From Dehalococcoidia bacterium (GTDB taxonomy: Bacteria > Chloroflexota > Dehalococcoidia > Lucifugimonadales > UBA2985): a stretch of DNA of 64,000 bases. A program made the position numbers and the translations under genes. Positions 1-64,000 of the stretch are shown piece after piece. Below the pieces are notes generated by a model that was not told the DNA's origin, did not search any database, and was given only the letters and a program-made list of their open reading frames with translations. The first letter of the stretch is position 1; each line of letters starts with the position of its first letter. The stretch is taken from contig OZ253466.1 in the NCBI GenBank assembly GCA_965261605.1, positions 1,440,819 to 1,504,818 on the forward strand, given 5' to 3'.

Positions 1-177
1 AAGGCGGACGTAGAGTCAGTAAAAGTAGATGTGGAGTCGGTGAAGGTGGCCGTGGAGGCGTTGAAGGTGGAAATCGCCCGCCAAGAGGCCCGGCTTATCA
101 AATGGATGGTCGGAACTGTGGTAACGGGTATCGCCACAGCAACGGCTGTTGTCATGGCAGTCGAGAGGCTCTTTTAG
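1..177 (+). CDS. 3' end of a hypothetical coiled-coil protein with C-terminal membrane anchor (5' end outside window)
   Basis: Frame 1 is open from the window edge to TAG at 175-177. Translation ...VEALKVEIARQEARLIKWMVGTVVTGIATATAVVMAVERLF: repetitive V/E/K segment followed by one hydrophobic helix. Confidence 0.35.
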   Translation, partial: KADVESVKVDVESVKVAVEALKVEIARQEARLIKWMVGTVVTGIATATAVVMAVERLF

Positions 178-203
178 GTTTGAACCCACACGCAGGGCCG
201 TGA

Positions 204-1439
204 ATGCAGGATAGAGGGGCCGCCGCGCCGGGATACGAAGAGTTGACCGCCGGTCAGCGCCGCACTCTGCTGGTTGTAGCGGTGGCAGGGCACGGCCTGA
301 AACACCTCTTCAATGCAGCCTACTTTGTGCTGCTCCCTGAGATCAAGGCTGGACTCGCGCTCACCAACTCCCAGATAGGTATCCTGTCCACCTTCCGCAA
401 CGTCCTGGGGGGCATCGCAAACCTCCCCGCGGGCTACGCAGGAGACCGGTTGAGCGCTCGCCGCGCCGAGATCCTGGGCGCTTCCATAGTCTTTCTTGGC
501 GTCTTTGCCCTGGCTTTGGGTCTGTCCACAACTTTCTGGACGGCGGTCATCTTCGCCGCCCTGTTCAACGTAGCCATAACTTTCTGGCACCCGGCCGCCA
601 TATCCTCACTCTCCAAGGAGTTCGAGTCACGCAGGGGATTTGCCATATCCCTTCACGGCACCGGTGGAAGCGTTGGGGAGACATTGGGGCCCGTTCTGGC
701 CGGGGCGCTGATAGGCATAGTGGGGTGGCAGATGGTGCTCCGGGGCAGCGTGGTGCCGGGAGTCATTGCCGGCATTCTCATCTGGGCGATACTCCGGACT
801 ATCCCGACCCGGGCCAACTCTGTGACGGACCAGGAAAGCTACTTGACTTCCCTGAAGGGGCTCCTTCGCAATCGCAGGCTGCTGCTGGTGCTCACCTTTG
901 CAGGCGGATTTGTGGGCGGGCAGAGCACCTTCCTGACCTTCTTTCCAATCTACCTGCGTGAGAACCTGGAATTCTCCAGTGTCACTGTGGGCTTTTATCT
1001 GCTCCTTGCAAACGTGGGAGGTATAGCATCCCAGCCTGCTATGGGGTACTTCTCCGATCGCTTGGGGCGTAAGGCCATCCTGTCCCCAAGCCTGGCAGTG
1101 CTTGGGGTGTGCTTCCTGCTGCTTCCCACCGTACCCGGAGGCTGGCCCCTTGCAGCCGTGGTCCTGGTTATGGGCGCATTCCTGTTCCCTCTCATGGCCA
1201 TCATACTGGCGGCGGGGGTGGACCTGGTGGAACCGGGGGCTCAGGCCACGACGGTATCCCTTGTCTTTGGCTCGGCGCTGGTTGTCTCGGCGATTGCTCC
1301 TGCCATAGCCGGGCTTCTGGCCGACACACAGGGAATAGAAGCAGCCTTGGTTCTAGGAGCGGGGATTGTCCTGGCAACGTCGCTTCTGTCGACAGTCACC
1401 CAGTGGCGTCCCAAGGTCCCTTCCGTTCAGGAAGGGTGA
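204..1439 (+). CDS. MFS transporter
   Basis: 411-aa ORF with about 12 hydrophobic segments. MFS motif-A-like GYAGDRLSARR in the first half and GYFSDRLGRK in the second half. Confidence 0.8.
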   Translation: MQDRGAAAPGYEELTAGQRRTLLVVAVAGHGLKHLFNAAYFVLLPEIKAGLALTNSQIGILSTFRNVLGGIANLPAGYAGDRLSARRAEILGASIVFLGVFALALGLSTTFWTAVIFAALFNVAITFWHPAAISSLSKEFESRRGFAISLHGTGGSVGETLGPVLAGALIGIVGWQMVLRGSVVPGVIAGILIWAILRTIPTRANSVTDQESYLTSLKGLLRNRRLLLVLTFAGGFVGGQSTFLTFFPIYLRENLEFSSVTVGFYLLLANVGGIASQPAMGYFSDRLGRKAILSPSLAVLGVCFLLLPTVPGGWPLAAVVLVMGAFLFPLMAIILAAGVDLVEPGAQATTVSLVFGSALVVSAIAPAIAGLLADTQGIEAALVLGAGIVLATSLLSTVTQWRPKVPSVQEG

Positions 1440-1729
1440 CCTTCTCACGATCCAAGCGCATCGCCAATAGCGATGCTTCGTATGGCGTTACAAATGGAGC
1501 GCAGCGAAGTGAGGCATTTAGGGCCTTGCCTGCAAAGCCAAGTTGCCTTGGATGTAACGCTCTGGATTCGTCGCTTTGCTCAGAACTACGGCGAATGGAG
1601 CGATGGAGCAAGTTGCGCAAAATCCCTTTGGCAAAGGTAGCGATGGCTAGACCTTAATTAACCCCGGTCCTACGCGAATTATCCCTTCCCTTGCTTGCGA
1701 GACCTTTGCAAAACTTCGACCTCAATAGT

Positions 1730-1773
1730 CCACCCCTGCGAAGCTTGTCCTCGTGGAAACGGGGAGCAGGGGT
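1730..1773. repeat. Family C palindromic repeat, copy 1
   Basis: ccacccctgcgaagcttgtcctcgtggaaacggggagcaggggt. Its reverse complement matches 35108-35151 with one mismatch across the 43 nt that overlap. Confidence 0.8.
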
Positions 1774-1867
1774 TTACTGGGACCGATCACGGGCGTTCTG
1801 GATTCCTGCTTTCGGAGACCTTTGCGTAACTCTGGTGCATCTCCTAGAAGAGGCTATCTTCTTCGTC

Positions 1868-1887
1868 ATTCCCGTGAAAACGGGAAT
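1868..1887. repeat. Family A hairpin (ATTCCYGY-N4-RCRGGAAT)
   Basis: attcccgt gaaa acgggaat: perfect 8-bp stem. Confidence 0.7.
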
Positions 1888-1936
1888 CTAAAGCCCTTAT
1901 TTCAAGGCGTCGTAGTCTTGCAGATAGCGTTCTTAG

Positions 1937-1956
1937 ATTCCTGCTTCCGCAGGAAT
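1937..1956. repeat. Family A hairpin
   Basis: attcctgc ttcc gcaggaat: perfect 8-bp stem. Confidence 0.7.
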
Positions 1957-2092
1957 GCCGGTGAGGGCAATTCTTGCGGTATGACGCTATGGGTTATTCA
2001 AAGGTCTGCTTTCGCAGGAATGGATTAAGAGTAGGCGTTTCCAGGAAAGGTACTGAGTTACGCAAACGTCTCGCTTGCGGGGGAAGGTCAGA

Positions 2093-2116
2093 GCTTGCCT
2101 CGTACTTGATACGGGG
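2093..2116. repeat. Family B hairpin repeat (degenerate copy)
   Basis: gcttgcctcgtacttgatacgggg versus consensus GCCTGCCCCGTACTTGATACGGGG. Confidence 0.6.
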
Positions 2117-2268
2117 ATTGGGACTAAAAAGGTCGGGGGAGAGCCTTTCCAGGTCTCCCCCCGAGTTGTGGTTGTACTTGCGCGAGTCCTGCGTCTCTAC
2201 GCTGACGCGTAGGGAGGACGCTCGTCTGCGTTCATGCCGCCGAACCGGCGGCGATGCTCTCGCATAGT

Positions 2269-2631
2269 TCAATTGTTCATTATGACCTGGACACCGGCTT
2301 CCTCGGCCTTCTTGGCCGCCTCCTCATGCTCCACACCGTCCTGCATCCAGATGTACTTGGCGCCAATCTCTATGGCCTCGTCCACCACGGGAGGCACGGT
2401 ATCCGACCGCCTGAAGACGTCCACCATGTCCACCGGCTCCGGTATGGACTTGAGGTCCGGGTAGCTCTTCTCACCCAGAATCTCGTCCGCCGTCGGGTTG
2501 ACCGGGATGATTCTGTAGCCCTGCTCCTGCAGGTATTTGGCGACGTCGTGGCTGTCCCTCTCCGGGTTCGGCGAGAGACCAACGACGGCTATAACTTTGC
2601 TCTTTGTGAGCTGCTCCTCCACTGCGTCCAT
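2269..2631 (-). CDS. CoA-binding domain protein (YccU-like)
   Basis: 120 aa. KVIAVVGLSPNPERDSHDVAKYLQEQGYRIIPVNP is the typical CoA_binding_2 N-terminal Rossmann signature. Confidence 0.8.
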   Translation of the reverse strand: MDAVEEQLTKSKVIAVVGLSPNPERDSHDVAKYLQEQGYRIIPVNPTADEILGEKSYPDLKSIPEPVDMVDVFRRSDTVPPVVDEAIEIGAKYIWMQDGVEHEEAAKKAEEAGVQVIMNN

Positions 2632-2762
2632 GTCTGCCCCCTTTCTTGTGCTCCGCTCCGTTCGATGGCGGATTTACGCCTGAATTGCCGCCTAGCGCTG
2701 TGCCGCGCGTTCGAGCGCTTAAACGCGCTTACATAGGCGCGCCAGTTCGCGGTGGCTGAAAT

Positions 2763-3647
2763 CTACCCTTTGCGCCTGAATTTCTGTACCCGCTGACCCT
2801 CCAGCACCTCGGCGACGTAGAGGTCGCCTTTGGAGTCGGTCCAGATGCCGTGGGGGCCCCAGAACAGGCCTGGCTCGTGGCTGCGCTCGTCGCCCCACCG
2901 GGCGAGGACGTTCCCCTGGAGGTCCAGGACGCTCACGCGGTCCCCCAGCTCGGCCACGTAGACGATGTCGTCGCTGTCGATGAATATCTTGCACGGCTGG
3001 AGGAAGCCAGGCCAAATCGCCAGGTGTCTGCCGTCCAGTGTGAATACCTGGAGGCGGTTGTTCTGGCGGTCGGCCACGTACAGCCTGTCCTTGTGCTCCC
3101 AGACGCTATGCACAAGCTGGAACTGGCCCGGGCCGTCGCCCGGCTCGCCCCAGGAGGCGAGAAGCTGCCCGTCCTGGGAGAACTTGTGGACGCGGCAGTT
3201 GCGATAGCCGTCGGAGATGTACATGTCGCCCTCCGGCGTCAGGGAGAGATCCGTGGGGTGATGAAAGGGAGGACCGGCATAGAGGACGGAGCGGTTATCG
3301 TCCGTGTAGCCCGTGTCCGACGGCTGGTCGCGGTTGCCCATTGTGAACAGGAGCTCGCCGTCGTGGGTGAACTTCATAGCCACCTGGGGGCTCCGGTCCA
3401 CCAGGTAGATGCTGTCGTCCGGCCCTATGCAGATGCCGTGGGCGTCATGGAGAACGCCCTCACCCCAGGAATAAAGAAAGTTGCCGTCCGTGTCGAACAC
3501 CATGAGGGGATGGTCGCTGCGGGTGAACACGTGGACGTGGTCGTGGGAGTCGACGGCGACGCCGCCAACCTGTCCCCACCGCCAGCCCTCGGGTAGCTTG
3601 CCCCAACCCTCTACTACTTCGTACTCCAACTGTCCGGCTGCTGCCAT
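2763..3647 (-). CDS. NHL-repeat beta-propeller protein (peptidyl-alpha-hydroxyglycine lyase-like)
   Basis: Repeated ...HG(I/V)xxDxxxxxYVxDRxNxRxQxF blades. Start placed at ATG 3647, preceded by AAAGGAGG; the ORF-track start at 3710 looks like an extension. Confidence 0.75.
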   Translation of the reverse strand: MAAAGQLEYEVVEGWGKLPEGWRWGQVGGVAVDSHDHVHVFTRSDHPLMVFDTDGNFLYSWGEGVLHDAHGICIGPDDSIYLVDRSPQVAMKFTHDGELLFTMGNRDQPSDTGYTDDNRSVLYAGPPFHHPTDLSLTPEGDMYISDGYRNCRVHKFSQDGQLLASWGEPGDGPGQFQLVHSVWEHKDRLYVADRQNNRLQVFTLDGRHLAIWPGFLQPCKIFIDSDDIVYVAELGDRVSVLDLQGNVLARWGDERSHEPGLFWGPHGIWTDSKGDLYVAEVLEGQRVQKFRRKG

Positions 3648-4003
3648 TTCGATCAGCCTCCTTTCATGCCTCGGATGTGCCACCAATCCTGCCACAAACC
3701 AGGCACACACCCCCCCGTGCGCGCCGTTTCTCGACTGCGGACATTATACCAGCAAAGGGGCGTTGCAGACACTCGCGGGCAGATAAAACATGAGCGCACC
3801 ACTATCCAATGTCCCTTCCGAGAAATCGGGAGTCCAAACCACACCACCCCTGGATGCGCGTCTGCACTGGCATGACGATGGCGAGCGCACGTAGCCATTA
3901 TCGCTCACACACGCTCGAATAGAAATGAACCCCGCTCGGGTGCCATCCAAGCAAGGATGATTACCTCCCGAATTCCGCCTCATACCCTTTGGGAGAGTCT
4001 TTT

Positions 4004-5827
4004 TTAACTTTCTAGTCCTCTGGAGGCAGAGTATACTCTTTGCCTTTCAAACAGTCTGAGTTGCTCTACTTTAGAGGAGTGTCCGTTCTCCTGACGCGTC
4101 TCAGACATGCCTGTGGTTCTCGCTGCAGCGCATACTTCTCCCCAGCTTACAAAATACTGGTCGTAATATTCTATGGGATATTTGCTATGCTGAGCCACTT
4201 CTTCTCGAGTTGGCAACCTTCCGAGGACGTTCGCTACTCGCTTAACTTCTAACTGAAGCGTCTTTTTGGGGATAGCATATCTCTGCTTTTGCATTCGACG
4301 GACACGGCTGTTCTTAGCTGTGGGGGAGCCCTCCATTTTTCTGAATGGGTCGATGCCTTCAGAGATCTCCTCATGCCGCGCCTGTGCGATATTGACGTAC
4401 TCTGGGGATTTTTCGATTCCTATGTATTTTCGGCCAAGTTGGTGAGCGGTAAGCGTGGTTGTCCCTGTTCCATTGAAGCAATCCAGCACAACATCTTCAG
4501 GATTAGTAAAAACAGAGATGAGGCGATGCATCAATTTAGGAGGAAGCAAGCAAGGATGGTCCACACGGCGGCTGTTGTGTTTCAGCCTGTGAATATCCCA
4601 CCAAATATCAGTTAGCTCTCCAGCGTCATTTATGTGCTTGAGATTCCTCTCTGTTATACATTGAGACCGTAGACAATATCCTTCGGATAGTGGTGTCAGT
4701 GAAGATTCTTCGAGCGACGCTATAAGTCCATTCGATTGTCTCGCGTAAGCATTTTGCCAGGGCAATTCCCTGGGAACGCCTTTGCTGAAGCAAAGGATCG
4801 AATAGTGGGCAGGCATTATCATGCGAACTGGTAGTGACAGGGCGTCCCATGTGATCCAGTTCTGGAGCTTTAGTACCCTTTCCATGTGAACGAAATGCCG
4901 GATAGCCCATAGGGGTATATTCAGTAGGGCACAGGTTCTTCCAGGACGCAAAACCCTGGCTAACTCATCTATCCACTCGTCGCACCACTTGAAGTACTCC
5001 TTAACTTCCAAGGCATCTCCGTAGCCGGTGTATTTCTTACCAAGGTTATACGGGGGATCAGCGAAGGCAAAATCAATAGAGTTGTCGGGTATCTTATGGA
5101 GTTCTTCAAGGCAGTCTCCGATTACCAGTCGGTTTAGTTGGTTCTCAGGTATATAGTTGATTTTGCTAGAAGTGTCTGAAGGAATTGCTTTCGTGGAGAT
5201 CTGGGTTATGTTGAATCTCCTGCAATCAACTACAAGCAACTCATGATACTGTTCGATTCCAAATAGATCTGCAAAACGCTCAATGATGGAACTTATGTCA
5301 CCGTTGACCTCGCAACTTATGTCTCTCCATACGTCGGACATCAATGTGCCGAATTGGTGATACGTGTGTTTCTTGCCTCCGTAATCTTTGGTAGTTTTGT
5401 TACAGGCTGGACAGTAGGTGTACTCTATTCTAGTTTTGGTGTGTTTGAGAGAAGACTCATACTTCGTGTGAACCAAAGCACCAAAGTGATGGCTTGGCAA
5501 ATAACGGTTGCTGACACTTACTTGGGGAGAGGTACGTTTTATGGCTATCCAGAGTTGATAGCGCATAAAATCGGATATGCTTGAGTGAGCGAGTATCAGG
5601 TCCTTTACTTCACCTAAGGTGATCAACGTTGCTCCTGCTCCCAAGTTATGTGCTACTCGGGACATCAGTCGTTCGATTCCTTCCACGCGAAGCTCTGGGT
5701 CGTGAGTAGGTAGTCTAACTATGCATACATCCGCGAATCCCCGGGTGTCTCTTAACAATCCTTCCTCATTGTGGGCTGTTATCTCCCTGATATTGAGCCG
5801 TTGGGAATCCTCCGAAAAATGAGCCAT
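4004..5827 (-). CDS. DNA methyltransferase, beta class (motif IV before motif I), probably N6-adenine
   Basis: 607 aa. FADPPYNLGKKY (motif IV, DPPY) lies upstream of VLDCFNGTGTTT (motif I). Extra ~230-aa N-terminal region and a C-terminal LGRLPTREEV...YFVSWGEVCAAA segment. Confidence 0.85.
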   Translation of the reverse strand: MAHFSEDSQRLNIREITAHNEEGLLRDTRGFADVCIVRLPTHDPELRVEGIERLMSRVAHNLGAGATLITLGEVKDLILAHSSISDFMRYQLWIAIKRTSPQVSVSNRYLPSHHFGALVHTKYESSLKHTKTRIEYTYCPACNKTTKDYGGKKHTYHQFGTLMSDVWRDISCEVNGDISSIIERFADLFGIEQYHELLVVDCRRFNITQISTKAIPSDTSSKINYIPENQLNRLVIGDCLEELHKIPDNSIDFAFADPPYNLGKKYTGYGDALEVKEYFKWCDEWIDELARVLRPGRTCALLNIPLWAIRHFVHMERVLKLQNWITWDALSLPVRMIMPAHYSILCFSKGVPRELPWQNAYARQSNGLIASLEESSLTPLSEGYCLRSQCITERNLKHINDAGELTDIWWDIHRLKHNSRRVDHPCLLPPKLMHRLISVFTNPEDVVLDCFNGTGTTTLTAHQLGRKYIGIEKSPEYVNIAQARHEEISEGIDPFRKMEGSPTAKNSRVRRMQKQRYAIPKKTLQLEVKRVANVLGRLPTREEVAQHSKYPIEYYDQYFVSWGEVCAAARTTGMSETRQENGHSSKVEQLRLFERQRVYSASRGLES

Positions 5828-5867
5828 GTTAAACCGATAACTCCCTTGTCAAATTTGTATGACGCCC

Positions 5868-6905
5868 TCAACCACCCAAGTAGAGACTGAGAAATTCACA
5901 GAGCACGTCCAATTCAGACTCTGTAAACGCAACAGAACAATGACTGAAAGTACAAAGCGTTCCGATAGCAGTCTCTCTTTGAAAATTTCCCGCGCCGTCA
6001 ATAACATAAGCGATTCTATGGCCAGCAGCTTCGGCCTGTTCAAACCTCGACATTGCTTGGCCAGCCTTTCGCTCGATGGTGCTGTTCGTCGTAACTTGGA
6101 AACTGACTTCTATAGCCACATACTTATCGTTTCGGGATACCACCAAATCGAATGTGGTAAGTGAACTGGTACTAGCCCCCGTGTGCGTTACTCCGGGCAG
6201 ATGACCGTTTGATTCGATTTGAGCGTCATCTAGGTTCAAGTTGTTCTTGATGTAATTCGCCACGAACTCTTGGGCGATGTGTCCCAAGGTGTTTGCTCTA
6301 GCTCCACGTGTGATACTACTGACCCAAATGTATCGCTGTCTCATGTATTGTGCTAGTTGTCCTGGTTTGCCAACGTAGCTACCTATTTCACATTTTGTCA
6401 AAACTTCGGCCACGTGTTCGTCTGTGGATGTACTCCCATGAAGTAGTAACACCACTACGTCTCTAAAAAGGCCATCAACTGGATAGTCCTCAAGAAGCGT
6501 TCTGCCACTGATTCGCAATCTGTTGTTGTTAAGGACTCCCTGAATTGGCAGTGTGGTGAATTGATAAGAGTAAGGTTGGGTGTCCCATGTGTAATAAAGA
6601 ATTTTCGAAGGGAACAATTCCGAAAATGCCCTGTTGATTCTTTGGAGCATCTCGCCACCAAAATCAGCAAGCACAACCAGGTGCTTGAGAAAAAGATTGT
6701 TGGAAAGCTTGGAGGATTCAACCACGTTGAAGAAGGCTTCCAGGCTGCTCACATCTACGCTGAGTATTGCTATAAACTGGTCTTGTGTTTCTAGCAGTTT
6801 CGGAATAACGCTTCGGTCTGCCTCTTGTTGGGAAAGTTCAGCAGGCCAGAACATGGATGCCAATTCCCTCAACTCCTCAACCGTTCTTCTATATTGATTT
6901 GACAT
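5868..6905 (-). CDS. Putative type II restriction endonuclease partner
   Basis: 345 aa, 40 nt upstream of and co-oriented with the methyltransferase, same low GC. Candidate catalytic core TTFDLVV...KYVAIEVSFQVTTNSTIERK. Family not recognised with certainty. Confidence 0.5.
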   Translation of the reverse strand: MSNQYRRTVEELRELASMFWPAELSQQEADRSVIPKLLETQDQFIAILSVDVSSLEAFFNVVESSKLSNNLFLKHLVVLADFGGEMLQRINRAFSELFPSKILYYTWDTQPYSYQFTTLPIQGVLNNNRLRISGRTLLEDYPVDGLFRDVVVLLLHGSTSTDEHVAEVLTKCEIGSYVGKPGQLAQYMRQRYIWVSSITRGARANTLGHIAQEFVANYIKNNLNLDDAQIESNGHLPGVTHTGASTSSLTTFDLVVSRNDKYVAIEVSFQVTTNSTIERKAGQAMSRFEQAEAAGHRIAYVIDGAGNFQRETAIGTLCTFSHCSVAFTESELDVLCEFLSLYLGG

Positions 6906-7079
6906 ATACAGATATGCAGACCTAAAGTTCTAATACTATGCTATCTTAGTCTTATAGGCGTTCATGTGCAAGCTAACTAATGCTTTAATTTGTTCAAATC
7001 GGCACGGGTATGACAAGGACCTTCTGAAGGCTAGCCGGATTCCATTACACACCGGAAGTGAGCGGGAACGACGGTGTAC

Positions 7080-7907
7080 TCACACCTGTTCCGTGCCAGC
7101 CGGCGCCTGGTCATCGCTGAGGAAGGCGTGTGTAAGGCCGGCGACCTCCGCCGCGCGGGTGCGCCGGACGGCGTGTCCGGTGCCCTCCATTATCACCAGC
7201 CGCGAGCCTGCGATGCCCTTGACCATCGATCTGGCGAACCGCATTGGCGTCATGACGTCATCCTCTCCAAAGATGAGCAGGGTAGGGCAGGAGATGCGGT
7301 GCAGCCTGTCCCTGGAGCGGTAGGCTATGGTGGCCTCCATTTGGCGCTCGTAGGCGTCTATCTCCTGGTAGAGGTGGTCCTCCATGCCGTCGCTGATTAG
7401 CTGCTCTATGAAGCCTTCCACTTCGTACTCTGCGTGGGTGTACACCCAGGGTATGGAGAGCCTGATGTACTCGTCTCGGGGCAAATCCCTCCTCAGGGAG
7501 GCGAAGCCCCTGAACAGGGCAGAACCCCTCGGGTCTCCGGCGTCGTAGGTGGCAAGCAGCGTAAGGCGGTCTGCAATGTGCGGAAACTCAATGGCGATCT
7601 CCTGGGCTATGGCGCCGCCCATCGAGTACCCCACGACGTGGGTCCTGGCTATGCCAAGCTCTCCCAGGACTCCAACGGCGTCCTCCGCTATATCCCGGAT
7701 GGCGTAAGGCGTCTGCGCCCGCTGGCTCAGGCCGCTGTCCCTGTTATCGATGACAACTACTCGGAATGAGTCCTGCAAGAACCGGGCCAGTGGTCTCCAG
7801 CCGCGGTGGTCGCCGCTAAGGCCGGAGATGAGCAGCACGGGAGGACTGCCGGACTCTCCGAAGGTCTCGTAGTAGAGATTGAGGCCGTTGGCATTTACGT
7901 ATGGCAT
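7080..7907 (-). CDS. Alpha/beta hydrolase
   Basis: 275 aa. Nucleophile elbow GYSMGG; HG-type N-terminal oxyanion region LLISGLSGDH. Confidence 0.8.
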   Translation of the reverse strand: MPYVNANGLNLYYETFGESGSPPVLLISGLSGDHRGWRPLARFLQDSFRVVVIDNRDSGLSQRAQTPYAIRDIAEDAVGVLGELGIARTHVVGYSMGGAIAQEIAIEFPHIADRLTLLATYDAGDPRGSALFRGFASLRRDLPRDEYIRLSIPWVYTHAEYEVEGFIEQLISDGMEDHLYQEIDAYERQMEATIAYRSRDRLHRISCPTLLIFGEDDVMTPMRFARSMVKGIAGSRLVIMEGTGHAVRRTRAAEVAGLTHAFLSDDQAPAGTEQV

Positions 7908-7923
7908 TGCGAGATCTCCCGGA

Positions 7924-8718
7924 TCACCGCCGCCACGCGAGTCCGTCGGTGGCGCGGATGAACTCGGCGTGAAGCTCAGCGCCGGAGGCTATGATGCCCT
8001 CGGAGTAGAGGGTGCCGGGGTTGCCGCGCTTGTCCGTGATGATGCCTCCCGCCTCCTTCACAAGCAGCAGGCCGCTGGCAACGTCCCAGGGGGACAGGTT
8101 GTGGTGGAAGTACATATCGACTCTACCGCAGGCGGCGTAGGCCAGGCCAAGGGCCGCCGACCCCATCATCCGCGTGCCCTGTATGTTGGGCCACAGGTGG
8201 AGCACCAGCTCGATGGCCCTGGACGCGGTTTCGTCCACGTAGCCCAGGTCGTAGCTCAGTAGCGCCTCCTCCAGCCTTCCCTTGCCGGAGACGCTGATGG
8301 GGCTGCCGTTTACGTAGGCCCCTTGGCCCTTGACGGCCTGGAACATCTCACGGCGGACGGGGTCGTAGGTCAGGCCCAGTTGAATGTCGTCTCCCTTCGC
8401 CAGGGCGATGACCAGGCAGAAGAAGGGTATGCCGAGGACGTAGTTCCGCGTGCCGTCTATGGGGTCGATAATCCATGTGTACTCTGAGCTGCCGCCGACG
8501 GGCTCCGACTCCTCTGCCAGGAAACCGGCTTCGGGGTACTCCAGGCTCAACTCCTGAATGATCAGGCTCTCCGCCAGCTTGTCCACGTCGCTCACCAGGT
8601 CGGCCCGCCCCTTGTAGGAGACCTCCTTCTCGGTGTGGAACCTCTCAAGCAGCATCTCTCCGGCCTCCTCCGCCACCCTTAAGGCCACCTGCAACGCGTC
8701 CGCTCCGCTTCGGGACAC
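7924..8718 (-). CDS. Inositol monophosphatase family protein
   Basis: Motifs FLAEESE, WIIDPIDGTRNY and WDVASG. The 368-aa ORF-track version overlaps trpS, so the start is moved to GTG at 8718 to keep the conserved first helix without overlap. Confidence 0.8.
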   Translation of the reverse strand: MSRSGADALQVALRVAEEAGEMLLERFHTEKEVSYKGRADLVSDVDKLAESLIIQELSLEYPEAGFLAEESEPVGGSSEYTWIIDPIDGTRNYVLGIPFFCLVIALAKGDDIQLGLTYDPVRREMFQAVKGQGAYVNGSPISVSGKGRLEEALLSYDLGYVDETASRAIELVLHLWPNIQGTRMMGSAALGLAYAACGRVDMYFHHNLSPWDVASGLLLVKEAGGIITDKRGNPGTLYSEGIIASGAELHAEFIRATDGLAWRR

Positions 8719-8744
8719 GGGCAGATTGCTCTGGGAGTCTATAC

Positions 8745-9755
8745 TCAGAGCGCCGCCTCCTGGATTCCCATTTTCTCGCGGACCTCGCCAAGGGTCTCCC
8801 TGGCGATGGCCTGGGCGCGGCGCGCGCCCTCCCGGAGAACCTCGGCGACGTACTCCGGCTTGTCCGCCAGCTCCCGCCGGCGCTCTCTCAGTGGCGCCAG
8901 CGTCCTGTTGATGCCCTCTGCCAGAAGGCGTTTGTCCTCCACGCAGCCCATCTCGGCTGCGGTGCACTTCTGATAAACCTCTTCCAGCCTGTCGGGGTTG
9001 AAGAACTTGTGCAGGCTGTAGACGTTGCACACCCAGGGTCGTCCGGGGTCCGAAAGGCGATGGCGCTGTGGGTCGGTGAACGCCGTCGCAACCCTGGCGC
9101 CGGTTTCCTCCGGTGTGGACGCAAGCTCAATGTGGTTGTCCAGGCTCTTGCTCATCTTGTGATCGCCGTCCAGTCCAACGATCACCGGATATTCAGTGAG
9201 CCTGGCCTGGGGTTCCGGGAATGTTTGACCATAAAGGTGGTTGAAGCGACGGGCAATCTCGCGGGCAATCTCCAGGTGAGGCACCTGGTCCTCGCCCACG
9301 GGCACGGTGTCCGCCTTGTACAGTATGATGTCGGAGGTCATCAGCACGGGGTAGCCCACCAGACCGTAGCTCACCGACTCCTCCGTCTCCTGCATCTGCC
9401 GCACCTTGTCCTTGAAGGTGGGCACCCGCATGAGCCAACCGAGTGGAGTGACCATGCTCAGGAGGGTGTGAAGTATCATCACCTCCGGTACGTGGGACTG
9501 GACGAAGACGATGCTCTTCTCAGGATCGATGCCCGCGGCCAGCCAGTCGAGAATCATCTCATGGATGTTGGGCCGGATCTCCTTTGTGGACTCGCCCTGC
9601 ATGTCTGTGAGGGCGTGAATGTCCACGGCGGAGTAGATGCAGTCGTACTCCCCTTGTAGGGCGACCCAGTTCTGCAGGGCGCCTAGGTAGTTGCCTATGT
9701 GCAGCCGCCCGGATGGGCGCATACCTGAAAATACGCTTTTTCGAGTTGTTTCCAT
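8745..9755 (-). CDS. trpS: Tryptophan--tRNA ligase
   Basis: 336 aa. HIGH-type motif LHIGNYLG, the KMSKS motif present literally, and an overall class I TrpRS-like sequence. Confidence 0.95.
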   Translation of the reverse strand: METTRKSVFSGMRPSGRLHIGNYLGALQNWVALQGEYDCIYSAVDIHALTDMQGESTKEIRPNIHEMILDWLAAGIDPEKSIVFVQSHVPEVMILHTLLSMVTPLGWLMRVPTFKDKVRQMQETEESVSYGLVGYPVLMTSDIILYKADTVPVGEDQVPHLEIAREIARRFNHLYGQTFPEPQARLTEYPVIVGLDGDHKMSKSLDNHIELASTPEETGARVATAFTDPQRHRLSDPGRPWVCNVYSLHKFFNPDRLEEVYQKCTAAEMGCVEDKRLLAEGINRTLAPLRERRRELADKPEYVAEVLREGARRAQAIARETLGEVREKMGIQEAAL

Positions 9756-9870
9756 AGCTCTTCAGTCGTAAAGTCTACCACACAAGGCAGGCGTGGAAAA
9801 GGGAAGGGGCGGGCATCATGTTCATCCGACAGATTATGCCCAACTCGGTGGTCGATTCAATATGTAACCG

Positions 9871-10202
9871 TCAGGTTTGACAATCTGCTCTGGCAGCTGA
9901 CTGTTCCTTACGGCATTCTGGCCTATGTTGAAATATCCGTTTGCGGCGCTGCGTAGGGCGGGCCACATTCCGTTCTTTGGTATAGCAGAGCGACCAAATC
10001 TCATCGCACTGGACATAGCGGGAAGGTACATCGCGTACCAGTTCATCGTGCAGTCACAGGCTAGCCTCGCCAGCGTCAACGAGGAGTTTGGTCACGGTGT
10101 TGATGGAGACTCCGACAACACGGGATACAGCCCGCACATTGAGGAGCCCTCCACCAACATATTGAGAATTTGGATTCGCTTGGCCGTAGGTAGCTTGTTC
10201 AT
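9871..10202 (-). pseudogene. Degraded N-terminal fragment of an IS-type (IS1/IS1595-like) transposase
   Basis: From ATG 10202: MNKLPTAKRIQILNMLVEGSS. After a frame change: (V)RAVSRVVGVSINTVTKLLVDAGEA. After a stop and another frame change: LHDELVRDVPSRYVQCDEIWSLCYTKERNV... This is an HTH plus the start of a DDE region split over three frames. Confidence 0.6.
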
Positions 10203-10281
10203 GCCCTAAGTGTAGGGCGTAACAGGCTATTTGTTAAGCATTTTGTTCAGTTTCCTTGAGCAGATTCGACACTGGAGATAG

Positions 10282-10548
10282 CTATCGCTCTCGCAAGGCG
10301 GCAATGTGTATGCTTTCATCATCTTGCACTCTATAGGTCAAAATGAAACCGTGATTGGCATACACACAAGTACCTGGACGGTATGGGAATCCGTCCAGGC
10401 TTATCTTTGAGTGACCGTCTGGCAGTGGATCTGTCGCTAGCAGTTCTAGTGCCGCTGTAAAATCCATCTTGCGTTGATCAGTGAGGGTTGCCAGAAGGCG
10501 CTTAGTATGCTCCGACAGGTGAATGCGTTTAGAAGAGGGGCTTGCCAT
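10282..10548 (-). CDS. Type II toxin, RelE/ParE superfamily (putative)
   Basis: 88 aa. C-terminal pattern ...GFILTYRVQDDESIHIAALRER is typical of RelE/ParE. Overlaps the upstream small gene by 20 nt. Confidence 0.55.
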   Translation of the reverse strand: MASPSSKRIHLSEHTKRLLATLTDQRKMDFTAALELLATDPLPDGHSKISLDGFPYRPGTCVYANHGFILTYRVQDDESIHIAALRER

Positions 10549-10717
10549 TCTTTAGAGACTCCCGCAATTCCTCAAGCGTTACGACCGAATTCTTGCCTGC
10601 CTCGATTTGCTGGAATCCCTCAATGGACTCCTGGACAAACTGCTCATCAGCGAGAACAGCTTTCTCCAAGGCGTTGCCCTGTAGTTCCTTCTCTTTTGTC
10701 CGACCTGGGTTTACCAT
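10529..10717 (-). CDS. Putative antitoxin
   Basis: Start moved to ATG 10717 (MVNPGRTKEKELQGNALEKAVLADEQFVQESIEGFQQIEAGKNSVVTLEELRESLKNGKPLF). Small, acidic, and directly upstream of and overlapping the toxin. Confidence 0.5.
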   Translation of the reverse strand: MVNPGRTKEKELQGNALEKAVLADEQFVQESIEGFQQIEAGKNSVVTLEELRESLKNGKPLF

Positions 10718-10748
10718 GTTTCTCTCCTTTCCCGTTGGCGGGCTAGTC

Positions 10749-10970
10749 CTAAGACCACCGTGCCCTAGCTGCTTCCCTAGCGATGTTGGTGCGTTCCTCG
10801 GAACTAAGCGCATTCGACCTGCTCGCGCCACCCGACAAGCCCCCATTTCGCTTGCCGGTATCTGGCAACTCCTCTTCCATCTCACCAGTGGCGATCTTTG
10901 CTACCTTCACAGCCGCGCCGACCGAATCCCCTGGTCGTTTCTCGCCTTTTGGTCCTCTCGGCATTGTCAC
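10749..10970 (-). CDS. Hypothetical small basic protein
   Basis: 73 aa, KRPGDSVGAAVKVAKIATGE...SSEERTNIAREAARARWS. Co-oriented upstream of the TA pair. Confidence 0.4.
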   Translation of the reverse strand: MTMPRGPKGEKRPGDSVGAAVKVAKIATGEMEEELPDTGKRNGGLSGGASRSNALSSEERTNIAREAARARWS

Positions 10971-11433
10971 CCCCTATCGCTTATCTAGGGACATCTGAAT
11001 AATGTGGTAAATTTCACAATGTTATGCAGGCGTATAACGCCCTACCATTTCCCGCCAGCAATTGCAAGGGGAATCCTCCTATTTGCTAGTATAACAGAAT
11101 GCTATTCATACTTCATGTGTCGGCAATGCGACGAAAATAGCCATGTGCAGAGATATACAATACGCATTGGCTGTAAGCAATATGCCCGAACGGCCAACTG
11201 TCACCACAATGCCGACGATATTGCTAGAAAAACCCTTGACATCAACTTGTTACAATTGGACAGCCTTTCAAACCGTCATAGCACTCATCACCAGGACTGC
11301 TACTTGACTCTGTTCCGATCAGGACCGGCAAACTGAGACACTACCGGCGACCGTCTTCAATTGCGCGGGTAGGCGGAGACTGCTAGAATTCCCTTAAGCT
11401 TCCCCAATCTGTAATCACTTGCAGGAGGGTTAT

Positions 11434-12003
11434 ATGGTCCTAAGCGACCGCACCATCAAGGAGGAGCTGGCTAAGGGCAGGATTGTCATCGAACCACTGG
11501 ACCCTTCCGACATTCAACCCGCCAGCGTGGACCTGCACCTGGACCGCAAGCTGCTGGTGTTCCGCAACACGCGGCAGCCCTACATAGACGTGCGGAAGGA
11601 CTTGCCTGACCTTACGGAGATTGAGGAGATCCCCGATGACACGCCTTTCATCCTGCACCCGGGCGAGTTCGTACTGGCTAGCACGATGGAGTCCGTCACC
11701 CTGCCCGATGACGTGGTGGCCAGGCTGGAGGGGAAGAGCTCCCTGGGAAGAATTGGCCTGCTCATTCACTCCACCGCCGGCTATGTGGACCCCGGCTGGA
11801 GCGGTCACCTGACCCTGGAGTTGAGCAACGTGGCCAACCTGCCCGTCACCCTCTACTACAGGATGAAGATCGGTCAGATATCCTTCCTGAGGCTGACCAC
11901 ACCGGCTGACAACCTGTACGGCTCTCCGGTTCTGGGCAGCAAGTACCAGGGGCAGGTGGAGCCCACAGCCAGCCGCTTTTTCAAGGACTTTAGCAAGGAC
12001 TAG
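11434..12003 (+). CDS. dcd: dCTP deaminase
   Basis: [11 protein letters not shown]..., [10 protein letters not shown] and [15 protein letters not shown] 11434 is preceded by AGGAGGG. Confidence 0.9.
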
Positions 12004-12011
12004 AAGCCTGT

Positions 12012-13094
12012 ATGGACTATATGAAAAGGGCCATAGAGCTGGCCCGAGAGGCCTTGGGTCGTTCCAGCCCCAACCCTCCTGTGGGCGCTGTGATAGTGAA
12101 GGACGGCCGGATAGTAGGGGAGGGCAGTACGATGCCCCGCGGCCAAGCCCATGCCGAGGTCATAGCTCTGAGGCAGGCGGGGCAGCAGGCCAAGGGCGCC
12201 GTCTTGTATACCACCCTGGAGCCGTGCTGCCACTTCGGTAGGACGCCTCCGTGCACAAGGGACATCATACAGGCGGGCATTGTCGAGGTGCACACAGCCC
12301 TCGTAGACCCCAACCCTCTGGTTAACGGCATGGGCCTGGCCGAGCTCAGAGAGGCCGGAGTCGAGACCCGCCTGGAGGAGGAGTGGGAAGAGGCCGTGGA
12401 AGTGGCGGAGGCCTACGTCAGGTTTGTTACTACAGGCCTGCCCTTTGTGATAGCCAAGTTCGCCATGAGCATCGACGGCAAGATAGCCTCCGCGTCGGGC
12501 GATTCCAAGTGGATCACGTCCGAGGAGGCCCGCTGTGACGCCAGGGTCCTGCGGGGGCAGGTCGACGCCGTAGCCGTCGGCATCGAGACTGCTCTGAGCG
12601 ACGATCCCAGACTGACCGCGCGTGACATGGACGGCAACACCGTCGAGAGACAGCCCCTGCGCATAGTGATCGACAGCTCCGCTCGCACCCCGCCGACTTC
12701 CCAGCTGTTTCGGGAGCCCGGCTCGGTGATGGTGGCCGTCGCCAATGCCACCGAGGAAAGCAAGGCTGGCCTGTGCGCCGCGGGCGCGCAGGTCGTTCCC
12801 GTACCCGCCGCCGATGGCTCCGTCGACCTCCAGTCCCTTCTGAAAGTCCTGGGGGAGCAGGAGATAACCAGCCTGATGGTGGAGGGCGGGGGTAGGCTGG
12901 TGGGGTCTCTGTTCGACCTGGGCCTGGTGGACAAGGTCATCGCATACATAGCCCCTGTGGTTCTTGGAGGGCGAGAGTCGCCGACGCCGGTGGCGGGCTT
13001 GGGAGCGGCCACTATGGAGGAGGCGCTGCGCCTCAAACGCACCAGGGTGGACGTAATCGGACAGGACGTCGTAATGACGGGATATGTGAGGTAA
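12012..13094 (+). CDS. ribD: Bifunctional riboflavin biosynthesis deaminase/reductase
   Basis: Zinc deaminase motifs HAEVIAL and EPCCHFGRTPPC, plus a C-terminal reductase domain. Starts 8 nt after the dcd stop. Confidence 0.9.
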   Translation: MDYMKRAIELAREALGRSSPNPPVGAVIVKDGRIVGEGSTMPRGQAHAEVIALRQAGQQAKGAVLYTTLEPCCHFGRTPPCTRDIIQAGIVEVHTALVDPNPLVNGMGLAELREAGVETRLEEEWEEAVEVAEAYVRFVTTGLPFVIAKFAMSIDGKIASASGDSKWITSEEARCDARVLRGQVDAVAVGIETALSDDPRLTARDMDGNTVERQPLRIVIDSSARTPPTSQLFREPGSVMVAVANATEESKAGLCAAGAQVVPVPAADGSVDLQSLLKVLGEQEITSLMVEGGGRLVGSLFDLGLVDKVIAYIAPVVLGGRESPTPVAGLGAATMEEALRLKRTRVDVIGQDVVMTGYVR

Positions 13095-13100
13095 GGTCGG

Positions 13101-13682
13101 ATGTTTACCGGTATCGTGCAGGAAGTCGGCAGAGCGAAGGAGAACGGCGGCTCCTCCCTCACCATTGAAGCCGCGGCATCGCTGGACGGCCTGAAGTTGG
13201 GAGACAGCATAGCCGTCAACGGGACGTGTCTCACGGTGACATCCCTGGACGAAGGGAGCTTCTCGGTGGACACCATGCCCGAGACCCTGAGACGCACCAA
13301 TCTGGGGCTTCTGACACCCGGCGCGCCGGTGAATCTTGAGCAGGCCCTTACCCTTAGTACGCCATTGGGAGGTCACATAACCCAGGGGCATGTGGACGCT
13401 ACGGGATCCCTGGTCTCCACCGACCCTGAGGGCGATGCCCTGATGATGCGGTTTGAAGCTCCGCCGCAGGTGATGAAGTACGTTGTGGAGAAGGGCTTTA
13501 TAGCCGTGGACGGCATAAGCCTCACTGTGGTGGAGTGGGACGAATCGTCCTTTACCGTATCTGTGGTAAGATATACACAGGACAATACCAATCTGGGCGT
13601 GCGTAAGCCTGGGGACGTGGTCAACCTGGAGGTGGACATCCTGGCCAAGTACGCGGAGAAGCTGCTGGCGGCTCGTCAATGA
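13101..13682 (+). CDS. ribE: Riboflavin synthase
   Basis: MFTGIV...[13 protein letters not shown] and the internal repeat [12 protein letters not shown]. Confidence 0.9.
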
Positions 13683-13742
13683 CTTGGCGGGCATGGGCCG
13701 GGTTGTCTGTAGATCAACCATCTTCTATAGGGAGGGGCGAAT

Positions 13743-14957
13743 ATGGCTCTGGCTAGCGTTGAAGAGGGAATAAAAGACTTCCAGGACGGGAAGATGGTCA
13801 TCATTGTTGATGACGAGGACAGGGAGAACGAGGGCGACCTTGCCGTAGCCGCGGAGAAGGTCACGCCTGAGATTATCAACTTCATGGCAACTCACGGTCG
13901 CGGCCTTATCTGCGCCCCCATTATCGGCCAGCGCCTGGAGCAGCTCAAGCTGCCTATAATGGTGGACGACAACACCTCCCGCAACACCACCGCCTTCACG
14001 GTGTCAATCGACGTGAGGAAAGGCGCCACAACCGGCATCTCGGCCTTCGACCGCTCCGCTACAATCCAGGCCATGATAGACCCCATGACCGAGCCGGAGG
14101 ACCTGGCGAGGCCGGGCCACATCTTCCCTCTGCGCTACCAGGAGGGGGGAGTCCTGGTGCGAGCAGGCCAGACGGAGGGGTCGGTGGACCTGTCCAAGCT
14201 GGCGGGTCTGTACCCTGCCGCCGTTATCTGTGAGGTCATGGCGGACGATGGCACTATGGCGCGGATGCCCCAGTTGGAGACGTTCACCGAGCGCTTTGGC
14301 ATAAGGATAGTCAGCGTTGCCCAGATAATCGCCTACAGGCGTCTCCACGAGACGATGATTGAGAAGGTGGCGGAGGCGAGGCTGCCCACCAGGTTCGGCG
14401 ATTTCACCGCCGTCGCATACAAGAGCACTGTCGACGCTGCGGAGCACCTGGCCCTGGTTATGGGCGATGTCGCCAGCGAGGAGCCGCACCTGGTCAGGGT
14501 GCACAGCGAGTGCCTCACCGGGGACGTCTTTGGCAGCCAGCGGTGCGACTGCGGCGCTCAAATAGACCTGGCTCTTCAACGCATTGCGGAAGAGGGCCGA
14601 GGGGTCTTCCTCTACATGCGCCAGGAGGGCAGGGGCATTGGCCTGCACAACAAGATAAAGGCATATGCCCTCCAAGACAGCGGTCTGGATACGGTGGAGG
14701 CCAACGTCCAGCTTGGCTTCAGTCCTGACCTGCGCCACTACGGCATCGGCGCTCAGATCCTTTCGGACCTTGGGATACGGAATATGCGATTGCTCACCAA
14801 CAACCCCAAGAAGGTGATTGGCCTGGAGTCCTACGGCATCAAGCTGGTGGAGCGTGTGCCAATCATCGTGCCCCCGAACGCCGAGAACGAGCAGTATATG
14901 CAGACCAAGCACGACAAGCTGGGCCATCTGCTGGGGTTGGAAGAGAGTAAGGGTTGA
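13743..14957 (+). CDS. ribBA: Bifunctional 3,4-dihydroxy-2-butanone-4-phosphate synthase / GTP cyclohydrolase II
   Basis: DHBPS motifs [10 protein letters not shown] and [13 protein letters not shown] zinc motif [18 protein letters not shown]. Confidence 0.9.
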
Positions 14958-15469
14958 AAGGGCCTTCCTTCGAGGATGCGCCACAGGGCCCGGGTCTCCA
15001 CACCAGAGGCAGCCTGGACGGTCTGGGGCTGAGGATAGGCGTAGTAGCCTCAAGCTTCAACCTTTTTGTGACATCCAGGCTGGTCGAGGGGGCCTGCGAG
15101 GGCCTGATGGCCCACGGGTTCGAGGAGACCGACCTTCACGTCTCATGGGTCCCGGGCGCTTTCGAGCTGCCCCTGGCGGCTGTGGAGATGGCCAGGAGCG
15201 GGAGATGGGACGCCCTGGTGTGCGTGGGTGCAGTCATTCGGGGCGAGACCTCCCACTTCGACTTTGTGGCCGGAGAAGCGGCCCGGGGCATTGCCGCCGC
15301 CTCTCGCGAGACGGGCGTGCCAATAGCCTTTGGCGTTCTCACCACGGACACGGAGGAGCAGGCGCTGGAGAGGGCCGGAGGCAAAGCGGGCAACAAGGGC
15401 TACGAGGCGGCTCTTACGGCGATTGAGATGGCAAACCTGCTGCGCAAACTGAGGGAAGCGAAGGGCTAG
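14954..15469 (+). CDS. ribH: 6,7-dimethyl-8-ribityllumazine synthase
   Basis: [11 protein letters not shown]...VPGAFELP...[17 protein letters not shown] start overlaps the ribBA stop (TTGA). Confidence 0.9.
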
Positions 15470-15522
15470 AGGCCGGTTTCCTAGTCGGTTTCCTCAAAAC
15501 CTTGTTGCCGCGCCGGACAGTC

Positions 15523-16380
15523 TCAGGCGCTGTCCAGGTCCTCGAAGAGGTCCGTGTACCTGACGCCCGCATCCAGGGGAGGCAGTACCTGGGAGAAGTG
15601 CTCCTTGGAGAAGAACTCTCGCCTGACCTCCTCTGGCAGTCGGTTGAAGAAGTCCGTGGGCTTGTGTTGGGTGCGGTGACAGGCAACCACCTCCATCTTG
15701 GTCTCGTACATGTGCCCCACGTCCATTACCACAGTTACAGCTTCGTCCGGCGTCCCGATCTCGTCGGGGTCGAGTGGCTCGTCTTCCGGCTGGTCCTCCT
15801 CAGGGATGGTCTTGGCCAGGGCCTCTATCCTGCTGTATGGAATGGCAACGTAGAACAGCCTCTGTGGTGAGTGAGGCTCTACCCCCCGACTTATCTGGTC
15901 AGGGTACATGTCCGGGTCGCCCGCCGCAAGGAAGGCCGCTTCCGCGTACCTGCTCATGGCCACGTGGTCCGGGTGACCGTAGATGTCCTCCTGGTCGTAG
16001 GTAACTATAACATCCGGGCGAAGCTGCCGTATCAGGTGCACCACCCTTCCTATCACGTCCTCCGAGCGCGCCATGTTGAGGGACTGGGGGTCTCGATTGT
16101 CCCTGGTGCCCGCCATGCCTGAGTCCCTGTACCCCAGGATGTGCGGCTGGTGAATTCCCATTGCGCGGCAGGCTTCCCTGAGCTCCTCCTCTCGCACCGC
16201 TCCCAACACGTCCCTGTAGGCCAGCTTCGGGTCGCTGATGGTGCCGGCCTCACCCTTGGTGGCGCAAATCAGGTGCACGTCCACGCCCTGAGCGGCGTAG
16301 CTTGCAAGGCTCCCGGCGGCGGCATAGGACTCGTCGTCCGGGTGGGCGAATATCGCCAGAAGAGATCTCTGTTGCGTCAT
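15523..16380 (-). CDS. PIG-L/LmbE family deacetylase
   Basis: LLAIFAHPDDESYAAAG motif (AHPDDE) and downstream HPDH. Confidence 0.8.
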   Translation of the reverse strand: MTQQRSLLAIFAHPDDESYAAAGSLASYAAQGVDVHLICATKGEAGTISDPKLAYRDVLGAVREEELREACRAMGIHQPHILGYRDSGMAGTRDNRDPQSLNMARSEDVIGRVVHLIRQLRPDVIVTYDQEDIYGHPDHVAMSRYAEAAFLAAGDPDMYPDQISRGVEPHSPQRLFYVAIPYSRIEALAKTIPEEDQPEDEPLDPDEIGTPDEAVTVVMDVGHMYETKMEVVACHRTQHKPTDFFNRLPEEVRREFFSKEHFSQVLPPLDAGVRYTDLFEDLDSA

Positions 16381-16458
16381 TGCTCGACACCTCTTTAGCT
16401 AGCTTGCGATTGTTTGTGACCGGAGCCTATAATGGGCGGCAGGAGGTAACCGAAAAAC

Positions 16459-17667
16459 ATGCGGATTATACTATACACCGGCAAGGGTGGCGTAGGAAAG
16501 ACCAGCATAGCCGCCGCTACTGCCCTCAGAGCCGCCGATATGGGGCACAGTACCCTGGTGATGAGCACCGACGTTGCCCATAGCCTGGCGGACTCCTTTG
16601 ACATGGAGCTTGAAGCCGAGCCAACCCCGATAACCGAAAACCTTTGGGGGCAGGAGATCGACGTCCTGAAGGAGATGCAGACCCACTGGAGCATTGTGCA
16701 GGACTGGCTTGCCGCCCTCATGCAGTGGCAGGGTATGGACGAAGTGGTGGCGGAGGAGGTGGCGGTGCTGCCGGGTATGGAGGAGATGGTGGGCCTGCTA
16801 AATATCACCCATCACTACGATAGCGGGCAGTTCGACACCATTATAGTCGACTGCGCCCCCACCGGAGAGACCCTGAGACTCCTGAGCTTCCCAGAGATGG
16901 CCCGCTGGTACATGCGCAAGCTCTTTCCCATCGAGCGGAGGGTAGCCACCGCTCTGGGCCCTATGGCCCGCGGCCTGTTCAACCTCCCGGTGCCGGACCC
17001 TAAGGTGTTCGATTCAATTCAGGACCTGTTTCAGCGGCTGGAGAGGATGAGGAGCATCCTGGGCGACCCGGAGCAATCCTCCGTAAGGCTGGTTATGAAC
17101 CCGGAGAAGATGGTGATTCGGGAGACCCAGCGCACCTTTACGTATCTGAACCTGTACGGCTACTACACGGACCTCATAGTGTGCAACCGCCTGTTGCCGG
17201 ACTCCGTAGAGGACGGTTTCTTCAAGATGTGGAAGGACTCTCAGTCCAAATACTTCCACCTCATCGAAGAGGGCTTTGCACCAGTGCCAATCCGCGTATC
17301 GTATCTCCTGGATCGGGAGGTGGTTGGCCTGGAACCCTTAAGGGAGATGGGTCTGTCCCTGTTTGAAGAAGACGACCCCACTGCCATTTTCTACGAAGGC
17401 TCCACCCAGACCGTGACCCGGGAGGATGACGGGCACGTGATGACCGTCAATCTGCCCTTCATGGGCAGGGATGACATCAACTTGATACAGCATGGGGACG
17501 AGCTGGTGATCCAGGCCGGGCAGCATCGCCGCAACATAGTCCTGCCGCGGATACTGGTGGACCTCCCCGTAAAGGTAGCCCGGATGGAGGGCTCGACACT
17601 GAAGCTGAAGTTTGAGGACAAGTCTCCGCGACCCCGAAAAAGGAATTCGAAAACGAAGAGCAGCTAG
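16459..17667 (+). CDS. ArsA/GET3-family ATPase
   Basis: P-loop GKGGVGKTS and switch region DCAPTGETLRLL. Confidence 0.8.
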   Translation: MRIILYTGKGGVGKTSIAAATALRAADMGHSTLVMSTDVAHSLADSFDMELEAEPTPITENLWGQEIDVLKEMQTHWSIVQDWLAALMQWQGMDEVVAEEVAVLPGMEEMVGLLNITHHYDSGQFDTIIVDCAPTGETLRLLSFPEMARWYMRKLFPIERRVATALGPMARGLFNLPVPDPKVFDSIQDLFQRLERMRSILGDPEQSSVRLVMNPEKMVIRETQRTFTYLNLYGYYTDLIVCNRLLPDSVEDGFFKMWKDSQSKYFHLIEEGFAPVPIRVSYLLDREVVGLEPLREMGLSLFEEDDPTAIFYEGSTQTVTREDDGHVMTVNLPFMGRDDINLIQHGDELVIQAGQHRRNIVLPRILVDLPVKVARMEGSTLKLKFEDKSPRPRKRNSKTKSS

Positions 17668-17676
17668 GAGTGAGAG

Positions 17677-17928
17677 ATGGCAAAGATACTTCAGGTGGAT
17701 TACGAGTCCGGTGATTTCGTGGTGCGTGTCAGCCCCAAGAATATAAAGCTCCTTCCACAGGAAACCCAGGAGCACCTGAAGACGGCCAACAAGGAGATGC
17801 TTATGGCCTTCAAGAGCTGTCTGGACTCAGCCCTGAGCCTTCTGGATCGCCCGAGGAAGTCCAATACCCCAACCAGGCGGACATATATCCGTCTGGAGGA
17901 GACCGAAGAGGAGGAAGCAAAGGCCTGA
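17677..17928 (+). CDS. Hypothetical small protein
   Basis: 83 aa, 9 nt downstream of the ArsA-like gene. No recognisable motif. Confidence 0.45.
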   Translation: MAKILQVDYESGDFVVRVSPKNIKLLPQETQEHLKTANKEMLMAFKSCLDSALSLLDRPRKSNTPTRRTYIRLEETEEEEAKA

Positions 17929-17938
17929 GACCTGTGTC

Positions 17939-19204
17939 TCACCCGTCGGCTTTCTCTCCTCCCACCTTCGTCTCGTAAAGCTCCAGGAACTCCTCTTGGG
18001 ACGAGACGGAGGCCACATCTCGGATGAAGTGGCCCAGGGTTGGGCTGGATGCCCGCAGCCGGCTCAGCTGCTCGAACAGGGGGCTGACGGAAGCCGGACT
18101 ATCGGCGTAGTTGCCGTGAAATGCGAAATAGGCCTGGTTGATCTTGCGGAGATAGTGGCCGTTCTCCCCAAAGAACAGCCTCCGCTCCTCCATATACGCC
18201 TCGGCCTCCTCAATCCTGCCCTCTGACAAAAGCTCCTCCGTAGTCAGGCGCGTCTCGCGCATCTCCCGGCGGAAGTCGAAGGGATCCTGCTGCGCCTGTG
18301 GCAAAATGCGCGGATTGAACGATACAGGCATTCTGGCCGCCGTTTCGTACTGCCGGTAAACCAAGTCTCCTATCTCGTTTCCGAAGATGTTGGCCACGGT
18401 CTCGTTGATGGCGGTCATGTCCGAGTTGCTTCCGTAGGTCTGGCCCAGCGGACGGAAGAACAGGTAATGGTGCAGCCATTCGTGGGCTGCTATTCTCAGG
18501 GTTGTCTGAAGGGAGTACCTGGCGTTTATGACAGCGGGGAACGTCGCCACGCCCCCGGTGCCTGCCACAAGAGCCGACACGTCCTCCTCCGTCAGGAGCT
18601 GCCTCTCCAGGGCATCCATCTCCTCCACCGTGATGTCGGGATCAAGCAGGGTTGCTGAGATGATCTCGATGCGGTCGCGTCGCGATATGATGAGCGCCTT
18701 GGGTGAGGGGGCCAGCCGAAAGTCCACGGGGGGAAGGTGAAGACCGAAAGCCCCAATTAGCCCTCCCGGAAACAGCCCTTCTTCGTCGATGGCTGCGTCG
18801 ACTGCCGCCTCCATAGCCTCCTCAACCTCGTTCCTGATCTCCGCCCGGGTCTCCTTTACGAGCATCAGCTCCTCTAAATAATCCTCCAGAGCCGTAGGAG
18901 ATTCTCTGTGGATCGGCAGGAGGAGTTCTCTGCTTCTCCTCTCCAGCCTCTCCTCCTCCTCTCCCAAGCGGAAGTACTCCAGGACCATGCCTATCTTCTC
19001 CTGCTCATCCAGGGAGTTGCCGGGAAGGAGAGACCCCAGTCCGTGCAGCCACTTGGCAAGGAAGTTCTCCGCTTCCCACTGCACCAGCGAATACTTGTAC
19101 GGCACGGCGTGACTCAGCTGCAGCGTGTCTCTCATCATCAGGAGCGCCAAGGAGATGAAGACGACAAGACCCACGCGGAGAGCGTCCTTAATGAGAGTCC
19201 TCAC
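17939..19204 (-). CDS. Hypothetical membrane-anchored protein with HExxH motif (possible zinc peptidase)
   Basis: N-terminal TM helix; AAHEWLHHYLF contains HExxH. Confidence 0.5.
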   Translation of the reverse strand: MRTLIKDALRVGLVVFISLALLMMRDTLQLSHAVPYKYSLVQWEAENFLAKWLHGLGSLLPGNSLDEQEKIGMVLEYFRLGEEEERLERRSRELLLPIHRESPTALEDYLEELMLVKETRAEIRNEVEEAMEAAVDAAIDEEGLFPGGLIGAFGLHLPPVDFRLAPSPKALIISRRDRIEIISATLLDPDITVEEMDALERQLLTEEDVSALVAGTGGVATFPAVINARYSLQTTLRIAAHEWLHHYLFFRPLGQTYGSNSDMTAINETVANIFGNEIGDLVYRQYETAARMPVSFNPRILPQAQQDPFDFRREMRETRLTTEELLSEGRIEEAEAYMEERRLFFGENGHYLRKINQAYFAFHGNYADSPASVSPLFEQLSRLRASSPTLGHFIRDVASVSSQEEFLELYETKVGGEKADG

Positions 19205-19246
19205 ACCACCTCCTTCGTCTAATCATAGCGTCCAGAGTGCATCGCG

Positions 19247-19278
19247 CTCAACTGCGCCAGGGGTTTGGCGCAGTTGAG
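19247..19278. repeat. Perfect 12-bp-stem hairpin in a divergent intergenic region
   Basis: ctcaactgcgcc aggggttt ggcgcagttgag. Confidence 0.7.
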
Positions 19279-19395
19279 CAGCCTTTGAATAGCATTGGTT
19301 CTGATGTTCCCCCTCTCTAACTCTCCCTGAAGGGGGCGAGAAGACACTGACTCGGCGCACACGGCCCCTTCCCCCGCTTGTGGGGGAAGGCTGGA

Positions 19396-19419
19396 GCCTG
19401 CCCCGTACTTGATACGGGG
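19396..19419. repeat. Family B hairpin repeat
   Basis: gcctgccccgtacttgatacgggg, identical to 58824-58847. Confidence 0.85.
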
Positions 19420-19461
19420 ATGGGGAGATGAAGAGATACCTAAAAGCCTCCCTGTACGGAT

Positions 19462-20379
19462 ATGGTATCATGCGCAGGTGATAATGAGGGCTGGATGCTG
19501 ATACCAGGGCTGCTGGTTGGGGCAGCCGCGGGCGCGTACATGGGGCTGTCCGGCTACATGGCCGGCCAGATGTCGCGGGCGCCCAGGACCTATCCGGAGA
19601 CCACACCGGACTGCCTGGGTCTGCACTACGAAGACGCGGTCTTCACAAACAGAGGCGGGTCGCTTGAGCTGAGGGGATGGCTGGTATGGGAGGGCGCTCC
19701 CGATTCCTGGGTAATACTGGTCCACGGCAGCGGAGGCAACCGCGCCCACAACGCGGTCAATATGCTCGGCCTGACCAGGGACCTAGTAAGGAGGGGAATC
19801 GGCGTCCTGACCTTCGATCTGAGGGCGCACGGCCACTCCCAGGGCAGCAGGATTTCGGTGGGCTACGAGGAGCGCACCGACCTGCAGGGCGCCATAGACT
19901 TCCTGGAGTCTGTGGGCATATCCAGGGACCGCATAGGGGCGTTGGGGTTCTCTCTGGGCGCCGTTATCACCCTGATGACCGCCTCCGAAGAGAGGGACCT
20001 CGCCGGGCTGGTGCTCGACAGCCCGTTCGCCAGTCTGAAGGAGATGGTGCAGCAGGAAACGTCCAGGCGCAACGGTATGTCCCGGGTCTTCCTCCCGGGG
20101 ATGGTGTTGATGGGCCGCCTCCTGTACGGCATCGACCTCTCGTCGGTGCGACCGCTGGAGGCCGTGAGGAGCGTGGAGTGTCCGCTGCTATTCATTCACG
20201 GCGCGGAGGACGCGATGGTGAATCCCTCCCACTCCGCCAGGCTGTTCGACGCGGCGGAGGGCAACAAGGATCTCTGGCTAGTGCCGGACGCGCGACACGC
20301 CCAAGGCTATAACACACGTCCTCTGGAATACGTCGACCGGGTCGCGGACTTCTTCGGCAGAGCTAGGCAGCGGCCGTAG
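19462..20379 (+). CDS. Alpha/beta hydrolase with N-terminal TM helix
   Basis: HGSGGN, nucleophile elbow GFSLGA, and C-terminal HGAEDAMV...H. The true start may be ATG 19495. Confidence 0.75.
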   Translation: MVSCAGDNEGWMLIPGLLVGAAAGAYMGLSGYMAGQMSRAPRTYPETTPDCLGLHYEDAVFTNRGGSLELRGWLVWEGAPDSWVILVHGSGGNRAHNAVNMLGLTRDLVRRGIGVLTFDLRAHGHSQGSRISVGYEERTDLQGAIDFLESVGISRDRIGALGFSLGAVITLMTASEERDLAGLVLDSPFASLKEMVQQETSRRNGMSRVFLPGMVLMGRLLYGIDLSSVRPLEAVRSVECPLLFIHGAEDAMVNPSHSARLFDAAEGNKDLWLVPDARHAQGYNTRPLEYVDRVADFFGRARQRP

Positions 20380-20734
20380 CCGGTATGCCTTCCTTAGCCG
20401 CGGAGGCCAGCTGTGCGAAGGTCTCCGAATCCCTGACCGCTATGTCCGCCAGGATCTTGCGGTCCACCTCCACGCCGGACTGGTGAAGTCCATAGATGAA
20501 CTGGCTGTAGGAGAGGCCGTTTTCACGGGCGGCGGCGTTGATGCGCGTTATCCAGAGACGTCGAAAGTCTCCCTTGCGCTCCTTGCGATGCCTATAGGCA
20601 TGGCTCAGGGCCTTGATGAGGGACTCATTGGCCTGCTTGTAGAGCTTATGCCTGCCGCCGCGATGACCCTTGGTCATCTGGAGCAGCCTCTTGTGTCGGT
20701 GCCTTGTGGTTACGCCTCGTTTGATTCTGGCCAC
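20363..20734 (-). CDS. rplT: 50S ribosomal protein L20
   Basis: MARIKRGVTTRHRHKRLLQMTKGHRG...FRRLWITRINAAAR. Confidence 0.95.
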   Translation of the reverse strand: MARIKRGVTTRHRHKRLLQMTKGHRGGRHKLYKQANESLIKALSHAYRHRKERKGDFRRLWITRINAAARENGLSYSQFIYGLHQSGVEVDRKILADIAVRDSETFAQLASAAKEGIPATAAA

Positions 20735-20752
20735 TTATATTACTCCGAGTGG

Positions 20753-20950
20753 TTACATATATGGCAAGGCTCGCCTGATGCCTGGCCTGTCGGCGGGGCT
20801 TGTGTCGAGCTTGCGATGGTACAGCCGATGCACACTGGCCGGTTTCTTGCGACGCAGGTGGCTTCTGTGGCCCTTCATGCGCAGTATCCTGCCAGTGCCT
20901 GTGATGTGAAACCGGGCTTTGGCGCCCTTGTGGGTCTTCAGCTTAGGCAT
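20753..20950 (-). CDS. rpmI: 50S ribosomal protein L35
   Basis: MPKLKTHKGAKARFHITGTGRILRMKGHRSHLRRKK. Start at ATG 20950, inside the longer ORF-track frame. Confidence 0.9.
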   Translation of the reverse strand: MPKLKTHKGAKARFHITGTGRILRMKGHRSHLRRKKPASVHRLYHRKLDTSPADRPGIRRALPYM

Positions 20951-21497
20951 TCGCCACCTCTTCGGGATCCTTCTCCACCTTGGCGCGCTGGCCCGTGGGC
21001 GCAATGATTATGCTCAACCTGCGTCCCTCCAGGGATGGGGTCTTCTCCGGCTTGGCCTCGTCCTTAAATGCCTCTGCAATCCCCCGGAGGAGTTCCACGC
21101 CTATATCCTGGTGGGTTATCTCTCGTCCTCTGAACATCACCGTCAACTTGACCTTGGCTCCTTCATCCAGCAGCTTCTTCACCTGGCGCTTCTTGGCCTC
21201 TATATCGTGGTCGCCGATACGAGGGCGGAACCTGACCTCTCGCAAGAGACTGGTTTTTTGGCCCTTGCGGGCCTCCCGTTCCTTCTTGGTCTGTAGGTAG
21301 CGGAACTTTCCGTAGTCCAGCAACCTGCATACCGGGGGCTTCGCGGCGGGGGCAACCTCCACCAGATCCACTCCCTTTTCCTGGGCAAGCTGAATCGCCT
21401 CGGAGGTTGGCATTGTACCAAGCTGCTCGCCCTGGTCGTCTACGACCAGCACCTCCCGAGAATGTATTTGCTGGTTAATGCGGTAATCTCTAGGTAT
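20943..21497 (-). CDS. infC: Translation initiation factor IF-3, probable non-canonical start
   Basis: The conserved RINQQIHSREV precedes the first canonical start (GTG 21452). In-frame ATA at 21497 sits 6 nt after GGGAG; ATT at 21479 is the alternative. Confidence 0.85.
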   Translation of the reverse strand: MPRDYRINQQIHSREVLVVDDQGEQLGTMPTSEAIQLAQEKGVDLVEVAPAAKPPVCRLLDYGKFRYLQTKKEREARKGQKTSLLREVRFRPRIGDHDIEAKKRQVKKLLDEGAKVKLTVMFRGREITHQDIGVELLRGIAEAFKDEAKPEKTPSLEGRRLSIIIAPTGQRAKVEKDPEEVANA

Positions 21498-21703
21498 GCG
21501 CTTCTCCCTGTAAAGGCTACTTAGCCGCCAGATTTAGGAGGCTAATATAGCACAGCCGCGACGGGTAGTCAATTGCGCGATGGCTCTCGTTGGCCCAAGT
21601 TGCCCCAAAAGTGGAAAGACGAACTCCGCGAGGTATCTGAACCTAATCATAGTGCCGATGGGTCGTTCTTGATACCTCTCTGCGTTCAGAAAGACCCAGG
21701 GAT

Positions 21704-21731
21704 GTAGGGGCGGTTCGCGAACCGCCCCTAC
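21704..21731. repeat. Perfect 28-nt palindrome (family D)
   Basis: gtaggggcggttcg|cgaaccgcccctac, between the divergent infC and the pterin dehydratase gene. Confidence 0.85.
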
Positions 21732-21825
21732 GGAAGACGCTGTCGTACGCGCCCAATAGCGCCTAACCCCCTTGAAAGCCCGGGGCCGCAATAGTAAGCT
21801 GTCATCAGGAAGGGAGGTGAAGAAT

Positions 21826-22164
21826 ATGATGGAGTTGGTACAGGAAAAATGCGTGGCGTGTCGCAGAGATTCGCCTCTGGTAACTGATCAAGAGGTGGCC
21901 GAATTGCATCCCAAGGTGGCTGATTGGGAGATGATGGACGAGGAGTCCATTCCGAGGTTGAAGCGCACATTCAGCTTCTCCAACTTCGCCGATGCCCTGG
22001 CCTTCAGCAACAGCGTGGGCGAGGCTGCCGAGGAGGAGGGACACCATCCGCGCATCGTCACGGAGTGGGGCAGGGTAACGGTCACCTGGTGGACCCACAA
22101 GATACGGGGGCTTCACCGCAATGACTTCGTTATGGCCGCCAAGACGGACCAGCTTTACGGCTAG
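21826..22164 (+). CDS. Pterin-4-alpha-carbinolamine dehydratase
   Basis: ...FADALAFSNSVGEAAEEEGHHPRI...V.WWTH. ATG 21826 is preceded by GGGAGGTG. Confidence 0.85.
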   Translation: MMELVQEKCVACRRDSPLVTDQEVAELHPKVADWEMMDEESIPRLKRTFSFSNFADALAFSNSVGEAAEEEGHHPRIVTEWGRVTVTWWTHKIRGLHRNDFVMAAKTDQLYG

Positions 22165-22859
22165 GTCTCCACAAGCTCCCTGACCCTCGCAAAGACGCCC
22201 TCGAACATCTCGCGGGTGAGCCTGCCGGTGTTGGTGTTCTGCTGGCTGGGGTGGTAGGACGACGCGAGGATTACGCCGCCCGGCAGTCGGTGTTCCGCGC
22301 CGTGTGAGAAGCGGGGCGCGGGTCTCGGCGTCTCGTAGCGTAATTCCCGTCGTGCCGACAGATAGCTGTCGAAGGCGATCTTCCCCAGCGCTACCACGAC
22401 CTTGACCTCCGTCAACAGCGACAACTCCTGCAAAAGGTAGGGGCGGCAGGCGGTCTTCTCTTCCGTGGACGGCTTGTTGGCCGGCGGGGCGCATCGCACT
22501 GCCGCCGTGACGTAGGCGTCCTTTAGCATGAGGCCGTCGTCGCGTCTCTGGGACGATGGTGAGGTGGCGAAACCGAACTTGTGGAGGGTCTCGAAGAGCC
22601 AGTTTCCGCTGCTGTCGCCGGTGAACATACGGCCCGTGCGGTTCCCGCCGTGGGCCGCCGGAGCCAGGCCGATAATCAACACCCGCGCTTCCGGGTCCCC
22701 GAAGGAGGGCAGGGGTCGGCCCCAATACTCCTGGTCACGGTATCTGGCGTGCTTCTCCAGGGCCATCCGCTCCCTGTGCTCCACCAGCCTCGGACACAGC
22801 CGGCAGTCTATAACCGACTGGTTCAGTGTCTCAAGGGCCTGCTGGATGCTCTGCGTCAT
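22161..22859 (-). CDS. Uracil-DNA glycosylase (family 4/5 type)
   Basis: LIIGLAPAAHGGNRTGRMFTGD and a C-terminal SYHPSQQN motif. Confidence 0.8.
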   Translation of the reverse strand: MTQSIQQALETLNQSVIDCRLCPRLVEHRERMALEKHARYRDQEYWGRPLPSFGDPEARVLIIGLAPAAHGGNRTGRMFTGDSSGNWLFETLHKFGFATSPSSQRRDDGLMLKDAYVTAAVRCAPPANKPSTEEKTACRPYLLQELSLLTEVKVVVALGKIAFDSYLSARRELRYETPRPAPRFSHGAEHRLPGGVILASSYHPSQQNTNTGRLTREMFEGVFARVRELVET

Positions 22860-22887
22860 GGGCGCGCCATAAGGGAGCCAGCCGCCC

Positions 22888-23664
22888 TTAAATCAATGAG
22901 CGGGACTGCCCACCGTCGACGGTGACGGACGTGCCGGTGACCAGGTCCGCCCGCTCCGAGCACAGGAAGGCCACCATCTCTCCCACCGGCTCCGGCCAGC
23001 CGAACTTCCCCATGGGTAGCTGCCGCTCGATGAACTGTTCCACTGCCTCCGGGCTGTTGGAGTTCACGAAACGGTCCCAGCTTCCTCCCGGAAACTGTAT
23101 CGACCCCGGCGCGACGGTGTTCACCAGCACGTTATAGGGGGCCAGGGACAGGGCGATGTGCTTGGAGAAGGCAATTACCGCCGCCTTGGTTGTCATGTAG
23201 CTGAGCCCTCCGCCGTACTCCCTGCCCCAGATGGAGGCGATGTTCACTATGCGACCCCATCGCCGCTCCTTCATACTGGGCGTCGCAAGCCGGGTGAGCC
23301 GCACGGTGGACAGGAGGTTCAGGTCAAGGGTGTCGTACCAGTCCTGGTCGGTGGTGGTGTCGAAGTCGCGGCCGCCGCGTGTGCCGCCGACGTTGTTCAC
23401 CAGGATGTCCACCTGCCCGAAAGCCGCTACCGACTCCTCGAAGAACTTCACGGCGCCCTCGGCTGTGGCCACGTCCGCCTGAGTGCCCCGGACGTCGTAT
23501 CCCAACCCCTTCATCTCCGCCAGGGCCTGGTCCAGGTCCTCGGCGCCGCGGCCGCATATTGATACGCGGCATCCCTCTCTGCCCAGCGTCAGAGCCGCCT
23601 GTCGGCCCAGTCCTCGGCTGCCGCCGGTGACCAGCGCCACGCGGCCCTCGATGCCCAGGTCCAT
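22888..23664 (-). CDS. SDR family oxidoreductase
   Basis: TGGSRGLG cofactor motif, NNVG, and the YMTTK catalytic YxxxK. Confidence 0.85.
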   Translation of the reverse strand: MDLGIEGRVALVTGGSRGLGRQAALTLGREGCRVSICGRGAEDLDQALAEMKGLGYDVRGTQADVATAEGAVKFFEESVAAFGQVDILVNNVGGTRGGRDFDTTTDQDWYDTLDLNLLSTVRLTRLATPSMKERRWGRIVNIASIWGREYGGGLSYMTTKAAVIAFSKHIALSLAPYNVLVNTVAPGSIQFPGGSWDRFVNSNSPEAVEQFIERQLPMGKFGWPEPVGEMVAFLCSERADLVTGTSVTVDGGQSRSLI

Positions 23665-23738
23665 TCTTGCCTCCTTGTGGTAACGGGGCGCTCGTGTCTC
23701 AGGCGCGCGCCTTCGGAAGTGTAATCGTTCTAGGCGGC

Positions 23739-24722
23739 CTACTCCTGAGGCCGGATGAGCAGGACTGGGCTGTAGGACGCCCTGAGAACGCGGTCGGCCA
23801 CGCTCCCCATAATCCAGCGTCCCAGGCCGGACCGGCCGTGGGTCGACATCACTATCAGGCGTCCTTCGCTCTCCGCGGCAAGGTCGATTATGTGGGCCGC
23901 GGGATAGCCGTTCTTCACCGTGGTCTCGACCTGAAATCCCTTCTGCTCAAGCTCTGTCTTCTTCTCCTTCAGGTAGCCGGCGGCCGCACTCTCCAGGTTG
24001 GCGGCCATCTGGGGGTCAAAGGCGTAGGGCTCCGTTGCCGGGTATGCCAAAGTGGGCGTGGTGATCACCTGTACCAGGGATATTTGGAGGCCCATCGCTT
24101 CCGCCAGCGCCTCCACGTGGGGCATCGACGACTCCGCCAGGGCTGAGCCGTCCAGGGGCACCAGCAGGGTGTCGATTGGCTTCCTCTCCAGGGGTTCGTC
24201 CCTGTCCTCGCCGGGTCTCAGCAAGAGCAGTGGAATGGACGTGGAGTGGAGCAGCTTGTCGGCGTTGCTGCCGTACACCCACCTGCCCAACCCGGAGTGG
24301 CCGCGGGTGGACATGGCTATGAGGTCGATGTCCTCAGCCTGGGACACGGTCATTATCTCCGTTACGGGGTCGTCCCCGTGGACTGCCCTTGCGGTTATCT
24401 TGAGCGAAGGGAACGCCGCGGCGACCTGGGCCAGGTACTGCTCCGAAGTAGTCATGGCGCGCTCCATCGCCTGTGCCCTCGTCTCCGCGACCGCGTCCGA
24501 CTGCTGCTGCGCACGTCGAAGGTAGGACGTTCCTGCCATACCGAACTCCCCCGTGGTCTCGTCAACCGTAGCCAGGGCCTCCAGCCATGTCCCGCCAATA
24601 CGGGGCTCCTCCACAACGCTGAGCAGGATCACCTCTGAGTCCGTAGCCTCCACAAGCTGCGCCACACGACCCATAATCGTTTCCGAGAGCTTGGAGCCGT
24701 CCAGGGGAACGAGGATCTTCAT
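23739..24722 (-). CDS. Tandem universal stress protein (UspA) domains
   Basis: Two repeats, each ending in ...STHGRSGLGRWIMGSVA / STRGHSGLGRWVYGSNA. Confidence 0.85.
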   Translation of the reverse strand: MKILVPLDGSKLSETIMGRVAQLVEATDSEVILLSVVEEPRIGGTWLEALATVDETTGEFGMAGTSYLRRAQQQSDAVAETRAQAMERAMTTSEQYLAQVAAAFPSLKITARAVHGDDPVTEIMTVSQAEDIDLIAMSTRGHSGLGRWVYGSNADKLLHSTSIPLLLLRPGEDRDEPLERKPIDTLLVPLDGSALAESSMPHVEALAEAMGLQISLVQVITTPTLAYPATEPYAFDPQMAANLESAAAGYLKEKKTELEQKGFQVETTVKNGYPAAHIIDLAAESEGRLIVMSTHGRSGLGRWIMGSVADRVLRASYSPVLLIRPQE

Positions 24723-24843
24723 ACGTACCTCCTGTGCTGTTTAGTCACGGGCTTCATTGCTATTATACCCTATTGCCCAGCCCCGCACTTACATTCTGGC
24801 TGTGCTAAAATACGGGTACTTGGACTCTGATAGGACTCTAGCC

Positions 24844-26187
24844 ATGCACATAGCGAAGATAGATATAGTCTCGTTGCCGCCCCTAGAAAGCGTTGCATTA
24901 GATTTTGATGAACGGGTCAACCTATTCGTTGGCCCGAACGCGTCCGGCAAGAGCACAGTGCTGCGAGCAATCAAGATGCTGCACTCCTTTGCAACTGGGG
25001 AAGCGTCCCCTCCCATCTGGTACGGCGATGCGGGAAGGATTACTAACGTTGCTGAGGACGATGAGAGCTATGGCGATCTCCATCTCAGTTATGCCAGCAT
25101 AAATCCTGACAAATCTCTAATTGCTATGATAGCGAGCGATGATTGGCCGCGAGATTCTACAGGTGCCAAATGGAATGCACTGCCATTCACTTATGTACCT
25201 GCGACGCGGATCAATCTGCCTGCAATGGACATTTTGGGTCAAATGACAGAAGAACGGCCGGATGCCTACTTCGGCACTCCACCTACACAGCTGATTGGCA
25301 TATACTCCAATGTCTTCAGTGCCAGCCAACTAGAAATGTTGATAAACTGGCTTCGGGATAAGGGAGACAGGCGACTCAGAAGAAGTTTGCAAATGGCTCT
25401 GCACCTTGGTTACTCCTGTACTAAGAGCATTTGTCCCGAGGTGATAACAGATCATGCTCCGTATCCATTTGTAGAGGAAATAGTCGAAGGAGCCTTCATT
25501 AGGGAAGGGACCGTTCGTCACGACATGGGGATTGGCACTAGCGACTCGTCTGTGTCTGGCCCGCTGTACGCGGGTGCACTGAGCTCGGGGACCCAGGGAA
25601 CTTTGCTATGGGTCTGGGCCATGGCCATCAAGATGGCCTATCATTATGGCTGGGAGCAGGGCTGGGAGAAGAAGCCCGCTATCCTGCTGATTGACGAGAT
25701 AGAGAATCACCTGCATCCCACCTGGCAACGGCGGGTCATACCGGCGCTGCTGGAGCACTTCCCGGGGTTGCAGATATTCGCCACAACTCACTCCCCCTTC
25801 GTGGTGGCCGGGCTGAAGGCCGGCCAAGTGCATCTGCTGGATCGCGATGAGAACGGCATTGTTACAGCTTCAACAAACACAGAGGACGTCGTGGGCTGGA
25901 CGGCCGACGAGATACTGCGAAACATGATGGGGGTTGACGACCCCACGGACAAAGATACTGCGGAGGCGGCCCGGGAGCTGCGGCATCTGCGTAGCGAGGG
26001 GCCAAGAAGCTCGCCCGAGGAAGAGCAGGCCCGCCAAGAGCGTATGCAGGAGCTGAGGCAGCGCGTGGATCGTGATCTGTTGGCCGGCGGCCCATGGAAA
26101 AAGCAAAGGGAAGTGTTCGAGGAGCAGTTCGCTGAGGCGCTTCAGAAATACAGGGAGTCCAAGGACATGAACCAGGAGAACGGCTGA
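24844..26187 (+). CDS. ABC/AAA-type ATPase, Septu PtuA-like
   Basis: Walker A GPNASGKST, signature-like LSSGTQGTL, Walker B ILLIDEIENHLHP, TTHSP, and a coiled-coil C-terminus. Start moved to ATG 24844. Confidence 0.6.
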   Translation: MHIAKIDIVSLPPLESVALDFDERVNLFVGPNASGKSTVLRAIKMLHSFATGEASPPIWYGDAGRITNVAEDDESYGDLHLSYASINPDKSLIAMIASDDWPRDSTGAKWNALPFTYVPATRINLPAMDILGQMTEERPDAYFGTPPTQLIGIYSNVFSASQLEMLINWLRDKGDRRLRRSLQMALHLGYSCTKSICPEVITDHAPYPFVEEIVEGAFIREGTVRHDMGIGTSDSSVSGPLYAGALSSGTQGTLLWVWAMAIKMAYHYGWEQGWEKKPAILLIDEIENHLHPTWQRRVIPALLEHFPGLQIFATTHSPFVVAGLKAGQVHLLDRDENGIVTASTNTEDVVGWTADEILRNMMGVDDPTDKDTAEAARELRHLRSEGPRSSPEEEQARQERMQELRQRVDRDLLAGGPWKKQREVFEEQFAEALQKYRESKDMNQENG

Positions 26188-26189
26188 CC

Positions 26190-26942
26190 TTGCACTCAGT
26201 GCCGCGCTCGCCGGAGCCGGAGTTCCTTGCTGAGCTACGCTCTGCATACACCAACTGGGACGACCTTGGCGGAGGAGACCGACGACGCATACGCGATGCC
26301 CTGGCACGTGAATTCGGGCTGGTCTGCGCTTACTGCGAGCAGTTCTGTCAACCGACCCAGTCACGGGCGCAGACAGGGGGTGAAGAATCACCGCCCCCGC
26401 CTGACGAGGAATCCATCGACCACCTTCGGCCCCGCAGCCTGTTTCCCAACTTGTGGCTGGATTGGCCCAACTTGATTTATGCCTGCTACCGTTGCAACCA
26501 GAGTAAGGGCAACGCATGGCCCTTTGCAGACGACGTGAAAAACCGGCTTCTTGCTGCTGCATATCGCCCCCGGTACACCCCGATTTCGGAATACGTGAAC
26601 CCGAACGAGGAGCAGGGTCTACGTGTGGCAAATGAATTCTTTGACTTCGACTTTGACACTGGTGAGATTGAACCGGCCGATCAACTTGATAATGTGGAAT
26701 GGTCAATGGCCCGCAGAACCATAGATGATATTGATTTGAACGACGAGCTAAGTGGGGTAGAAGCATACGACCCGGACCATCTGTTCAATCAGCGTCGGTA
26801 CAGTCTATATCTCTTCATAGAGCAGATCACCTCAGACCCTGGCTTGGGTTATCAGATTATGTGGGACGCCACGTTACCGGACAAACCCTTCTCATCGTTC
26901 ATCTCAGCGTACCTTAAACAAAGCTTTCCGGGATTCGCCTAA
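26190..26942 (+). CDS. HNH endonuclease, Septu PtuB-like
   Basis: CAYCE...DHLRPRS...NLIYACYRCNQSKGN (HNH). TTG start 2 nt after the ATPase stop. Confidence 0.6.
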   Translation: MHSVPRSPEPEFLAELRSAYTNWDDLGGGDRRRIRDALAREFGLVCAYCEQFCQPTQSRAQTGGEESPPPPDEESIDHLRPRSLFPNLWLDWPNLIYACYRCNQSKGNAWPFADDVKNRLLAAAYRPRYTPISEYVNPNEEQGLRVANEFFDFDFDTGEIEPADQLDNVEWSMARRTIDDIDLNDELSGVEAYDPDHLFNQRRYSLYLFIEQITSDPGLGYQIMWDATLPDKPFSSFISAYLKQSFPGFA

Positions 26943-27117
26943 GGGTTCCCCGCGGGTGTGGTTCCCCCACTAACCAGTTATGCCCGTGAAGGCTGGAATT
27001 CAGGAGCGAGGTCCCCTTGCCTTTTGTGCCTAAGAGTTGCCACCCAGCTACTCTGGAGACTACACTATCATGCAAGGTACTTGGTCTCCGTCAGTTCAAC
27101 AAACATAAGGAGGCATC

Positions 27118-28806
27118 ATGCAATCTTATACACGCAACGACAATATGAAACACAAGAGCCAGGCGATAACCGCAGGCCCTACGCGGGCCGGGTCTCGCTC
27201 CATGCTCCGGGCAACCGGCCTGGACGACACCGCGCTGTCCAACCCCTTCATTGGCGTGGCGAACCTGGCCAGTGACGTCACCCCCTGCAACGTTCACCTG
27301 GGGCCGCTGACCGCGCGGGTGAAGGAGGGCATACGCTCCGCCAACGGAACGCCCTTCGAGTTCGGAACCATCACCGTCAGCGACGGCGTGTCCATGGCTA
27401 CGGAAGGCATGAAGGCCTCCCTGGTCAGCCGCGAGGTCATCGCCGACTCCATTGAGATTGTCTCCATGGCCGAGTGGTTCGACGGCCTGGTGACCGTCGG
27501 CGCCTGCGACAAGAACATGCCCGGGTGCCTGATGGCCATGGCGCGTCTGAACATACCGTCGGTCTTCGTCTACGGCGGCACCATCATGCCGGGCATCTTC
27601 CAGGGCAAGGACGTGAACATTCAGGACGTATACGAGGCCATCGGCGCGCACGCCCTCGGCAACGTATCGGACGCCGATCTGGACGAGCTTGAGCGCGTGG
27701 CGTGTCCCGGCGCGGGAGCCTGCGCCGGCCTCTTCACCGCCAACACCATGTCCTCGGCCATCGAGGCCCTGGGCATGTGCCTCCCCGGCGACGCCTCCAT
27801 TCCGGCGATAGACCCGCGGAAGATGGAGGAGTGCAGGCAGGCGGGAGAGGCTGCGGTCAAGCTGCTGGAGCTTGGCATCACGCCTCGGGACATACTCACT
27901 CGCAAGGCCTTCGAGAACGCGATTACAGTCGTGGTGGCGATGGGCGGCTCCACCAACTCGGTGCTTCACCTGCTGGCTATAAGCTACGAGGCCGGCGTAT
28001 CCCTGTCCATAGACGACTTCGATTACATCAGTCGCAACACCCCTTACATCGCCAGCCTGCGTCCCGGTGGGGCGTACGTGATGACCGACCTCCACGCCGC
28101 CGGTGGCGTGCCCCAGGTGATGAAGCGCCTCCTGGGCGCAGGCCTGCTCCACGGCGATGTCCTCACCGTTACGGGGAAGACCGTCCGTGAGAACCTGGAA
28201 GGCGTGGTTGAGGAGACCGACCAGAAAGTCGTGTTCCCGGTGTCGGCGCCCCTAAGTCCGACGGGCGGACTGGCCGTCCTCAAGGGCAATATCGCTCCCG
28301 AGGGAGCGGTCATCAAGGTGGCCGGCAAGGAGAAGCTGTACCATCAGGGTCCCGCCAGGGTGTTCGACAGGGAACAGGACGCCTATCGAGAGGTGCTTGG
28401 AGGCGGTATCAAGCAGGGCGACGTAATTGTGATCCGCTACGAGGGGCCGAAGGGAGGCCCCGGTATGCAGGAGATGCTTGCGGTGACGGCGGCGATAGTA
28501 GGGCAGGGGCTGGGCGAGCATGTTGCGCTGCTCACCGATGGCCGGTTCTCCGGCGCAACCCACGGCCTGATGGTGGGACACGTGGCCCCGGAGGCGGCCT
28601 CTAACGGGCCCATCGCTGCGCTGCAGGACGGGGACACCGTGACCGTGGACGTGCCCAACCGCGTCCTGGAGGTGGCCCTCTCCGACAGCGAGATTCAGGA
28701 GCGGCTGGCGGTGGCGACGCCTCCTGAAACCCTGCACACTAGAGGCACACTGTGGAAGTACGCGAAGCTGGTGGGATCTGCGTCCGAGGGAGCGGTTACG
28801 GGGTAA
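27118..28806 (+). CDS. ilvD: Dihydroxy-acid dehydratase
   Basis: [20 protein letters not shown] and the conserved C-terminus [18 protein letters not shown]. Confidence 0.95.
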
Positions 28807-28854
28807 GGCGGACGCGACTGCCAAGCGCCCTCCGCTGGAAACAGGAGGCCAGGG

Positions 28855-30069
28855 ATGAGGTTGTCTTTAACCTCGGAGGACATTCAAAGGGCACGTAGCG
28901 TAATAGCTGACCAGGTGCACAGGACGCCCGTGCTGTCCTCGGTCTCCCTGGGCCGGATGGCAGGGTGTGAACTCCTGCTCAAGGCCGAGAACCTGCAGAG
29001 AGCGGGATCCTTCAAGGTGAGGGGCGCGGTGAACAAGATAGCTGGACTGAGCCCGGAACAGAAGGCCAGTGGAGTTATCGCCGCCAGCGCCGGGAACCAC
29101 GCCCAGGGGGTTGCCCTGGCAGCCGGGAACTTGGGCATAGACTGTACCATCGTCATGCCCAGAGACGCGTCCATTCCCAAGGTGGAGGCAACCAGGGGCT
29201 ACGGCGCAAAGGTGATTCTTCATGGCGAGGACTTCGACCAAGCCATGAGTCACGCCCGCCGCCTCATGCGAGAGAACGGGCTGACCCTTGTCCACGCCTT
29301 CGACGACCCCGCGATTATAGCCGGGCAGGGGACAATTGGCCTGGAACTGCTGGAGCAGGCGCCGGACCTGGACGTGTTAGTGGTGCCGGTTGGAGGCGGA
29401 GGCCTGATAGCAGGCATAGGACTGGCCGTGCGTGAAGCCATGCCCGGCGTCCGGGTCATAGGAGTCCAGGCCAGAGCGTCTGCGGCGTTTGTCGAGTCGT
29501 ACAGGGCAGACAGGCGTATCAGCGTGAAAGGGGAATCTACCGTAGCAGACGGGATAGCCGTCGGTACTCCTGGGCGGCTGACGCTGCCCTTGGCGGCGCG
29601 CTGTGTGGACGATATGGTGACGGTTGAAGAGGACGAGATCACCCAGGCCATGACGCTGCTACTGGAGAGGTGCAAGCTCCTGGTGGAGGGCGCCGGCGCG
29701 GTGGGCCTGGCCGCCGTGCTGGGCGGCAAGATCCGGGTCGATGGGAAGAGGGTGGCCGTGGTGCTCAGCGGCGGCAACGTGGACTCCAACCTGGTGGCGC
29801 GCGTGCTGGAGCACGGCCTCTCCCACGCAGGACGCTACCTGGTGCTACGTCAGCTGATTGAGGACCGCCCCGGCCGGCTGAGCCGGCTCCTGGGCATTGT
29901 GTCAGGCACCGGGGTGAACGTGCTGGAGATTGGCCACCTCAGGCACGGGCCGTCCGTTCCAATGGGGCACGTAGAGGTGCAGCTTACGCTGGAGACCAGG
30001 GACTACGCCCACGCGGAGGAGGTGCGGGAGCGCCTACGCGAGTCCGGGTATACCCTCAGCGAGGAGTAG
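28855..30069 (+). CDS. ilvA: Threonine ammonia-lyase (threonine dehydratase) with C-terminal ACT-like domain
   Basis: PLP lysine motif GSFKVRGA and the GGGGL loop. Confidence 0.9.
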   Translation: MRLSLTSEDIQRARSVIADQVHRTPVLSSVSLGRMAGCELLLKAENLQRAGSFKVRGAVNKIAGLSPEQKASGVIAASAGNHAQGVALAAGNLGIDCTIVMPRDASIPKVEATRGYGAKVILHGEDFDQAMSHARRLMRENGLTLVHAFDDPAIIAGQGTIGLELLEQAPDLDVLVVPVGGGGLIAGIGLAVREAMPGVRVIGVQARASAAFVESYRADRRISVKGESTVADGIAVGTPGRLTLPLAARCVDDMVTVEEDEITQAMTLLLERCKLLVEGAGAVGLAAVLGGKIRVDGKRVAVVLSGGNVDSNLVARVLEHGLSHAGRYLVLRQLIEDRPGRLSRLLGIVSGTGVNVLEIGHLRHGPSVPMGHVEVQLTLETRDYAHAEEVRERLRESGYTLSEE

Positions 30070-30094
30070 AGGCGGTCGCTGTCCCGGCGTCACA

Positions 30095-30184
30095 GGCGGG
30101 GCATGGGGCTATGTCACCTCCGGCGCGCTGGGGAAGTACGCGCGACTGGTGGGATTGGCGTCATCGGACACCGTCACGGTATGG
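30095..30184 (+). pseudogene. Relic resembling the 3' end of a dihydroxy-acid dehydratase gene
   Basis: Translation GGAWGYVTSGALGKYARLVGLASSDTVTVW versus the ilvD C-terminus [20 protein letters not shown]: 12 of 20 identities. DNA shares aagtacgcg..ctggtggga. Confidence 0.4.
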
Positions 30185-30329
30185 GCGGGGGTGTCTGCGC
30201 ACGTTTATAAGGCGGTTAGGACAGAGAATATATCGTAGAAGGCGTATATCTCTCTTAAAGAGAATGGTAGTAGGTTAATCTGGAACAATAGGTGACCTTG
30301 ACTGTCCAAGCCGTGGAATTGTAGAAAGT

Positions 30330-31856
30330 CTAGAGAAGCCGTGGAATCATTGGTATCTGAGATTCTGGGACACCTTCCGATAGGGAGGAGGAGGAAGGCT
30401 CTGGTAGTACATCTGTCCACATAGGAAGCGATACCTTGTATTCCTCGGCCAACCTACCCAGGTCTAGAGCAGATAGTATTTGGGTCGTTATGGGCCGCTT
30501 CGCATCCCAGAAGATAAGGGACATTAAGAGACCTCTAGCTGCTTCCGAGTTGAGTAGTTGCAAGATGAGTTTGGCGTCATCTTCGTTTTTGCACGGCAGG
30601 AAGTAGCAAGTGTCGTCGAAGACAACGGGTTTTTGATCTACAGGACCTATGCAGTGGAAGTCGATATGCTTGGAGAAGCCTGAAATTGCAATTTTCCAGG
30701 GAGCGAAGCTATAAGGTCCCACACCAAATATAGAAAACCGGGGGCGGTTCCTATAAATTGAGCTTAGTCGTCTGTCAAGAAGATCAGCGTGAGACTCGAG
30801 ATATTCCCAGGTGTAGGGGGTCTCTTTTCTGATCCACGAAGTATCCTCTCCCGTATATCCCTGAGTAACGAGCATATAGCGCGTGGGAGTCGGGTGCGGT
30901 TTCATCAGATCAGAACTCTTAATCAAAGGGTATAGCTTGTTTGACTCGAGTCTTACGATCTCTCCCAGTCCGTTCTGGAATTCACTCGTTCCCAAGCGAC
31001 GCAACTCAATCACACGAGAGCAGTCATGCTTTATTCCAGACCGCCACCTGAGAGGAGATATGCCTAGAAAGTGACCATATGTATTGAAAAGCTCCAAATT
31101 TGCAACTAATCGTCCATTATGGAATGTGAATGTAGAGTAGTCAGACACAGACGGATCGAGATTTGGATAGATTACACATTCTTTAGATGAAGTTCCAGGT
31201 TCAAGCATTGAGACTAGGAGACATGCATCAACAGAGGCCCCAAAGTGCTCGGCTGCATCAATCATATATATGGCCGACTTTGCAATTTGCAGGTTACGGC
31301 TCCAGGCATATCTGAGCACTTTCCGGGCTACTACGGTCTTGCAGAGCATCGCGAGCACAGCCTTCCGTCCGGATAGCCACTCCAGTAGGTGCTGTATCAT
31401 CGATTCGGAAATGTCGAAATTGCTCTTGCCAGTGATTGCTTCAAGTCCGTCGAGTCGGTTGAAATTAGACTTGTTGGGAAGGTTCGAGCCTCCCAGTGAT
31501 CCCATAGCAGAGTTAGTCACCCATGGTGGATTACCAATCAAAAGTATGGGCTCTTGTAGGTCATTCAGCGTTCTAGGCCAATCCTTCTCAAAGAAATCTT
31601 CGCAATATACATCCGCCTGTTGGACAGCTTTCGCTGAATGCACGTACTCTGGATTCACATCGAATCCGAGTATCTGTTTACAGTGTGGAAAAGCAACAGC
31701 AGAGGCCAAGAGAAACGATCCTTTCCCGCAGGTTGGTTCGACGATTGAGCCAGGGGATACACCTAAGTGATATAGTACATCGCAGGTTTTGCGGGCGAGT
31801 ACATAAGGAGTTTGAAAATCTCCGAACTCTATCTTCTGATTTGTCTTCGTAGGCAT
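30330..31856 (-). CDS. N6-adenine DNA methyltransferase (gamma class)
   Basis: Motif I IVEPTCGKGSFL and motif IV LIGNPPWV, plus a long C-terminal recognition region. Confidence 0.85.
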   Translation of the reverse strand: MPTKTNQKIEFGDFQTPYVLARKTCDVLYHLGVSPGSIVEPTCGKGSFLLASAVAFPHCKQILGFDVNPEYVHSAKAVQQADVYCEDFFEKDWPRTLNDLQEPILLIGNPPWVTNSAMGSLGGSNLPNKSNFNRLDGLEAITGKSNFDISESMIQHLLEWLSGRKAVLAMLCKTVVARKVLRYAWSRNLQIAKSAIYMIDAAEHFGASVDACLLVSMLEPGTSSKECVIYPNLDPSVSDYSTFTFHNGRLVANLELFNTYGHFLGISPLRWRSGIKHDCSRVIELRRLGTSEFQNGLGEIVRLESNKLYPLIKSSDLMKPHPTPTRYMLVTQGYTGEDTSWIRKETPYTWEYLESHADLLDRRLSSIYRNRPRFSIFGVGPYSFAPWKIAISGFSKHIDFHCIGPVDQKPVVFDDTCYFLPCKNEDDAKLILQLLNSEAARGLLMSLIFWDAKRPITTQILSALDLGRLAEEYKVSLPMWTDVLPEPSSSSLSEGVPESQIPMIPRLL

Positions 31857-31859
31857 AAG

Positions 31860-32513
31860 TTAGCTTATTCGCAAGATTCCATCGATCGTTCCTGCCGTCT
31901 CAATAACTCGCCTGTATTGGAGCCTCCATTGAAGTGCGTTTGAAATTGTCAGGTAACCCAACTTCGGTGGGTTCTTCAGGATTTCTCCGGCAAGTTTAAC
32001 GGCTTCAACGTCATCAATCGGTAGATTTCGGTCACTCATGAAGGCAATGAGATCGTCTAAGTTGCCTTCTCGCTCCAGTATATCGAGGATGCCGCGAGTC
32101 GTCTGGTAGTCAGCTGTACGCGACTCATCAACAAAGATAGTATGGGTGATATGAAGCTTCCCGGTTCGCTTCTCGTGGTCGTCAATTTTTTGATATACGA
32201 AAAGAAGTAATGAGTGACCGAGTCCTAGTACTTTCTGTCGTGCGGATTTAAATGGGGAAGATGACTGAGGCTGCCTAACGCTCGTAACCTTTATGTCAAC
32301 GTTTATATCTGGAAAGTCGATTCCTCTTGCTGAATTCCCCTCTTCGTAGATGTATTTGGTGCGGAGTAGGGTCTGAAAACTTCGCTCCAAATATGTGCCA
32401 ACTGCCTTGCCGTCTGTGACACCATATAGATCTGGCTCATCATGTGAAGATATCGCCCATGCAAAGGTAGCGGCTTCTGCTCTAAGAGCCTTTATAGTGA
32501 GAGGGAGATTCAT
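31860..32513 (-). CDS. Putative type II restriction endonuclease
   Basis: 217 aa, ending 3 nt upstream of the methyltransferase start. Candidate PD-(D/E)xK core GIDFPDINVDIKV. Confidence 0.5.
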   Translation of the reverse strand: MNLPLTIKALRAEAATFAWAISSHDEPDLYGVTDGKAVGTYLERSFQTLLRTKYIYEEGNSARGIDFPDINVDIKVTSVRQPQSSSPFKSARQKVLGLGHSLLLFVYQKIDDHEKRTGKLHITHTIFVDESRTADYQTTRGILDILEREGNLDDLIAFMSDRNLPIDDVEAVKLAGEILKNPPKLGYLTISNALQWRLQYRRVIETAGTIDGILRIS

Positions 32514-32866
32514 ACCATATTCTCAACTGGCATTCTGGTGAAACTTCCTGGTGTCTTGGTTCATGAATCTCGTTATCCCCCCTCTCAGATGTGTCCTTTT
32601 ACCCATTGCCCCGCTTCTGAAAGTTTGTTGTGAAGCAATCATCCTATAGTGGAGGAAGGGGAATTTTAGTGGACAAGACTGTAGGTAAAGTCTTCTGGGA
32701 TACTTGAAAATGAGCAGTGGCCGATCCTATGGTGCCTCTACTGTTTCTTCAGCGGTACTCTCTTCAAATGTCCTTTGAAGGGATCCTAAGTATCGCCGTT
32801 AGAGTATATGAGAGCCTGCTCCAATCGGTCAACGTATCACATAGCCGTCGGCGCGTCCTCCGTCGT

Positions 32867-32896
32867 TTGCTGGCAGGTCAAGCTGCGTGCTATATT
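32867..32896 (+). promoter_or_regulatory. Possible sigma-70-type promoter upstream of hdc
   Basis: TTGCTG (32867-32872), 18-nt spacer, TATATT (32891-32896), ~50 nt upstream of the hdc ATG. Pattern match only. Confidence 0.25.
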
Positions 32897-32945
32897 GGAA
32901 TTGAGGTCTTGAGACTACCGCAATCTACACAGTTGGAGGGCTGAG

Positions 32946-34049
32946 ATGAATACCGATATTCAGAAGCGTCTCGATCTTCTGCTGAAAAATATTGAGGAGT
33001 TTAGCGCGCAGCAGGTGGGCTACCCGTGCAACCAGGACTTCGACTACTCGGAGCTGTGGCCCTTCCTCCAGTACAGCGCCAACAACGTCGGCGACCCCTT
33101 CCATGGCAGCAGCTTCCAAGTCAACACCCACGAGATCGAATACGAGGTGATCAACACCTTCGCCGCCTTGATGCACCTGGAGCGGAGGGAGGCCTGGGGC
33201 TACGTCACCTCCGGCGGCACCGAGGGCAATATGTACGGCCTGTACATGGGGCGCGAAATCTTCCCGGACGGCGTGGTGTACTTCTCCCAGGACACCCACT
33301 ACAGCGTGGTAAAGATCATGCGTCTGCTGAAGGCCCGCAACATTATGATCAAGAGCCAGCCCAACGGCGAGATCGACTACGACGACCTCTACGAGACCAT
33401 CCGCATCAACCGCGACTCGCCGGTCATCTTCATGGCGAACATAGGCACCACCATGAAGGGCGCAATAGACGACGTTAGCAAGGTACGCGCAATCCTCAAA
33501 GACCTTGCCGTGACCAACTCCTACATCCACGCGGACGCCGCTCTTAGCGGCATGATATTGCCCTTCGTGGATGAGCCTCAGCCCTACGGATTCGACGTCG
33601 GCTTCGACAGCGTGTCCATAAGCGGGCACAAGATGATAGGCTCCCCATTGCCCTGTGGCATTGCTCTCACCAGGCGCGAGTACGTGGCTCGCGTCGCACG
33701 CTCCATCGAGTACGTCGGCGTCCTGGACACCACCCTGACAGGCTCCCGCAGCGCCATTACGCCGCTCATGATTTGGTATGCCCTTGAGAAGCACGGGCTG
33801 GGTGGCTTCAAGCGGATTGTAAATGAATGTCTGGACAAAGCCGAGTACGCGGTCACGCGCTTCAGGGATAGCGGCATACCCGCCTGGCGCAACAAGAACT
33901 CCGTTACGGTCGTCCTTCCGAAACCGTCCCCAGAAGTCATCTTCAAATGGCAGCTTGCCCCCTACGAGGATATAGCCCACATGCTGACAATGCCTCACGT
34001 AACGCGCGAGACTATAGACGCAGTCGTGGATGATTGCCTTAATCAGTAG
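32946..34049 (+). CDS. hdc: Pyridoxal-dependent histidine decarboxylase
   Basis: As I recall them, Gram-negative HDC sequences share long identical stretches with this ORF: QPNGEIDYDDL, ANIGTTMKGAIDD, HADAALSGMILPFVD and SGHKMIGSPLPCG (PLP lysine). Confidence 0.85.
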   Translation: MNTDIQKRLDLLLKNIEEFSAQQVGYPCNQDFDYSELWPFLQYSANNVGDPFHGSSFQVNTHEIEYEVINTFAALMHLERREAWGYVTSGGTEGNMYGLYMGREIFPDGVVYFSQDTHYSVVKIMRLLKARNIMIKSQPNGEIDYDDLYETIRINRDSPVIFMANIGTTMKGAIDDVSKVRAILKDLAVTNSYIHADAALSGMILPFVDEPQPYGFDVGFDSVSISGHKMIGSPLPCGIALTRREYVARVARSIEYVGVLDTTLTGSRSAITPLMIWYALEKHGLGGFKRIVNECLDKAEYAVTRFRDSGIPAWRNKNSVTVVLPKPSPEVIFKWQLAPYEDIAHMLTMPHVTRETIDAVVDDCLNQ

Positions 34050-34080
34050 CATCAAGAAAGAGATAGAGGAACACACTCAT

Positions 34081-34473
34081 ATGTCCAGAATCATGGTCAT
34101 GGCAAAGAACGAAGTCGGCGTAATCGCCGACATCAGCCGGGTCCTGGCTGACAACGGCATCAATATAGAGACCATCAGCACTGAGTCCCTCGACGACAAG
34201 GGCAGCATCTCCCTGACCACCGACGACTACGACGGCGCGTTGCGCGCTCTGACCGAAGCGGGGTTTAAGACGGTCACGGACGACTCTCTAATAGTCAGCC
34301 TGCGCGACGAGCCAGGGGCGCTGGCGAAGGTGGCGGAGAAGCTCAAACAGGGCGGCGTGAACATTCAGAGCCTGCACATAGTCGAACGCCGCGGCGACTA
34401 TACTACAGTCGCAATTCTACCGGACGACCGCGCAAAGGCGGAGGGTCTTCTGGACAGAGAGTCCATAGTGTAG
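34081..34473 (+). CDS. Tandem ACT-domain protein
   Basis: Two repeats of the ...EVGVIADISRVLADNGINI / DEPGALAKVAEKLKQGGVNI type. Start placed at ATG 34081. Confidence 0.7.
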   Translation: MSRIMVMAKNEVGVIADISRVLADNGINIETISTESLDDKGSISLTTDDYDGALRALTEAGFKTVTDDSLIVSLRDEPGALAKVAEKLKQGGVNIQSLHIVERRGDYTTVAILPDDRAKAEGLLDRESIV

Positions 34474-34532
34474 GTCTGCGTTGGGAGCTTGTGCTGGGCG
34501 CAGCCGACGCAAGTTTGTGCGAGCGCCAAGCG

Positions 34533-34949
34533 TCAGGAGAACGTGACGCACACGTCTTCCACAACCCGGAGCACGGACTCCTGACCGAATCTCCGCTTGT
34601 ACTCGTCTGACACCTTACCGGTCAGGCGCATCGCGTCGCCGCCCGGGGGCGCCAGTATTATGAGCAGCTTGGAGCGCTCCTTCAGTATCACGCCCTCGGG
34701 GCCGCGCCACTGACCCTGAGCGTCGAGAACGGTCAGACCGTCCGGGAACCGGGGGGTCACCGTATCCTCAAGAAAAGCGGCCCAAGCCGCGTCGTCAACC
34801 GCTTCACCGGACTGGTTGCTGCGACCCATGAAGAGCCTGTACTCCACGAATGAGTCAGTCCCCTCAGGACAGGCAGGCGTATCAGTGTCGGCGCAAGCGG
34901 CGGTCGCCACCAGGGCCAATGCCAGGCAGGCCAGTATTGCAATCCGCAT
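34533..34949 (-). CDS. Lipoprotein, DUF3574-like
   Basis: Signal plus lipobox (LVATAAC). Core EYRLFMGRS...WAAFLEDTVTPRFPDGLTVLDAQGQW. Confidence 0.55.
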   Translation of the reverse strand: MRIAILACLALALVATAACADTDTPACPEGTDSFVEYRLFMGRSNQSGEAVDDAAWAAFLEDTVTPRFPDGLTVLDAQGQWRGPEGVILKERSKLLIILAPPGGDAMRLTGKVSDEYKRRFGQESVLRVVEDVCVTFS

Positions 34950-35059
34950 CGGATCACCCTCCGGGCATGTTCTATCTACGGTTTTCCTGCGTACCCGAGG
35001 GGTCAGGCAGACGTACCGCAGTGGTCAGAGTATACAGGATAATATGTCTTTCTTACCCA

Positions 35060-35079
35060 ATTCCTGCGGAAGCAGGAGT
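35060..35079. repeat. Family A hairpin
   Basis: attcctgc ggaa gcaggagt, with the loop inverted relative to 1937-1956. Confidence 0.65.
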
Positions 35080-35107
35080 CCAGGATTCCTGTAGTAGTGG
35101 ACTATAG

Positions 35108-35151
35108 ACCCCTGCTCCCCGTTTCCACGACGACAAGCTTCGCAGGGGTGG
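35108..35151. repeat. Family C palindromic repeat, copy 2 (inverted)
   Basis: acccctgctccccgtttccacgacgacaagcttcgcaggggtgg = reverse complement of 1730-1773 with one mismatch across the 43 nt that overlap. Confidence 0.8.
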
Positions 35152-35297
35152 TCTGGCGCTGGGGCGGCGCTATTTGCTATTGCCAACACACACCGAGAAT
35201 ACCGAGGAGCGAGCGGTTGCGTATCCTACTCCTATTGTCGTGTATAATAAGCCATTCCCACCCTCAAACACCGTCCAGGTTAGAAAGAAGTCACGCT

Positions 35298-36845
35298 TTG
35301 AGAATTATACCCTTCATAACCACATCAGTTGCCGCGCTGGCGATCCTGGCAGCGCTGGCCTGCGGCGCGGAGTCTACGCCCGTCCCTCCCACGGCCACCG
35401 GCACGAGCGCCCCGCCGACGGTCCCAAACGCTCCCGTATCCCGCTCGGATGTTGAGACGACTTTCAATGAGCCTCTGTCCTCCGGCCTGTCCATAGCCGA
35501 CGTGACGGAGAACGCCCTGCCCAGCGTCGCTCACATAGTCACGGGGACCGGCTCAGGGACCGGGTTCATAGTCAACGAAAGCGGGCTGGTGGTCACCAAC
35601 AAGCACGTCGTGGATGGGAGCACGCAAGTCAGCGTCCGGATGGCGTCTGGAAGCGAGTACCGGGGCAGCGTGACACAGCGGCATCCCACCCTGGACCTGG
35701 CTTACATCAGGATAGACTCCAGCCAGACCTTCACACCCATAGCAGTCGGAGACTCCGATGAAGTCCGCGTTGGAGCGGAGGTCATCGCCATTGGGTTCCC
35801 ACTGGGTTCGACGCTTGGATCGGAGCCGACGGTCAGCGTGGGCATCATATCGGCCAAGCGGGACGACCGCCTGCAGACCGACGCTTCCCTGAACCCGGGG
35901 AACAGCGGCGGGCCGCTGCTGGATATGTACGGGCAGGTGATTGGCGTGGTGGTCTCAAGGGTGGAGGAGGACAGCGCGGGCAGGCCCATCTCAGGAATTG
36001 GGTTTGCCATTCCCATCAACGAGGTGAAGACGGAGCTAGGAGGCCAGGTATCCCCGGCTGGCAGGGCGCTGCCGACGCCAACGCCATTCCCGGCCATCGG
36101 GCCAACCCCGGACATAGAGGCTACCAAGACGGCGATAGACGCGATAGATGCCTTCCGGCGTGCTTCAGACCAGGCTACGCAGGCGGCAGTTGATGCCCAG
36201 GCCACAGCCGAGCAGTACGCCGCCGACCTTGAGGCCACCCGCGTGGCCGGGCTCCCCACCCCAACCCCGACGGCTACGCCAACTGCCACGCCTCTGCCCA
36301 CGGCCACTCCGACGGCAACACCAACGCCCACCCCTGAGCCAACACCTACTCTGACTGCCACGCCGCCGCCGCATCCGGCTACTTTCTGCACGATGTGGGA
36401 GACCCTGGTCCTGGACTGGATCAAGCAGGGGAACATTCTGCCCTTGGACTATCAATCCTGGCCAGATTCTGTACCTGAGCACCCGGGATTAGCCTTGGGA
36501 GAAGCAGCCTCCTTCTGTCTCACCGAATTTCCATTCGGTGTTTTTAGGAGTAGTACATACCGTGGATACAGCCCACCCGGCAGTTATGAGAGTGTTATCG
36601 GTTATGTAGACGTTGGACACGGAGCTTATAAGTTGCTGCCAGGTACCTATGAATACCGGCGGCCGGGGGATAATCGGGTTGAGGGACATGGTTGTGAAAT
36701 AGTTCTCAACCGTAATACTAAAGACCAAAGCCGGGTAGAGTTGGCTTACGGCGAACCGTTCACCTTTAGGTTTTATACGTACCACGGGCGTGTACAATTT
36801 GTTGGTTATGAGTGCGATGGTAACTTGTACCGGATAGGGGACTAG
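35298..36845 (+). CDS. Secreted/lipoprotein trypsin-like serine protease (HtrA-like core) with Pro/Thr linker and unknown C-terminal domain
   Basis: GSGTGFIV...VVTNKHVV (His), DLAYIRI (Asp), GNSGGPL (Ser), and a PTPTPTATPTATP linker. Start placed at TTG 35298, just before the signal peptide LAILAALACGA; the ORF-track N-terminus crosses repeat DNA. Confidence 0.7.
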   Translation: MRIIPFITTSVAALAILAALACGAESTPVPPTATGTSAPPTVPNAPVSRSDVETTFNEPLSSGLSIADVTENALPSVAHIVTGTGSGTGFIVNESGLVVTNKHVVDGSTQVSVRMASGSEYRGSVTQRHPTLDLAYIRIDSSQTFTPIAVGDSDEVRVGAEVIAIGFPLGSTLGSEPTVSVGIISAKRDDRLQTDASLNPGNSGGPLLDMYGQVIGVVVSRVEEDSAGRPISGIGFAIPINEVKTELGGQVSPAGRALPTPTPFPAIGPTPDIEATKTAIDAIDAFRRASDQATQAAVDAQATAEQYAADLEATRVAGLPTPTPTATPTATPLPTATPTATPTPTPEPTPTLTATPPPHPATFCTMWETLVLDWIKQGNILPLDYQSWPDSVPEHPGLALGEAASFCLTEFPFGVFRSSTYRGYSPPGSYESVIGYVDVGHGAYKLLPGTYEYRRPGDNRVEGHGCEIVLNRNTKDQSRVELAYGEPFTFRFYTYHGRVQFVGYECDGNLYRIGD

Positions 36846-36896
36846 GGGTGGCTGGGGGGTGGCAATAAAGTCTGCGAGGAATAAAAGGAGAAAGGC

Positions 36897-37058
36897 ATGG
36901 CTGAGAAAGAACAATATCACTCTTCGCTACATGAGGCGGATAACAAGTATCACACCGTCTCTGATTGCCCCCTGGCCACCACCATCATTGAGCGTTGCAG
37001 ATGCGAAAAGTGCCGTCCCAAGGACATCTGCGATTGGTGCAGGGGACAGGCAGTATGA
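36897..37058 (+). CDS. Small Cys-rich hypothetical protein (53 aa, below ORF-track cutoff)
   Basis: ATG 36897 is preceded by AAAGGAGAAAGG. MAEKEQYHSSLHEADNKYHTVSDCPLATTIIERCRCEKCRPKDICDWCRGQAV has 6 Cys. Confidence 0.3.
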   Translation: MAEKEQYHSSLHEADNKYHTVSDCPLATTIIERCRCEKCRPKDICDWCRGQAV

Positions 37059-37102
37059 AAGGCAGCGTCCGCTGGAGACGTTAACAATGAAAGGAGAAAG
37101 AC

Positions 37103-37306
37103 ATGGCGAAGATTTTACCATTACCGGGCTACGATACTAACATCGAGATTGGTACACAGGCCGACGATGCACGACTAGGTCCCAACTCTCTTTATCTGAT
37201 AATGGGGCAGGACAGGCGGGAGATTAGAGTATTGGCCCCGCAACAGGCGTTGCAGTTGGCCGCCGTGCTACTGGAAACGTTGAGCGAATTGCCCAATCTG
37301 AGATGA
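37103..37306 (+). CDS. Hypothetical small protein
   Basis: 67 aa. ATG is preceded by AAAGGAGAAAGAC. Confidence 0.4.
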   Translation: MAKILPLPGYDTNIEIGTQADDARLGPNSLYLIMGQDRREIRVLAPQQALQLAAVLLETLSELPNLR

Positions 37307-37343
37307 CCGACCCCAACTTCAAGGAAGACTAGGAGGTATAGAC

Positions 37344-37552
37344 ATGAGGTATTGGGTCTACAAGACATTGTGACCAACAAGGCCGTTGTACACTTGGAGT
37401 CCTGTCCTTCCTTAAAGAGCGGCATCCCATATAAAGAACCCGCCGATGGCGGGAGGTACAGCCCCATTCCGAATGAGCGGGTTGCGTGGGGCATTGCTCT
37501 GGCCTGTGAACGGAGAGAGATGCGACCGTGTGCGAGATGCATGACAGGATGA
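37344..37552 (+). pseudogene. Small Cys-containing gene apparently split by a -1 frame change
   Basis: AGGAGG, 7 nt, then ATG 37344 gives only MRYWVYKTL-stop. The -1 frame continues (IV)TNKAVVHLESCPSLK...RPCARCMTG to 37552. Confidence 0.35.
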
Positions 37553-37647
37553 AATGAAAAGCTCCATCCCCGGCTCTTGGGAGTTCACCGTCAAGCTGGG
37601 GTGCGGCCGTCTCTATCTCATAGGGGGCCAGGAAGTTAAGGAGAGCA

Positions 37648-38231
37648 ATGGGTCTGTACACTTACGTAGTAAGGTATGATCTGGGATTTGCTCCAAACCC
37701 ATATCATGGCTATTGCACACTAGCGGTCTGCATGACCAAGATACGCAAGGGAGTTAAGGTGGGAGATTGGGTATTAGGTACCGGCTCGGCACGTAAAGGC
37801 ATTCGTAGGGGAGGATACGCTGTCTATGCAATGCGGGTCACTGAAAAATTAAGTTTTGACCAGTATTGGATCGATAAGCGTTTCAGAAAGAAGCGTCCGA
37901 ACTTAGAGGCCTTACCCAAAAAGCTGCTGGTGACAATTTCTATTTCCGCGATCAAAAATCAGGCAAATGGCGTCAAATACCTGCATATCACTTAAACCAG
38001 ATGGAAAAAGACACAGCCGTTAACTGTGTGCTCATCAGCAACGATTTCGTATATTGGGGTGGTAGTGGGCCGCTGGTGCCTGAATTCCGTGGTGTAGACA
38101 TAGTCCATAGGAATAGTGGTCACAGCAACAAAAGGTTTAGCCCCGAGGTTGTCAAAGCGTTTGTCCGCTGGATTCGAGGTATTCAGAGCAGTGGCGAAAC
38201 CGGGCTTTGCGGGAAACCTTTGGGGAAATGA
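37648..38231 (+). pseudogene. Conserved hypothetical (possibly Nmad2-like) gene split by a 1-nt frameshift in an A5 run
   Basis: Frame 1: MGLYTYVVRYDLGFAPNPYHGYCTLAVCMTKIRKG...LEALPKK. Frame 0 continues AAGDNFYFRDQKSGKWRQIPAYHLNQMEKDTAVNCVLISNDFVYWGGSG... The junction is at cccaaaaagc (37915-37924). Confidence 0.6.
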
Positions 38232-38238
38232 GGGGAGT

Positions 38239-38523
38239 ATGGCCGTTTTCAATGCCAAGATTGGAGTCAGAGGCAAGAACGGGGGCGGCAGTGTAGAGGC
38301 GTCGGCTATGGTGGATACGGGAGCCACCGACACCGTGCTGCCGCCGTCGATACTCAGGAAAGTGGGTGTAGAAGTGGAGGCGAGGCGGCGATTCATCCTG
38401 GCCGATGGCAGCCATGTGGAGTTGGGGGTTGGTGAGGCGCGTCTATCCCTGAACAACCAGGAGTGGACCTGCCCGGTAGTCTTCGGGACAGATGAGGAGG
38501 AACCAAGGACATGCGAGAGTTAG
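38239..38523 (+). CDS. Retropepsin-like aspartic protease
   Basis: 94 aa from ATG 38239, with the catalytic signature MVDTGATDTVLP (D-T-G). Confidence 0.6.
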   Translation: MAVFNAKIGVRGKNGGGSVEASAMVDTGATDTVLPPSILRKVGVEVEARRRFILADGSHVELGVGEARLSLNNQEWTCPVVFGTDEEEPRTCES

Positions 38524-39271
38524 CGCATCGCATCGTACACGCGAGGAGGTTTGAGTACCTACTTGTTTTCCTCATCCTTGGAAGCGCGATATTACAGGGC
38601 GTTGCAATCTCTGTGCTACCTGAGGAAATTGGAACTTCTGACCAACCACTTGAGTGGTTCCACTACCTAATATTCACCTTTGCGATGTTCTGGCTCCTGA
38701 CGGTTGCAGTGCTCGTTTTGGAAGCGCTTCTCAAGATGATTGCGCTCTCGCCAAGGATCGACCGGTACTTCAGAAATGGTTGGAACGCCTTCGACTTCTC
38801 CGGGGTCTTTCGACCGTTCAGGACCTGCAGTTGATCCTGTCTACACTGTTCCGCTCCCTACCTGGCCTGGGACACATAGTGGTCCTGATGGGCATCGTCC
38901 TCTATTCGTTTGCTCTTGTTGGGTACTATACTTTTGGAGAGCACGACCCGGAAAACTGGGGAAGTTTGGGCGTTTCCATTTTGTCGCTGTTTCGAATGAT
39001 GACGCTGGATGACTGGGCCAAGATCATGCAACCTGCCGTCGAGTTGGAGCCGCTGGCGTGGGTCTATTTCGTCAGCTTTATCATTGTCAGTGCTTTCATT
39101 GTAGTGAATCTATTCATAGCCATTGTAATAAAAAATTTGGACGCAGCCATGCAGGAACACCCTCGATCGTTGAAAGCGCCCGCATCCAGGGAAGAAATCC
39201 TCCGGGAACTGCGCTCGACCCAGCAAGCGCTGCAGCGCCTGGAAGAACGCTTGCAGCAGCTCCCTGAGTAG
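38511..39271 (+). pseudogene. Bacterial voltage-gated (NaChBac/NavAb-like) cation channel with an out-of-frame internal deletion
   Basis: Frame A carries S1-S3 up to NGWNAFDF and then stops at 38834. Frame B carries RLLRGLSTVQDLQLILSTLFRSLPGLG, then S5, a pore helix with FRMMTLDDWAKIM, and S6. Most of S3-S4 is missing. Confidence 0.65.
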
Positions 39272-39316
39272 TCGTATATTGGTCCGGCCGGGCACACTCA
39301 CATCACGAGGTCAATA

Positions 39317-41792
39317 TTGAAGAGGTATTTATTCGTCGTCGTCTTGGCTCTAGCTGTTACGGCTGGTCTGGCCTGTCGCGATTCTGTGCCCACGCCAACT
39401 CAAACACTGGGGCCCGAGTTGACAGCGGCGCCGACCGCGACACCTACTTCTATTCCAATGCCCTCGCCCACCCCAACTGCTACTCCGACATCAACTCCGA
39501 TACCCGCGCCTGAGCCGACCCCGACCATTCCTTCAACGCCAATGCAGACACCCACGCCTACCCCGGCAGGAGAGCGGATAGACTGGACCCGGTGCGAATC
39601 ATCCGATCTTGAGTGCGGATTTATAGAAGTCCCCGCTGACTACCGTGACCCCGAGGCCGGCAGCATCAGAATTGCGGTCAACGTGCATCGGGCCACGTCT
39701 CCGCAGGAACGGATAGGTTATCTATTCTTCAATCCTGGTGGTCCGGGCGTGAGCGGAGTAGATTTTGTCAACTATCTTCCACTCCTAGGGTTCACAGATG
39801 AAATCGTCGCGCATTTCGACTTCGTCGGCTTCGACCCACGCGGAGTCGGAGCGTCCGAGCCTGCGTTCGCGTGTGGCGACCGCGGTGAGCAGCTCGCGCT
39901 GCTTGCCACGATTGACGGGAACATAGACACCCCCGACGAGATAGCGGCGGGGGAAGCGGCCGCCAACCTGTGCATCCAGTCAATGGGTCCGGTCGGCGGT
40001 CTGTTGCACAGCGAATATGTCGCCAGGGACATGGATGAAATACGCAAGGCCCAAGGCCCTAGGCGCCGATCAGATTTCCTACCTGGGATTCTCCTACGGG
40101 TCTGTGTTGGGGGTCTGGTATGCAACGCTCTTTCCCGAGTCGGTTAGGGCAATGGTTGTCGACGGCGCCGACAATCCGGTTGACCCGGCCGCCACCCAAC
40201 AGGAACGCATTGACGAGGCAATCGAGGAGGTCGCACCGTTAGCTGCCTTCCTGGAAAAGGCGCTGACAGCGTGCGCTGGTCCGGAATGCCCCATATACAA
40301 CGACGGCGACCCGGTTGACTACTTCAAGCAGGCTGCAGCGAAACTGGACCTTGTCAACGCTGCGGCGGACGATAATCCCGACGCGGGCCTAGCTGGGGTG
40401 ATCTCGACCCTGTACAGTGAGGAGGACTGGCCCGGCCTGTGGCAAGGCCTGTTCGAACTCAACGAGAACGACGACCCGTCTATTCTTCTCGATTTCGCCA
40501 GGAGAAACCTGCCCCCGGAACCCGACGCTGCCGACTTAACTGGCCACATCAATTGCCTAGACCGCTGGGTCTTGTATCCGGAATTGGACCGCACCATACA
40601 GCTGGACGACTCCATACCCATTGCCGCCACCATTGAGGAAATGTTCCCCTTGCTGGCGGCAATAGGGTTTCCCTTGGTGGCGGCAAGAGGCCCCTCGTTC
40701 CTCAGCCCCTGCCCGTTCTACGACCAGTTCGCCCCCGAACCGCTTGAGGGGACTCTCGACGGCGGAGGCGTGCCGATACTGGTAATCGGCAACCACTCCG
40801 ACCCTGTTACTTCGTTCAGTGAATCCGAAGAGCTCGTAACGGAGACGCTCAGCAACGGCTACCTGCTGGAAACCTCTCACTTTAAGCACACTGTCTACCC
40901 TGAGAACAACTGTGTTAACGACCATGTCCACAGGGCGCTGATTGACGGCGTTTACCCAAGTGAGCGTCGGCTCTTCTGCGAGGAGGAAGCCGGCCCAACT
41001 CCATCGGAGCCGACCGCCACTCCGGAGACTCCGCCGACCGGGGAGTTTGCCTCCGTCAGCGCCGGGGGAATCCACACCTGCGGCGTTAAGACCGACGGCT
41101 CGGTAGCCTGCTGGGGGTATGACGATTCTGGCCAGGCCACGCCACCGGCCGGGGAGTTTGCCTCCGTCAGCGCCGGGGGAGGCCACACCTGCGGTGTGAT
41201 GACCGATGGATCGGTGGCCTGCTGGGGCTATGATGATTCTGGCCAATCCACTCCGCCGGCCGGGGAGTTTGCCTCCGTCAGCGCTGGGGGATCGCACACT
41301 TGCGGCGTGATGACCGACGGCTCCATCGCCTGCTGGGGCATTGACATCTTTCGCCAGGCCACTCCGCCGGCCGGGGAGTTTGCCTCCGTCAGCGCCGGGG
41401 GATCGCACACCTGCGGGGTGATGACCGACGGCTCCGTCGCCTGCTGGGGCGATGGCGACTTTAGCCAGTCCACACCTCCGGCCGGGGAGTTCGCCTCCGT
41501 CAGCGCCGGTGGATTGCACACCTGCGGTGTGAAGACCGACGGCTCGGTGGCCTGCTGGGGCGATGGCGACTTTAGCCAGTCCACACCTCCGGCCGGGGAG
41601 TTCGCCTCCGTCAGCGCCGGTGTATCGCACACCTGCGGGGTGAAGACCGACGGCTCCATCGCCTGCTGGGGCAATGGCGACTTTGGCAAGTCCACACCTC
41701 CGGCCGGGGAGTTCGCCTCCGTCAGCGCCGGTGTATCGCACACCTGCGGGGTGAAGACCGACGGCGCCGTCGCCTGCTGGGGGGGCTACTAG
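39317..41792 (+). pseudogene. Lipoprotein alpha/beta-hydrolase (tripeptidyl-aminopeptidase-like) fused to RCC1-like repeats, disrupted
   Basis: Lipobox LAVTAGLAC, PT-rich linker, nucleophile GFSYGS, and seven 37-aa repeats. The frame is broken by the 7-bp tandem duplication at 40045-40058, and there is an in-frame TAG at 41790. Confidence 0.7.
40045..40058 (+). repeat. 7-bp tandem duplication (AAGGCCC)x2 causing a frameshift
   Basis: cgc aaggccc aaggccc taggc. Removing one copy gives [20 protein letters not shown] as one continuous frame. Confidence 0.85.
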
Positions 41793-41905
41793 TCGGCCAG
41801 TTCATGCTGACCGGCGGGGGTCGCCTCCGTCAGCGCCGGGGGATTGCACACCTGTGGGGCTACTGATGACGGCGACGTTCTCTGTTGGGGCGTGAAGACG
41901 CGGGG
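41040..41905 (+). repeat. Tandem 111-nt (37-aa) RCC1-like coding repeats: seven in frame plus an eighth beyond stop codons
   Basis: GGGGAGTT(T/C)GCCTCCGTCAGCGCC recurs at 41040, 41151, 41262, 41373, 41484, 41595 and 41706 (period exactly 111), with a degenerate copy near 41817. Confidence 0.9.
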
Positions 41906-42109
41906 CTGAGCTAGACAGGCCTGAAACGTACTCCCTCAGTTGGACCAGATAGGTTCCTCTGGCCAACCGAGGTCCTCCCTTGCCGGAGAGCGACAGATGA
42001 ACCCACGGCGGGGTCTACACGTGCAGAACGAACCTCAATGTGAAGGTTCTTGATTTTGTCTAGTTTGGTGGGCCAGAGTGTACCGTACTGCGAACTTTTC
42101 GGTGGGTGA

Positions 42110-43555
42110 TTACCCTGTGACTGCGAGTACCTGCCCCTTACTGCCCGCGTTCGAGCCGGTTCGGTGTAGAGCAGCATCCTCTACAGAGTCGCTTGGCACA
42201 TCTGCACCCAGTGCCGCTGTTGCGTCTGCGTCCCGACTGTGCCCGTTCGACGGTGATGACGACTCAGAGTAGGACAGTATCTGGGACAAGACCCGACCAT
42301 GTAGATAAGTGAAGTAAGTGGGGAACGCCTCCCCTACCAGATTCCGAACGAGGTAGGTCGTTCTATTCTCTCGTGCTCGTGTCCAGTCGTAGAACCTGGG
42401 AACGGTCTGTAGGTCGGCACACTCAAGGATGCTGAGAACCCTGTTCTCCCATGGATGAATTTTGAAGTCACTACCGACATGGCTTGAATTGGTAGTGATA
42501 GTGTACGCGGGCCTGCTGGGATTCATTCGTCGGTAGCTTGAGTGGAAGCCCCTAACCAATGACGGGGTCCCGTTTCTATCGACATACGGCCTGTTTCGCA
42601 TGATCCCGTTGCAAGAAGGGCATGTCGCCCAACCCTCTTCTACTGGCTGGTGATCGCACGAGGGACACATATCGTTCTCGTAGGCGCTCCGCCCAGAGTA
42701 CGGAGGAATTTGGCTGATCTGCTGGTAGCGGTCTGGGCCGTAAGCGGGAACGAAGTGCAGTGGGTGCGTACCATGCGCCGTGTCTTTGGACTTCGCGTCC
42801 AGCGGTTCGTACTTCATTGCTTCGAGCCATTGCCGCACACTCACCCACGATTGCATACCATTGGCCGGCTTCTCCTGGTGGGTCGGACTTGGCCAGGGAT
42901 GATGGTCTCGTGACAGCAATCGTTCGAGCCCTTGCTCGTCCTTGTGTATAGCCACGACCAATGCCCGCCTTCTGACCTGAGGTATGCCATAATCGGCCGC
43001 GTTCACCACCCCGGGAAACACTTTGTACTCGGGCAGAAGTTTGTGAAGAATATCAACTGCCGTGCCCTTTGTACCCTCGTACTCAACGTCGAGGGTCAAT
43101 ACCTGGCGAACGTTTTCGATGACGATTATCCTCGGCTTGAGTAGGCGTGCTATCGGGATGACTTCCAGCAACAGCCGGTTCTTTTCTTCCAGAGCCTTCG
43201 CCTGCGGCGTCTGCCGCTTGCCCCTACTTGGATTCGAGCTGCTCATGCCCTGGCACGGGGGAGTAGCTACCAGCAAGTCCAGCCGCCTGGTTGTGGACCG
43301 GCGATATGCCACCGTGATCGCACTCCCACTGTCGCGGGCGTCGCAAGTAAGCCACTGAGAAGTGGGGAAGTTATCGGCGCCAATGGCAGCTCGCCTCTGG
43401 TCGACCTCGACCTGGACGATGAAGCGGAACCCGGCCATCTCGTACCCCATGTCGCTCAAGCCGGCACCTGAGAATAGGGAAACGGCAGTCAAGTGGGCAT
43501 CATCCATCGGCCTTTCCCGTAGTATGAATTCACGAACGAGCTGGCTAGACACCAT
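42110..43555 (-). CDS. dcm: DNA (cytosine-5)-methyltransferase
   Basis: Motif I LFSGAGL, motif IV PPCQGMS, motif VI ENV, motif VIII QVRRRALV. Confidence 0.9.
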   Translation of the reverse strand: MVSSQLVREFILRERPMDDAHLTAVSLFSGAGLSDMGYEMAGFRFIVQVEVDQRRAAIGADNFPTSQWLTCDARDSGSAITVAYRRSTTRRLDLLVATPPCQGMSSSNPSRGKRQTPQAKALEEKNRLLLEVIPIARLLKPRIIVIENVRQVLTLDVEYEGTKGTAVDILHKLLPEYKVFPGVVNAADYGIPQVRRRALVVAIHKDEQGLERLLSRDHHPWPSPTHQEKPANGMQSWVSVRQWLEAMKYEPLDAKSKDTAHGTHPLHFVPAYGPDRYQQISQIPPYSGRSAYENDMCPSCDHQPVEEGWATCPSCNGIMRNRPYVDRNGTPSLVRGFHSSYRRMNPSRPAYTITTNSSHVGSDFKIHPWENRVLSILECADLQTVPRFYDWTRARENRTTYLVRNLVGEAFPTYFTYLHGRVLSQILSYSESSSPSNGHSRDADATAALGADVPSDSVEDAALHRTGSNAGSKGQVLAVTG

Positions 43556-44018
43556 CTTCTCCTATGTCGGAGGTAGGCTTCTCTAGAGAAGCAGCGTGTA
43601 TTACCGGAACCAGGCGGTCAACGGTCTCAGCGAGTTCCGCTTTGGTTCTGACTTCGTGCTCCGGAATACGAACCACTGTCCAGCCAGCGTCCGTAAGCCA
43701 TCTCGTGACTTGAAGGTCTCGGTCTCTATTGGCGCTTATCTTGTTCACCCAGAATTGGCCGCTCAGACCTGAGTGCTTGCGGCACTCGGGACAGCCGTGC
43801 CAGAAGCACCCGTCAACAAAGATAACAATCCTTTTTTTAGGTAATACCATGTCAGGGTTCCCGGGGAGTCGCTCACCTGTAACGGACTTGTAACCCTTGT
43901 GTGTAAAGTATCGCACCCCTCTGCGCCACAACCCCGACGCCAGTGCTCTCTCCGGTCGAGTTCTTCCTCGGTTGTGCGCCATCGCCTTGTGCCTCTGATG
44001 GGGCGTCATGATGTCCAT
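43545..44018 (-). CDS. vsr: Very short patch repair endonuclease
   Basis: ...TRPERALASGLWRRGVRY...PDMVLPKKRIVIFVDGCFWHGC...W.VVRIPEHE. Start placed at ATG 44018. Confidence 0.85.
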   Translation of the reverse strand: MDIMTPHQRHKAMAHNRGRTRPERALASGLWRRGVRYFTHKGYKSVTGERLPGNPDMVLPKKRIVIFVDGCFWHGCPECRKHSGLSGQFWVNKISANRDRDLQVTRWLTDAGWTVVRIPEHEVRTKAELAETVDRLVPVIHAASLEKPTSDIGEDGV

Positions 44019-44022
44019 TGGA

Positions 44023-45996
44023 CTAGGTATCGACCTCAGGGATAGTCTTATCGTTCTCTTCAACTGACGGGCTCCTGCTGACTCGCGTGACCTCTAACCA
44101 ACCGGTATGAAGTCGCTTGGTGTTCTCAATCACACTGTCCCATGTTTGAAACTCAAGCCTAACTTCTCTTACTTGCTCTAAGCTCCTTCTAGTCCTATCT
44201 GCCCTCTCAGTGTACCCACTAGCGACCATAAGGCCACTAACCGACGGAGGAGCAGTGTTTAAACTGTAGTTGGCGTAAACTCCGAGCACGTAGGAATGAA
44301 ACTTGTTGACCTCTTCTTCGCTCACCCTGTGTATGCTCCCGTTAGCTTTGACGCCTCGCTTGATCTCAACGACGAGTATCTCGTCGAAGGGAGCTGGTGC
44401 CTGCGGCCTCAAAATGAACAGGAAGTCTAGCCGTTGTCCAGTCTCGTCATCGAGAGTTGGTTCATAGTGTTCTTGTAAAGTCGCAGGGTCTATTTCGTCT
44501 CCTAGAAGGCTCCACCTCGGATCGAGAATCCAAGGGAATTCCTTGATGACGTTGTGTATTTCTGGAACCTCAGTGGCTCCCGCTTTTATTGCGGCACCTA
44601 GCCGGTCAATCGTGCCAAGCCTAGCTTGAATAATGCTGTAGTTCTTTCTGGCATCAATCAGTGAAAACTCTCGGACGAGTCCCCAAAAGTTGCTTTGAAA
44701 CCCTTCATCCTCAAATTGGACACGTTCCATGAGTTCCCGGACCGCCTTGTCCTTAAAACCATCGATTACTTCTACCATAAAATCGTGAACTTCACTTGGT
44801 TCAGGGTCCCCGATTTGAGATACTTTCCGTGCAATATCTCCGAGATGTCGCTGCTCGGTTGCAGTAAAATCCTTCAGCAATTCCAGGATGTCTGGAACGT
44901 CGATAGATTTTTCGGCTTTCTTCTGACGGAGGTTTTGTCGTTGAGACAAAGCCCAATTCAGCCTACGACGACCCCATTGCAATAGTTCCTGTACCCTGTC
45001 GTCTTCTAGCTGAAGCTGGTCCCGGTTTGTCTGGATCAAGTCGTCTTCAATATCAGTCCCAGTGTCCAACCAGTCCGCGACTACTTCACCAACTACATAC
45101 TCCTGCCCAAGTTGGCCTCTAACTCCTTGTGTGCGTTCGAACATAAAGGGTCTTTGGAGGAGTTTCCGTCGTCCGATAATAGAAATACCTCGCAAGTATT
45201 CCGCGTCCAATGGCTTCGGTGTAAAGCCGATCCACCAACGAACTTCTTTCCCGTCGGGCAATTGCTCTGTTCCCCACCCATCCTGTCCAACTACCACTGA
45301 ATATCCTGCGGGTGTGCCGTCCTTTGGGAATCGAAACTCTAAGTCCATGTCGAATCGTTGTAGTTGGTTCTCGTTGATGAATACAGTCATGTCAGTTTGG
45401 TCGATAGCGAAGCGGCGAGACATAGACCTCATGAACTGGTCTTCAGAAATGGCCCGCTTTAGCCGAAGACGCGACAGCCGAATCCTGGTTCCACTCGGAA
45501 GGTTCGATCCGTCTGGTGCGCCAAGCGGCCCTTGGGAGGCAGTTTCCTTCACCTCGCAATCGGCACCAGGGGCTGACCTCCGTATTTCTTGGTAATCGAG
45601 TTGAAACGACACTTCTTCGTCGCCACGTACCGAATAGCAGTCAAGTATTTCAGCTGTTCCGAAAGCCGCGAGCTTGCCTATCCCTTTGCGACCGTGAACT
45701 GGTCGGCCGCCCTGAGTTTGTCCTCCGTCCTGAAGCCGTCGCTTACGACCGACTATCAGGTATTGCGACTGGGCTTGTTCCCTGGTCATCCCATGGCCGT
45801 CGTCTAGAACTTCAATCTCGCCATCAGTGGTCCAAGACTGGCCGAAAGGGATCTTGACCCAAACGTTGTGGGCATCCGCATCCCATGCGTTAGATATGAG
45901 TTCAGCCACTGTCGCTGTAGCGCTTGGGTATAATTGGGCCCCCAATTGCTCGACAAGTGCCCCAACGAATTTTAGTTTGAGTGTCTCTTGAGCCAT
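44023..45996 (-). CDS. GHKL (HATPase_c_3 / paraMORC-like) ATPase fused to a C-terminal PD-(D/E)xK nuclease-like domain
   Basis: N box ELISNAWDA, G1 DDGHGMT, G2 GRKGIGKLAAFG. C-terminus EFPWILDPRW...GQRLDFLFIL...ILVVEIKRG. ATG 45996 is preceded by AGGAGG with a 5-nt spacer. Confidence 0.7.
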   Translation of the reverse strand: MAQETLKLKFVGALVEQLGAQLYPSATATVAELISNAWDADAHNVWVKIPFGQSWTTDGEIEVLDDGHGMTREQAQSQYLIVGRKRRLQDGGQTQGGRPVHGRKGIGKLAAFGTAEILDCYSVRGDEEVSFQLDYQEIRRSAPGADCEVKETASQGPLGAPDGSNLPSGTRIRLSRLRLKRAISEDQFMRSMSRRFAIDQTDMTVFINENQLQRFDMDLEFRFPKDGTPAGYSVVVGQDGWGTEQLPDGKEVRWWIGFTPKPLDAEYLRGISIIGRRKLLQRPFMFERTQGVRGQLGQEYVVGEVVADWLDTGTDIEDDLIQTNRDQLQLEDDRVQELLQWGRRRLNWALSQRQNLRQKKAEKSIDVPDILELLKDFTATEQRHLGDIARKVSQIGDPEPSEVHDFMVEVIDGFKDKAVRELMERVQFEDEGFQSNFWGLVREFSLIDARKNYSIIQARLGTIDRLGAAIKAGATEVPEIHNVIKEFPWILDPRWSLLGDEIDPATLQEHYEPTLDDETGQRLDFLFILRPQAPAPFDEILVVEIKRGVKANGSIHRVSEEEVNKFHSYVLGVYANYSLNTAPPSVSGLMVASGYTERADRTRRSLEQVREVRLEFQTWDSVIENTKRLHTGWLEVTRVSRSPSVEENDKTIPEVDT

Positions 45997-46010
45997 CAAT
46001 TCCTCCTGAC

Positions 46011-46616
46011 TCAACAAGCCCTTTCGAAATAGTCCAAGACATCGGTGTGTCTCACCACCCGCGCCCCTAAACCCCGCAGGTTAGCGTTCCCCGGGCTGTC
46101 CAGCGTCAGCATCGGCTTACCAGAGGCGGCGAGATTGCGAGCGAAGGCTTCCGTCTTGCTGCCAGGGGCGGCATGGGCGATGAAGACTTGGGCTGCTAGA
46201 TCGGCCACCAAGTCGTTGCGGCGAGCGGCGACATCCGCCTTTGGGCGGCGGACCGTCGCGGGGAAGGGCGAGAGGACCAGCAAGCGGTCTTCGTCTAGGG
46301 CTGTGCGCCAGTCGCGGGGGATGCGCATGTTGTCGATGCCCCGAGCGGGGCAGACGACCACTGGCTGCTCACCCCGGAGCAGCCAGCGCAGGCACTCCCG
46401 CTCCATCGGCGTTTGGAAGCCTCCGATGACCGGCACGCCGGCGTCGCGCATGGCCCTTGCGAGGTCGTAGGTCTTGAGGATGAGGTCGCCGGGGCAGCGG
46501 TTGGAGCAGAAGAGGGCCGTCAGCGGCTCGTCGAGCAGGCGCAGATTGCCCCGGGCCGCCGTATTCGGCGGCAGCGAAGTCATGGTCTGACAGCTACGGA
46601 CAGCGGGCGGTCTCAT
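46011..46616 (-). CDS. Stand-alone DprA/Smf-like (SLOG-fold) protein
   Basis: TALFCSNRCPGDLILKTYDLARAMRDAGVPVIGGFQTPMERECLRWLLRGEQPVVVCPARGI...LLVLSPF...RRNDLVADLAAQVFIAHAAPGSKT follows the DprA Rossmann pattern. ATGA overlap with the upstream gene. Confidence 0.6.
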   Translation of the reverse strand: MRPPAVRSCQTMTSLPPNTAARGNLRLLDEPLTALFCSNRCPGDLILKTYDLARAMRDAGVPVIGGFQTPMERECLRWLLRGEQPVVVCPARGIDNMRIPRDWRTALDEDRLLVLSPFPATVRRPKADVAARRNDLVADLAAQVFIAHAAPGSKTEAFARNLAASGKPMLTLDSPGNANLRGLGARVVRHTDVLDYFERAC

Positions 46617-46981
46617 ATCGGCAACACCCGGACCCGGTTTCGGCTTTCGTCAACCACGACCAAGGCTCCGGAGGACAGGTCGGCCTCATGCTGGTTGAGA
46701 GCCGCGATGACCGAGCTCTCCAGGTAGTCCGGCAGGACATTCTCGGCGCGGACCTGAAGCACACTTGGGCCGACGTTATGCGTCAGCGCCAGCATGGTGC
46801 CGAAGTCCAGGTCGTGGGTGAACACTACGCATTGGTGAGTAGCTGCCCAATCCATGATGTCCCTGTCGCTAGCCCTTGGATCGCCAACGTCGGACCAGTG
46901 TACTGCCTGCCATCCGTGCTTCTGCAGCGCCGGTACCCATTCGGGTGATAGGTTCATGTCAACGAGGAGCGTCGGCCTCAT
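46613..46981 (-). CDS. DUF5615-type PIN-like toxin (putative)
   Basis: MRPTLLVDMNLSPEWVPAL...VVFTHDLDFG. ATGA overlap with the DUF433 gene. Confidence 0.6.
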   Translation of the reverse strand: MRPTLLVDMNLSPEWVPALQKHGWQAVHWSDVGDPRASDRDIMDWAATHQCVVFTHDLDFGTMLALTHNVGPSVLQVRAENVLPDYLESSVIAALNQHEADLSSGALVVVDESRNRVRVLPI

Positions 46982-47223
46982 GACGTTGAGAGGGGGACTT
47001 CCCGTTCCTCCAGCCTCCAGGCGGCATAGGCCAGGGATTGGTCGATGTCCTCCCTTTCAAGATACGGATAGGCCTTGAGGATTTCGGTAGGTGAGCGACC
47101 GGCCGCCAAGAGACCCACAACCGTCCCGACCGTTACGCGCATTCCACGGATGCACGCCTTACCGCCCATGACGGCAGGGTCGATGGTAATTCTTTCCAGT
47201 GATTTCATGATCTCCCCTTCCAC
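46978..47223 (-). CDS. DUF433-type antitoxin (putative)
   Basis: ITIDPAVMGGKACIRGMRVTVGTVVGLLAAGRSPTEILKAYPYLEREDI. Confidence 0.65.
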   Translation of the reverse strand: MEGEIMKSLERITIDPAVMGGKACIRGMRVTVGTVVGLLAAGRSPTEILKAYPYLEREDIDQSLAYAAWRLEEREVPLSTS

Positions 47224-47271
47224 GATCAGATTCTTGCGGCTTTCCGTCCAGCGTGCCTGGTGTATCCTGGG

Positions 47272-47505
47272 TCAGCGGCCCCATGCTTCCTTCTCTTCTG
47301 CCAAGTAGGCCGCCACGTCTGCGGCCGTCTTGAAGACCAAGTGCCCTGGCGCTTCGTCCAGAATGTCAACGGCAGACCGGCGTTCTGACGCCGCCGACTG
47401 GCTAACAACCACGTCAACGGACTCCCCCACGGGAAGCCCCTGGTCCACGATCTCGATCTTGCCGCCCGGCAGTACCGTCGTTCTTATGTGCAGTACCTTT
47501 TGCAT
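47272..47505 (-). CDS. Hypothetical small protein (antitoxin-like)
   Basis: 77 aa, MQKVLHIRTTVLPGGKIEIVDQGLPVGESVDVVV... Its first 64 nt are repeated at 48031-48094. Confidence 0.4.
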   Translation of the reverse strand: MQKVLHIRTTVLPGGKIEIVDQGLPVGESVDVVVSQSAASERRSAVDILDEAPGHLVFKTAADVAAYLAEEKEAWGR

Positions 47506-47540
47506 GGTTGACGCCTCCCTTGTTCGGCGATTGTCACCGT

Positions 47541-47750
47541 CTACGCTTGGTCGAAGTCCTCCCGGCTGATGTCCAAGTCTCTTCGGATGCCGTGAAGGGT
47601 CCCCGTGGCCAGGTCCCGTTTGCCGTGTCTGGGAACGGTGGTTTCCTGGTTGTTGGCTGGGTTGATCCAGATTTCGTGCGATCCTCCTGCCTGGCGGTCA
47701 AAGGCGCATCCGAGCCTTCTGAGCTTCCTCGTCAGTTCTCTATAGGTCAT
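47541..47750 (-). CDS. hicA: HicA mRNA interferase toxin
   Basis: MTYRELTRKLRRLGCAFDRQAGGSHEIW...VPRHGKRDLATGTLHGIRRDL. Confidence 0.85.
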   Translation of the reverse strand: MTYRELTRKLRRLGCAFDRQAGGSHEIWINPANNQETTVPRHGKRDLATGTLHGIRRDLDISREDFDQA

Positions 47751-47992
47751 ACAGCCACAGATATCCTGCCCTCTCCGGTCTGGGATCGAGCTATCCCCGC
47801 AGGCAGGGATTTGCCCCGTTCCCTGTAGGAGAGGATGAATTGCTCAGCCACCGTGCACAGTTCGGCCAGGGTCTGGTTGGCGTTCTCCCCCCACGCACGG
47901 CACCCGGGCAATCCCGGTATCTCTGCCATGTAAAGCCACCCCTGGTCTTCACGGGGTTCGTGCAGTACATAGTCCAACTGGTACAGTTCCAT
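47747..47992 (-). CDS. hicB: HicB antitoxin
   Basis: ...GWLYMAEIPGLPGCRAWGENANQTLAEL... (UPF0150/HicB N-domain). ATGA overlap with hicA. Confidence 0.75.
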   Translation of the reverse strand: MELYQLDYVLHEPREDQGWLYMAEIPGLPGCRAWGENANQTLAELCTVAEQFILSYRERGKSLPAGIARSQTGEGRISVAV

Positions 47993-48019
47993 CTCGTCCT
48001 CCTTGGATCCCCTTAGCCT

Positions 48020-48094
48020 TCACCTCTCCCGGTCCACGATCTCTATCTTGCCTCCCGGCAATACCGTCGTCCGTATGTGCAACACTTTTTGCAT
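48020..48094 (-). pseudogene. Truncated paralog of the 47272-47505 gene (24 codons)
   Basis: MQKVLHIRTTVLPGGKIEIVDRER-stop. The first 21 aa are identical to the neighbour, and all ~8 nucleotide differences are synonymous. Confidence 0.6.
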
Positions 48095-48155
48095 CTACTC
48101 GTCCTCCTTGTAGCCTTGCCCCTTCACTCCACTGTCTGCCCCAAGGCTGTTATGT

Positions 48156-48674
48156 TCATTCAATTCCCAACCGCTTGTCCAGCAGCACTACGAATGATCG
48201 TGCCAAAGATGTCCCAACGAACGCTGTTTGGCCGATGGCGACCACACCAAATGCAACCAAGAATAGGTACTTCGAATCAATACCTAAGAAGACTGCTTCA
48301 GAGCCAACAGTCGCAGCATACCGATGGAGTGTCGAGTCGAGAGCAAAAAGCAGCCCCAGCAAGACACCTACGTAGAATGTCAAAACAAGTAAGACATAGG
48401 TGACATGCCCCATACTCCATATCGATGCTTGCACCAATGATAACTTTCGCATGGCATCATTCTCTGCAGTAGCCTCCCACCATCCTGACAGGCTTGCATA
48501 AAAACCTAGCGCCAAAGCAATGCCCAACCAAAGTTCCAGGAGTTCACGTGTGATAAATGGCATATCCGGGTTCCATTCGTAAGTGTGTTGAAACGCTAGC
48601 AGCAAGAGTGCTAGTAGAGAAAGAAGCCATATTACCCGGAAAAACCATGCAGTTTTTCTCCCGCCGTCGTTCAT
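48156..48674 (-). CDS. Hypothetical integral membrane protein (~5 TM)
   Basis: 172 aa and strongly hydrophobic. Co-oriented downstream of the methyltransferase. Lower GC (45-58% in sampled lines). Confidence 0.5.
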   Translation of the reverse strand: MNDGGRKTAWFFRVIWLLSLLALLLLAFQHTYEWNPDMPFITRELLELWLGIALALGFYASLSGWWEATAENDAMRKLSLVQASIWSMGHVTYVLLVLTFYVGVLLGLLFALDSTLHRYAATVGSEAVFLGIDSKYLFLVAFGVVAIGQTAFVGTSLARSFVVLLDKRLGIE

Positions 48675-48717
48675 CGCTCTCTGACACCTTTTTCGTTAAT
48701 GCTTAATGATTCAGTTC

Positions 48718-48996
48718 TCATCGCCTTCCCGTAAGCCTGTAGTAGGCGGGATAGACTACCGCCGCAGCCAGTAAGATACCAATGCCGCCCATTAGAACCA
48801 TGGCCATTCCGAAGTCTAGAACGTACAGAACAATCCTGTTCGCCAACTCCGCGTCTTTTGCCTGTTCCACCACTATGTTATGAACAAGTTCGCTCCACAA
48901 TTGGCGAGTCAATGAGAAGATAAACGCGTCGATGACTAGTCCCAAGACGATCGTAATTGCAAATAGTAGTCTTGCTTCGCCCACCATAACCTCCAT
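48718..48996 (-). CDS. Hypothetical small membrane protein (2-3 TM)
   Basis: 92 aa, starting 11 nt after the methyltransferase stop. Confidence 0.45.
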   Translation of the reverse strand: MEVMVGEARLLFAITIVLGLVIDAFIFSLTRQLWSELVHNIVVEQAKDAELANRIVLYVLDFGMAMVLMGGIGILLAAAVVYPAYYRLTGRR

Positions 48997-49007
48997 CCAG
49001 CGAGTAA

Positions 49008-52000
49008 CTATCCCTCCCGCCCCATGCGGTATTTGATGTCGTAGTTGATGATGAAGTCCAGTTCCTCATCCGTGAAGCCGTAGTGCTCGGCCAGCATCCG
49101 GTCAACGTTGTCGATGAAAGGCTTTGCCGATGCCGGACTGAATCGTTGGTACTCAACCGCCCCGCCGATGTTGTACGTCGCCGCCTGAATATCTGAGTTT
49201 TCTTCAAGGCAACTGATTATCTGATGTGCGGATTTCTGCAAGAGGGATACACCATCAGCAATCGAGTCCGGAATAGGTATCGACTCCAAATCAGAAGGGT
49301 TGAAGTCCCTGCAATTCGTGCGCGCTTGATACAGCCAGTAGTGAAACGTACTCCAGAGCAAGCAGAAGACGGTGTCTCTTATGAGTGGATTTGGAAAGCA
49401 GACGCTGCTTTCACGAGTAGACGACCCTTCTATTCCGTCCCGCCAGAATCGAGGTGGAGACGTTGTGAAGGTAAACCAGCGGTTCACTCCAGTGATCTTG
49501 TAATAGATGCGATGCTCAGTTGGCGTGGCAGAAATCAGACTTCCAAGGGTAGTGGGCAGACTTAGCACCTTGCGATAAATGTTAAGGTCCGTCTGTGAAC
49601 GAAGCTTCGGAATTACTTCGCCAGGAATGGCAACAGGAGCGAACTGATACTGCACAAGGTCGAGAAGACTTGGAGTCTCTTCCTTGTACCACTTGTGATA
49701 TCTAGTAGTGGCAGTGGTGCGATGTTGTTTAGAAGTGCCTTTGCAGTGCAAAACGATACAGACCCGACAGTTGTTCATACCTTGAAACAGCTTTGAAGGA
49801 CGATCATTAAATATGGCATATGAGGTGAATTCCGAATGCTGGTAGAGAAGCTCTCGCAATTGAGACATGCGCTGTGTTGAGACAACTGGAGCTTGCACGA
49901 TAAAGCCTAGTCGTCGACCTGAGCCAAGTAGATTGGAGCTCCTCTCCGCACAGAGAGCATAGAGATTGCCACACTGCTCTGTTTCGAACCCTCGAATCTC
50001 ATACTCCCTGCGAATCTTGCTGTATTCCACGTACGGCGGGTTGCCAATGACGACGTCAAAGCCACCCCTAGCCATGATGCCGTAGAACTCCGCGAACCAG
50101 TGGAAGGGCTGGTGGCCGTTGCGCCAGGCGTCGTAGGTGGCGGTTTTCTTGGGGTCCACGCCGTACTCGGCGGCTAGGAGACGGTCCAGTTCGTTACCCA
50201 GGCTCTGCAGGCGGTCGCGCAAATCCTTCTTGTGTTCGGCGGTGACCTCTCCGCCCAGCGCGGTCTGCTGCTCACGGAAGCGATCGAAGGCGCGGCCGGC
50301 CACGTCGGCGTCCTCCTCTATGCGGGCCAGCGTCCTTTGCTGCTCTTCGTCAAGCGCCCGGTATTGGCCGTTGGGCATAACCGTCATGGCCTGCCGCACA
50401 GCGTCCAGGGAGGTGAAGCCGACGAGGGTGTTGCCCGCGCGGATGTTGAAGTCTATGTCCGGCAGCGGCTCTATCTGGTCATAGGTTTCGAGCTGGGCCA
50501 CGAGCTTCAGGAAGAGGCGCAGTTTGCAGATCTCCACCGCCTCTTCCATGATGTCCACGCCGTAGAGGTTGTTGAGGACAATGGACTTGAGAATGAAGTA
50601 GCGCTCGCTGGGATGACCGTCCGCCTCATCCAGCACCTTGCGAAAGTCCTCCAGGAAACTCGCGCTGCGCTTGTGCTCGGACCTTTCGGCGTCGTCCAGA
50701 AAGCCGCGCATCCCCTCCAGACAGGCGGTATAGAGGGGTTCCAGAATGTTCAGGGCAGCGAACAGGAACGCGCCTGAGCCGCAGGTGGGGTCGAGGACCG
50801 ACACGTCGCGCATAGCGTGCCAGAAGGCGCGCAGGAGGTCATGCCCTGCGCTCTGGGCGATGACGTCCCTGGCGAACCGCTCAATGTCCAGGTTCAACGT
50901 GATGAGGTCGTTGACATTCTGCGCCTCGCCCGACGCGAGCTTGGCCCTAACCTCTTCATAACGGGTGCGGCGAGCCACGACCTCGCGCCAAGTCTCGGTT
51001 GGTAGCGCGTAGTCGTCCGGCGCGGGCCGGTTCCAGCCGCCGCGCTGCGACACATCGCCGATGCCGGCGGCGATGTCGTCCGGCAGATGGAAGGGAGTGT
51101 CGAGGGGCTTCGGGTCTTCGGCCTGCCGCGCGTTCCAGGTGATGCCGTGGCCAACGGCGGGGTAGATGTAGCGGTCGGGGTCGTCCCGCAGCAGCCGCCA
51201 GACGCCGCCGTCCGGCCCGAAAGCCACCGGGCACTCCTTCCGAGCGGCGTCGAACAGGAAGGGGATGACTGTGTTCCGCGAGATGTAGCCGGTGATGTCC
51301 TCCTTGGTGTAGTAGGCGCCCATCTGCTTCTGGTTGACGTACTTCTCGAAGATGTAGCCAAGCACGTCCGGGTTGATCTCGTTGTCCTTCTTGCCGGGGC
51401 GGTCGTCCAGGTGCCAGGTGTAGCCGTCGAAGAAATCGAAGACCCTCTCGAAGGCGGCGTCGGGGATGGAGATGTCCGGGTTGTCCTGCTCCAAGGCGTG
51501 CTGGTCGAACAGGCCGCCGTTGAGGAAGGGCACTTTGCCCAGCAGCGCGATGAGGTCGGGCGTGCGCTGGGCTTCGGGCAGCGCCAGGCCCTTGTGGAAC
51601 AGCCGGAGGAGGAAGATGCGATAGAACTGCTGGAAGCGCCCGCCACCGCTTTGGTTCCGGACCGTGCTCAGACGGTTGCGAAGATAGTCCGGGTCACCGT
51701 CCAGAAAGTTCTTCTTCTGGATGAAGTAGACGAACATCATGCGGTTCAGCATGAGGGAAGCGTACCAGTCCCGGTCGCCCTGGGCGGTGATGCCCTCGAT
51801 GAAGTTCCCGAAGGCGGTCAGCTCGGCCCGGAAGCGTTCATAGAAGCGCTTGGTGACCTTCTCAACGTCGAAAACCTTGCCGACGAGAGAGACAACGTCG
51901 GTAATCCCGATGCCCTTGGCCTCGTCCTCCAACGTAAACAAGAAGTTATCGAGGCGCTGCAAGAGTGGCTGCCCCGTTTGGCCGGCATAGAAGCGATGCT

Positions 52001-52349
52001 CTCGGCAAGCGGTTGGTTTTCCGGCCTGCCTCTTAACCCATTGCCAAACTTGCTGCGTGCGGGCTGCGTCGACAAAGATGATGAGGTGCTCAAAGGCCCG
52101 CTTTGTGACTTGGGTCTCTATCTTGCGCCGCAACGGGTAATCGGGAATAGCGCCATCGGACCCTGGGGCGCATTGAAAGACGGCGAACTCCGCCTTTTTC
52201 GCTACGGGCCTGAGCGCGTACTCGAAGCCGTCCACAGGGATGGCTAGTGATTCACCCTGGAAGTGGTCCCAACCCAGGCCCTCCACGAAGAGACGCGGAA
52301 AGTCGAAAGCCTGTAGGTGGGGCCGTAGCTCTTCAATGGAGACTGGCAT
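49008..52349 (-). CDS. Large Eco57I/type IIG-like N6-adenine DNA methyltransferase with C-terminal recognition domain
   Basis: 1113 aa. FLNGGLF, motif I VLDPTCGSGAFL, motif IV VIGNPPYVEY. Its ATG overlaps the helicase TGA by 1 nt (TGATG). Confidence 0.85.
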   Translation of the reverse strand: MPVSIEELRPHLQAFDFPRLFVEGLGWDHFQGESLAIPVDGFEYALRPVAKKAEFAVFQCAPGSDGAIPDYPLRRKIETQVTKRAFEHLIIFVDAARTQQVWQWVKRQAGKPTACREHRFYAGQTGQPLLQRLDNFLFTLEDEAKGIGITDVVSLVGKVFDVEKVTKRFYERFRAELTAFGNFIEGITAQGDRDWYASLMLNRMMFVYFIQKKNFLDGDPDYLRNRLSTVRNQSGGGRFQQFYRIFLLRLFHKGLALPEAQRTPDLIALLGKVPFLNGGLFDQHALEQDNPDISIPDAAFERVFDFFDGYTWHLDDRPGKKDNEINPDVLGYIFEKYVNQKQMGAYYTKEDITGYISRNTVIPFLFDAARKECPVAFGPDGGVWRLLRDDPDRYIYPAVGHGITWNARQAEDPKPLDTPFHLPDDIAAGIGDVSQRGGWNRPAPDDYALPTETWREVVARRTRYEEVRAKLASGEAQNVNDLITLNLDIERFARDVIAQSAGHDLLRAFWHAMRDVSVLDPTCGSGAFLFAALNILEPLYTACLEGMRGFLDDAERSEHKRSASFLEDFRKVLDEADGHPSERYFILKSIVLNNLYGVDIMEEAVEICKLRLFLKLVAQLETYDQIEPLPDIDFNIRAGNTLVGFTSLDAVRQAMTVMPNGQYRALDEEQQRTLARIEEDADVAGRAFDRFREQQTALGGEVTAEHKKDLRDRLQSLGNELDRLLAAEYGVDPKKTATYDAWRNGHQPFHWFAEFYGIMARGGFDVVIGNPPYVEYSKIRREYEIRGFETEQCGNLYALCAERSSNLLGSGRRLGFIVQAPVVSTQRMSQLRELLYQHSEFTSYAIFNDRPSKLFQGMNNCRVCIVLHCKGTSKQHRTTATTRYHKWYKEETPSLLDLVQYQFAPVAIPGEVIPKLRSQTDLNIYRKVLSLPTTLGSLISATPTEHRIYYKITGVNRWFTFTTSPPRFWRDGIEGSSTRESSVCFPNPLIRDTVFCLLWSTFHYWLYQARTNCRDFNPSDLESIPIPDSIADGVSLLQKSAHQIISCLEENSDIQAATYNIGGAVEYQRFSPASAKPFIDNVDRMLAEHYGFTDEELDFIINYDIKYRMGREG

Positions 52350-55300
52350 CAGCGGTTGTCCTCACTGTCGAACAGCCCCAGGGAGCAGATGATCTGCGGT
52401 TCCTGGGCCTCGGCAACTGCGTTCCCCGTTAGGCAGAGCCTGTCCTCCTCACGCAGCGACATGACGATTTCGGCCAACTGGTCGTCGGAGACGCCGCTGC
52501 GGAGCTGCCGGTTCAGGGTGTCCACTGCCGACGGGCGCAGAGGATAGCGGTAGATGTCGTCGATGGCCTTGTGCAGCGCCTCCACGTCGAACAGCTGGCC
52601 CTTGATGGCCTCCGCGTACTGCTTGAGACGGGTGTACGTGCGGAAGCGAGCGCCGGAGGGCCGCCCGAGCTGGCCGCCGACTCGCTTCTCCTCCCTGACG
52701 AGGTGACCGACCCCGTCGGCGACGAGGCGATGGTGGCTCTCGTGATGAGGCTGCGCAGGGGTGTCCGGCCTGCACTCGGCGGCGGCGAGGATTTCAAGCT
52801 GCGACTCGGTGATGCTGTGACCCTCGCGGTCCACGTAAGCCAGGGCGTCGTTCCCGTCCGCCGTGCGCATGAAGACGAGGACGCCTTCGGGCCGCTGGGC
52901 GATGGGCGTGTGCTGGCGAGACGAGAACACGACGTCGGGCAGGTCGGCGACGGCCTTCTCCAATCGCGGGTCCGCGCTCGTAGCGTTCTTCCAGATCTGG
53001 TAAGCGTGGGACGCCAGGTCAACCTCACCGTCGGGGTCGCCGTCCAGGATGCCGGCGCGCTCGTTGTAGAGGTTGACGATGGTCTGGCTATCGGATTCAT
53101 CTTCGAAGAAAGCCTCGTCCGCGCCAACGACCTCCGCGTTTTCCCGAAGCCGCGTCCGAACGCGGTTACGCAGGTTGATGATACGCTCTACGCCGTCGGC
53201 GGGCAGGAAGGAGTGGCACAGAATCTCCTCCGCCTTCTGCCCTATGCGGTCGACGCGGCCCGCCCGCTGGATAAGACGGATGATGGCCCAAGGCAGGTCG
53301 TAGTTGACGACGACGTGGCAGTCCTGGAGGTTCTGGCCCTCGCTGAGTACGTCGGTGGCGACCAGGACGCGAAGCTCCTGTTCCGGTTTGTCCTGGCCCG
53401 GCCGCTGGTTGCTGTTGGGGCTGAATCGCCGTGCAAACTGCGTGGGGTCGGCGGAGCTGCCGGTGACGCCCGCCATAGCCTCCACGCCTCTGCCCTTGAG
53501 CTGCGACTCAAGGTAGAAGACCGTATCGGCGAACTGGGAGAAGACCAGGACCTTCCGGTCCGGGAACGTCTCCATAAGGAGCGTGTGGAGCGCGTCGAGC
53601 TTGGCGTCGTGACGCGGGTCCCATGCGCCGTAGGTCTGGAGCAGGTCCAGGAGGGCGTTGGAGTCGGCCTGGAGTTCGCTCTCCAAGGAATCCCGAAAGA
53701 GGTCGGAGCGGAGCCACTTGAAGCGTCTCCTATAGCGGCCCTCGTAATCCGCGTATATAGCGGCGGCGCTCGCTTCGAAGCCGGCCGCAGTCCAAGCGCC
53801 GCCGGTCTCCTGGACTTCCTCTTCCTGCTCGTCATCGTCAGGGTCGAAGAGTGATCCCCTCGCCTGGTCTGCGTCTTCGTCGGTGAAGCGGGAATCCAGC
53901 ATCTCGGCGTCCTGCGTGCCAAGGGGCAGCGGCAGGCCATTCTGGAGGGCGTGAAGGAAGACATAGTTTCGGAGAACGTGACGTTCGACGGATTGCAGGA
54001 AGGCCGCGCCGCTGCTTTCCAGGCGTTTGAAGAGGTTCGTACGGCAGAAGCCCATCAGCCGCTTCCCGGCCCGTGAGAGGTCGTTTATTTGGCGATCCTC
54101 GGCAGTAGTGGGCGGCGTCCCCGGGTTGTCAGCGACGTAGTTGCCAAGGCCGTATCTTGGCAGATGCAGATTGTTCACCGTATCGACCACCTGTTGCGAG
54201 TACAGCTTGGCGTACTGGTCATCTGGATTGGACTCGTCGATGGCGAATTTGACTGTCTTAGGAATACGGGTGGGGAAGAACGATTGGGTTCCGTCCTCGT
54301 AGGTGAGGAACTTTCGCCCTGTCTCCTGTTCCGTCTCCGCGTAGTTGTCCTGGATGAAGCTGCGGGTGCGGCGCACGAGGTAGAGTCTCATCAGGTCCCG
54401 CCAGTCATCTGCGTGCTCACTGAAGTCGAAGGCCGCCAGGGTGCGCGGCGAGGCCTGGTGGCGCCTGCTGAACTCGATCTCGCCCAACTCTCGCAGGAGT
54501 CGTTCGGGGCGGATGCCCAGGTCTTGGTCTTCCTCAACGAAGATGCGCAGTTGGCTGGACAGGTCCAAGTACGTCTTGTTGTAGGGCGTAGCCGATAGGA
54601 GAATGCACTTGCTCTCGTTTGCGTGTACGTACTCTTGGATTGCCCGATAGCGGCGGCCCTCGCGGTTTCGAAGGTTGTGACTCTCGTCAATGACAACCAG
54701 TCGGTAGCGGCGTAGGGTGGGCAGCTCGCCGAGCACCCTGCTGAGGGACAGCACCCTGGCCCGCAGCTGGTACTGGTACACGTAGTCTTCCCACATGGGG
54801 ACGAGGTTCTTGGGGCAGATGATAAGCGTCTCCAGCCCGTAGTCGTCCTCGAAGATGCGAGCGACGGCGGTAGCCATGAGTGTCTTGCCAAGTCCCACCA
54901 CATCCCCGATGAGCACGCCGTTGCGCTTGTTCAAATGGTGGGCCGCGATCTTGACTGCGGCGGCCTGGAAGTCGAACAGCCGGTCGCCGAACACCTTGGG
55001 AATCCTGAACTCGGCAAGACCGGCGCGGGCCTCGTGAGAGAGGTGGTAGGCCATCTTGAGGTAGACGTGGTAGGGAGGAATGAGCGCTTCCCGCGCCCAA
55101 CTCTCTTCGATGATCTGAAGCAGCTCGTCCGTGATGTCAACACAGAAGCGGTCGCTCCACCTGTCCTCGAACCACTGCGTGAGCTTGAGAGCGGCGTCGT
55201 GGTCGAGCACGTCCACGTTCAACTCGCCTTGCCCGGAGAGCCCTGCGAAGGTCAGGTTGCTGCTTCCCAGGTAGCCGACGATGGGGTTGACGGGGTCGTC

Positions 55301-55744
55301 TCGGAACAACAGGTAGAGCTTCGCGTGCAAAGGATGACGTAGGAAGAGCTTGACAACGACCTTCTTGGCGCGAAGCTGCTCGGCCAACTGCCGTAAGGTC
55401 CGCTCGTCGGCGTTGGTAGGCGCACCCATGGTGAGCTGCTGGCGGAGTTGCTCGGCCAACTGGACTCTGAGGCGATGCGCCGTCTGGTTGTCCATGCCGG
55501 AGGGCCTGTCGACGAGGCTTAGCATCTCCCGGAGCTCCTCGTGGGGCAGACGCTGCATCCCGATGAGGACGCGGCACGGGCCGTCGTCGTCACTCCAGTC
55601 GTCCACGCACGGGGCAAGACCGCCCCAGCCTCGCAGGTTGAAGTAGCCGACGCAGAAGTCCGCACGCGAAGAGAGCGCCAGAGTCTCTTGCAACGCGGGC
55701 AGTAGGCTTGAATCAGGCGCAAGGTTGTCGAAGATACGCGGCAT
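52349..55744 (-). CDS. PLD-nuclease domain fused to SNF2-family helicase
   Basis: PLD HxK motif HAKLYLLF...GSSNLT. Helicase motifs GDVVGLGKTLMA (I), VIDESHNLRN (II), LLSATPYNK (III), QRAGRVDRIGQ (VI). Confidence 0.85.
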   Translation of the reverse strand: MPRIFDNLAPDSSLLPALQETLALSSRADFCVGYFNLRGWGGLAPCVDDWSDDDGPCRVLIGMQRLPHEELREMLSLVDRPSGMDNQTAHRLRVQLAEQLRQQLTMGAPTNADERTLRQLAEQLRAKKVVVKLFLRHPLHAKLYLLFRDDPVNPIVGYLGSSNLTFAGLSGQGELNVDVLDHDAALKLTQWFEDRWSDRFCVDITDELLQIIEESWAREALIPPYHVYLKMAYHLSHEARAGLAEFRIPKVFGDRLFDFQAAAVKIAAHHLNKRNGVLIGDVVGLGKTLMATAVARIFEDDYGLETLIICPKNLVPMWEDYVYQYQLRARVLSLSRVLGELPTLRRYRLVVIDESHNLRNREGRRYRAIQEYVHANESKCILLSATPYNKTYLDLSSQLRIFVEEDQDLGIRPERLLRELGEIEFSRRHQASPRTLAAFDFSEHADDWRDLMRLYLVRRTRSFIQDNYAETEQETGRKFLTYEDGTQSFFPTRIPKTVKFAIDESNPDDQYAKLYSQQVVDTVNNLHLPRYGLGNYVADNPGTPPTTAEDRQINDLSRAGKRLMGFCRTNLFKRLESSGAAFLQSVERHVLRNYVFLHALQNGLPLPLGTQDAEMLDSRFTDEDADQARGSLFDPDDDEQEEEVQETGGAWTAAGFEASAAAIYADYEGRYRRRFKWLRSDLFRDSLESELQADSNALLDLLQTYGAWDPRHDAKLDALHTLLMETFPDRKVLVFSQFADTVFYLESQLKGRGVEAMAGVTGSSADPTQFARRFSPNSNQRPGQDKPEQELRVLVATDVLSEGQNLQDCHVVVNYDLPWAIIRLIQRAGRVDRIGQKAEEILCHSFLPADGVERIINLRNRVRTRLRENAEVVGADEAFFEDESDSQTIVNLYNERAGILDGDPDGEVDLASHAYQIWKNATSADPRLEKAVADLPDVVFSSRQHTPIAQRPEGVLVFMRTADGNDALAYVDREGHSITESQLEILAAAECRPDTPAQPHHESHHRLVADGVGHLVREEKRVGGQLGRPSGARFRTYTRLKQYAEAIKGQLFDVEALHKAIDDIYRYPLRPSAVDTLNRQLRSGVSDDQLAEIVMSLREEDRLCLTGNAVAEAQEPQIICSLGLFDSEDNR

Positions 55745-55775
55745 AGACGCTCTTACCCTCTGCTCTCTGACGTTC

Positions 55776-56012
55776 TCACTTGGATTTTTCTTGTCCCGCC
55801 AAGAATGAATGGCTAGAGGAACGTACCTCTGGGCCGCTCCCTCCCCCGGTCTTCACCCACTCGTCTACCTCCGAGAGTCGGAAACGAAGGAGCCTCCCCA
55901 CCCTGTGAGCAGGAAAATCCTTTGTATCGACCCATCGGTAGATGGAGTCTCTGCCCACGCTCAGGTGGGCGGCCACCTCTCCGATGTTGACCCAACCTTC
56001 TTCAGACGCCAT
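55776..56012 (-). CDS. Excisionase/AlpA-type helix-turn-helix DNA-binding protein
   Basis: WVNIGEVAAHLSVGRDSIYRWVDTKDFPAHRVGRLLRFRLSEVDEWV. Start placed at ATG 56012. Confidence 0.7.
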   Translation of the reverse strand: MASEEGWVNIGEVAAHLSVGRDSIYRWVDTKDFPAHRVGRLLRFRLSEVDEWVKTGGGSGPEVRSSSHSFLAGQEKSK

Positions 56013-56258
56013 GTCCCAGTAACTCCTCATCAAGAAAGCCTATCACCTACAATGAAAATATAAGACTATAGACATGTATCGTCAATATCCTTGACCCTCT
56101 CCCAAGCAGCGGGAAAGCGGCATCGGGACTTCGGACAGCAAAAAAGGGCAGCATACACGGGAACACGGCCAGTCTGAAACGCAAAAAGGCCGCACACATG
56201 AACGAGCCAGGGGAGGCCTCCGCACTTGCAGCGACGACCTCCCCTGTATCTTAGCGGT

Positions 56259-58610
56259 CTAACGCCCCGCGCAGACCATCTCCTCCTTCCGTTCCTGCTC
56301 TAGGGCGAGCGCCCAATCGAACAGAGAGGCGGTAGCGGGCTGGGCTTGGCGGCCCCTGCCCTTCGGCTTGACCGGCTCCTCGGCCATGAACTCCGCCCAG
56401 GAGAACAGCGACTGCTGCGGCTCCGGGGCCTCGTCGTGGCGGCCGTTGCCGTTCCCGTTGGCGTGGCGGTCGTTGCCCAGGACCAGCTCGACCGTCGGCC
56501 CGATGGCTTCGGTGTGGTGGCCGTTCCCGTTGGCCCCGTTGCCGTTGACCGCGACGGCCTCCGGCTCCACCTCGACCAGCTTCCAGTCGTCGTCCACCAG
56601 GAACTCTTCCGAAACGGCCTCAGCGTCTCTGGCCTGGGCGAAGACCGCCTCCACCGTCTCGGCGTCGTCCTCCTCTCCGCTTATGACCTGCCGGGCCAAC
56701 GCCATCATCAGGTCGTCGCCGTCGTCGCCGTAGGCGGCCAGCCCGTCCTCCGGCAGCTCGCCCTCGACGGCGAGGGAGCTTTGCAGCTTCTTCGCCACCA
56801 GCTTCAGCGCATCGGCCTGGAGGGTGTTCCGGTAGGACATGAACACCACCTTCACCGGGCGGGTCTGCCCGATGCGCCACGACCGCCGCGACGCCTGCCG
56901 CATCACGTAGACCGAGTAATCGGTCTCGTACCAGCAGAGGGTCTGGAAGTCGATGAGGTCGAGGCCGGTCTGCACCAGCCTGGGATGGCAGATGAGCACG
57001 TCGATGCCCTGCTTCACCCTGTCGGCCACCCACGCCTCCCTCTGGTCCGGGGCCACGGCGTCAGCCTTCATCACCGCCACACGGAATCCGTGCCGGGTGA
57101 GCATGTCGTCCATCCGCTCGGTGATGTCCCGCGTTCCCGTGTGGGTGGCGTAGACCAGCACCCTTCGGCCCTCCATCCGCTCGGCGGCCACCAAGTCGAT
57201 GAGCGCCTGCTCCTTGGGGTAGAGCTTGTCCTCATGCAGGGGAGGGACCTGCACGATGACTTCGCCGCTCCTGGGGTCGAAGACCGTCTCCCCCTTGGTG
57301 CAGCCGTCGGGGTAGGCCAGGAGGGTTTGCAGGTAGGTCGCCAGCAGCCGCTTGGAACCCTTCTTCAGGGCCTCAGCCAGCTTCAGCCGCAACTCCTCGT
57401 ACACCGTGGTGTAGGCGCTGCGCTGAGAGTAGCCCGTCGAGTCCGCCTCCGAGTCCATCGAGGAGAGCAGAATCTGCTCCTCGTAGGGAGGCAGCCCGGA
57501 GGCCACGTCGGACAACCGCAGGAAGACGGTGTTGCCGATGATGTGGAAGAGGGCGCTCGGCACGAGGCCGGGCCTCTCCCTCACCACCTTGCGGTACTGG
57601 CGGCGGCGGCTGAAGCGCCCGTCCTCCACGGCATCGTCGTCGGGCTTGCCGACCGTGTACTCCTCGAAGCCGTAGCGCTGAATCCAGCGGTGCTCCTCGG
57701 AGCGCCCGAACTCCGTCCTGATCTCAGGCGAGAACCTGTAGAGCAGGTGGAACAGCGTCGAGCTGTAGCCGCCCATCAGCGTCCCGGACAGGCTGAGGGA
57801 CTTGCCGCACACGTCGGCGAGGACCCCGGCGGCGATGCCCTGGGCCGACCCCCGGCCCTTGTACTCGTGGACCTCGTCCGTTACGAGCAGGTCGAAGAAG
57901 CCCTTCATCCGGTGCTTCACGTAGTCCGCAAGCGGGTAGCGGGCTGGCCCGGACTTGTCCGCCTGCCACAGGGGGCCGCCGCAGTCGGCGCAGGTGTGCT
58001 TGCGGCGGTTCAGGTCGGCGTCCGTCAGGGGAACGCCATCCTTGTCCACGACCTGCGCCGTGCAGTCGGGGCAGCAGGGCACCCGGAAGGGCTCCCCCGT
58101 CTCCTCGTCCCGCAACAGCCTGCCCTTGGAGACGGCCCACCGCTGTATCACGGCGGGCATCCACCGGTAGGACAGCTTGGCCTTCTCCCGCGACATGACC
58201 ACGAAGAGAGGGCCGGAGCCGACGGAGATGCGCAGCCGCTCCAGGTCGGTGATGGATTTGACGATGACGGCGCGGGCGCCGGGCACCGTCATCTCCACTT
58301 CCCGCTTCCACTTGGGCACCAGGTGGGGCGGGCAGAGGATGAGCACCCTCTTGAAGCCCGCCATGTGAGCGGCGGCTGCGGCGATGAAGGTCTTGCCGGT
58401 GCCCATCTCGCCGACGACGGTGGTGCCCCGGTGGGCTTCAAGGGAGAGGGCCGCGCCCCGTATGGCGTCCTCCTGCGCCCCCAGGGGGGAGCGGAGCAGG
58501 CGGGGAAGCGTGTGGCAGTTCTCCGAGGGCCGGTAGAGCGGCGGGTAGGACTCCACCACCCGCTTGGCGATAGCGTCCTTGAACGTGTCGATGAATCCTC
58601 CGAGGTTCAT
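56259..58610 (-). CDS. SNF2/DEAD-like helicase with inserted zinc ribbon (mobile-element type)
   Basis: GEMGTGKTFIA (I), LLVTDEVHEYKG (II), RRSWRIGQTRPV (VI). Insert: CCPDCTAQV...HTCADCGGPLW. Confidence 0.85.
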   Translation of the reverse strand: MNLGGFIDTFKDAIAKRVVESYPPLYRPSENCHTLPRLLRSPLGAQEDAIRGAALSLEAHRGTTVVGEMGTGKTFIAAAAAHMAGFKRVLILCPPHLVPKWKREVEMTVPGARAVIVKSITDLERLRISVGSGPLFVVMSREKAKLSYRWMPAVIQRWAVSKGRLLRDEETGEPFRVPCCPDCTAQVVDKDGVPLTDADLNRRKHTCADCGGPLWQADKSGPARYPLADYVKHRMKGFFDLLVTDEVHEYKGRGSAQGIAAGVLADVCGKSLSLSGTLMGGYSSTLFHLLYRFSPEIRTEFGRSEEHRWIQRYGFEEYTVGKPDDDAVEDGRFSRRRQYRKVVRERPGLVPSALFHIIGNTVFLRLSDVASGLPPYEEQILLSSMDSEADSTGYSQRSAYTTVYEELRLKLAEALKKGSKRLLATYLQTLLAYPDGCTKGETVFDPRSGEVIVQVPPLHEDKLYPKEQALIDLVAAERMEGRRVLVYATHTGTRDITERMDDMLTRHGFRVAVMKADAVAPDQREAWVADRVKQGIDVLICHPRLVQTGLDLIDFQTLCWYETDYSVYVMRQASRRSWRIGQTRPVKVVFMSYRNTLQADALKLVAKKLQSSLAVEGELPEDGLAAYGDDGDDLMMALARQVISGEEDDAETVEAVFAQARDAEAVSEEFLVDDDWKLVEVEPEAVAVNGNGANGNGHHTEAIGPTVELVLGNDRHANGNGNGRHDEAPEPQQSLFSWAEFMAEEPVKPKGRGRQAQPATASLFDWALALEQERKEEMVCAGR

Positions 58611-58654
58611 GTCTTTCTCCTTTTATTAGAGTGTGTTGCGTTCCGTCCAAACAA

Positions 58655-58720
58655 GGCGAGGCCCCGCGGTCCCTCATGAACAACGGGGCCTCGTGGGATA
58701 CGGCTCGGTAGAGCCGTCTA
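58655..58720 (-). repeat. Intergenic stem-loop unit, subfamily I, copy 1
   Basis: On the coding strand: TAG, small hairpin acggct/agccgt, then GAGGCCCCG...CGGGGCCTC. Confidence 0.7.
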
Positions 58721-58936
58721 TGCGGCGTTGGGGAGGCGCTCCCTTGGCTTTGTGTCTTCGTAGCAGCGTCCCCGCAGGTGGTAGGACTTCACCGGGGTGG
58801 AGACGATCCTTCCGTCAATGATAGCCTGCCCCGTACTTGATACGGGGTCCACCGATGCGGTCTGCATGGCGGGTTCGCCGGGGGTGATGGGCTGCCCGCA
58901 GCGGGCGCAGGCTTCGAGGGTCATGTTCATCTGCAT
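58718..58936 (-). CDS. Hypothetical small protein (CxxC) carrying an in-frame family B repeat
   Basis: 72 aa, ...CARCGQPITPGEPAMQTASVDPVSSTGQAIIDGRIV...; the VDPVSSTGQA segment is encoded by the repeat at 58824-58847. Confidence 0.35.
   Translation of the reverse strand: MQMNMTLEACARCGQPITPGEPAMQTASVDPVSSTGQAIIDGRIVSTPVKSYHLRGRCYEDTKPRERLPNAA
58824..58847. repeat. Family B hairpin repeat
   Basis: gcctgccccgtacttgatacgggg. Confidence 0.85.
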
Positions 58937-58982
58937 CCTTCGGCCTCTCTTTCCTTTATTGGGTGTTTGCGTGTCCGATTGA

Positions 58983-59006
58983 CCCCGTATCGAGTACGGG
59001 GCAGGC
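58983..59006. repeat. Family B hairpin repeat (inverted orientation)
   Basis: ccccgtatcgagtacggggcaggc. Confidence 0.8.
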
Positions 59007-59008
59007 TT

Positions 59009-59079
59009 GGCGAGGCCCCGCCGTCCCCATTCACGGGAGCAGGCGGGGCCTCGTGTGTGGCTGTCCGTTCAGCCATCTA
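59009..59079 (-). repeat. Intergenic stem-loop unit, subfamily I, copy 2
   Basis: ggcgaggccccgccgtcccc...ggcggggcctcgtg...cta. Shares ggcgaggccccgc and cggggcctcgtg with copy 1. Confidence 0.7.
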
Positions 59080-60114
59080 TGCTGCGATGTCGGTGATCAC
59101 TCCGTCGTCCAGGTCCAGGGCCACCACCGTCGTCGTCAGCCGCTCGCGGTAGGTCTCCTTCTCCGGCGTCTCTTCCACCAGCGTCATCTCCTTGCAGGTG
59201 CGTCCCTTGACCAGGACGCGCCTGTCCTTGGCCTCCAGCACCAGGTTGTCGAGGAAGCCCGCCGCCACCAGCATCGCCATGTGTCCTCTTCTGAGGGGCA
59301 TCAGCGGGCGGGTGCGCAGGTCCTTCACGGGCCAGAGCGTGTCGGTTATCTCCGTGCTGGCCCACAGGCCGGAGCGTCTCGCCTCTGCCGCCGCCGCAAT
59401 GGGATCGACGGTGCGGGTGGCGAACAGGATGTCCCCGCTCGGCGTGGTCTCCGGGGTGAACGGCGGGTAGGGTTCGCGGCGCAGCGGCTCCGGTTCCCCC
59501 ACCGCCCACTCCAGCGCCATCCGCTCTGCGATGGCGTCGGGAACGGGGGCGGCCTTGCGGTAGCCCATCAGGACCACCTGGTCGAAGACCTGGCGCTCCG
59601 GGTCGGGGAAGGCCCAGCACCGCATCCGCCCGTAGTGGGTGGACAGGTAGCGGGCCGAGACCGCGAGCCTCTGCCGGGGAACGATGAACACTAGCAGGCC
59701 GCCGTCCGCCAGGTAGCGGGTGCAGTGGGTAAGGAAGGCGTGCTCCGTCCGCTTGTCCTCGGAATCAAAGTCGTATGGCGGGTTGAGCAGGAGCAACCCG
59801 AAGGCCCCGTTCGCTATCGAGGTCTGGAACAGGTCTGCGGCCAGGGCGCGGTCGAGCCGCTTCTCGGCCTCCTCCGCCCGGTCCCGGTGCAGCTCGACGC
59901 CGTAGGTCTGGATGGGGATGGCGTTGGGCCTGTCGAGGCACTCGGCCAGCTGCGCCAGCGCGTCCCCGCCCCCGCAGCAGGGGTCGAGGATGCGCAGCGT
60001 CTCCGTGTTCCGGTGGTAGGAGCCGGTGGGGGTGTGAATCAGCTCCGCGAGCAGGTCCACCACCCTGTCGGGGGTGGGGTAGTATCCGCCTTTTGCCTGT
60101 GCTGCAAGTCTCAT
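59077..60114 (-). CDS. Class I SAM-dependent N6-adenine DNA methyltransferase (orphan, mobile-element type, DUF6094-like)
   Basis: GGYYPTP, motif I ILDPCCGGGDAL, motif IV LLLNPPYD. No adjacent nuclease. Confidence 0.8.
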   Translation of the reverse strand: MRLAAQAKGGYYPTPDRVVDLLAELIHTPTGSYHRNTETLRILDPCCGGGDALAQLAECLDRPNAIPIQTYGVELHRDRAEEAEKRLDRALAADLFQTSIANGAFGLLLLNPPYDFDSEDKRTEHAFLTHCTRYLADGGLLVFIVPRQRLAVSARYLSTHYGRMRCWAFPDPERQVFDQVVLMGYRKAAPVPDAIAERMALEWAVGEPEPLRREPYPPFTPETTPSGDILFATRTVDPIAAAAEARRSGLWASTEITDTLWPVKDLRTRPLMPLRRGHMAMLVAAGFLDNLVLEAKDRRVLVKGRTCKEMTLVEETPEKETYRERLTTTVVALDLDDGVITDIAA

Positions 60115-60145
60115 GTCTCTTCTCCTTTATGGTCTTGTGCCGCCT

Positions 60146-60556
60146 TCAGGCGGCGATTGCCATGTCCTTGTGTCCATTCTTCTCTATGCCGACCACCTCG
60201 CCGATGCCCATGTTGCGCTGGTAGCAGAGGACTTGGTGTGTCCCTATGCTCTCGGCGCACGCCGTGCAGAAGGCGGTGACGAGCTCGGCGTGGTTGGCGA
60301 CCACCATCCGCCGCACCAGCACGTAGCCGCCCTGGGGAAGGGTGTAGCGGTAGAGCTGGGCCGAGGGGTCCCGCCGCTCCGCCTCCGTGGCGGGCCGGTA
60401 GAAATGGGGCTGCCCCGACTGGCAGAGATGCTTCGAGCCGTCGTGTTTGCAGTAGCGGCAGGTCGTCCCGTCCGGCGAGAAGCGCCGCCAGGCGCCCCCG
60501 TTCCGGTTCTGCCTGCGCTTGTTCTTCCGCGTGGCCTTCTTCAGCATCCTATCCAT
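60146..60556 (-). CDS. Hypothetical Cys-containing protein
   Basis: MDRMLKKATRKNKRRQNRNG...CRYCKHDGSKHLC...FCTACAE. Start uncertain. Confidence 0.4.
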   Translation of the reverse strand: MDRMLKKATRKNKRRQNRNGGAWRRFSPDGTTCRYCKHDGSKHLCQSGQPHFYRPATEAERRDPSAQLYRYTLPQGGYVLVRRMVVANHAELVTAFCTACAESIGTHQVLCYQRNMGIGEVVGIEKNGHKDMAIAA

Positions 60557-61205
60557 TGGTCTCTCCTTCCTCCCTGGGCAGGGTGAGCCAGCCCGACGCC
60601 ACGGCATCGGACAGGTCTTCCCGGAGCTTGTCGGCCTTGGGGGAGCACCTGTAGGCGGAGACGCCCACCGACTGGAGCGGGACTATCTCCCCTTCATGCA
60701 GACCACGCTCCCAGAGCCAGCCTGCCCAGGAGCCATGCAGGGGCAACGGGCTGCGCTTGTCCAGGAAGCGATGGTGCAGGCCGGGAGCTTCCTCCTCGCT
60801 GGGGGCCAGCAGCAGGAAGCTGTCCTTCTCGAATGAGAACTCCGCCGTCTTGGTATAGACCAGGGCGTGCCAGCCCCCGGAGACCGGCAGGCGGGCGATC
60901 TTGGTCGTCCACGTTCCCACCGTCTCGTAGGGAACAACGCACCGCTGATACCCGCCTGAGAGCGCCATCCCGTCCGCGCCCTTGATGATGTGGGCGACGT
61001 CCGGGGGCTGCTTGAGGAGCGACGCCCAGATCGCCTTGAGCGCCGTCTGGGAGCCGACCATCGAGACGAACCAGAGGCCGTCGGTCTCCTCGTCGCGGGC
61101 GAAGGCGTCGGCGGTGGCCGAGAAGCCCCCCGCCGTGATGGTGTACAGAGCCTGCCCCGTGCCGGATGCGGGGTCTTCGGGGTCGATGATGTGGGTTGCA
61201 AGCAT
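60549..61205 (-). CDS. Hypothetical protein
   Basis: 218 aa with a good SD (AAGGAAGGAG) before ATG 61205. No motif recognised. Confidence 0.45.
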   Translation of the reverse strand: MLATHIIDPEDPASGTGQALYTITAGGFSATADAFARDEETDGLWFVSMVGSQTALKAIWASLLKQPPDVAHIIKGADGMALSGGYQRCVVPYETVGTWTTKIARLPVSGGWHALVYTKTAEFSFEKDSFLLLAPSEEEAPGLHHRFLDKRSPLPLHGSWAGWLWERGLHEGEIVPLQSVGVSAYRCSPKADKLREDLSDAVASGWLTLPREEGETNG

Positions 61206-61323
61206 GGTGAATCTCCTTCCTTATGTGTGTTGTGTGATGCGCGGGGACTCGCTTCCCCGCGTGAGGGCCGGACAGCGTGGGCCGCCGGTCTTGGGCCGTC
61301 AGGAACCCGTATCGGGGTGCGGG

Positions 61324-61830
61324 TCAGGACATCAGGCCCCGCTCCTTGAGGCTGACGAACTTCTCGCCGCCGATGACCACGTGGTCAAGCAGCTCGACGC
61401 CCAGCAGCTTGGCCGCCTGCGTCAGGTCGCGGGTGCAGGCCACGTCCTCCGGGCTGGGTGTGGGGTCGCCACTTGGGTGGTTGTGGCTGACGATGATGCT
61501 GGGGACGGCCTCGATGACGGCGGGGCGCAGCACCTCGGCGGGCCGGACGATGGCCGAGTTCACGTTGCCTTGGTAGACGACCCGCTGGCCGACGACCTTG
61601 TTCCTGGTGTTGAGGAGCAGCACCCGGAGCTGCTCCTGGGCGAGCGGGGCCATCTCGGGTCCGAGCAGCCGCCGAACGTCTTCTGGACAGTTGATGGCGG
61701 GCAGGTCCTCCGGGAGTTCCGGCCTGGTCGCCACGTTGTAGCGCACCGCCAGCTCTCCCAGCAGGTTCATGTTGGCGCGCAGCGCCTCCAGCAGAACGGC
61801 GTCCTTGGTTGGGATCTTCTTCCTGGTCAT
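61324..61830 (-). CDS. radC: RadC-like JAB/JAMM domain protein
   Basis: VSHNHPSGDPTPSPEDVACT (JAMM motif). Confidence 0.85.
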   Translation of the reverse strand: MTRKKIPTKDAVLLEALRANMNLLGELAVRYNVATRPELPEDLPAINCPEDVRRLLGPEMAPLAQEQLRVLLLNTRNKVVGQRVVYQGNVNSAIVRPAEVLRPAVIEAVPSIIVSHNHPSGDPTPSPEDVACTRDLTQAAKLLGVELLDHVVIGGEKFVSLKERGLMS

Positions 61831-61863
61831 GTCGGCCTCCTTCGTTATCGGTTAGAAACAGAA

Positions 61864-61925
61864 GCGGGGCCGCCCCCTGTAGATGGAAGCGGCCCCGTGG
61901 TGCGCCTTCGGAGAGGCGTCGCTAT
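61864..61925 (-). repeat. Intergenic stem-loop unit, subfamily II, copy 1
   Basis: gcggggccgccccctgtagatggaagcggccccgt + gcgccttcggagaggcg. Confidence 0.75.
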
Positions 61926-61944
61926 GTGGTTGCCGGTTGACCGG

Positions 61945-62319
61945 CTAGAAGGGAGAGGCGTCGTCCGGCTGGCTGTCGTCGCCGCTGTCCCTGCCGTTGC
62001 GGGAGTCGAGGAACACGACCTCGGAGGCGTGAATCTCGGTGCGGTAGCGCCGCTGGCCGTCCTCGCCCTCCCAGGTGTTCTGGACCAGGCGTCCGGCGAC
62101 GTAGATGCGGTCGCCCTTGCCCACGTACTGGTTCACGGCCTCGGCCTGCTTGCCCCAGCAGATGACGTTGTGCCAGTCGGCCTCGACCTCCCCGTCCTGG
62201 CGGCGGCGCTCGGTGGCCAGCCGCAGCTGAACGACGGCGGTCCCGCCAGACGTGTACTTCATCTCCGGCTCCGTGCCGACTCTGCCCAAGAGCTCTACCT
62301 TGTTGATGGTGCGTGCCAT
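61945..62319 (-). CDS. ssb: Single-stranded DNA-binding protein
   Basis: MARTINKVELLGRVG..., an OB-fold pattern, and an acidic tail ending DDASPF. Confidence 0.9.
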   Translation of the reverse strand: MARTINKVELLGRVGTEPEMKYTSGGTAVVQLRLATERRRQDGEVEADWHNVICWGKQAEAVNQYVGKGDRIYVAGRLVQNTWEGEDGQRRYRTEIHASEVVFLDSRNGRDSGDDSQPDDASPF

Positions 62320-62373
62320 TTCGGTTCCTCCTGAATGGTGTGGCGCGGCGATGCCGCGCCCGGTTGAATGAGA

Positions 62374-62445
62374 GCGGGGCCGCGACCCCTGTAGAGGGAA
62401 GCGGCCCCGTCCTGCGCTCCCGCTTAGGAGCGTCTAGCTGAACCC
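62374..62445 (-). repeat. Intergenic stem-loop unit, subfamily II, copy 2
   Basis: gcggggccgcgacccctgtagagggaagcggccccgtcctgcgctcccgcttaggagcgtctagctgaacccg. Confidence 0.8.
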
Positions 62446-62516
62446 GATGTGCTGCGGTCCAGGCCCCGGCTCGTCCACTTTGTTTCTTCTCTGATTGCGT
62501 CTACGACCGCTGACCA

Positions 62517-62834
62517 CTAGGCCGCTATTCCCGACGACAGGCTCCTGATCTCGCCGAGGGTCTTCGGCTCCCAGTACAGGTCGCGCTCCACGGCGGGGAC
62601 GTTGCCGAACACGGTCGCCTCCGCCAGCTCGGTGAGGGAGAAGTAGCCGAGTTCAATCTCGAACCCCTCGACGAGTCCGAAGCACAGCCCGGTCTCGGCG
62701 TCCCACTCGGTGATGTACCAGCGCCAGCCGGTGTAGGGGCTGAACAGCTTGGCCGGGGCGAGAACGTCGTCGTTGTCTTCGACGTTCTCGTTGGCTCCTA
62801 GAGCGGGGATCTTGTCCCCGAGCTCCTTGGTCAT
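62517..62834 (-). CDS. DUF2958-like protein
   Basis: KLFSPYTGWRWYITEWDAETGLCFGLVEGFEIELGYFSLTEL. Start placed at ATG 62834, because the ORF-track N-terminus runs through a family B repeat. Confidence 0.6.
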   Translation of the reverse strand: MTKELGDKIPALGANENVEDNDDVLAPAKLFSPYTGWRWYITEWDAETGLCFGLVEGFEIELGYFSLTELAEATVFGNVPAVERDLYWEPKTLGEIRSLSSGIAA

Positions 62835-62875
62835 GAGCTTGTGCCTGCGGCGCCCGCTGTGGGCGTCCTGCCAGA

Positions 62876-62899
62876 GCCTGCCCCGCACTTGATGCGGGG
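62876..62899. repeat. Family B hairpin repeat (variant)
   Basis: gcctgccccgcacttgatgcgggg, with compensatory stem changes. Confidence 0.7.
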
Positions 62900-62970
62900 T
62901 CGTGCCGGTCGTGGCGTCTCTCTCTTGGTCAAGCATGGTGTCTCCCTCCTATGGAGTCGTATGAGATTCG

Positions 62971-63043
62971 GCGGGGCCGCCCCCTGGAGAGGGAAGACGG
63001 CCCCGTGGTTGCGCTCCCCTTGGGGAGCGTCTAGCTGACCCGC
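62971..63043 (-). repeat. Intergenic stem-loop unit, subfamily II, copy 3 (overlaps the stop codon of the upstream gene)
   Basis: gcggggccgccccctggagagggaagacggccccgtggttgcgctccccttggggagcgtctagctgacccg. Confidence 0.8.
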
Positions 63044-64000
63044 AGGTACTCGGAGACGTTCTCGGTGACGATCTCGGCGCGGGTCTCCGGGTCCAGCAGG
63101 TTGTTGAGCTTGCGGTAGTCCACCGAGTAGCGGCGGGACTTGACCATGCCCACGGAGCGGGTCTTCTCCCGCCCTTCGAGCTTCGCCTTGTCCACGCCCT
63201 GCTGCCCCAGCCAGGCCCGGAGCTTCTCCACCACCCACCGCTTCTCGTCCTCGAACTCCCGGATGGTGTCCTGTATCTCCTCGTACTCGTGGAGCGCATT
63301 GCGCGCTTCCTCGTCGGTCAGCGGCTCCTGTGGCTCGGTGTTCTCGGCGGGTTCCGCCTCCCCCTCGGCCTCCGCCGCCATCCCCGGCAGGCAGGCGTTG
63401 AGGAAGGGGCAGGACTTGCACTGCCAGTCCTTGGCGGTAAAGTCCCGTTCCGGCAGGGCGTCGGGGTCCGGTCCGTTGAGGACGAGGTGAGCGCCCAGCT
63501 CCCCCAGCCATTCGCAGGCCCGCTCCAGGGCCTGTCCCACCCGCTCGGCGGGGATGACCTCGTAGTCCCACTGGCGGCTGCCGGTGTCCATCGTGGCTAT
63601 CACCGCGTCTCGCAGCTCGCCATAGGTCCCCAGCGTGTAGAAGGCTGCCTGGGCCACCGACGCCGGGTGGCTGCGCTCCGCGCCCAGGGAGCGCCACCGC
63701 TTGAACGCCTCCGGCCCCCTGGTCTTCACCTCGATGACCGCCTCGCCGCCGAACAGTGGCAGCACTCCCGTGGCGTCGGGGTGTCCCGTCACCACCATGT
63801 TGGGATCGATGCTCACCGACACCTGCTGCGGGTCCTGGGAGTCGGCGGGAGCCACCACCCAACCGGCCCGCTCCATCGCCCCCAGCACCACCGGCTCCAG
63901 GGCATTGCCCGCTTCGAGCACCGTCAGCGACTCGGCGGTGGTGGGGTTGGTGGCTTCGTAGCCGGTCGCCGCGTACCAGAGGGCGCGGCGGCAGTTGCCC
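63031..64000 (-). CDS. PD-(D/E)xK exonuclease, Cas4/YqaJ-like with a four-Cys cluster (5' end outside window)
   Basis: The frame stays open to the window edge (GNCRRALWYAATGYE...). VTGHPDATG...EVKTR core. C-terminal CKSCPFLNAC plus the N-terminal C gives the C...CxxCx5C pattern. Confidence 0.65.
   Translation of the reverse strand, partial: GNCRRALWYAATGYEATNPTTAESLTVLEAGNALEPVVLGAMERAGWVVAPADSQDPQQVSVSIDPNMVVTGHPDATGVLPLFGGEAVIEVKTRGPEAFKRWRSLGAERSHPASVAQAAFYTLGTYGELRDAVIATMDTGSRQWDYEVIPAERVGQALERACEWLGELGAHLVLNGPDPDALPERDFTAKDWQCKSCPFLNACLPGMAAEAEGEAEPAENTEPQEPLTDEEARNALHEYEEIQDTIREFEDEKRWVVEKLRAWLGQQGVDKAKLEGREKTRSVGMVKSRRYSVDYRKLNNLLDPETRAEIVTENVSEYLRVS

Follow-up and report, generated by a model that had tools for sequence, protein, structure and literature searches.

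The window analysed here (64,000 nt of a Dehalococcoidia bacterium, contig OZ253466.1) ends in a minus-strand operon segment that runs from an exonuclease gene, cut by the window end, to a helicase gene (Table 1). Three copies of a two-hairpin unit were found in this segment, all on the minus strand (63029-62972, 62432-62375 and 61918-61865). In each, an A/C-rich linker separates a short first hairpin (hp1) from the long GC hairpin that follows (hp2). The three copies are real, with the sequence, coordinates and strand given to them in a first-pass annotation of the locus. Copies 3 and 2 are 84% identical (64/76 aligned columns), close to the 85% previously judged by eye, and copy 1 is 72-75% identical to the other two. 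The TAG before copy 3 is the genuine stop codon of the nuclease gene, as had been noted, and copy 1 begins 20 nt past the ssb stop codon (61947-61945), again in agreement with the earlier description. Units of the same build follow the DUF6094 methylase gene and the gene for a 72-aa protein (p72). The former, in which the lower stem of hp2 is CGAGGCCCC/GGGGCCTCG, probably corresponds to what had been called subfamily I. A looser relative of hp2 lies in the radC-p218 spacer and is present in 29/41 distinct radC-p218 junctions. The ssb leader carries a further hairpin, hp3, which travels with ssb.

Table 1. Positions of the hairpin units and associated features in the window.
Feature	Position	Strand	Description
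Operon segment bearing the units	56259..64000	-	exonuclease (cut by window end), DUF2958, ssb, radC, p218, p153, DUF6094 methylase, p72, helicase
Exonuclease (Cas4/RecE-like) stop codon, TAG	63031..63033	-	copy 3 hp1 begins one base later
Copy 3 hp1	63012..63029	-	CGCTCCCC aa GGGGAGCG
Copy 3 linker	between hp1 and hp2	-	CAACCA
Copy 3 hp2	62972..63005	-	lower stem CGGGGCCG/CGGCCCCG, internal loop, upper stem CCCU/AGGG
Copy 3 tail	62960..62971	-	CCGAATCTCATA; opens DUF2958 leader; weakest T-tract of the three copies
Relic of the final codons and TAG of a deleted ORF	62434..62445	-	GGGTTCAGC-TAG; ORF intact in relative L003
Copy 2 hp1	62415..62432	-	CGCTCC taagcg GGAGCG
Copy 2 hp2	62375..62409	-	
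Copy 2 tail	62362..62374	-	CTCTCATTCAACC; conserved wherever the downstream gene is ssb
Hairpin 3 (hp3), ssb leader	62342..62361	-	GGGCGCGG catc GCCGCGCC; 9 nt before AGGAGG ribosome site
Copy 1 hp1	61903..61918	-	CGCCT ctccga AGGCG
Copy 1 hp2	61865..61897	-	
Copy 1 tail	61853..61864	-	CTTCTGTTTCTA, 7 T in 12; opens radC leader
GC hairpin, radC-p218 spacer	61240..61261	-	CGCGGGGA agcgag TCCCCGCG; looser hp2 relative
Like-built unit after DUF6094 methylase gene	59011..59075	-	TAGA, hp1 59075-59058, hp2 59053-59011
Like-built unit after p72 gene	58645..58717	-	hp1 58717-58700, hp2 58693-58657, tail CCTTGTTTGGAC; covariance model E 0.009
Longer hairpin closing the operon	56206..56246	-	15 pairs

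The unit is confined to one conserved operon, represented by 25 loci in Dehalococcoidia genomes and 31 metagenome loci, in the order primase, Rad52, exonuclease, (DUF2958), ssb, radC, p218, p153, DUF6094 methylase, p72 and helicase; gene order is otherwise fixed across the 56 loci. Without exception it has the orientation of the genes, and it lies after most of them, with the module repeated at at least seven junctions per element, while operon genes without it overlap or lie 20-40 nt apart. A scan of the genome collection returned matches only to this operon, plus two chance matches in Oscillospiraceae, and all 25 Dehalococcoidia pattern matches are in the operon and in gene orientation. The same holds for the approximately 100 full-length matches to a covariance model of the unit (E<1e-3, 483 kb). 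An association with gene junctions rather than genome-wide scatter, as first proposed, is thus borne out by both searches. A hairpin of at least 8 pairs is found within 110 nt of the stop codon at 37/37 distinct nuclease and 21/21 distinct ssb junctions, and at all of these hp2 starts 24-55 nt past the stop. The element carrying the operon is integrated and belongs to a replication/recombination family with multiple copies per genome in uncultured Dehalococcoidia. Its Pfam-scanned or annotated flanks (window 42-64 kb and loci L054 and L059) encode primase, Rad52, helicase and defence genes; other loci were compared with the operon proteins of the window only. In the viral collection, neither the loop-specific pattern nor a p218 protein profile found any relatives, and the two-hairpin model reached a maximum of 38 bits. 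GC-rich phages often carry the bare stem pattern, and the stem sequence by itself therefore has no diagnostic value. One unrelated viral contig (L126) carries the same stem followed by CTTTTCTTCC between two co-directional genes.

The loop-plus-stem pattern gave no match in 100 shuffles of the window. With the covariance model, built from related units, the three copies score 70-80 bits (E approximately 1e-11 to 1e-13), and the only match in the remaining 55 kb of the window is the related p72-helicase junction. Rfam gave no match at gathering score in the whole window, and one irrelevant snoRNA match at E up to 5 in the 58.5-63.2 kb region. The unit is well supported as a structured motif, backed by covariation, without an Rfam match. 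Predicted folds compared with shuffles have z-scores of -3.1 to -3.9 as RNA and -3.7 to -4.9 as DNA, and the hairpins form just as well in DNA and on either strand. For whole junctions the antisense strand has the better folding energy, but this comparison is uninformative, because a G/T-rich strand such as the antisense one folds better in any case.

The stems match codon positions 1 and 2 in conservation, and the loops drift. At the nuclease-ssb junction, column scores are 0.9-1.0 for stems, 0.3-0.4 for loops and 0.4-0.5 for third codon positions. Purifying selection acts on the stems and not on the loops, and the structure is kept through compensatory change. The lower stem of hp2 occurs as CGGGGCCG/CGGCCCCG, CAGGGCCG/CGGCCCTG, CGTGGCCG/CGGCCACG, CGCGGCCCC/GGGGCCGCG and the methylase-junction form given above, and the hp1 stem as CGCTCC/GGAGCG, CGGCTC/GAGCCG, CGCCTT/AAGGCG, CGACGC/GCGTCG and CGCCCTCC/GGAGGGCG. 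Among 64 anchored hp2 stems, 96.5% of cells are paired and 6/9 pairs have changed on both sides, a level of pairing reached by 0/500 shuffles and compared with 38-55% in slid controls. A larger set of 132 model-aligned units is 93% paired, with changes on both sides of 16/18 pairs. Pairing is kept by compensatory changes even at 56-62% protein identity. Covariation, one of the tests that the first-pass annotation had set for itself, is thus present in both sets, and together with the link to gene junctions it leaves the unit standing. The proposal that loop conservation suggests a sequence-specific function fares less well, as the loop is kept among close relatives only. In loci at 56-75% protein identity the apical part of hp2 is quite different with pairing kept, and in locus L002 it is inverted. 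As the genome set consists mostly of close relatives, shared ancestry accounts for much of the sequence identity. Nearly invariant unpaired bases are found around the hairpins, as GA before hp1, CA after hp1 and A before hp2.

Core pairs have G-U and A-C wobbles at 31:10, whereas the ratio is 72:70 when all modelled pairs are counted, so this strand test, strong on the hand-anchored set, was downgraded as evidence; the bias toward the sense strand is only modest. Inspection found no conserved attenuator-like pairing between hp1 and hp2 arms. PYLIS- or SECIS-type signals for stop-codon read-through, considered since TAG dominates, were rejected because no extended frame survives the loop indels and because TAG is frequent in this genome generally.

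It had been stated that there is no U-tract after the stems, and that they are therefore not classical terminators. The first statement is correct in that there is no unbroken U run: the T-tract is always interrupted, and in copy 3 it is poor (3 T in 12). However, T makes up 44.7% of positions +2 to +9 after hp2 in 64 distinct units, compared with 13.7% on the strand and 5.7% just upstream. The tails are thus 3.3-fold T-enriched and amount to a weak U-tract, and with such enrichment across the units the exclusion of terminators on this ground does not stand. At least 3 T in 9 nt are found in 53/64 tails, and tails differ by downstream gene, yet all are T-rich. In a simple terminator scan only copy 1, with its tail, appears terminator-like. 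The same scan gave no more matches in the host part of the window than in shuffles, so no host terminator standard can be derived from it. The leaders are A/C-rich and G-poor, and thus unstructured. The operon part of the window yielded no sigma-70-like promoter, and no -35/-10 hexamer pair lies in or beside the stems of the units, which are pure G/C. As the downstream genes are without promoters, read-through RNA must exist. In metatranscriptomes, at most 6% of words match in RNA runs, and the Logan contigs concerned are short, undirected and from diverged relatives; one marked 'RNA?' runs from the end of ssb through the unit into the start of radC. In the DNA runs X1-X4, 57-71% of words of the window's element are present. 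Relatives of the element are probably transcribed.

From these sequence features we favour, with a probability of about 0.5, a structured intercistronic module of the sense strand that would act at the mRNA level as a leaky intrinsic terminator or 3'-end stabiliser. The module consensus is (stop codon)-A-[hp1, 5-8 bp]-CAnnCA-[hp2]-C-[T-rich tail, YTYRTTTCA-like]-[A/C-rich leader]-AGGAGG-ATG, in which hp2 is a 9-bp GC clamp with a 3-5 bp upper stem. As in intrinsic terminators, a GC-rich stem-loop lies just past the stop codon on the coding strand. At 13-16 bp, the composite stems exceed the 7-11 bp usual for terminators (PMC10325885), and long mobile-element operons can hold more than 20 internal intrinsic terminators, as in pLS20 (PMC8955417, PMC10325885). 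In the proposed mechanism, hp2 and its U-enriched tail would form a sub-optimal, leaky terminator, and transcripts stopped or trimmed after hp2 would have a nuclease-resistant 3' end. As a conjecture, hp1, which abuts the stop codon, would be melted by the terminating ribosome and then refold, either as a second 3' clamp or as a spacer holding hp2 clear of the ribosome. With no promoters after the units, some polymerases must read through. Leakiness would then give a step-down gradient along the operon; alternatively, read-through may depend on a putative antitermination factor.

A module for RNA processing, stability or insulation without termination is possible but less probable. In the processing version, RNA would be cut in the single-stranded, U/A-richer linker after hp2, with hp1 and hp2 shielding the upstream piece from 3' exonucleases and a 5' hairpin such as hp3 before ssb shielding the downstream piece. 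In the insulation version, the hairpins would merely keep long spacers structured, for example against Rho loading. The layout of hairpin, linker, hairpin and ribosome site before ssb in all loci is consistent with such a module, as are the unstructured leaders, the read-through RNA that promoterless genes demand and the conservation of structure rather than loop sequence. However, most junctions (those with radC, DUF2958, p72 or helicase downstream) are without a 5' hairpin, the stems are shorter than classical RNase III sites, which are roughly 20 bp, and the T-enrichment right after hp2 is left unexplained.

Differences in gene content between loci begin and end at the units. In both the window and L003, a unit stands on either side of DUF2958 (plus orfX). 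Tandem ssb copies are connected through ssb-hp1, hp2 and the ssb leader, and DNA metagenome contigs switch inside hp2 (62382>61880, 62383>62995 and 61857>62388). Similarity of the units extends 2-3 codons into unrelated ORFs: nuclease and orfX share the end TCAGC-TAG-ACGCTC, and methylase and p72 share CGCCGCA-TAG-ACGGCTC. In L003, a second ORF after DUF2958 ends in ..TTCGAGTTCAGC-TAG-ACGCTC and is followed by the same unit as copy 2, so the earlier suggestion that copy 2 marks the tail of a deleted gene is confirmed. The best reading of these edges is a by-product of the module, the copies of which would passively supply homology for gene insertion, loss and duplication, as in the DUF2958 insertion and the ssb duplications. 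A broader proposal, which we hold to be doubtful, is a portable gene-end cassette of last codons, stop codon and two hairpins that would serve both for transcription punctuation, perhaps with an element-encoded read-through factor, and as a standard gene joint. That the modules are primarily a DNA-level feature, joints (homology or recombination sites) for cassette exchange between related elements, is unlikely. Besides the gene-content edges, the tandem ssb copies, the contig switches and the shared codons, the inverted hp2 of L002 would fit such joints. However, the genes otherwise keep a fixed order, the Pfam-scanned ORFs (the 42-64 kb island and locus L054) include no recombinase gene, and alignments of relatives place joints in conserved repeats anyway. 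Homology also needs no hairpins, yet both are kept by compensatory changes.

Slightly less likely still is a binding site for an element-encoded factor, which might be a nut/put-like antitermination signal, a translational repressor site or the target of a dedicated endoribonuclease. Such a factor would read the single-stranded GA..CA..CA bases together with stem bases. The near-invariance of the unpaired GA, CA and A, and the presence in the operon of the conserved uncharacterised proteins p218, p153 and p72, are in its favour. However, the loops and most of the stem positions are free to vary, inversion of the apical part is seen in L002, and nut and put sites are found once or twice per operon, unlike one unit after each gene.

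The first-pass annotation had also raised a promoter active in single-stranded DNA. Such a signal, Frpo-like or a priming site in transfer or replication, appears very unlikely. The set of ssb, radC, DUF2958 and methylase is reminiscent of plasmid leading regions, primase and helicase genes are present in the element, and the unit folds well as ssDNA. Frpo also resembles the unit as repeated hairpin-forming non-coding DNA near ssb and establishment-type genes, but its long stem rebuilds the -10/-35 hexamers, its defining feature, upstream of gene groups, whereas the unit is short (approximately 70 nt), free of hexamers and placed after nearly every gene, abutting stop codons (bioRxiv 10.1101/2022.09.06.506729). 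The hp1 sequence is free to vary, and the Pfam-scanned or annotated ORFs (window 42-64 kb, L054 and L059) include no relaxase or type IV secretion genes. Least likely of all is a neutral, recently duplicated repeat without function, which the dominance of close relatives in the genome set would favour but which is opposed by stems far more conserved than adjoining synonymous sites and by compensatory pairing at 56-62% protein identity. An identity as integron attC hairpins is likewise not supported. An attC site is one imperfect hairpin ending in the core sites RYYYAAC and GTTRRRY; the unit is two separate hairpins with the ends GACG.. and ..CCCCGC and no GTTRRRY. Nor does the setting resemble an integron, with no recombinase domain in the Pfam-scanned ORFs of the window (42-64 kb) and L054 and with gene order conserved in the 56 loci.

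Among known systems, the promoter-early stem-loops (PeSLs) of T4-like phages are similar in being repeated after many genes, with a G/C-rich stem-loop acting as terminator or attenuator and with insertion, deletion and replacement edges inside them (PMC2839356, PMC4122927). As in PeSLs, stem-loop and ribosome site here form a conserved intergenic cassette that marks indel edges. However, PeSLs carry a strong sigma-70 early promoter, whereas the unit, tails and leaders have none; the unit has two hairpins, its similarity includes the stop codon, and it flanks conserved core operon genes of an integrated Dehalococcoidia element rather than mostly orphan genes of a T4-like phage. In pLS20, where conAn processive antitermination reads through them, many hairpin terminators likewise lie within one long co-directional mobile-element operon, and the internal ones are considered to limit spurious transcription and to set graded expression levels (PMC8955417, PMC8191782, PMC10325885). 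There too, a longer hairpin closes the operon. Compared with pLS20 terminators, which are unrelated to each other, the units are homologous copies of one module and have weaker U-tracts. In length, their hp2 stems already match those reported as antitermination-resistant. No conAn-like or other antitermination system was identified for this element. Enterobacterial REP/BIME sequences are GC-rich imperfect palindromes between co-transcribed genes that stabilise upstream mRNA, can attenuate transcription and are recombination hot spots. REPs are, however, scattered genome-wide in hundreds of copies and both orientations, whereas the unit is found in one operon of one element family and in a single orientation. 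The start-associated and extended start-associated sequences of Cluster K mycobacteriophages are reportedly short conserved intergenic motifs, some of them inverted repeats, of unproven function. They too recur beside many genes of one mobile genome, but are anchored to start codons and conserved in sequence, whereas the unit is anchored to stop codons and conserved in structure.

The motif is specific to a family of integrated replication/recombination elements of uncultured Dehalococcoidia, and in annotation the module marks gene ends and this element family. If they are leaky terminators, the units illustrate how a 15-gene operon is silenced or expressed in a graded manner along its length, in a phylum for which, to our knowledge, nothing is known about termination signals. 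The repeated joints for DUF2958 and ssb cassettes offer a testable example of modular evolution by 'linker sequences' outside T4-like phages. If the gene-end cassette reading is true, a new class of structured RNA motif would be defined, and PeSL-like modular shuffling would be seen in an integrated element of an uncultured phylum.

The three minus-strand units, each a short hairpin (hp1) followed by a long GC hairpin (hp2), lie exactly where the first-pass annotation placed them, in a run of co-directional minus-strand genes at the window end. In relatives, a DnaG-like primase, a Rad52-family annealing protein, DUF7007 and sometimes a further small ORF are encoded upstream of the exonuclease, so the unit sits in an operon for replication and recombination that is part of an integrated element. 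Window positions 1-42 kb are ordinary chromosome and 42-56 kb carry restriction and defence-type genes. In each copy hp1 is joined to hp2 by a 5-6 nt A/C-rich linker with a final A, and in most junctions it starts one base past the stop codon. The lower stem of hp2 in the three copies is 8-9 bp long (CGGGGCCG/CGGCCCCG) and is separated by a small internal loop from an upper stem of 4 bp; the tail that follows is rich in pyrimidines and T, and after it come an A/C-rich leader, AGGAGG and the start codon of the next gene. Identity is 84% between copies 3 and 2 and 72-75% between copy 1 and either of them. The predicted folds are better than those of shuffles for RNA and DNA alike and for either strand, and the loop-plus-stem pattern is beyond chance expectation.

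The same plan is seen in nearly all operon spacers longer than ~60 nt: after the exonuclease, every ssb copy, the methylase and p72, and in relatives also after Rad52 and after the ORF preceding the exonuclease. Where the module is missing, neighbouring genes overlap or are separated by 20-40 nt. The unit is an example of a more general junction layout. TAG is the stop in 75-93% of the exonuclease, ssb, methylase and p72 genes of the window operon and loci L001-L058, and in 15/39 other window ORFs; the protein products of methylase, p72 and p153 all terminate in ..AA. An extra ~85-aa ORF with four-cysteine motifs, absent from the window, occupies the p153-methylase spacer in L003, L006, L010, L016, L017 and L027, and its junctions carry no hairpin module.

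Features of the operon and its surroundings (window positions)
Feature	Position	Strand	Remarks
Cas4/RecE-like exonuclease	stop 63033-63031	minus	truncated by window end
Copy 3	63029-62972	minus	
DUF2958	62936-62517	minus	
ORF tail	62445-62434		ahead of copy 2
Copy 2	62432-62375	minus	
hp3 (extra hairpin)	62361-62342		ahead of ssb, between tail and ribosome site
SSB	62319-61945	minus	
Copy 1	61918-61865	minus	
RadC	61830-61324	minus	
p218 and p153	between RadC and methylase	minus	conserved, without family
DUF6094 methyltransferase (methylase)	60114-59077	minus	
Methylase junction unit	59075-59011	minus	lower-stem variant CGAGGCCCC/GGGGCCTCG
p72	between methylase and helicase	minus	72 aa, zinc-ribbon-like
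p72 junction unit	58717-58657	minus	lower-stem variant CGAGGCCCC/GGGGCCTCG
Helicase	58610-56259	minus	783 aa
Operon-end hairpin	56206-56246	minus	3' of helicase stop; longer, 15 pairs; then second hairpin and T-rich stretch (GCGGCCTTTTTGCGTTTCAG)
Good sigma-70-like promoter	56085-56057		TTGACG-17-TATATT; beyond operon-end hairpins, ahead of AlpA-like HTH gene
Defence-type cluster	42110-55744	minus	downstream of operon; PLD-SNF2 helicase (1131 aa), Eco57I/MmeI-like methylase (1113 aa), GHKL ATPase, DprA-like and PIN-like proteins, Vsr, C5 cytosine methylase
Mini-hairpins	2072-2123, 19375-19426, 58829-58847, 58983-59001, 61155-61173, 62881-62899		
67-nt direct repeat	47439-47505, 48028-48094		87% identical; 5' ends of two small minus-strand ORFs 589 nt apart
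Seven 111-nt tandem repeats	40917-41882		RCC1 repeats of 591-aa hydrolase-RCC1 protein

A scan for the hp2 loop-plus-stem pattern, with one genome per species, returned 27 loci, 25 of them in Dehalococcoidia MAGs, where one genome often holds several; the two in Oscillospiraceae are chance matches. All 25 fall within the same operon, whose proteins are 57-92% identical to those of the window. Searching metagenomes with a p218 profile brought in a further 31, more distant loci (56-82% identity), and no relatives turned up in the viral collection with the loop-specific pattern or the p218 profile. A covariance model made from 22 units gave ~100 full-length matches (E<1e-3) in 483 kb, in the window only the three copies and the p72 junction; a nearly identical contig from the same element has two further units past the window end. 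Every match lies within the operon and on the same strand as the genes, so the unit is operon-specific and, not being dispersed, is not the generic REP that had been considered.

Conservation was scored on aligned exonuclease-ssb junctions, including 150 nt of coding sequence on either side. Columns in the stems of hp1, hp2 and hp3 score 0.9-1.0, the level of codon positions 1 and 2, and hairpin loops score 0.3-0.4, at or below third codon positions (0.4-0.5). The hp2 lower stem is invariant among close relatives, while distant loci keep both hairpins with different sequences (hp2: CAGGGCCG/CGGCCCTG, CGTGGCCG/CGGCCACG, GGGCCGG/CCGGCCC, CGCGGCCCC/GGGGCCGCG; hp1: CGCTCC/GGAGCG, CGGCTC/GAGCCG, CGCCTT/AAGGCG, CGCTTC/GAAGCG, CGACGC/GCGTCG, CGCCCTCC/GGAGGGCG, CGGCGG/CCGCCG). 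Among 64 distinct base-anchored hp2 stems, pairing holds in 96.5% of cells and 6/9 pairs are changed on both sides (55 such cells; 0/500 shuffles equalled this, and slid controls are 38-55% paired), and among 132 distinct model-aligned units the values are 93% and 16/18, with anchoring and model alignment biased towards structure, cells being non-independent events, and many double changes stemming from the split between two main stem classes. Selection acts on the fold. In the wider set the apical part is free to vary, with covariation in its small upper stem, and in the L002 ssb-radC junction (oriented ~5742-5807) the inner part of hp2 is reverse-complemented relative to all other copies (..GGGCCGCCCCCTGTAGATGGGAGCGGCCC..), a small inversion between the stem arms that leaves the T-rich tail unaltered. 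The sequence-specific function that the first-pass annotation proposed for this apical part, taken there as a conserved loop, is thus unsupported.

Genes and units are usually ordered exonuclease-[unit]-ssb-[unit]-radC. A DUF2958 segment lies between two units in the window and L003; that of L003 includes a second ORF ending ..TTCGAGTTCAGC-TAG-ACGCTC, of which just the tail is left in the window, so the view of copy 2 as carrying a deleted gene's tail was right. In several loci two or three ssb genes stand in tandem, connected via ssb-hp1, hp2 and ssb leader, DNA-metagenome contigs change arrangement within hp2, and similarity between units extends 2-3 codons into unrelated ORFs. Together these arrangements indicate that the repeated modules mark edges of gene gain and loss. 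This would be most simply explained by homologous recombination, which is described at the promoter-early stem-loops (PeSLs) of T4-like phages (PMC2839356, PMC4122927). No recombinase was found among Pfam-scanned ORFs of window 42-64 kb and L054.

A second repeat, a mini-hairpin of ~27-30 nt (consensus (GA)CCCCGTATCNAGTACGGGGCAGGCT), is present in the operon, in the window's chromosomal part, in L005, L008, L024 and other loci, and in two viral contigs. It behaves like a small insertion element. Some orthologues carry it and others lack it: in most loci p218 has IDPEDLYTI where the window has IDPEDPASGTGQALYTI, and p218 of L005 has two tandem copies; both primase and exonuclease of L008 carry it. 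Inside ORFs the frame is kept and 9-10 residues are added. It lies directly 3' of hp2 in the window methylase junction and in L024.

The units keep a fixed orientation with respect to the genes. T makes up 44.7% of sense-strand positions +2 to +9 after hp2, while its share is 13.7% of the strand and 5.7% of the 6 nt preceding hp2, and 53/64 tails have at least three T in 9 nt, compared with 33/120 same-stem hairpins in unrelated viral contigs. The tails, part of the downstream gene's leader, differ among ssb, radC, p72 and helicase and are all T-rich, which looks like a shared constraint. G-U outnumber A-C mismatches 31:10 in core stems and are level overall (72:70), an only modest sense-strand preference, and no promoter-like sites were found between genes. 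Taken together, orientation, tails, G-U bias and lack of intergenic promoter-like sites make an mRNA-level signal the best reading. Here hp2 with its sub-optimal U-tract would be a leaky intrinsic terminator and 3'-end clamp, with hp1 accessory, and polymerases would have to partly read through, by leakiness or an antitermination factor; operons with >20 internal terminators are documented in other mobile elements (PMC8955417, PMC10325885). The main rival, a processing or stability role without termination, would suit the position of hp3 between tail and ribosome site before ssb.

In working, the putative mRNA signal comes closest to PeSLs or internal operon terminators. It is not itself a PeSL, because it has no promoter, nor a single-strand promoter of plasmid leading regions (Frpo), because it rebuilds no -35/-10 boxes; attC identity is ruled out by the missing core sites, the presence of more than a single hairpin and the lack of a nearby integrase among the Pfam-scanned ORFs. 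Rfam, searched with the window (gathering score) and with 58.5-63.2 kb (permissive E), gave no match to the unit. We rate the unit as a solid candidate RNA motif of this operon, with a putative but ordinary function.
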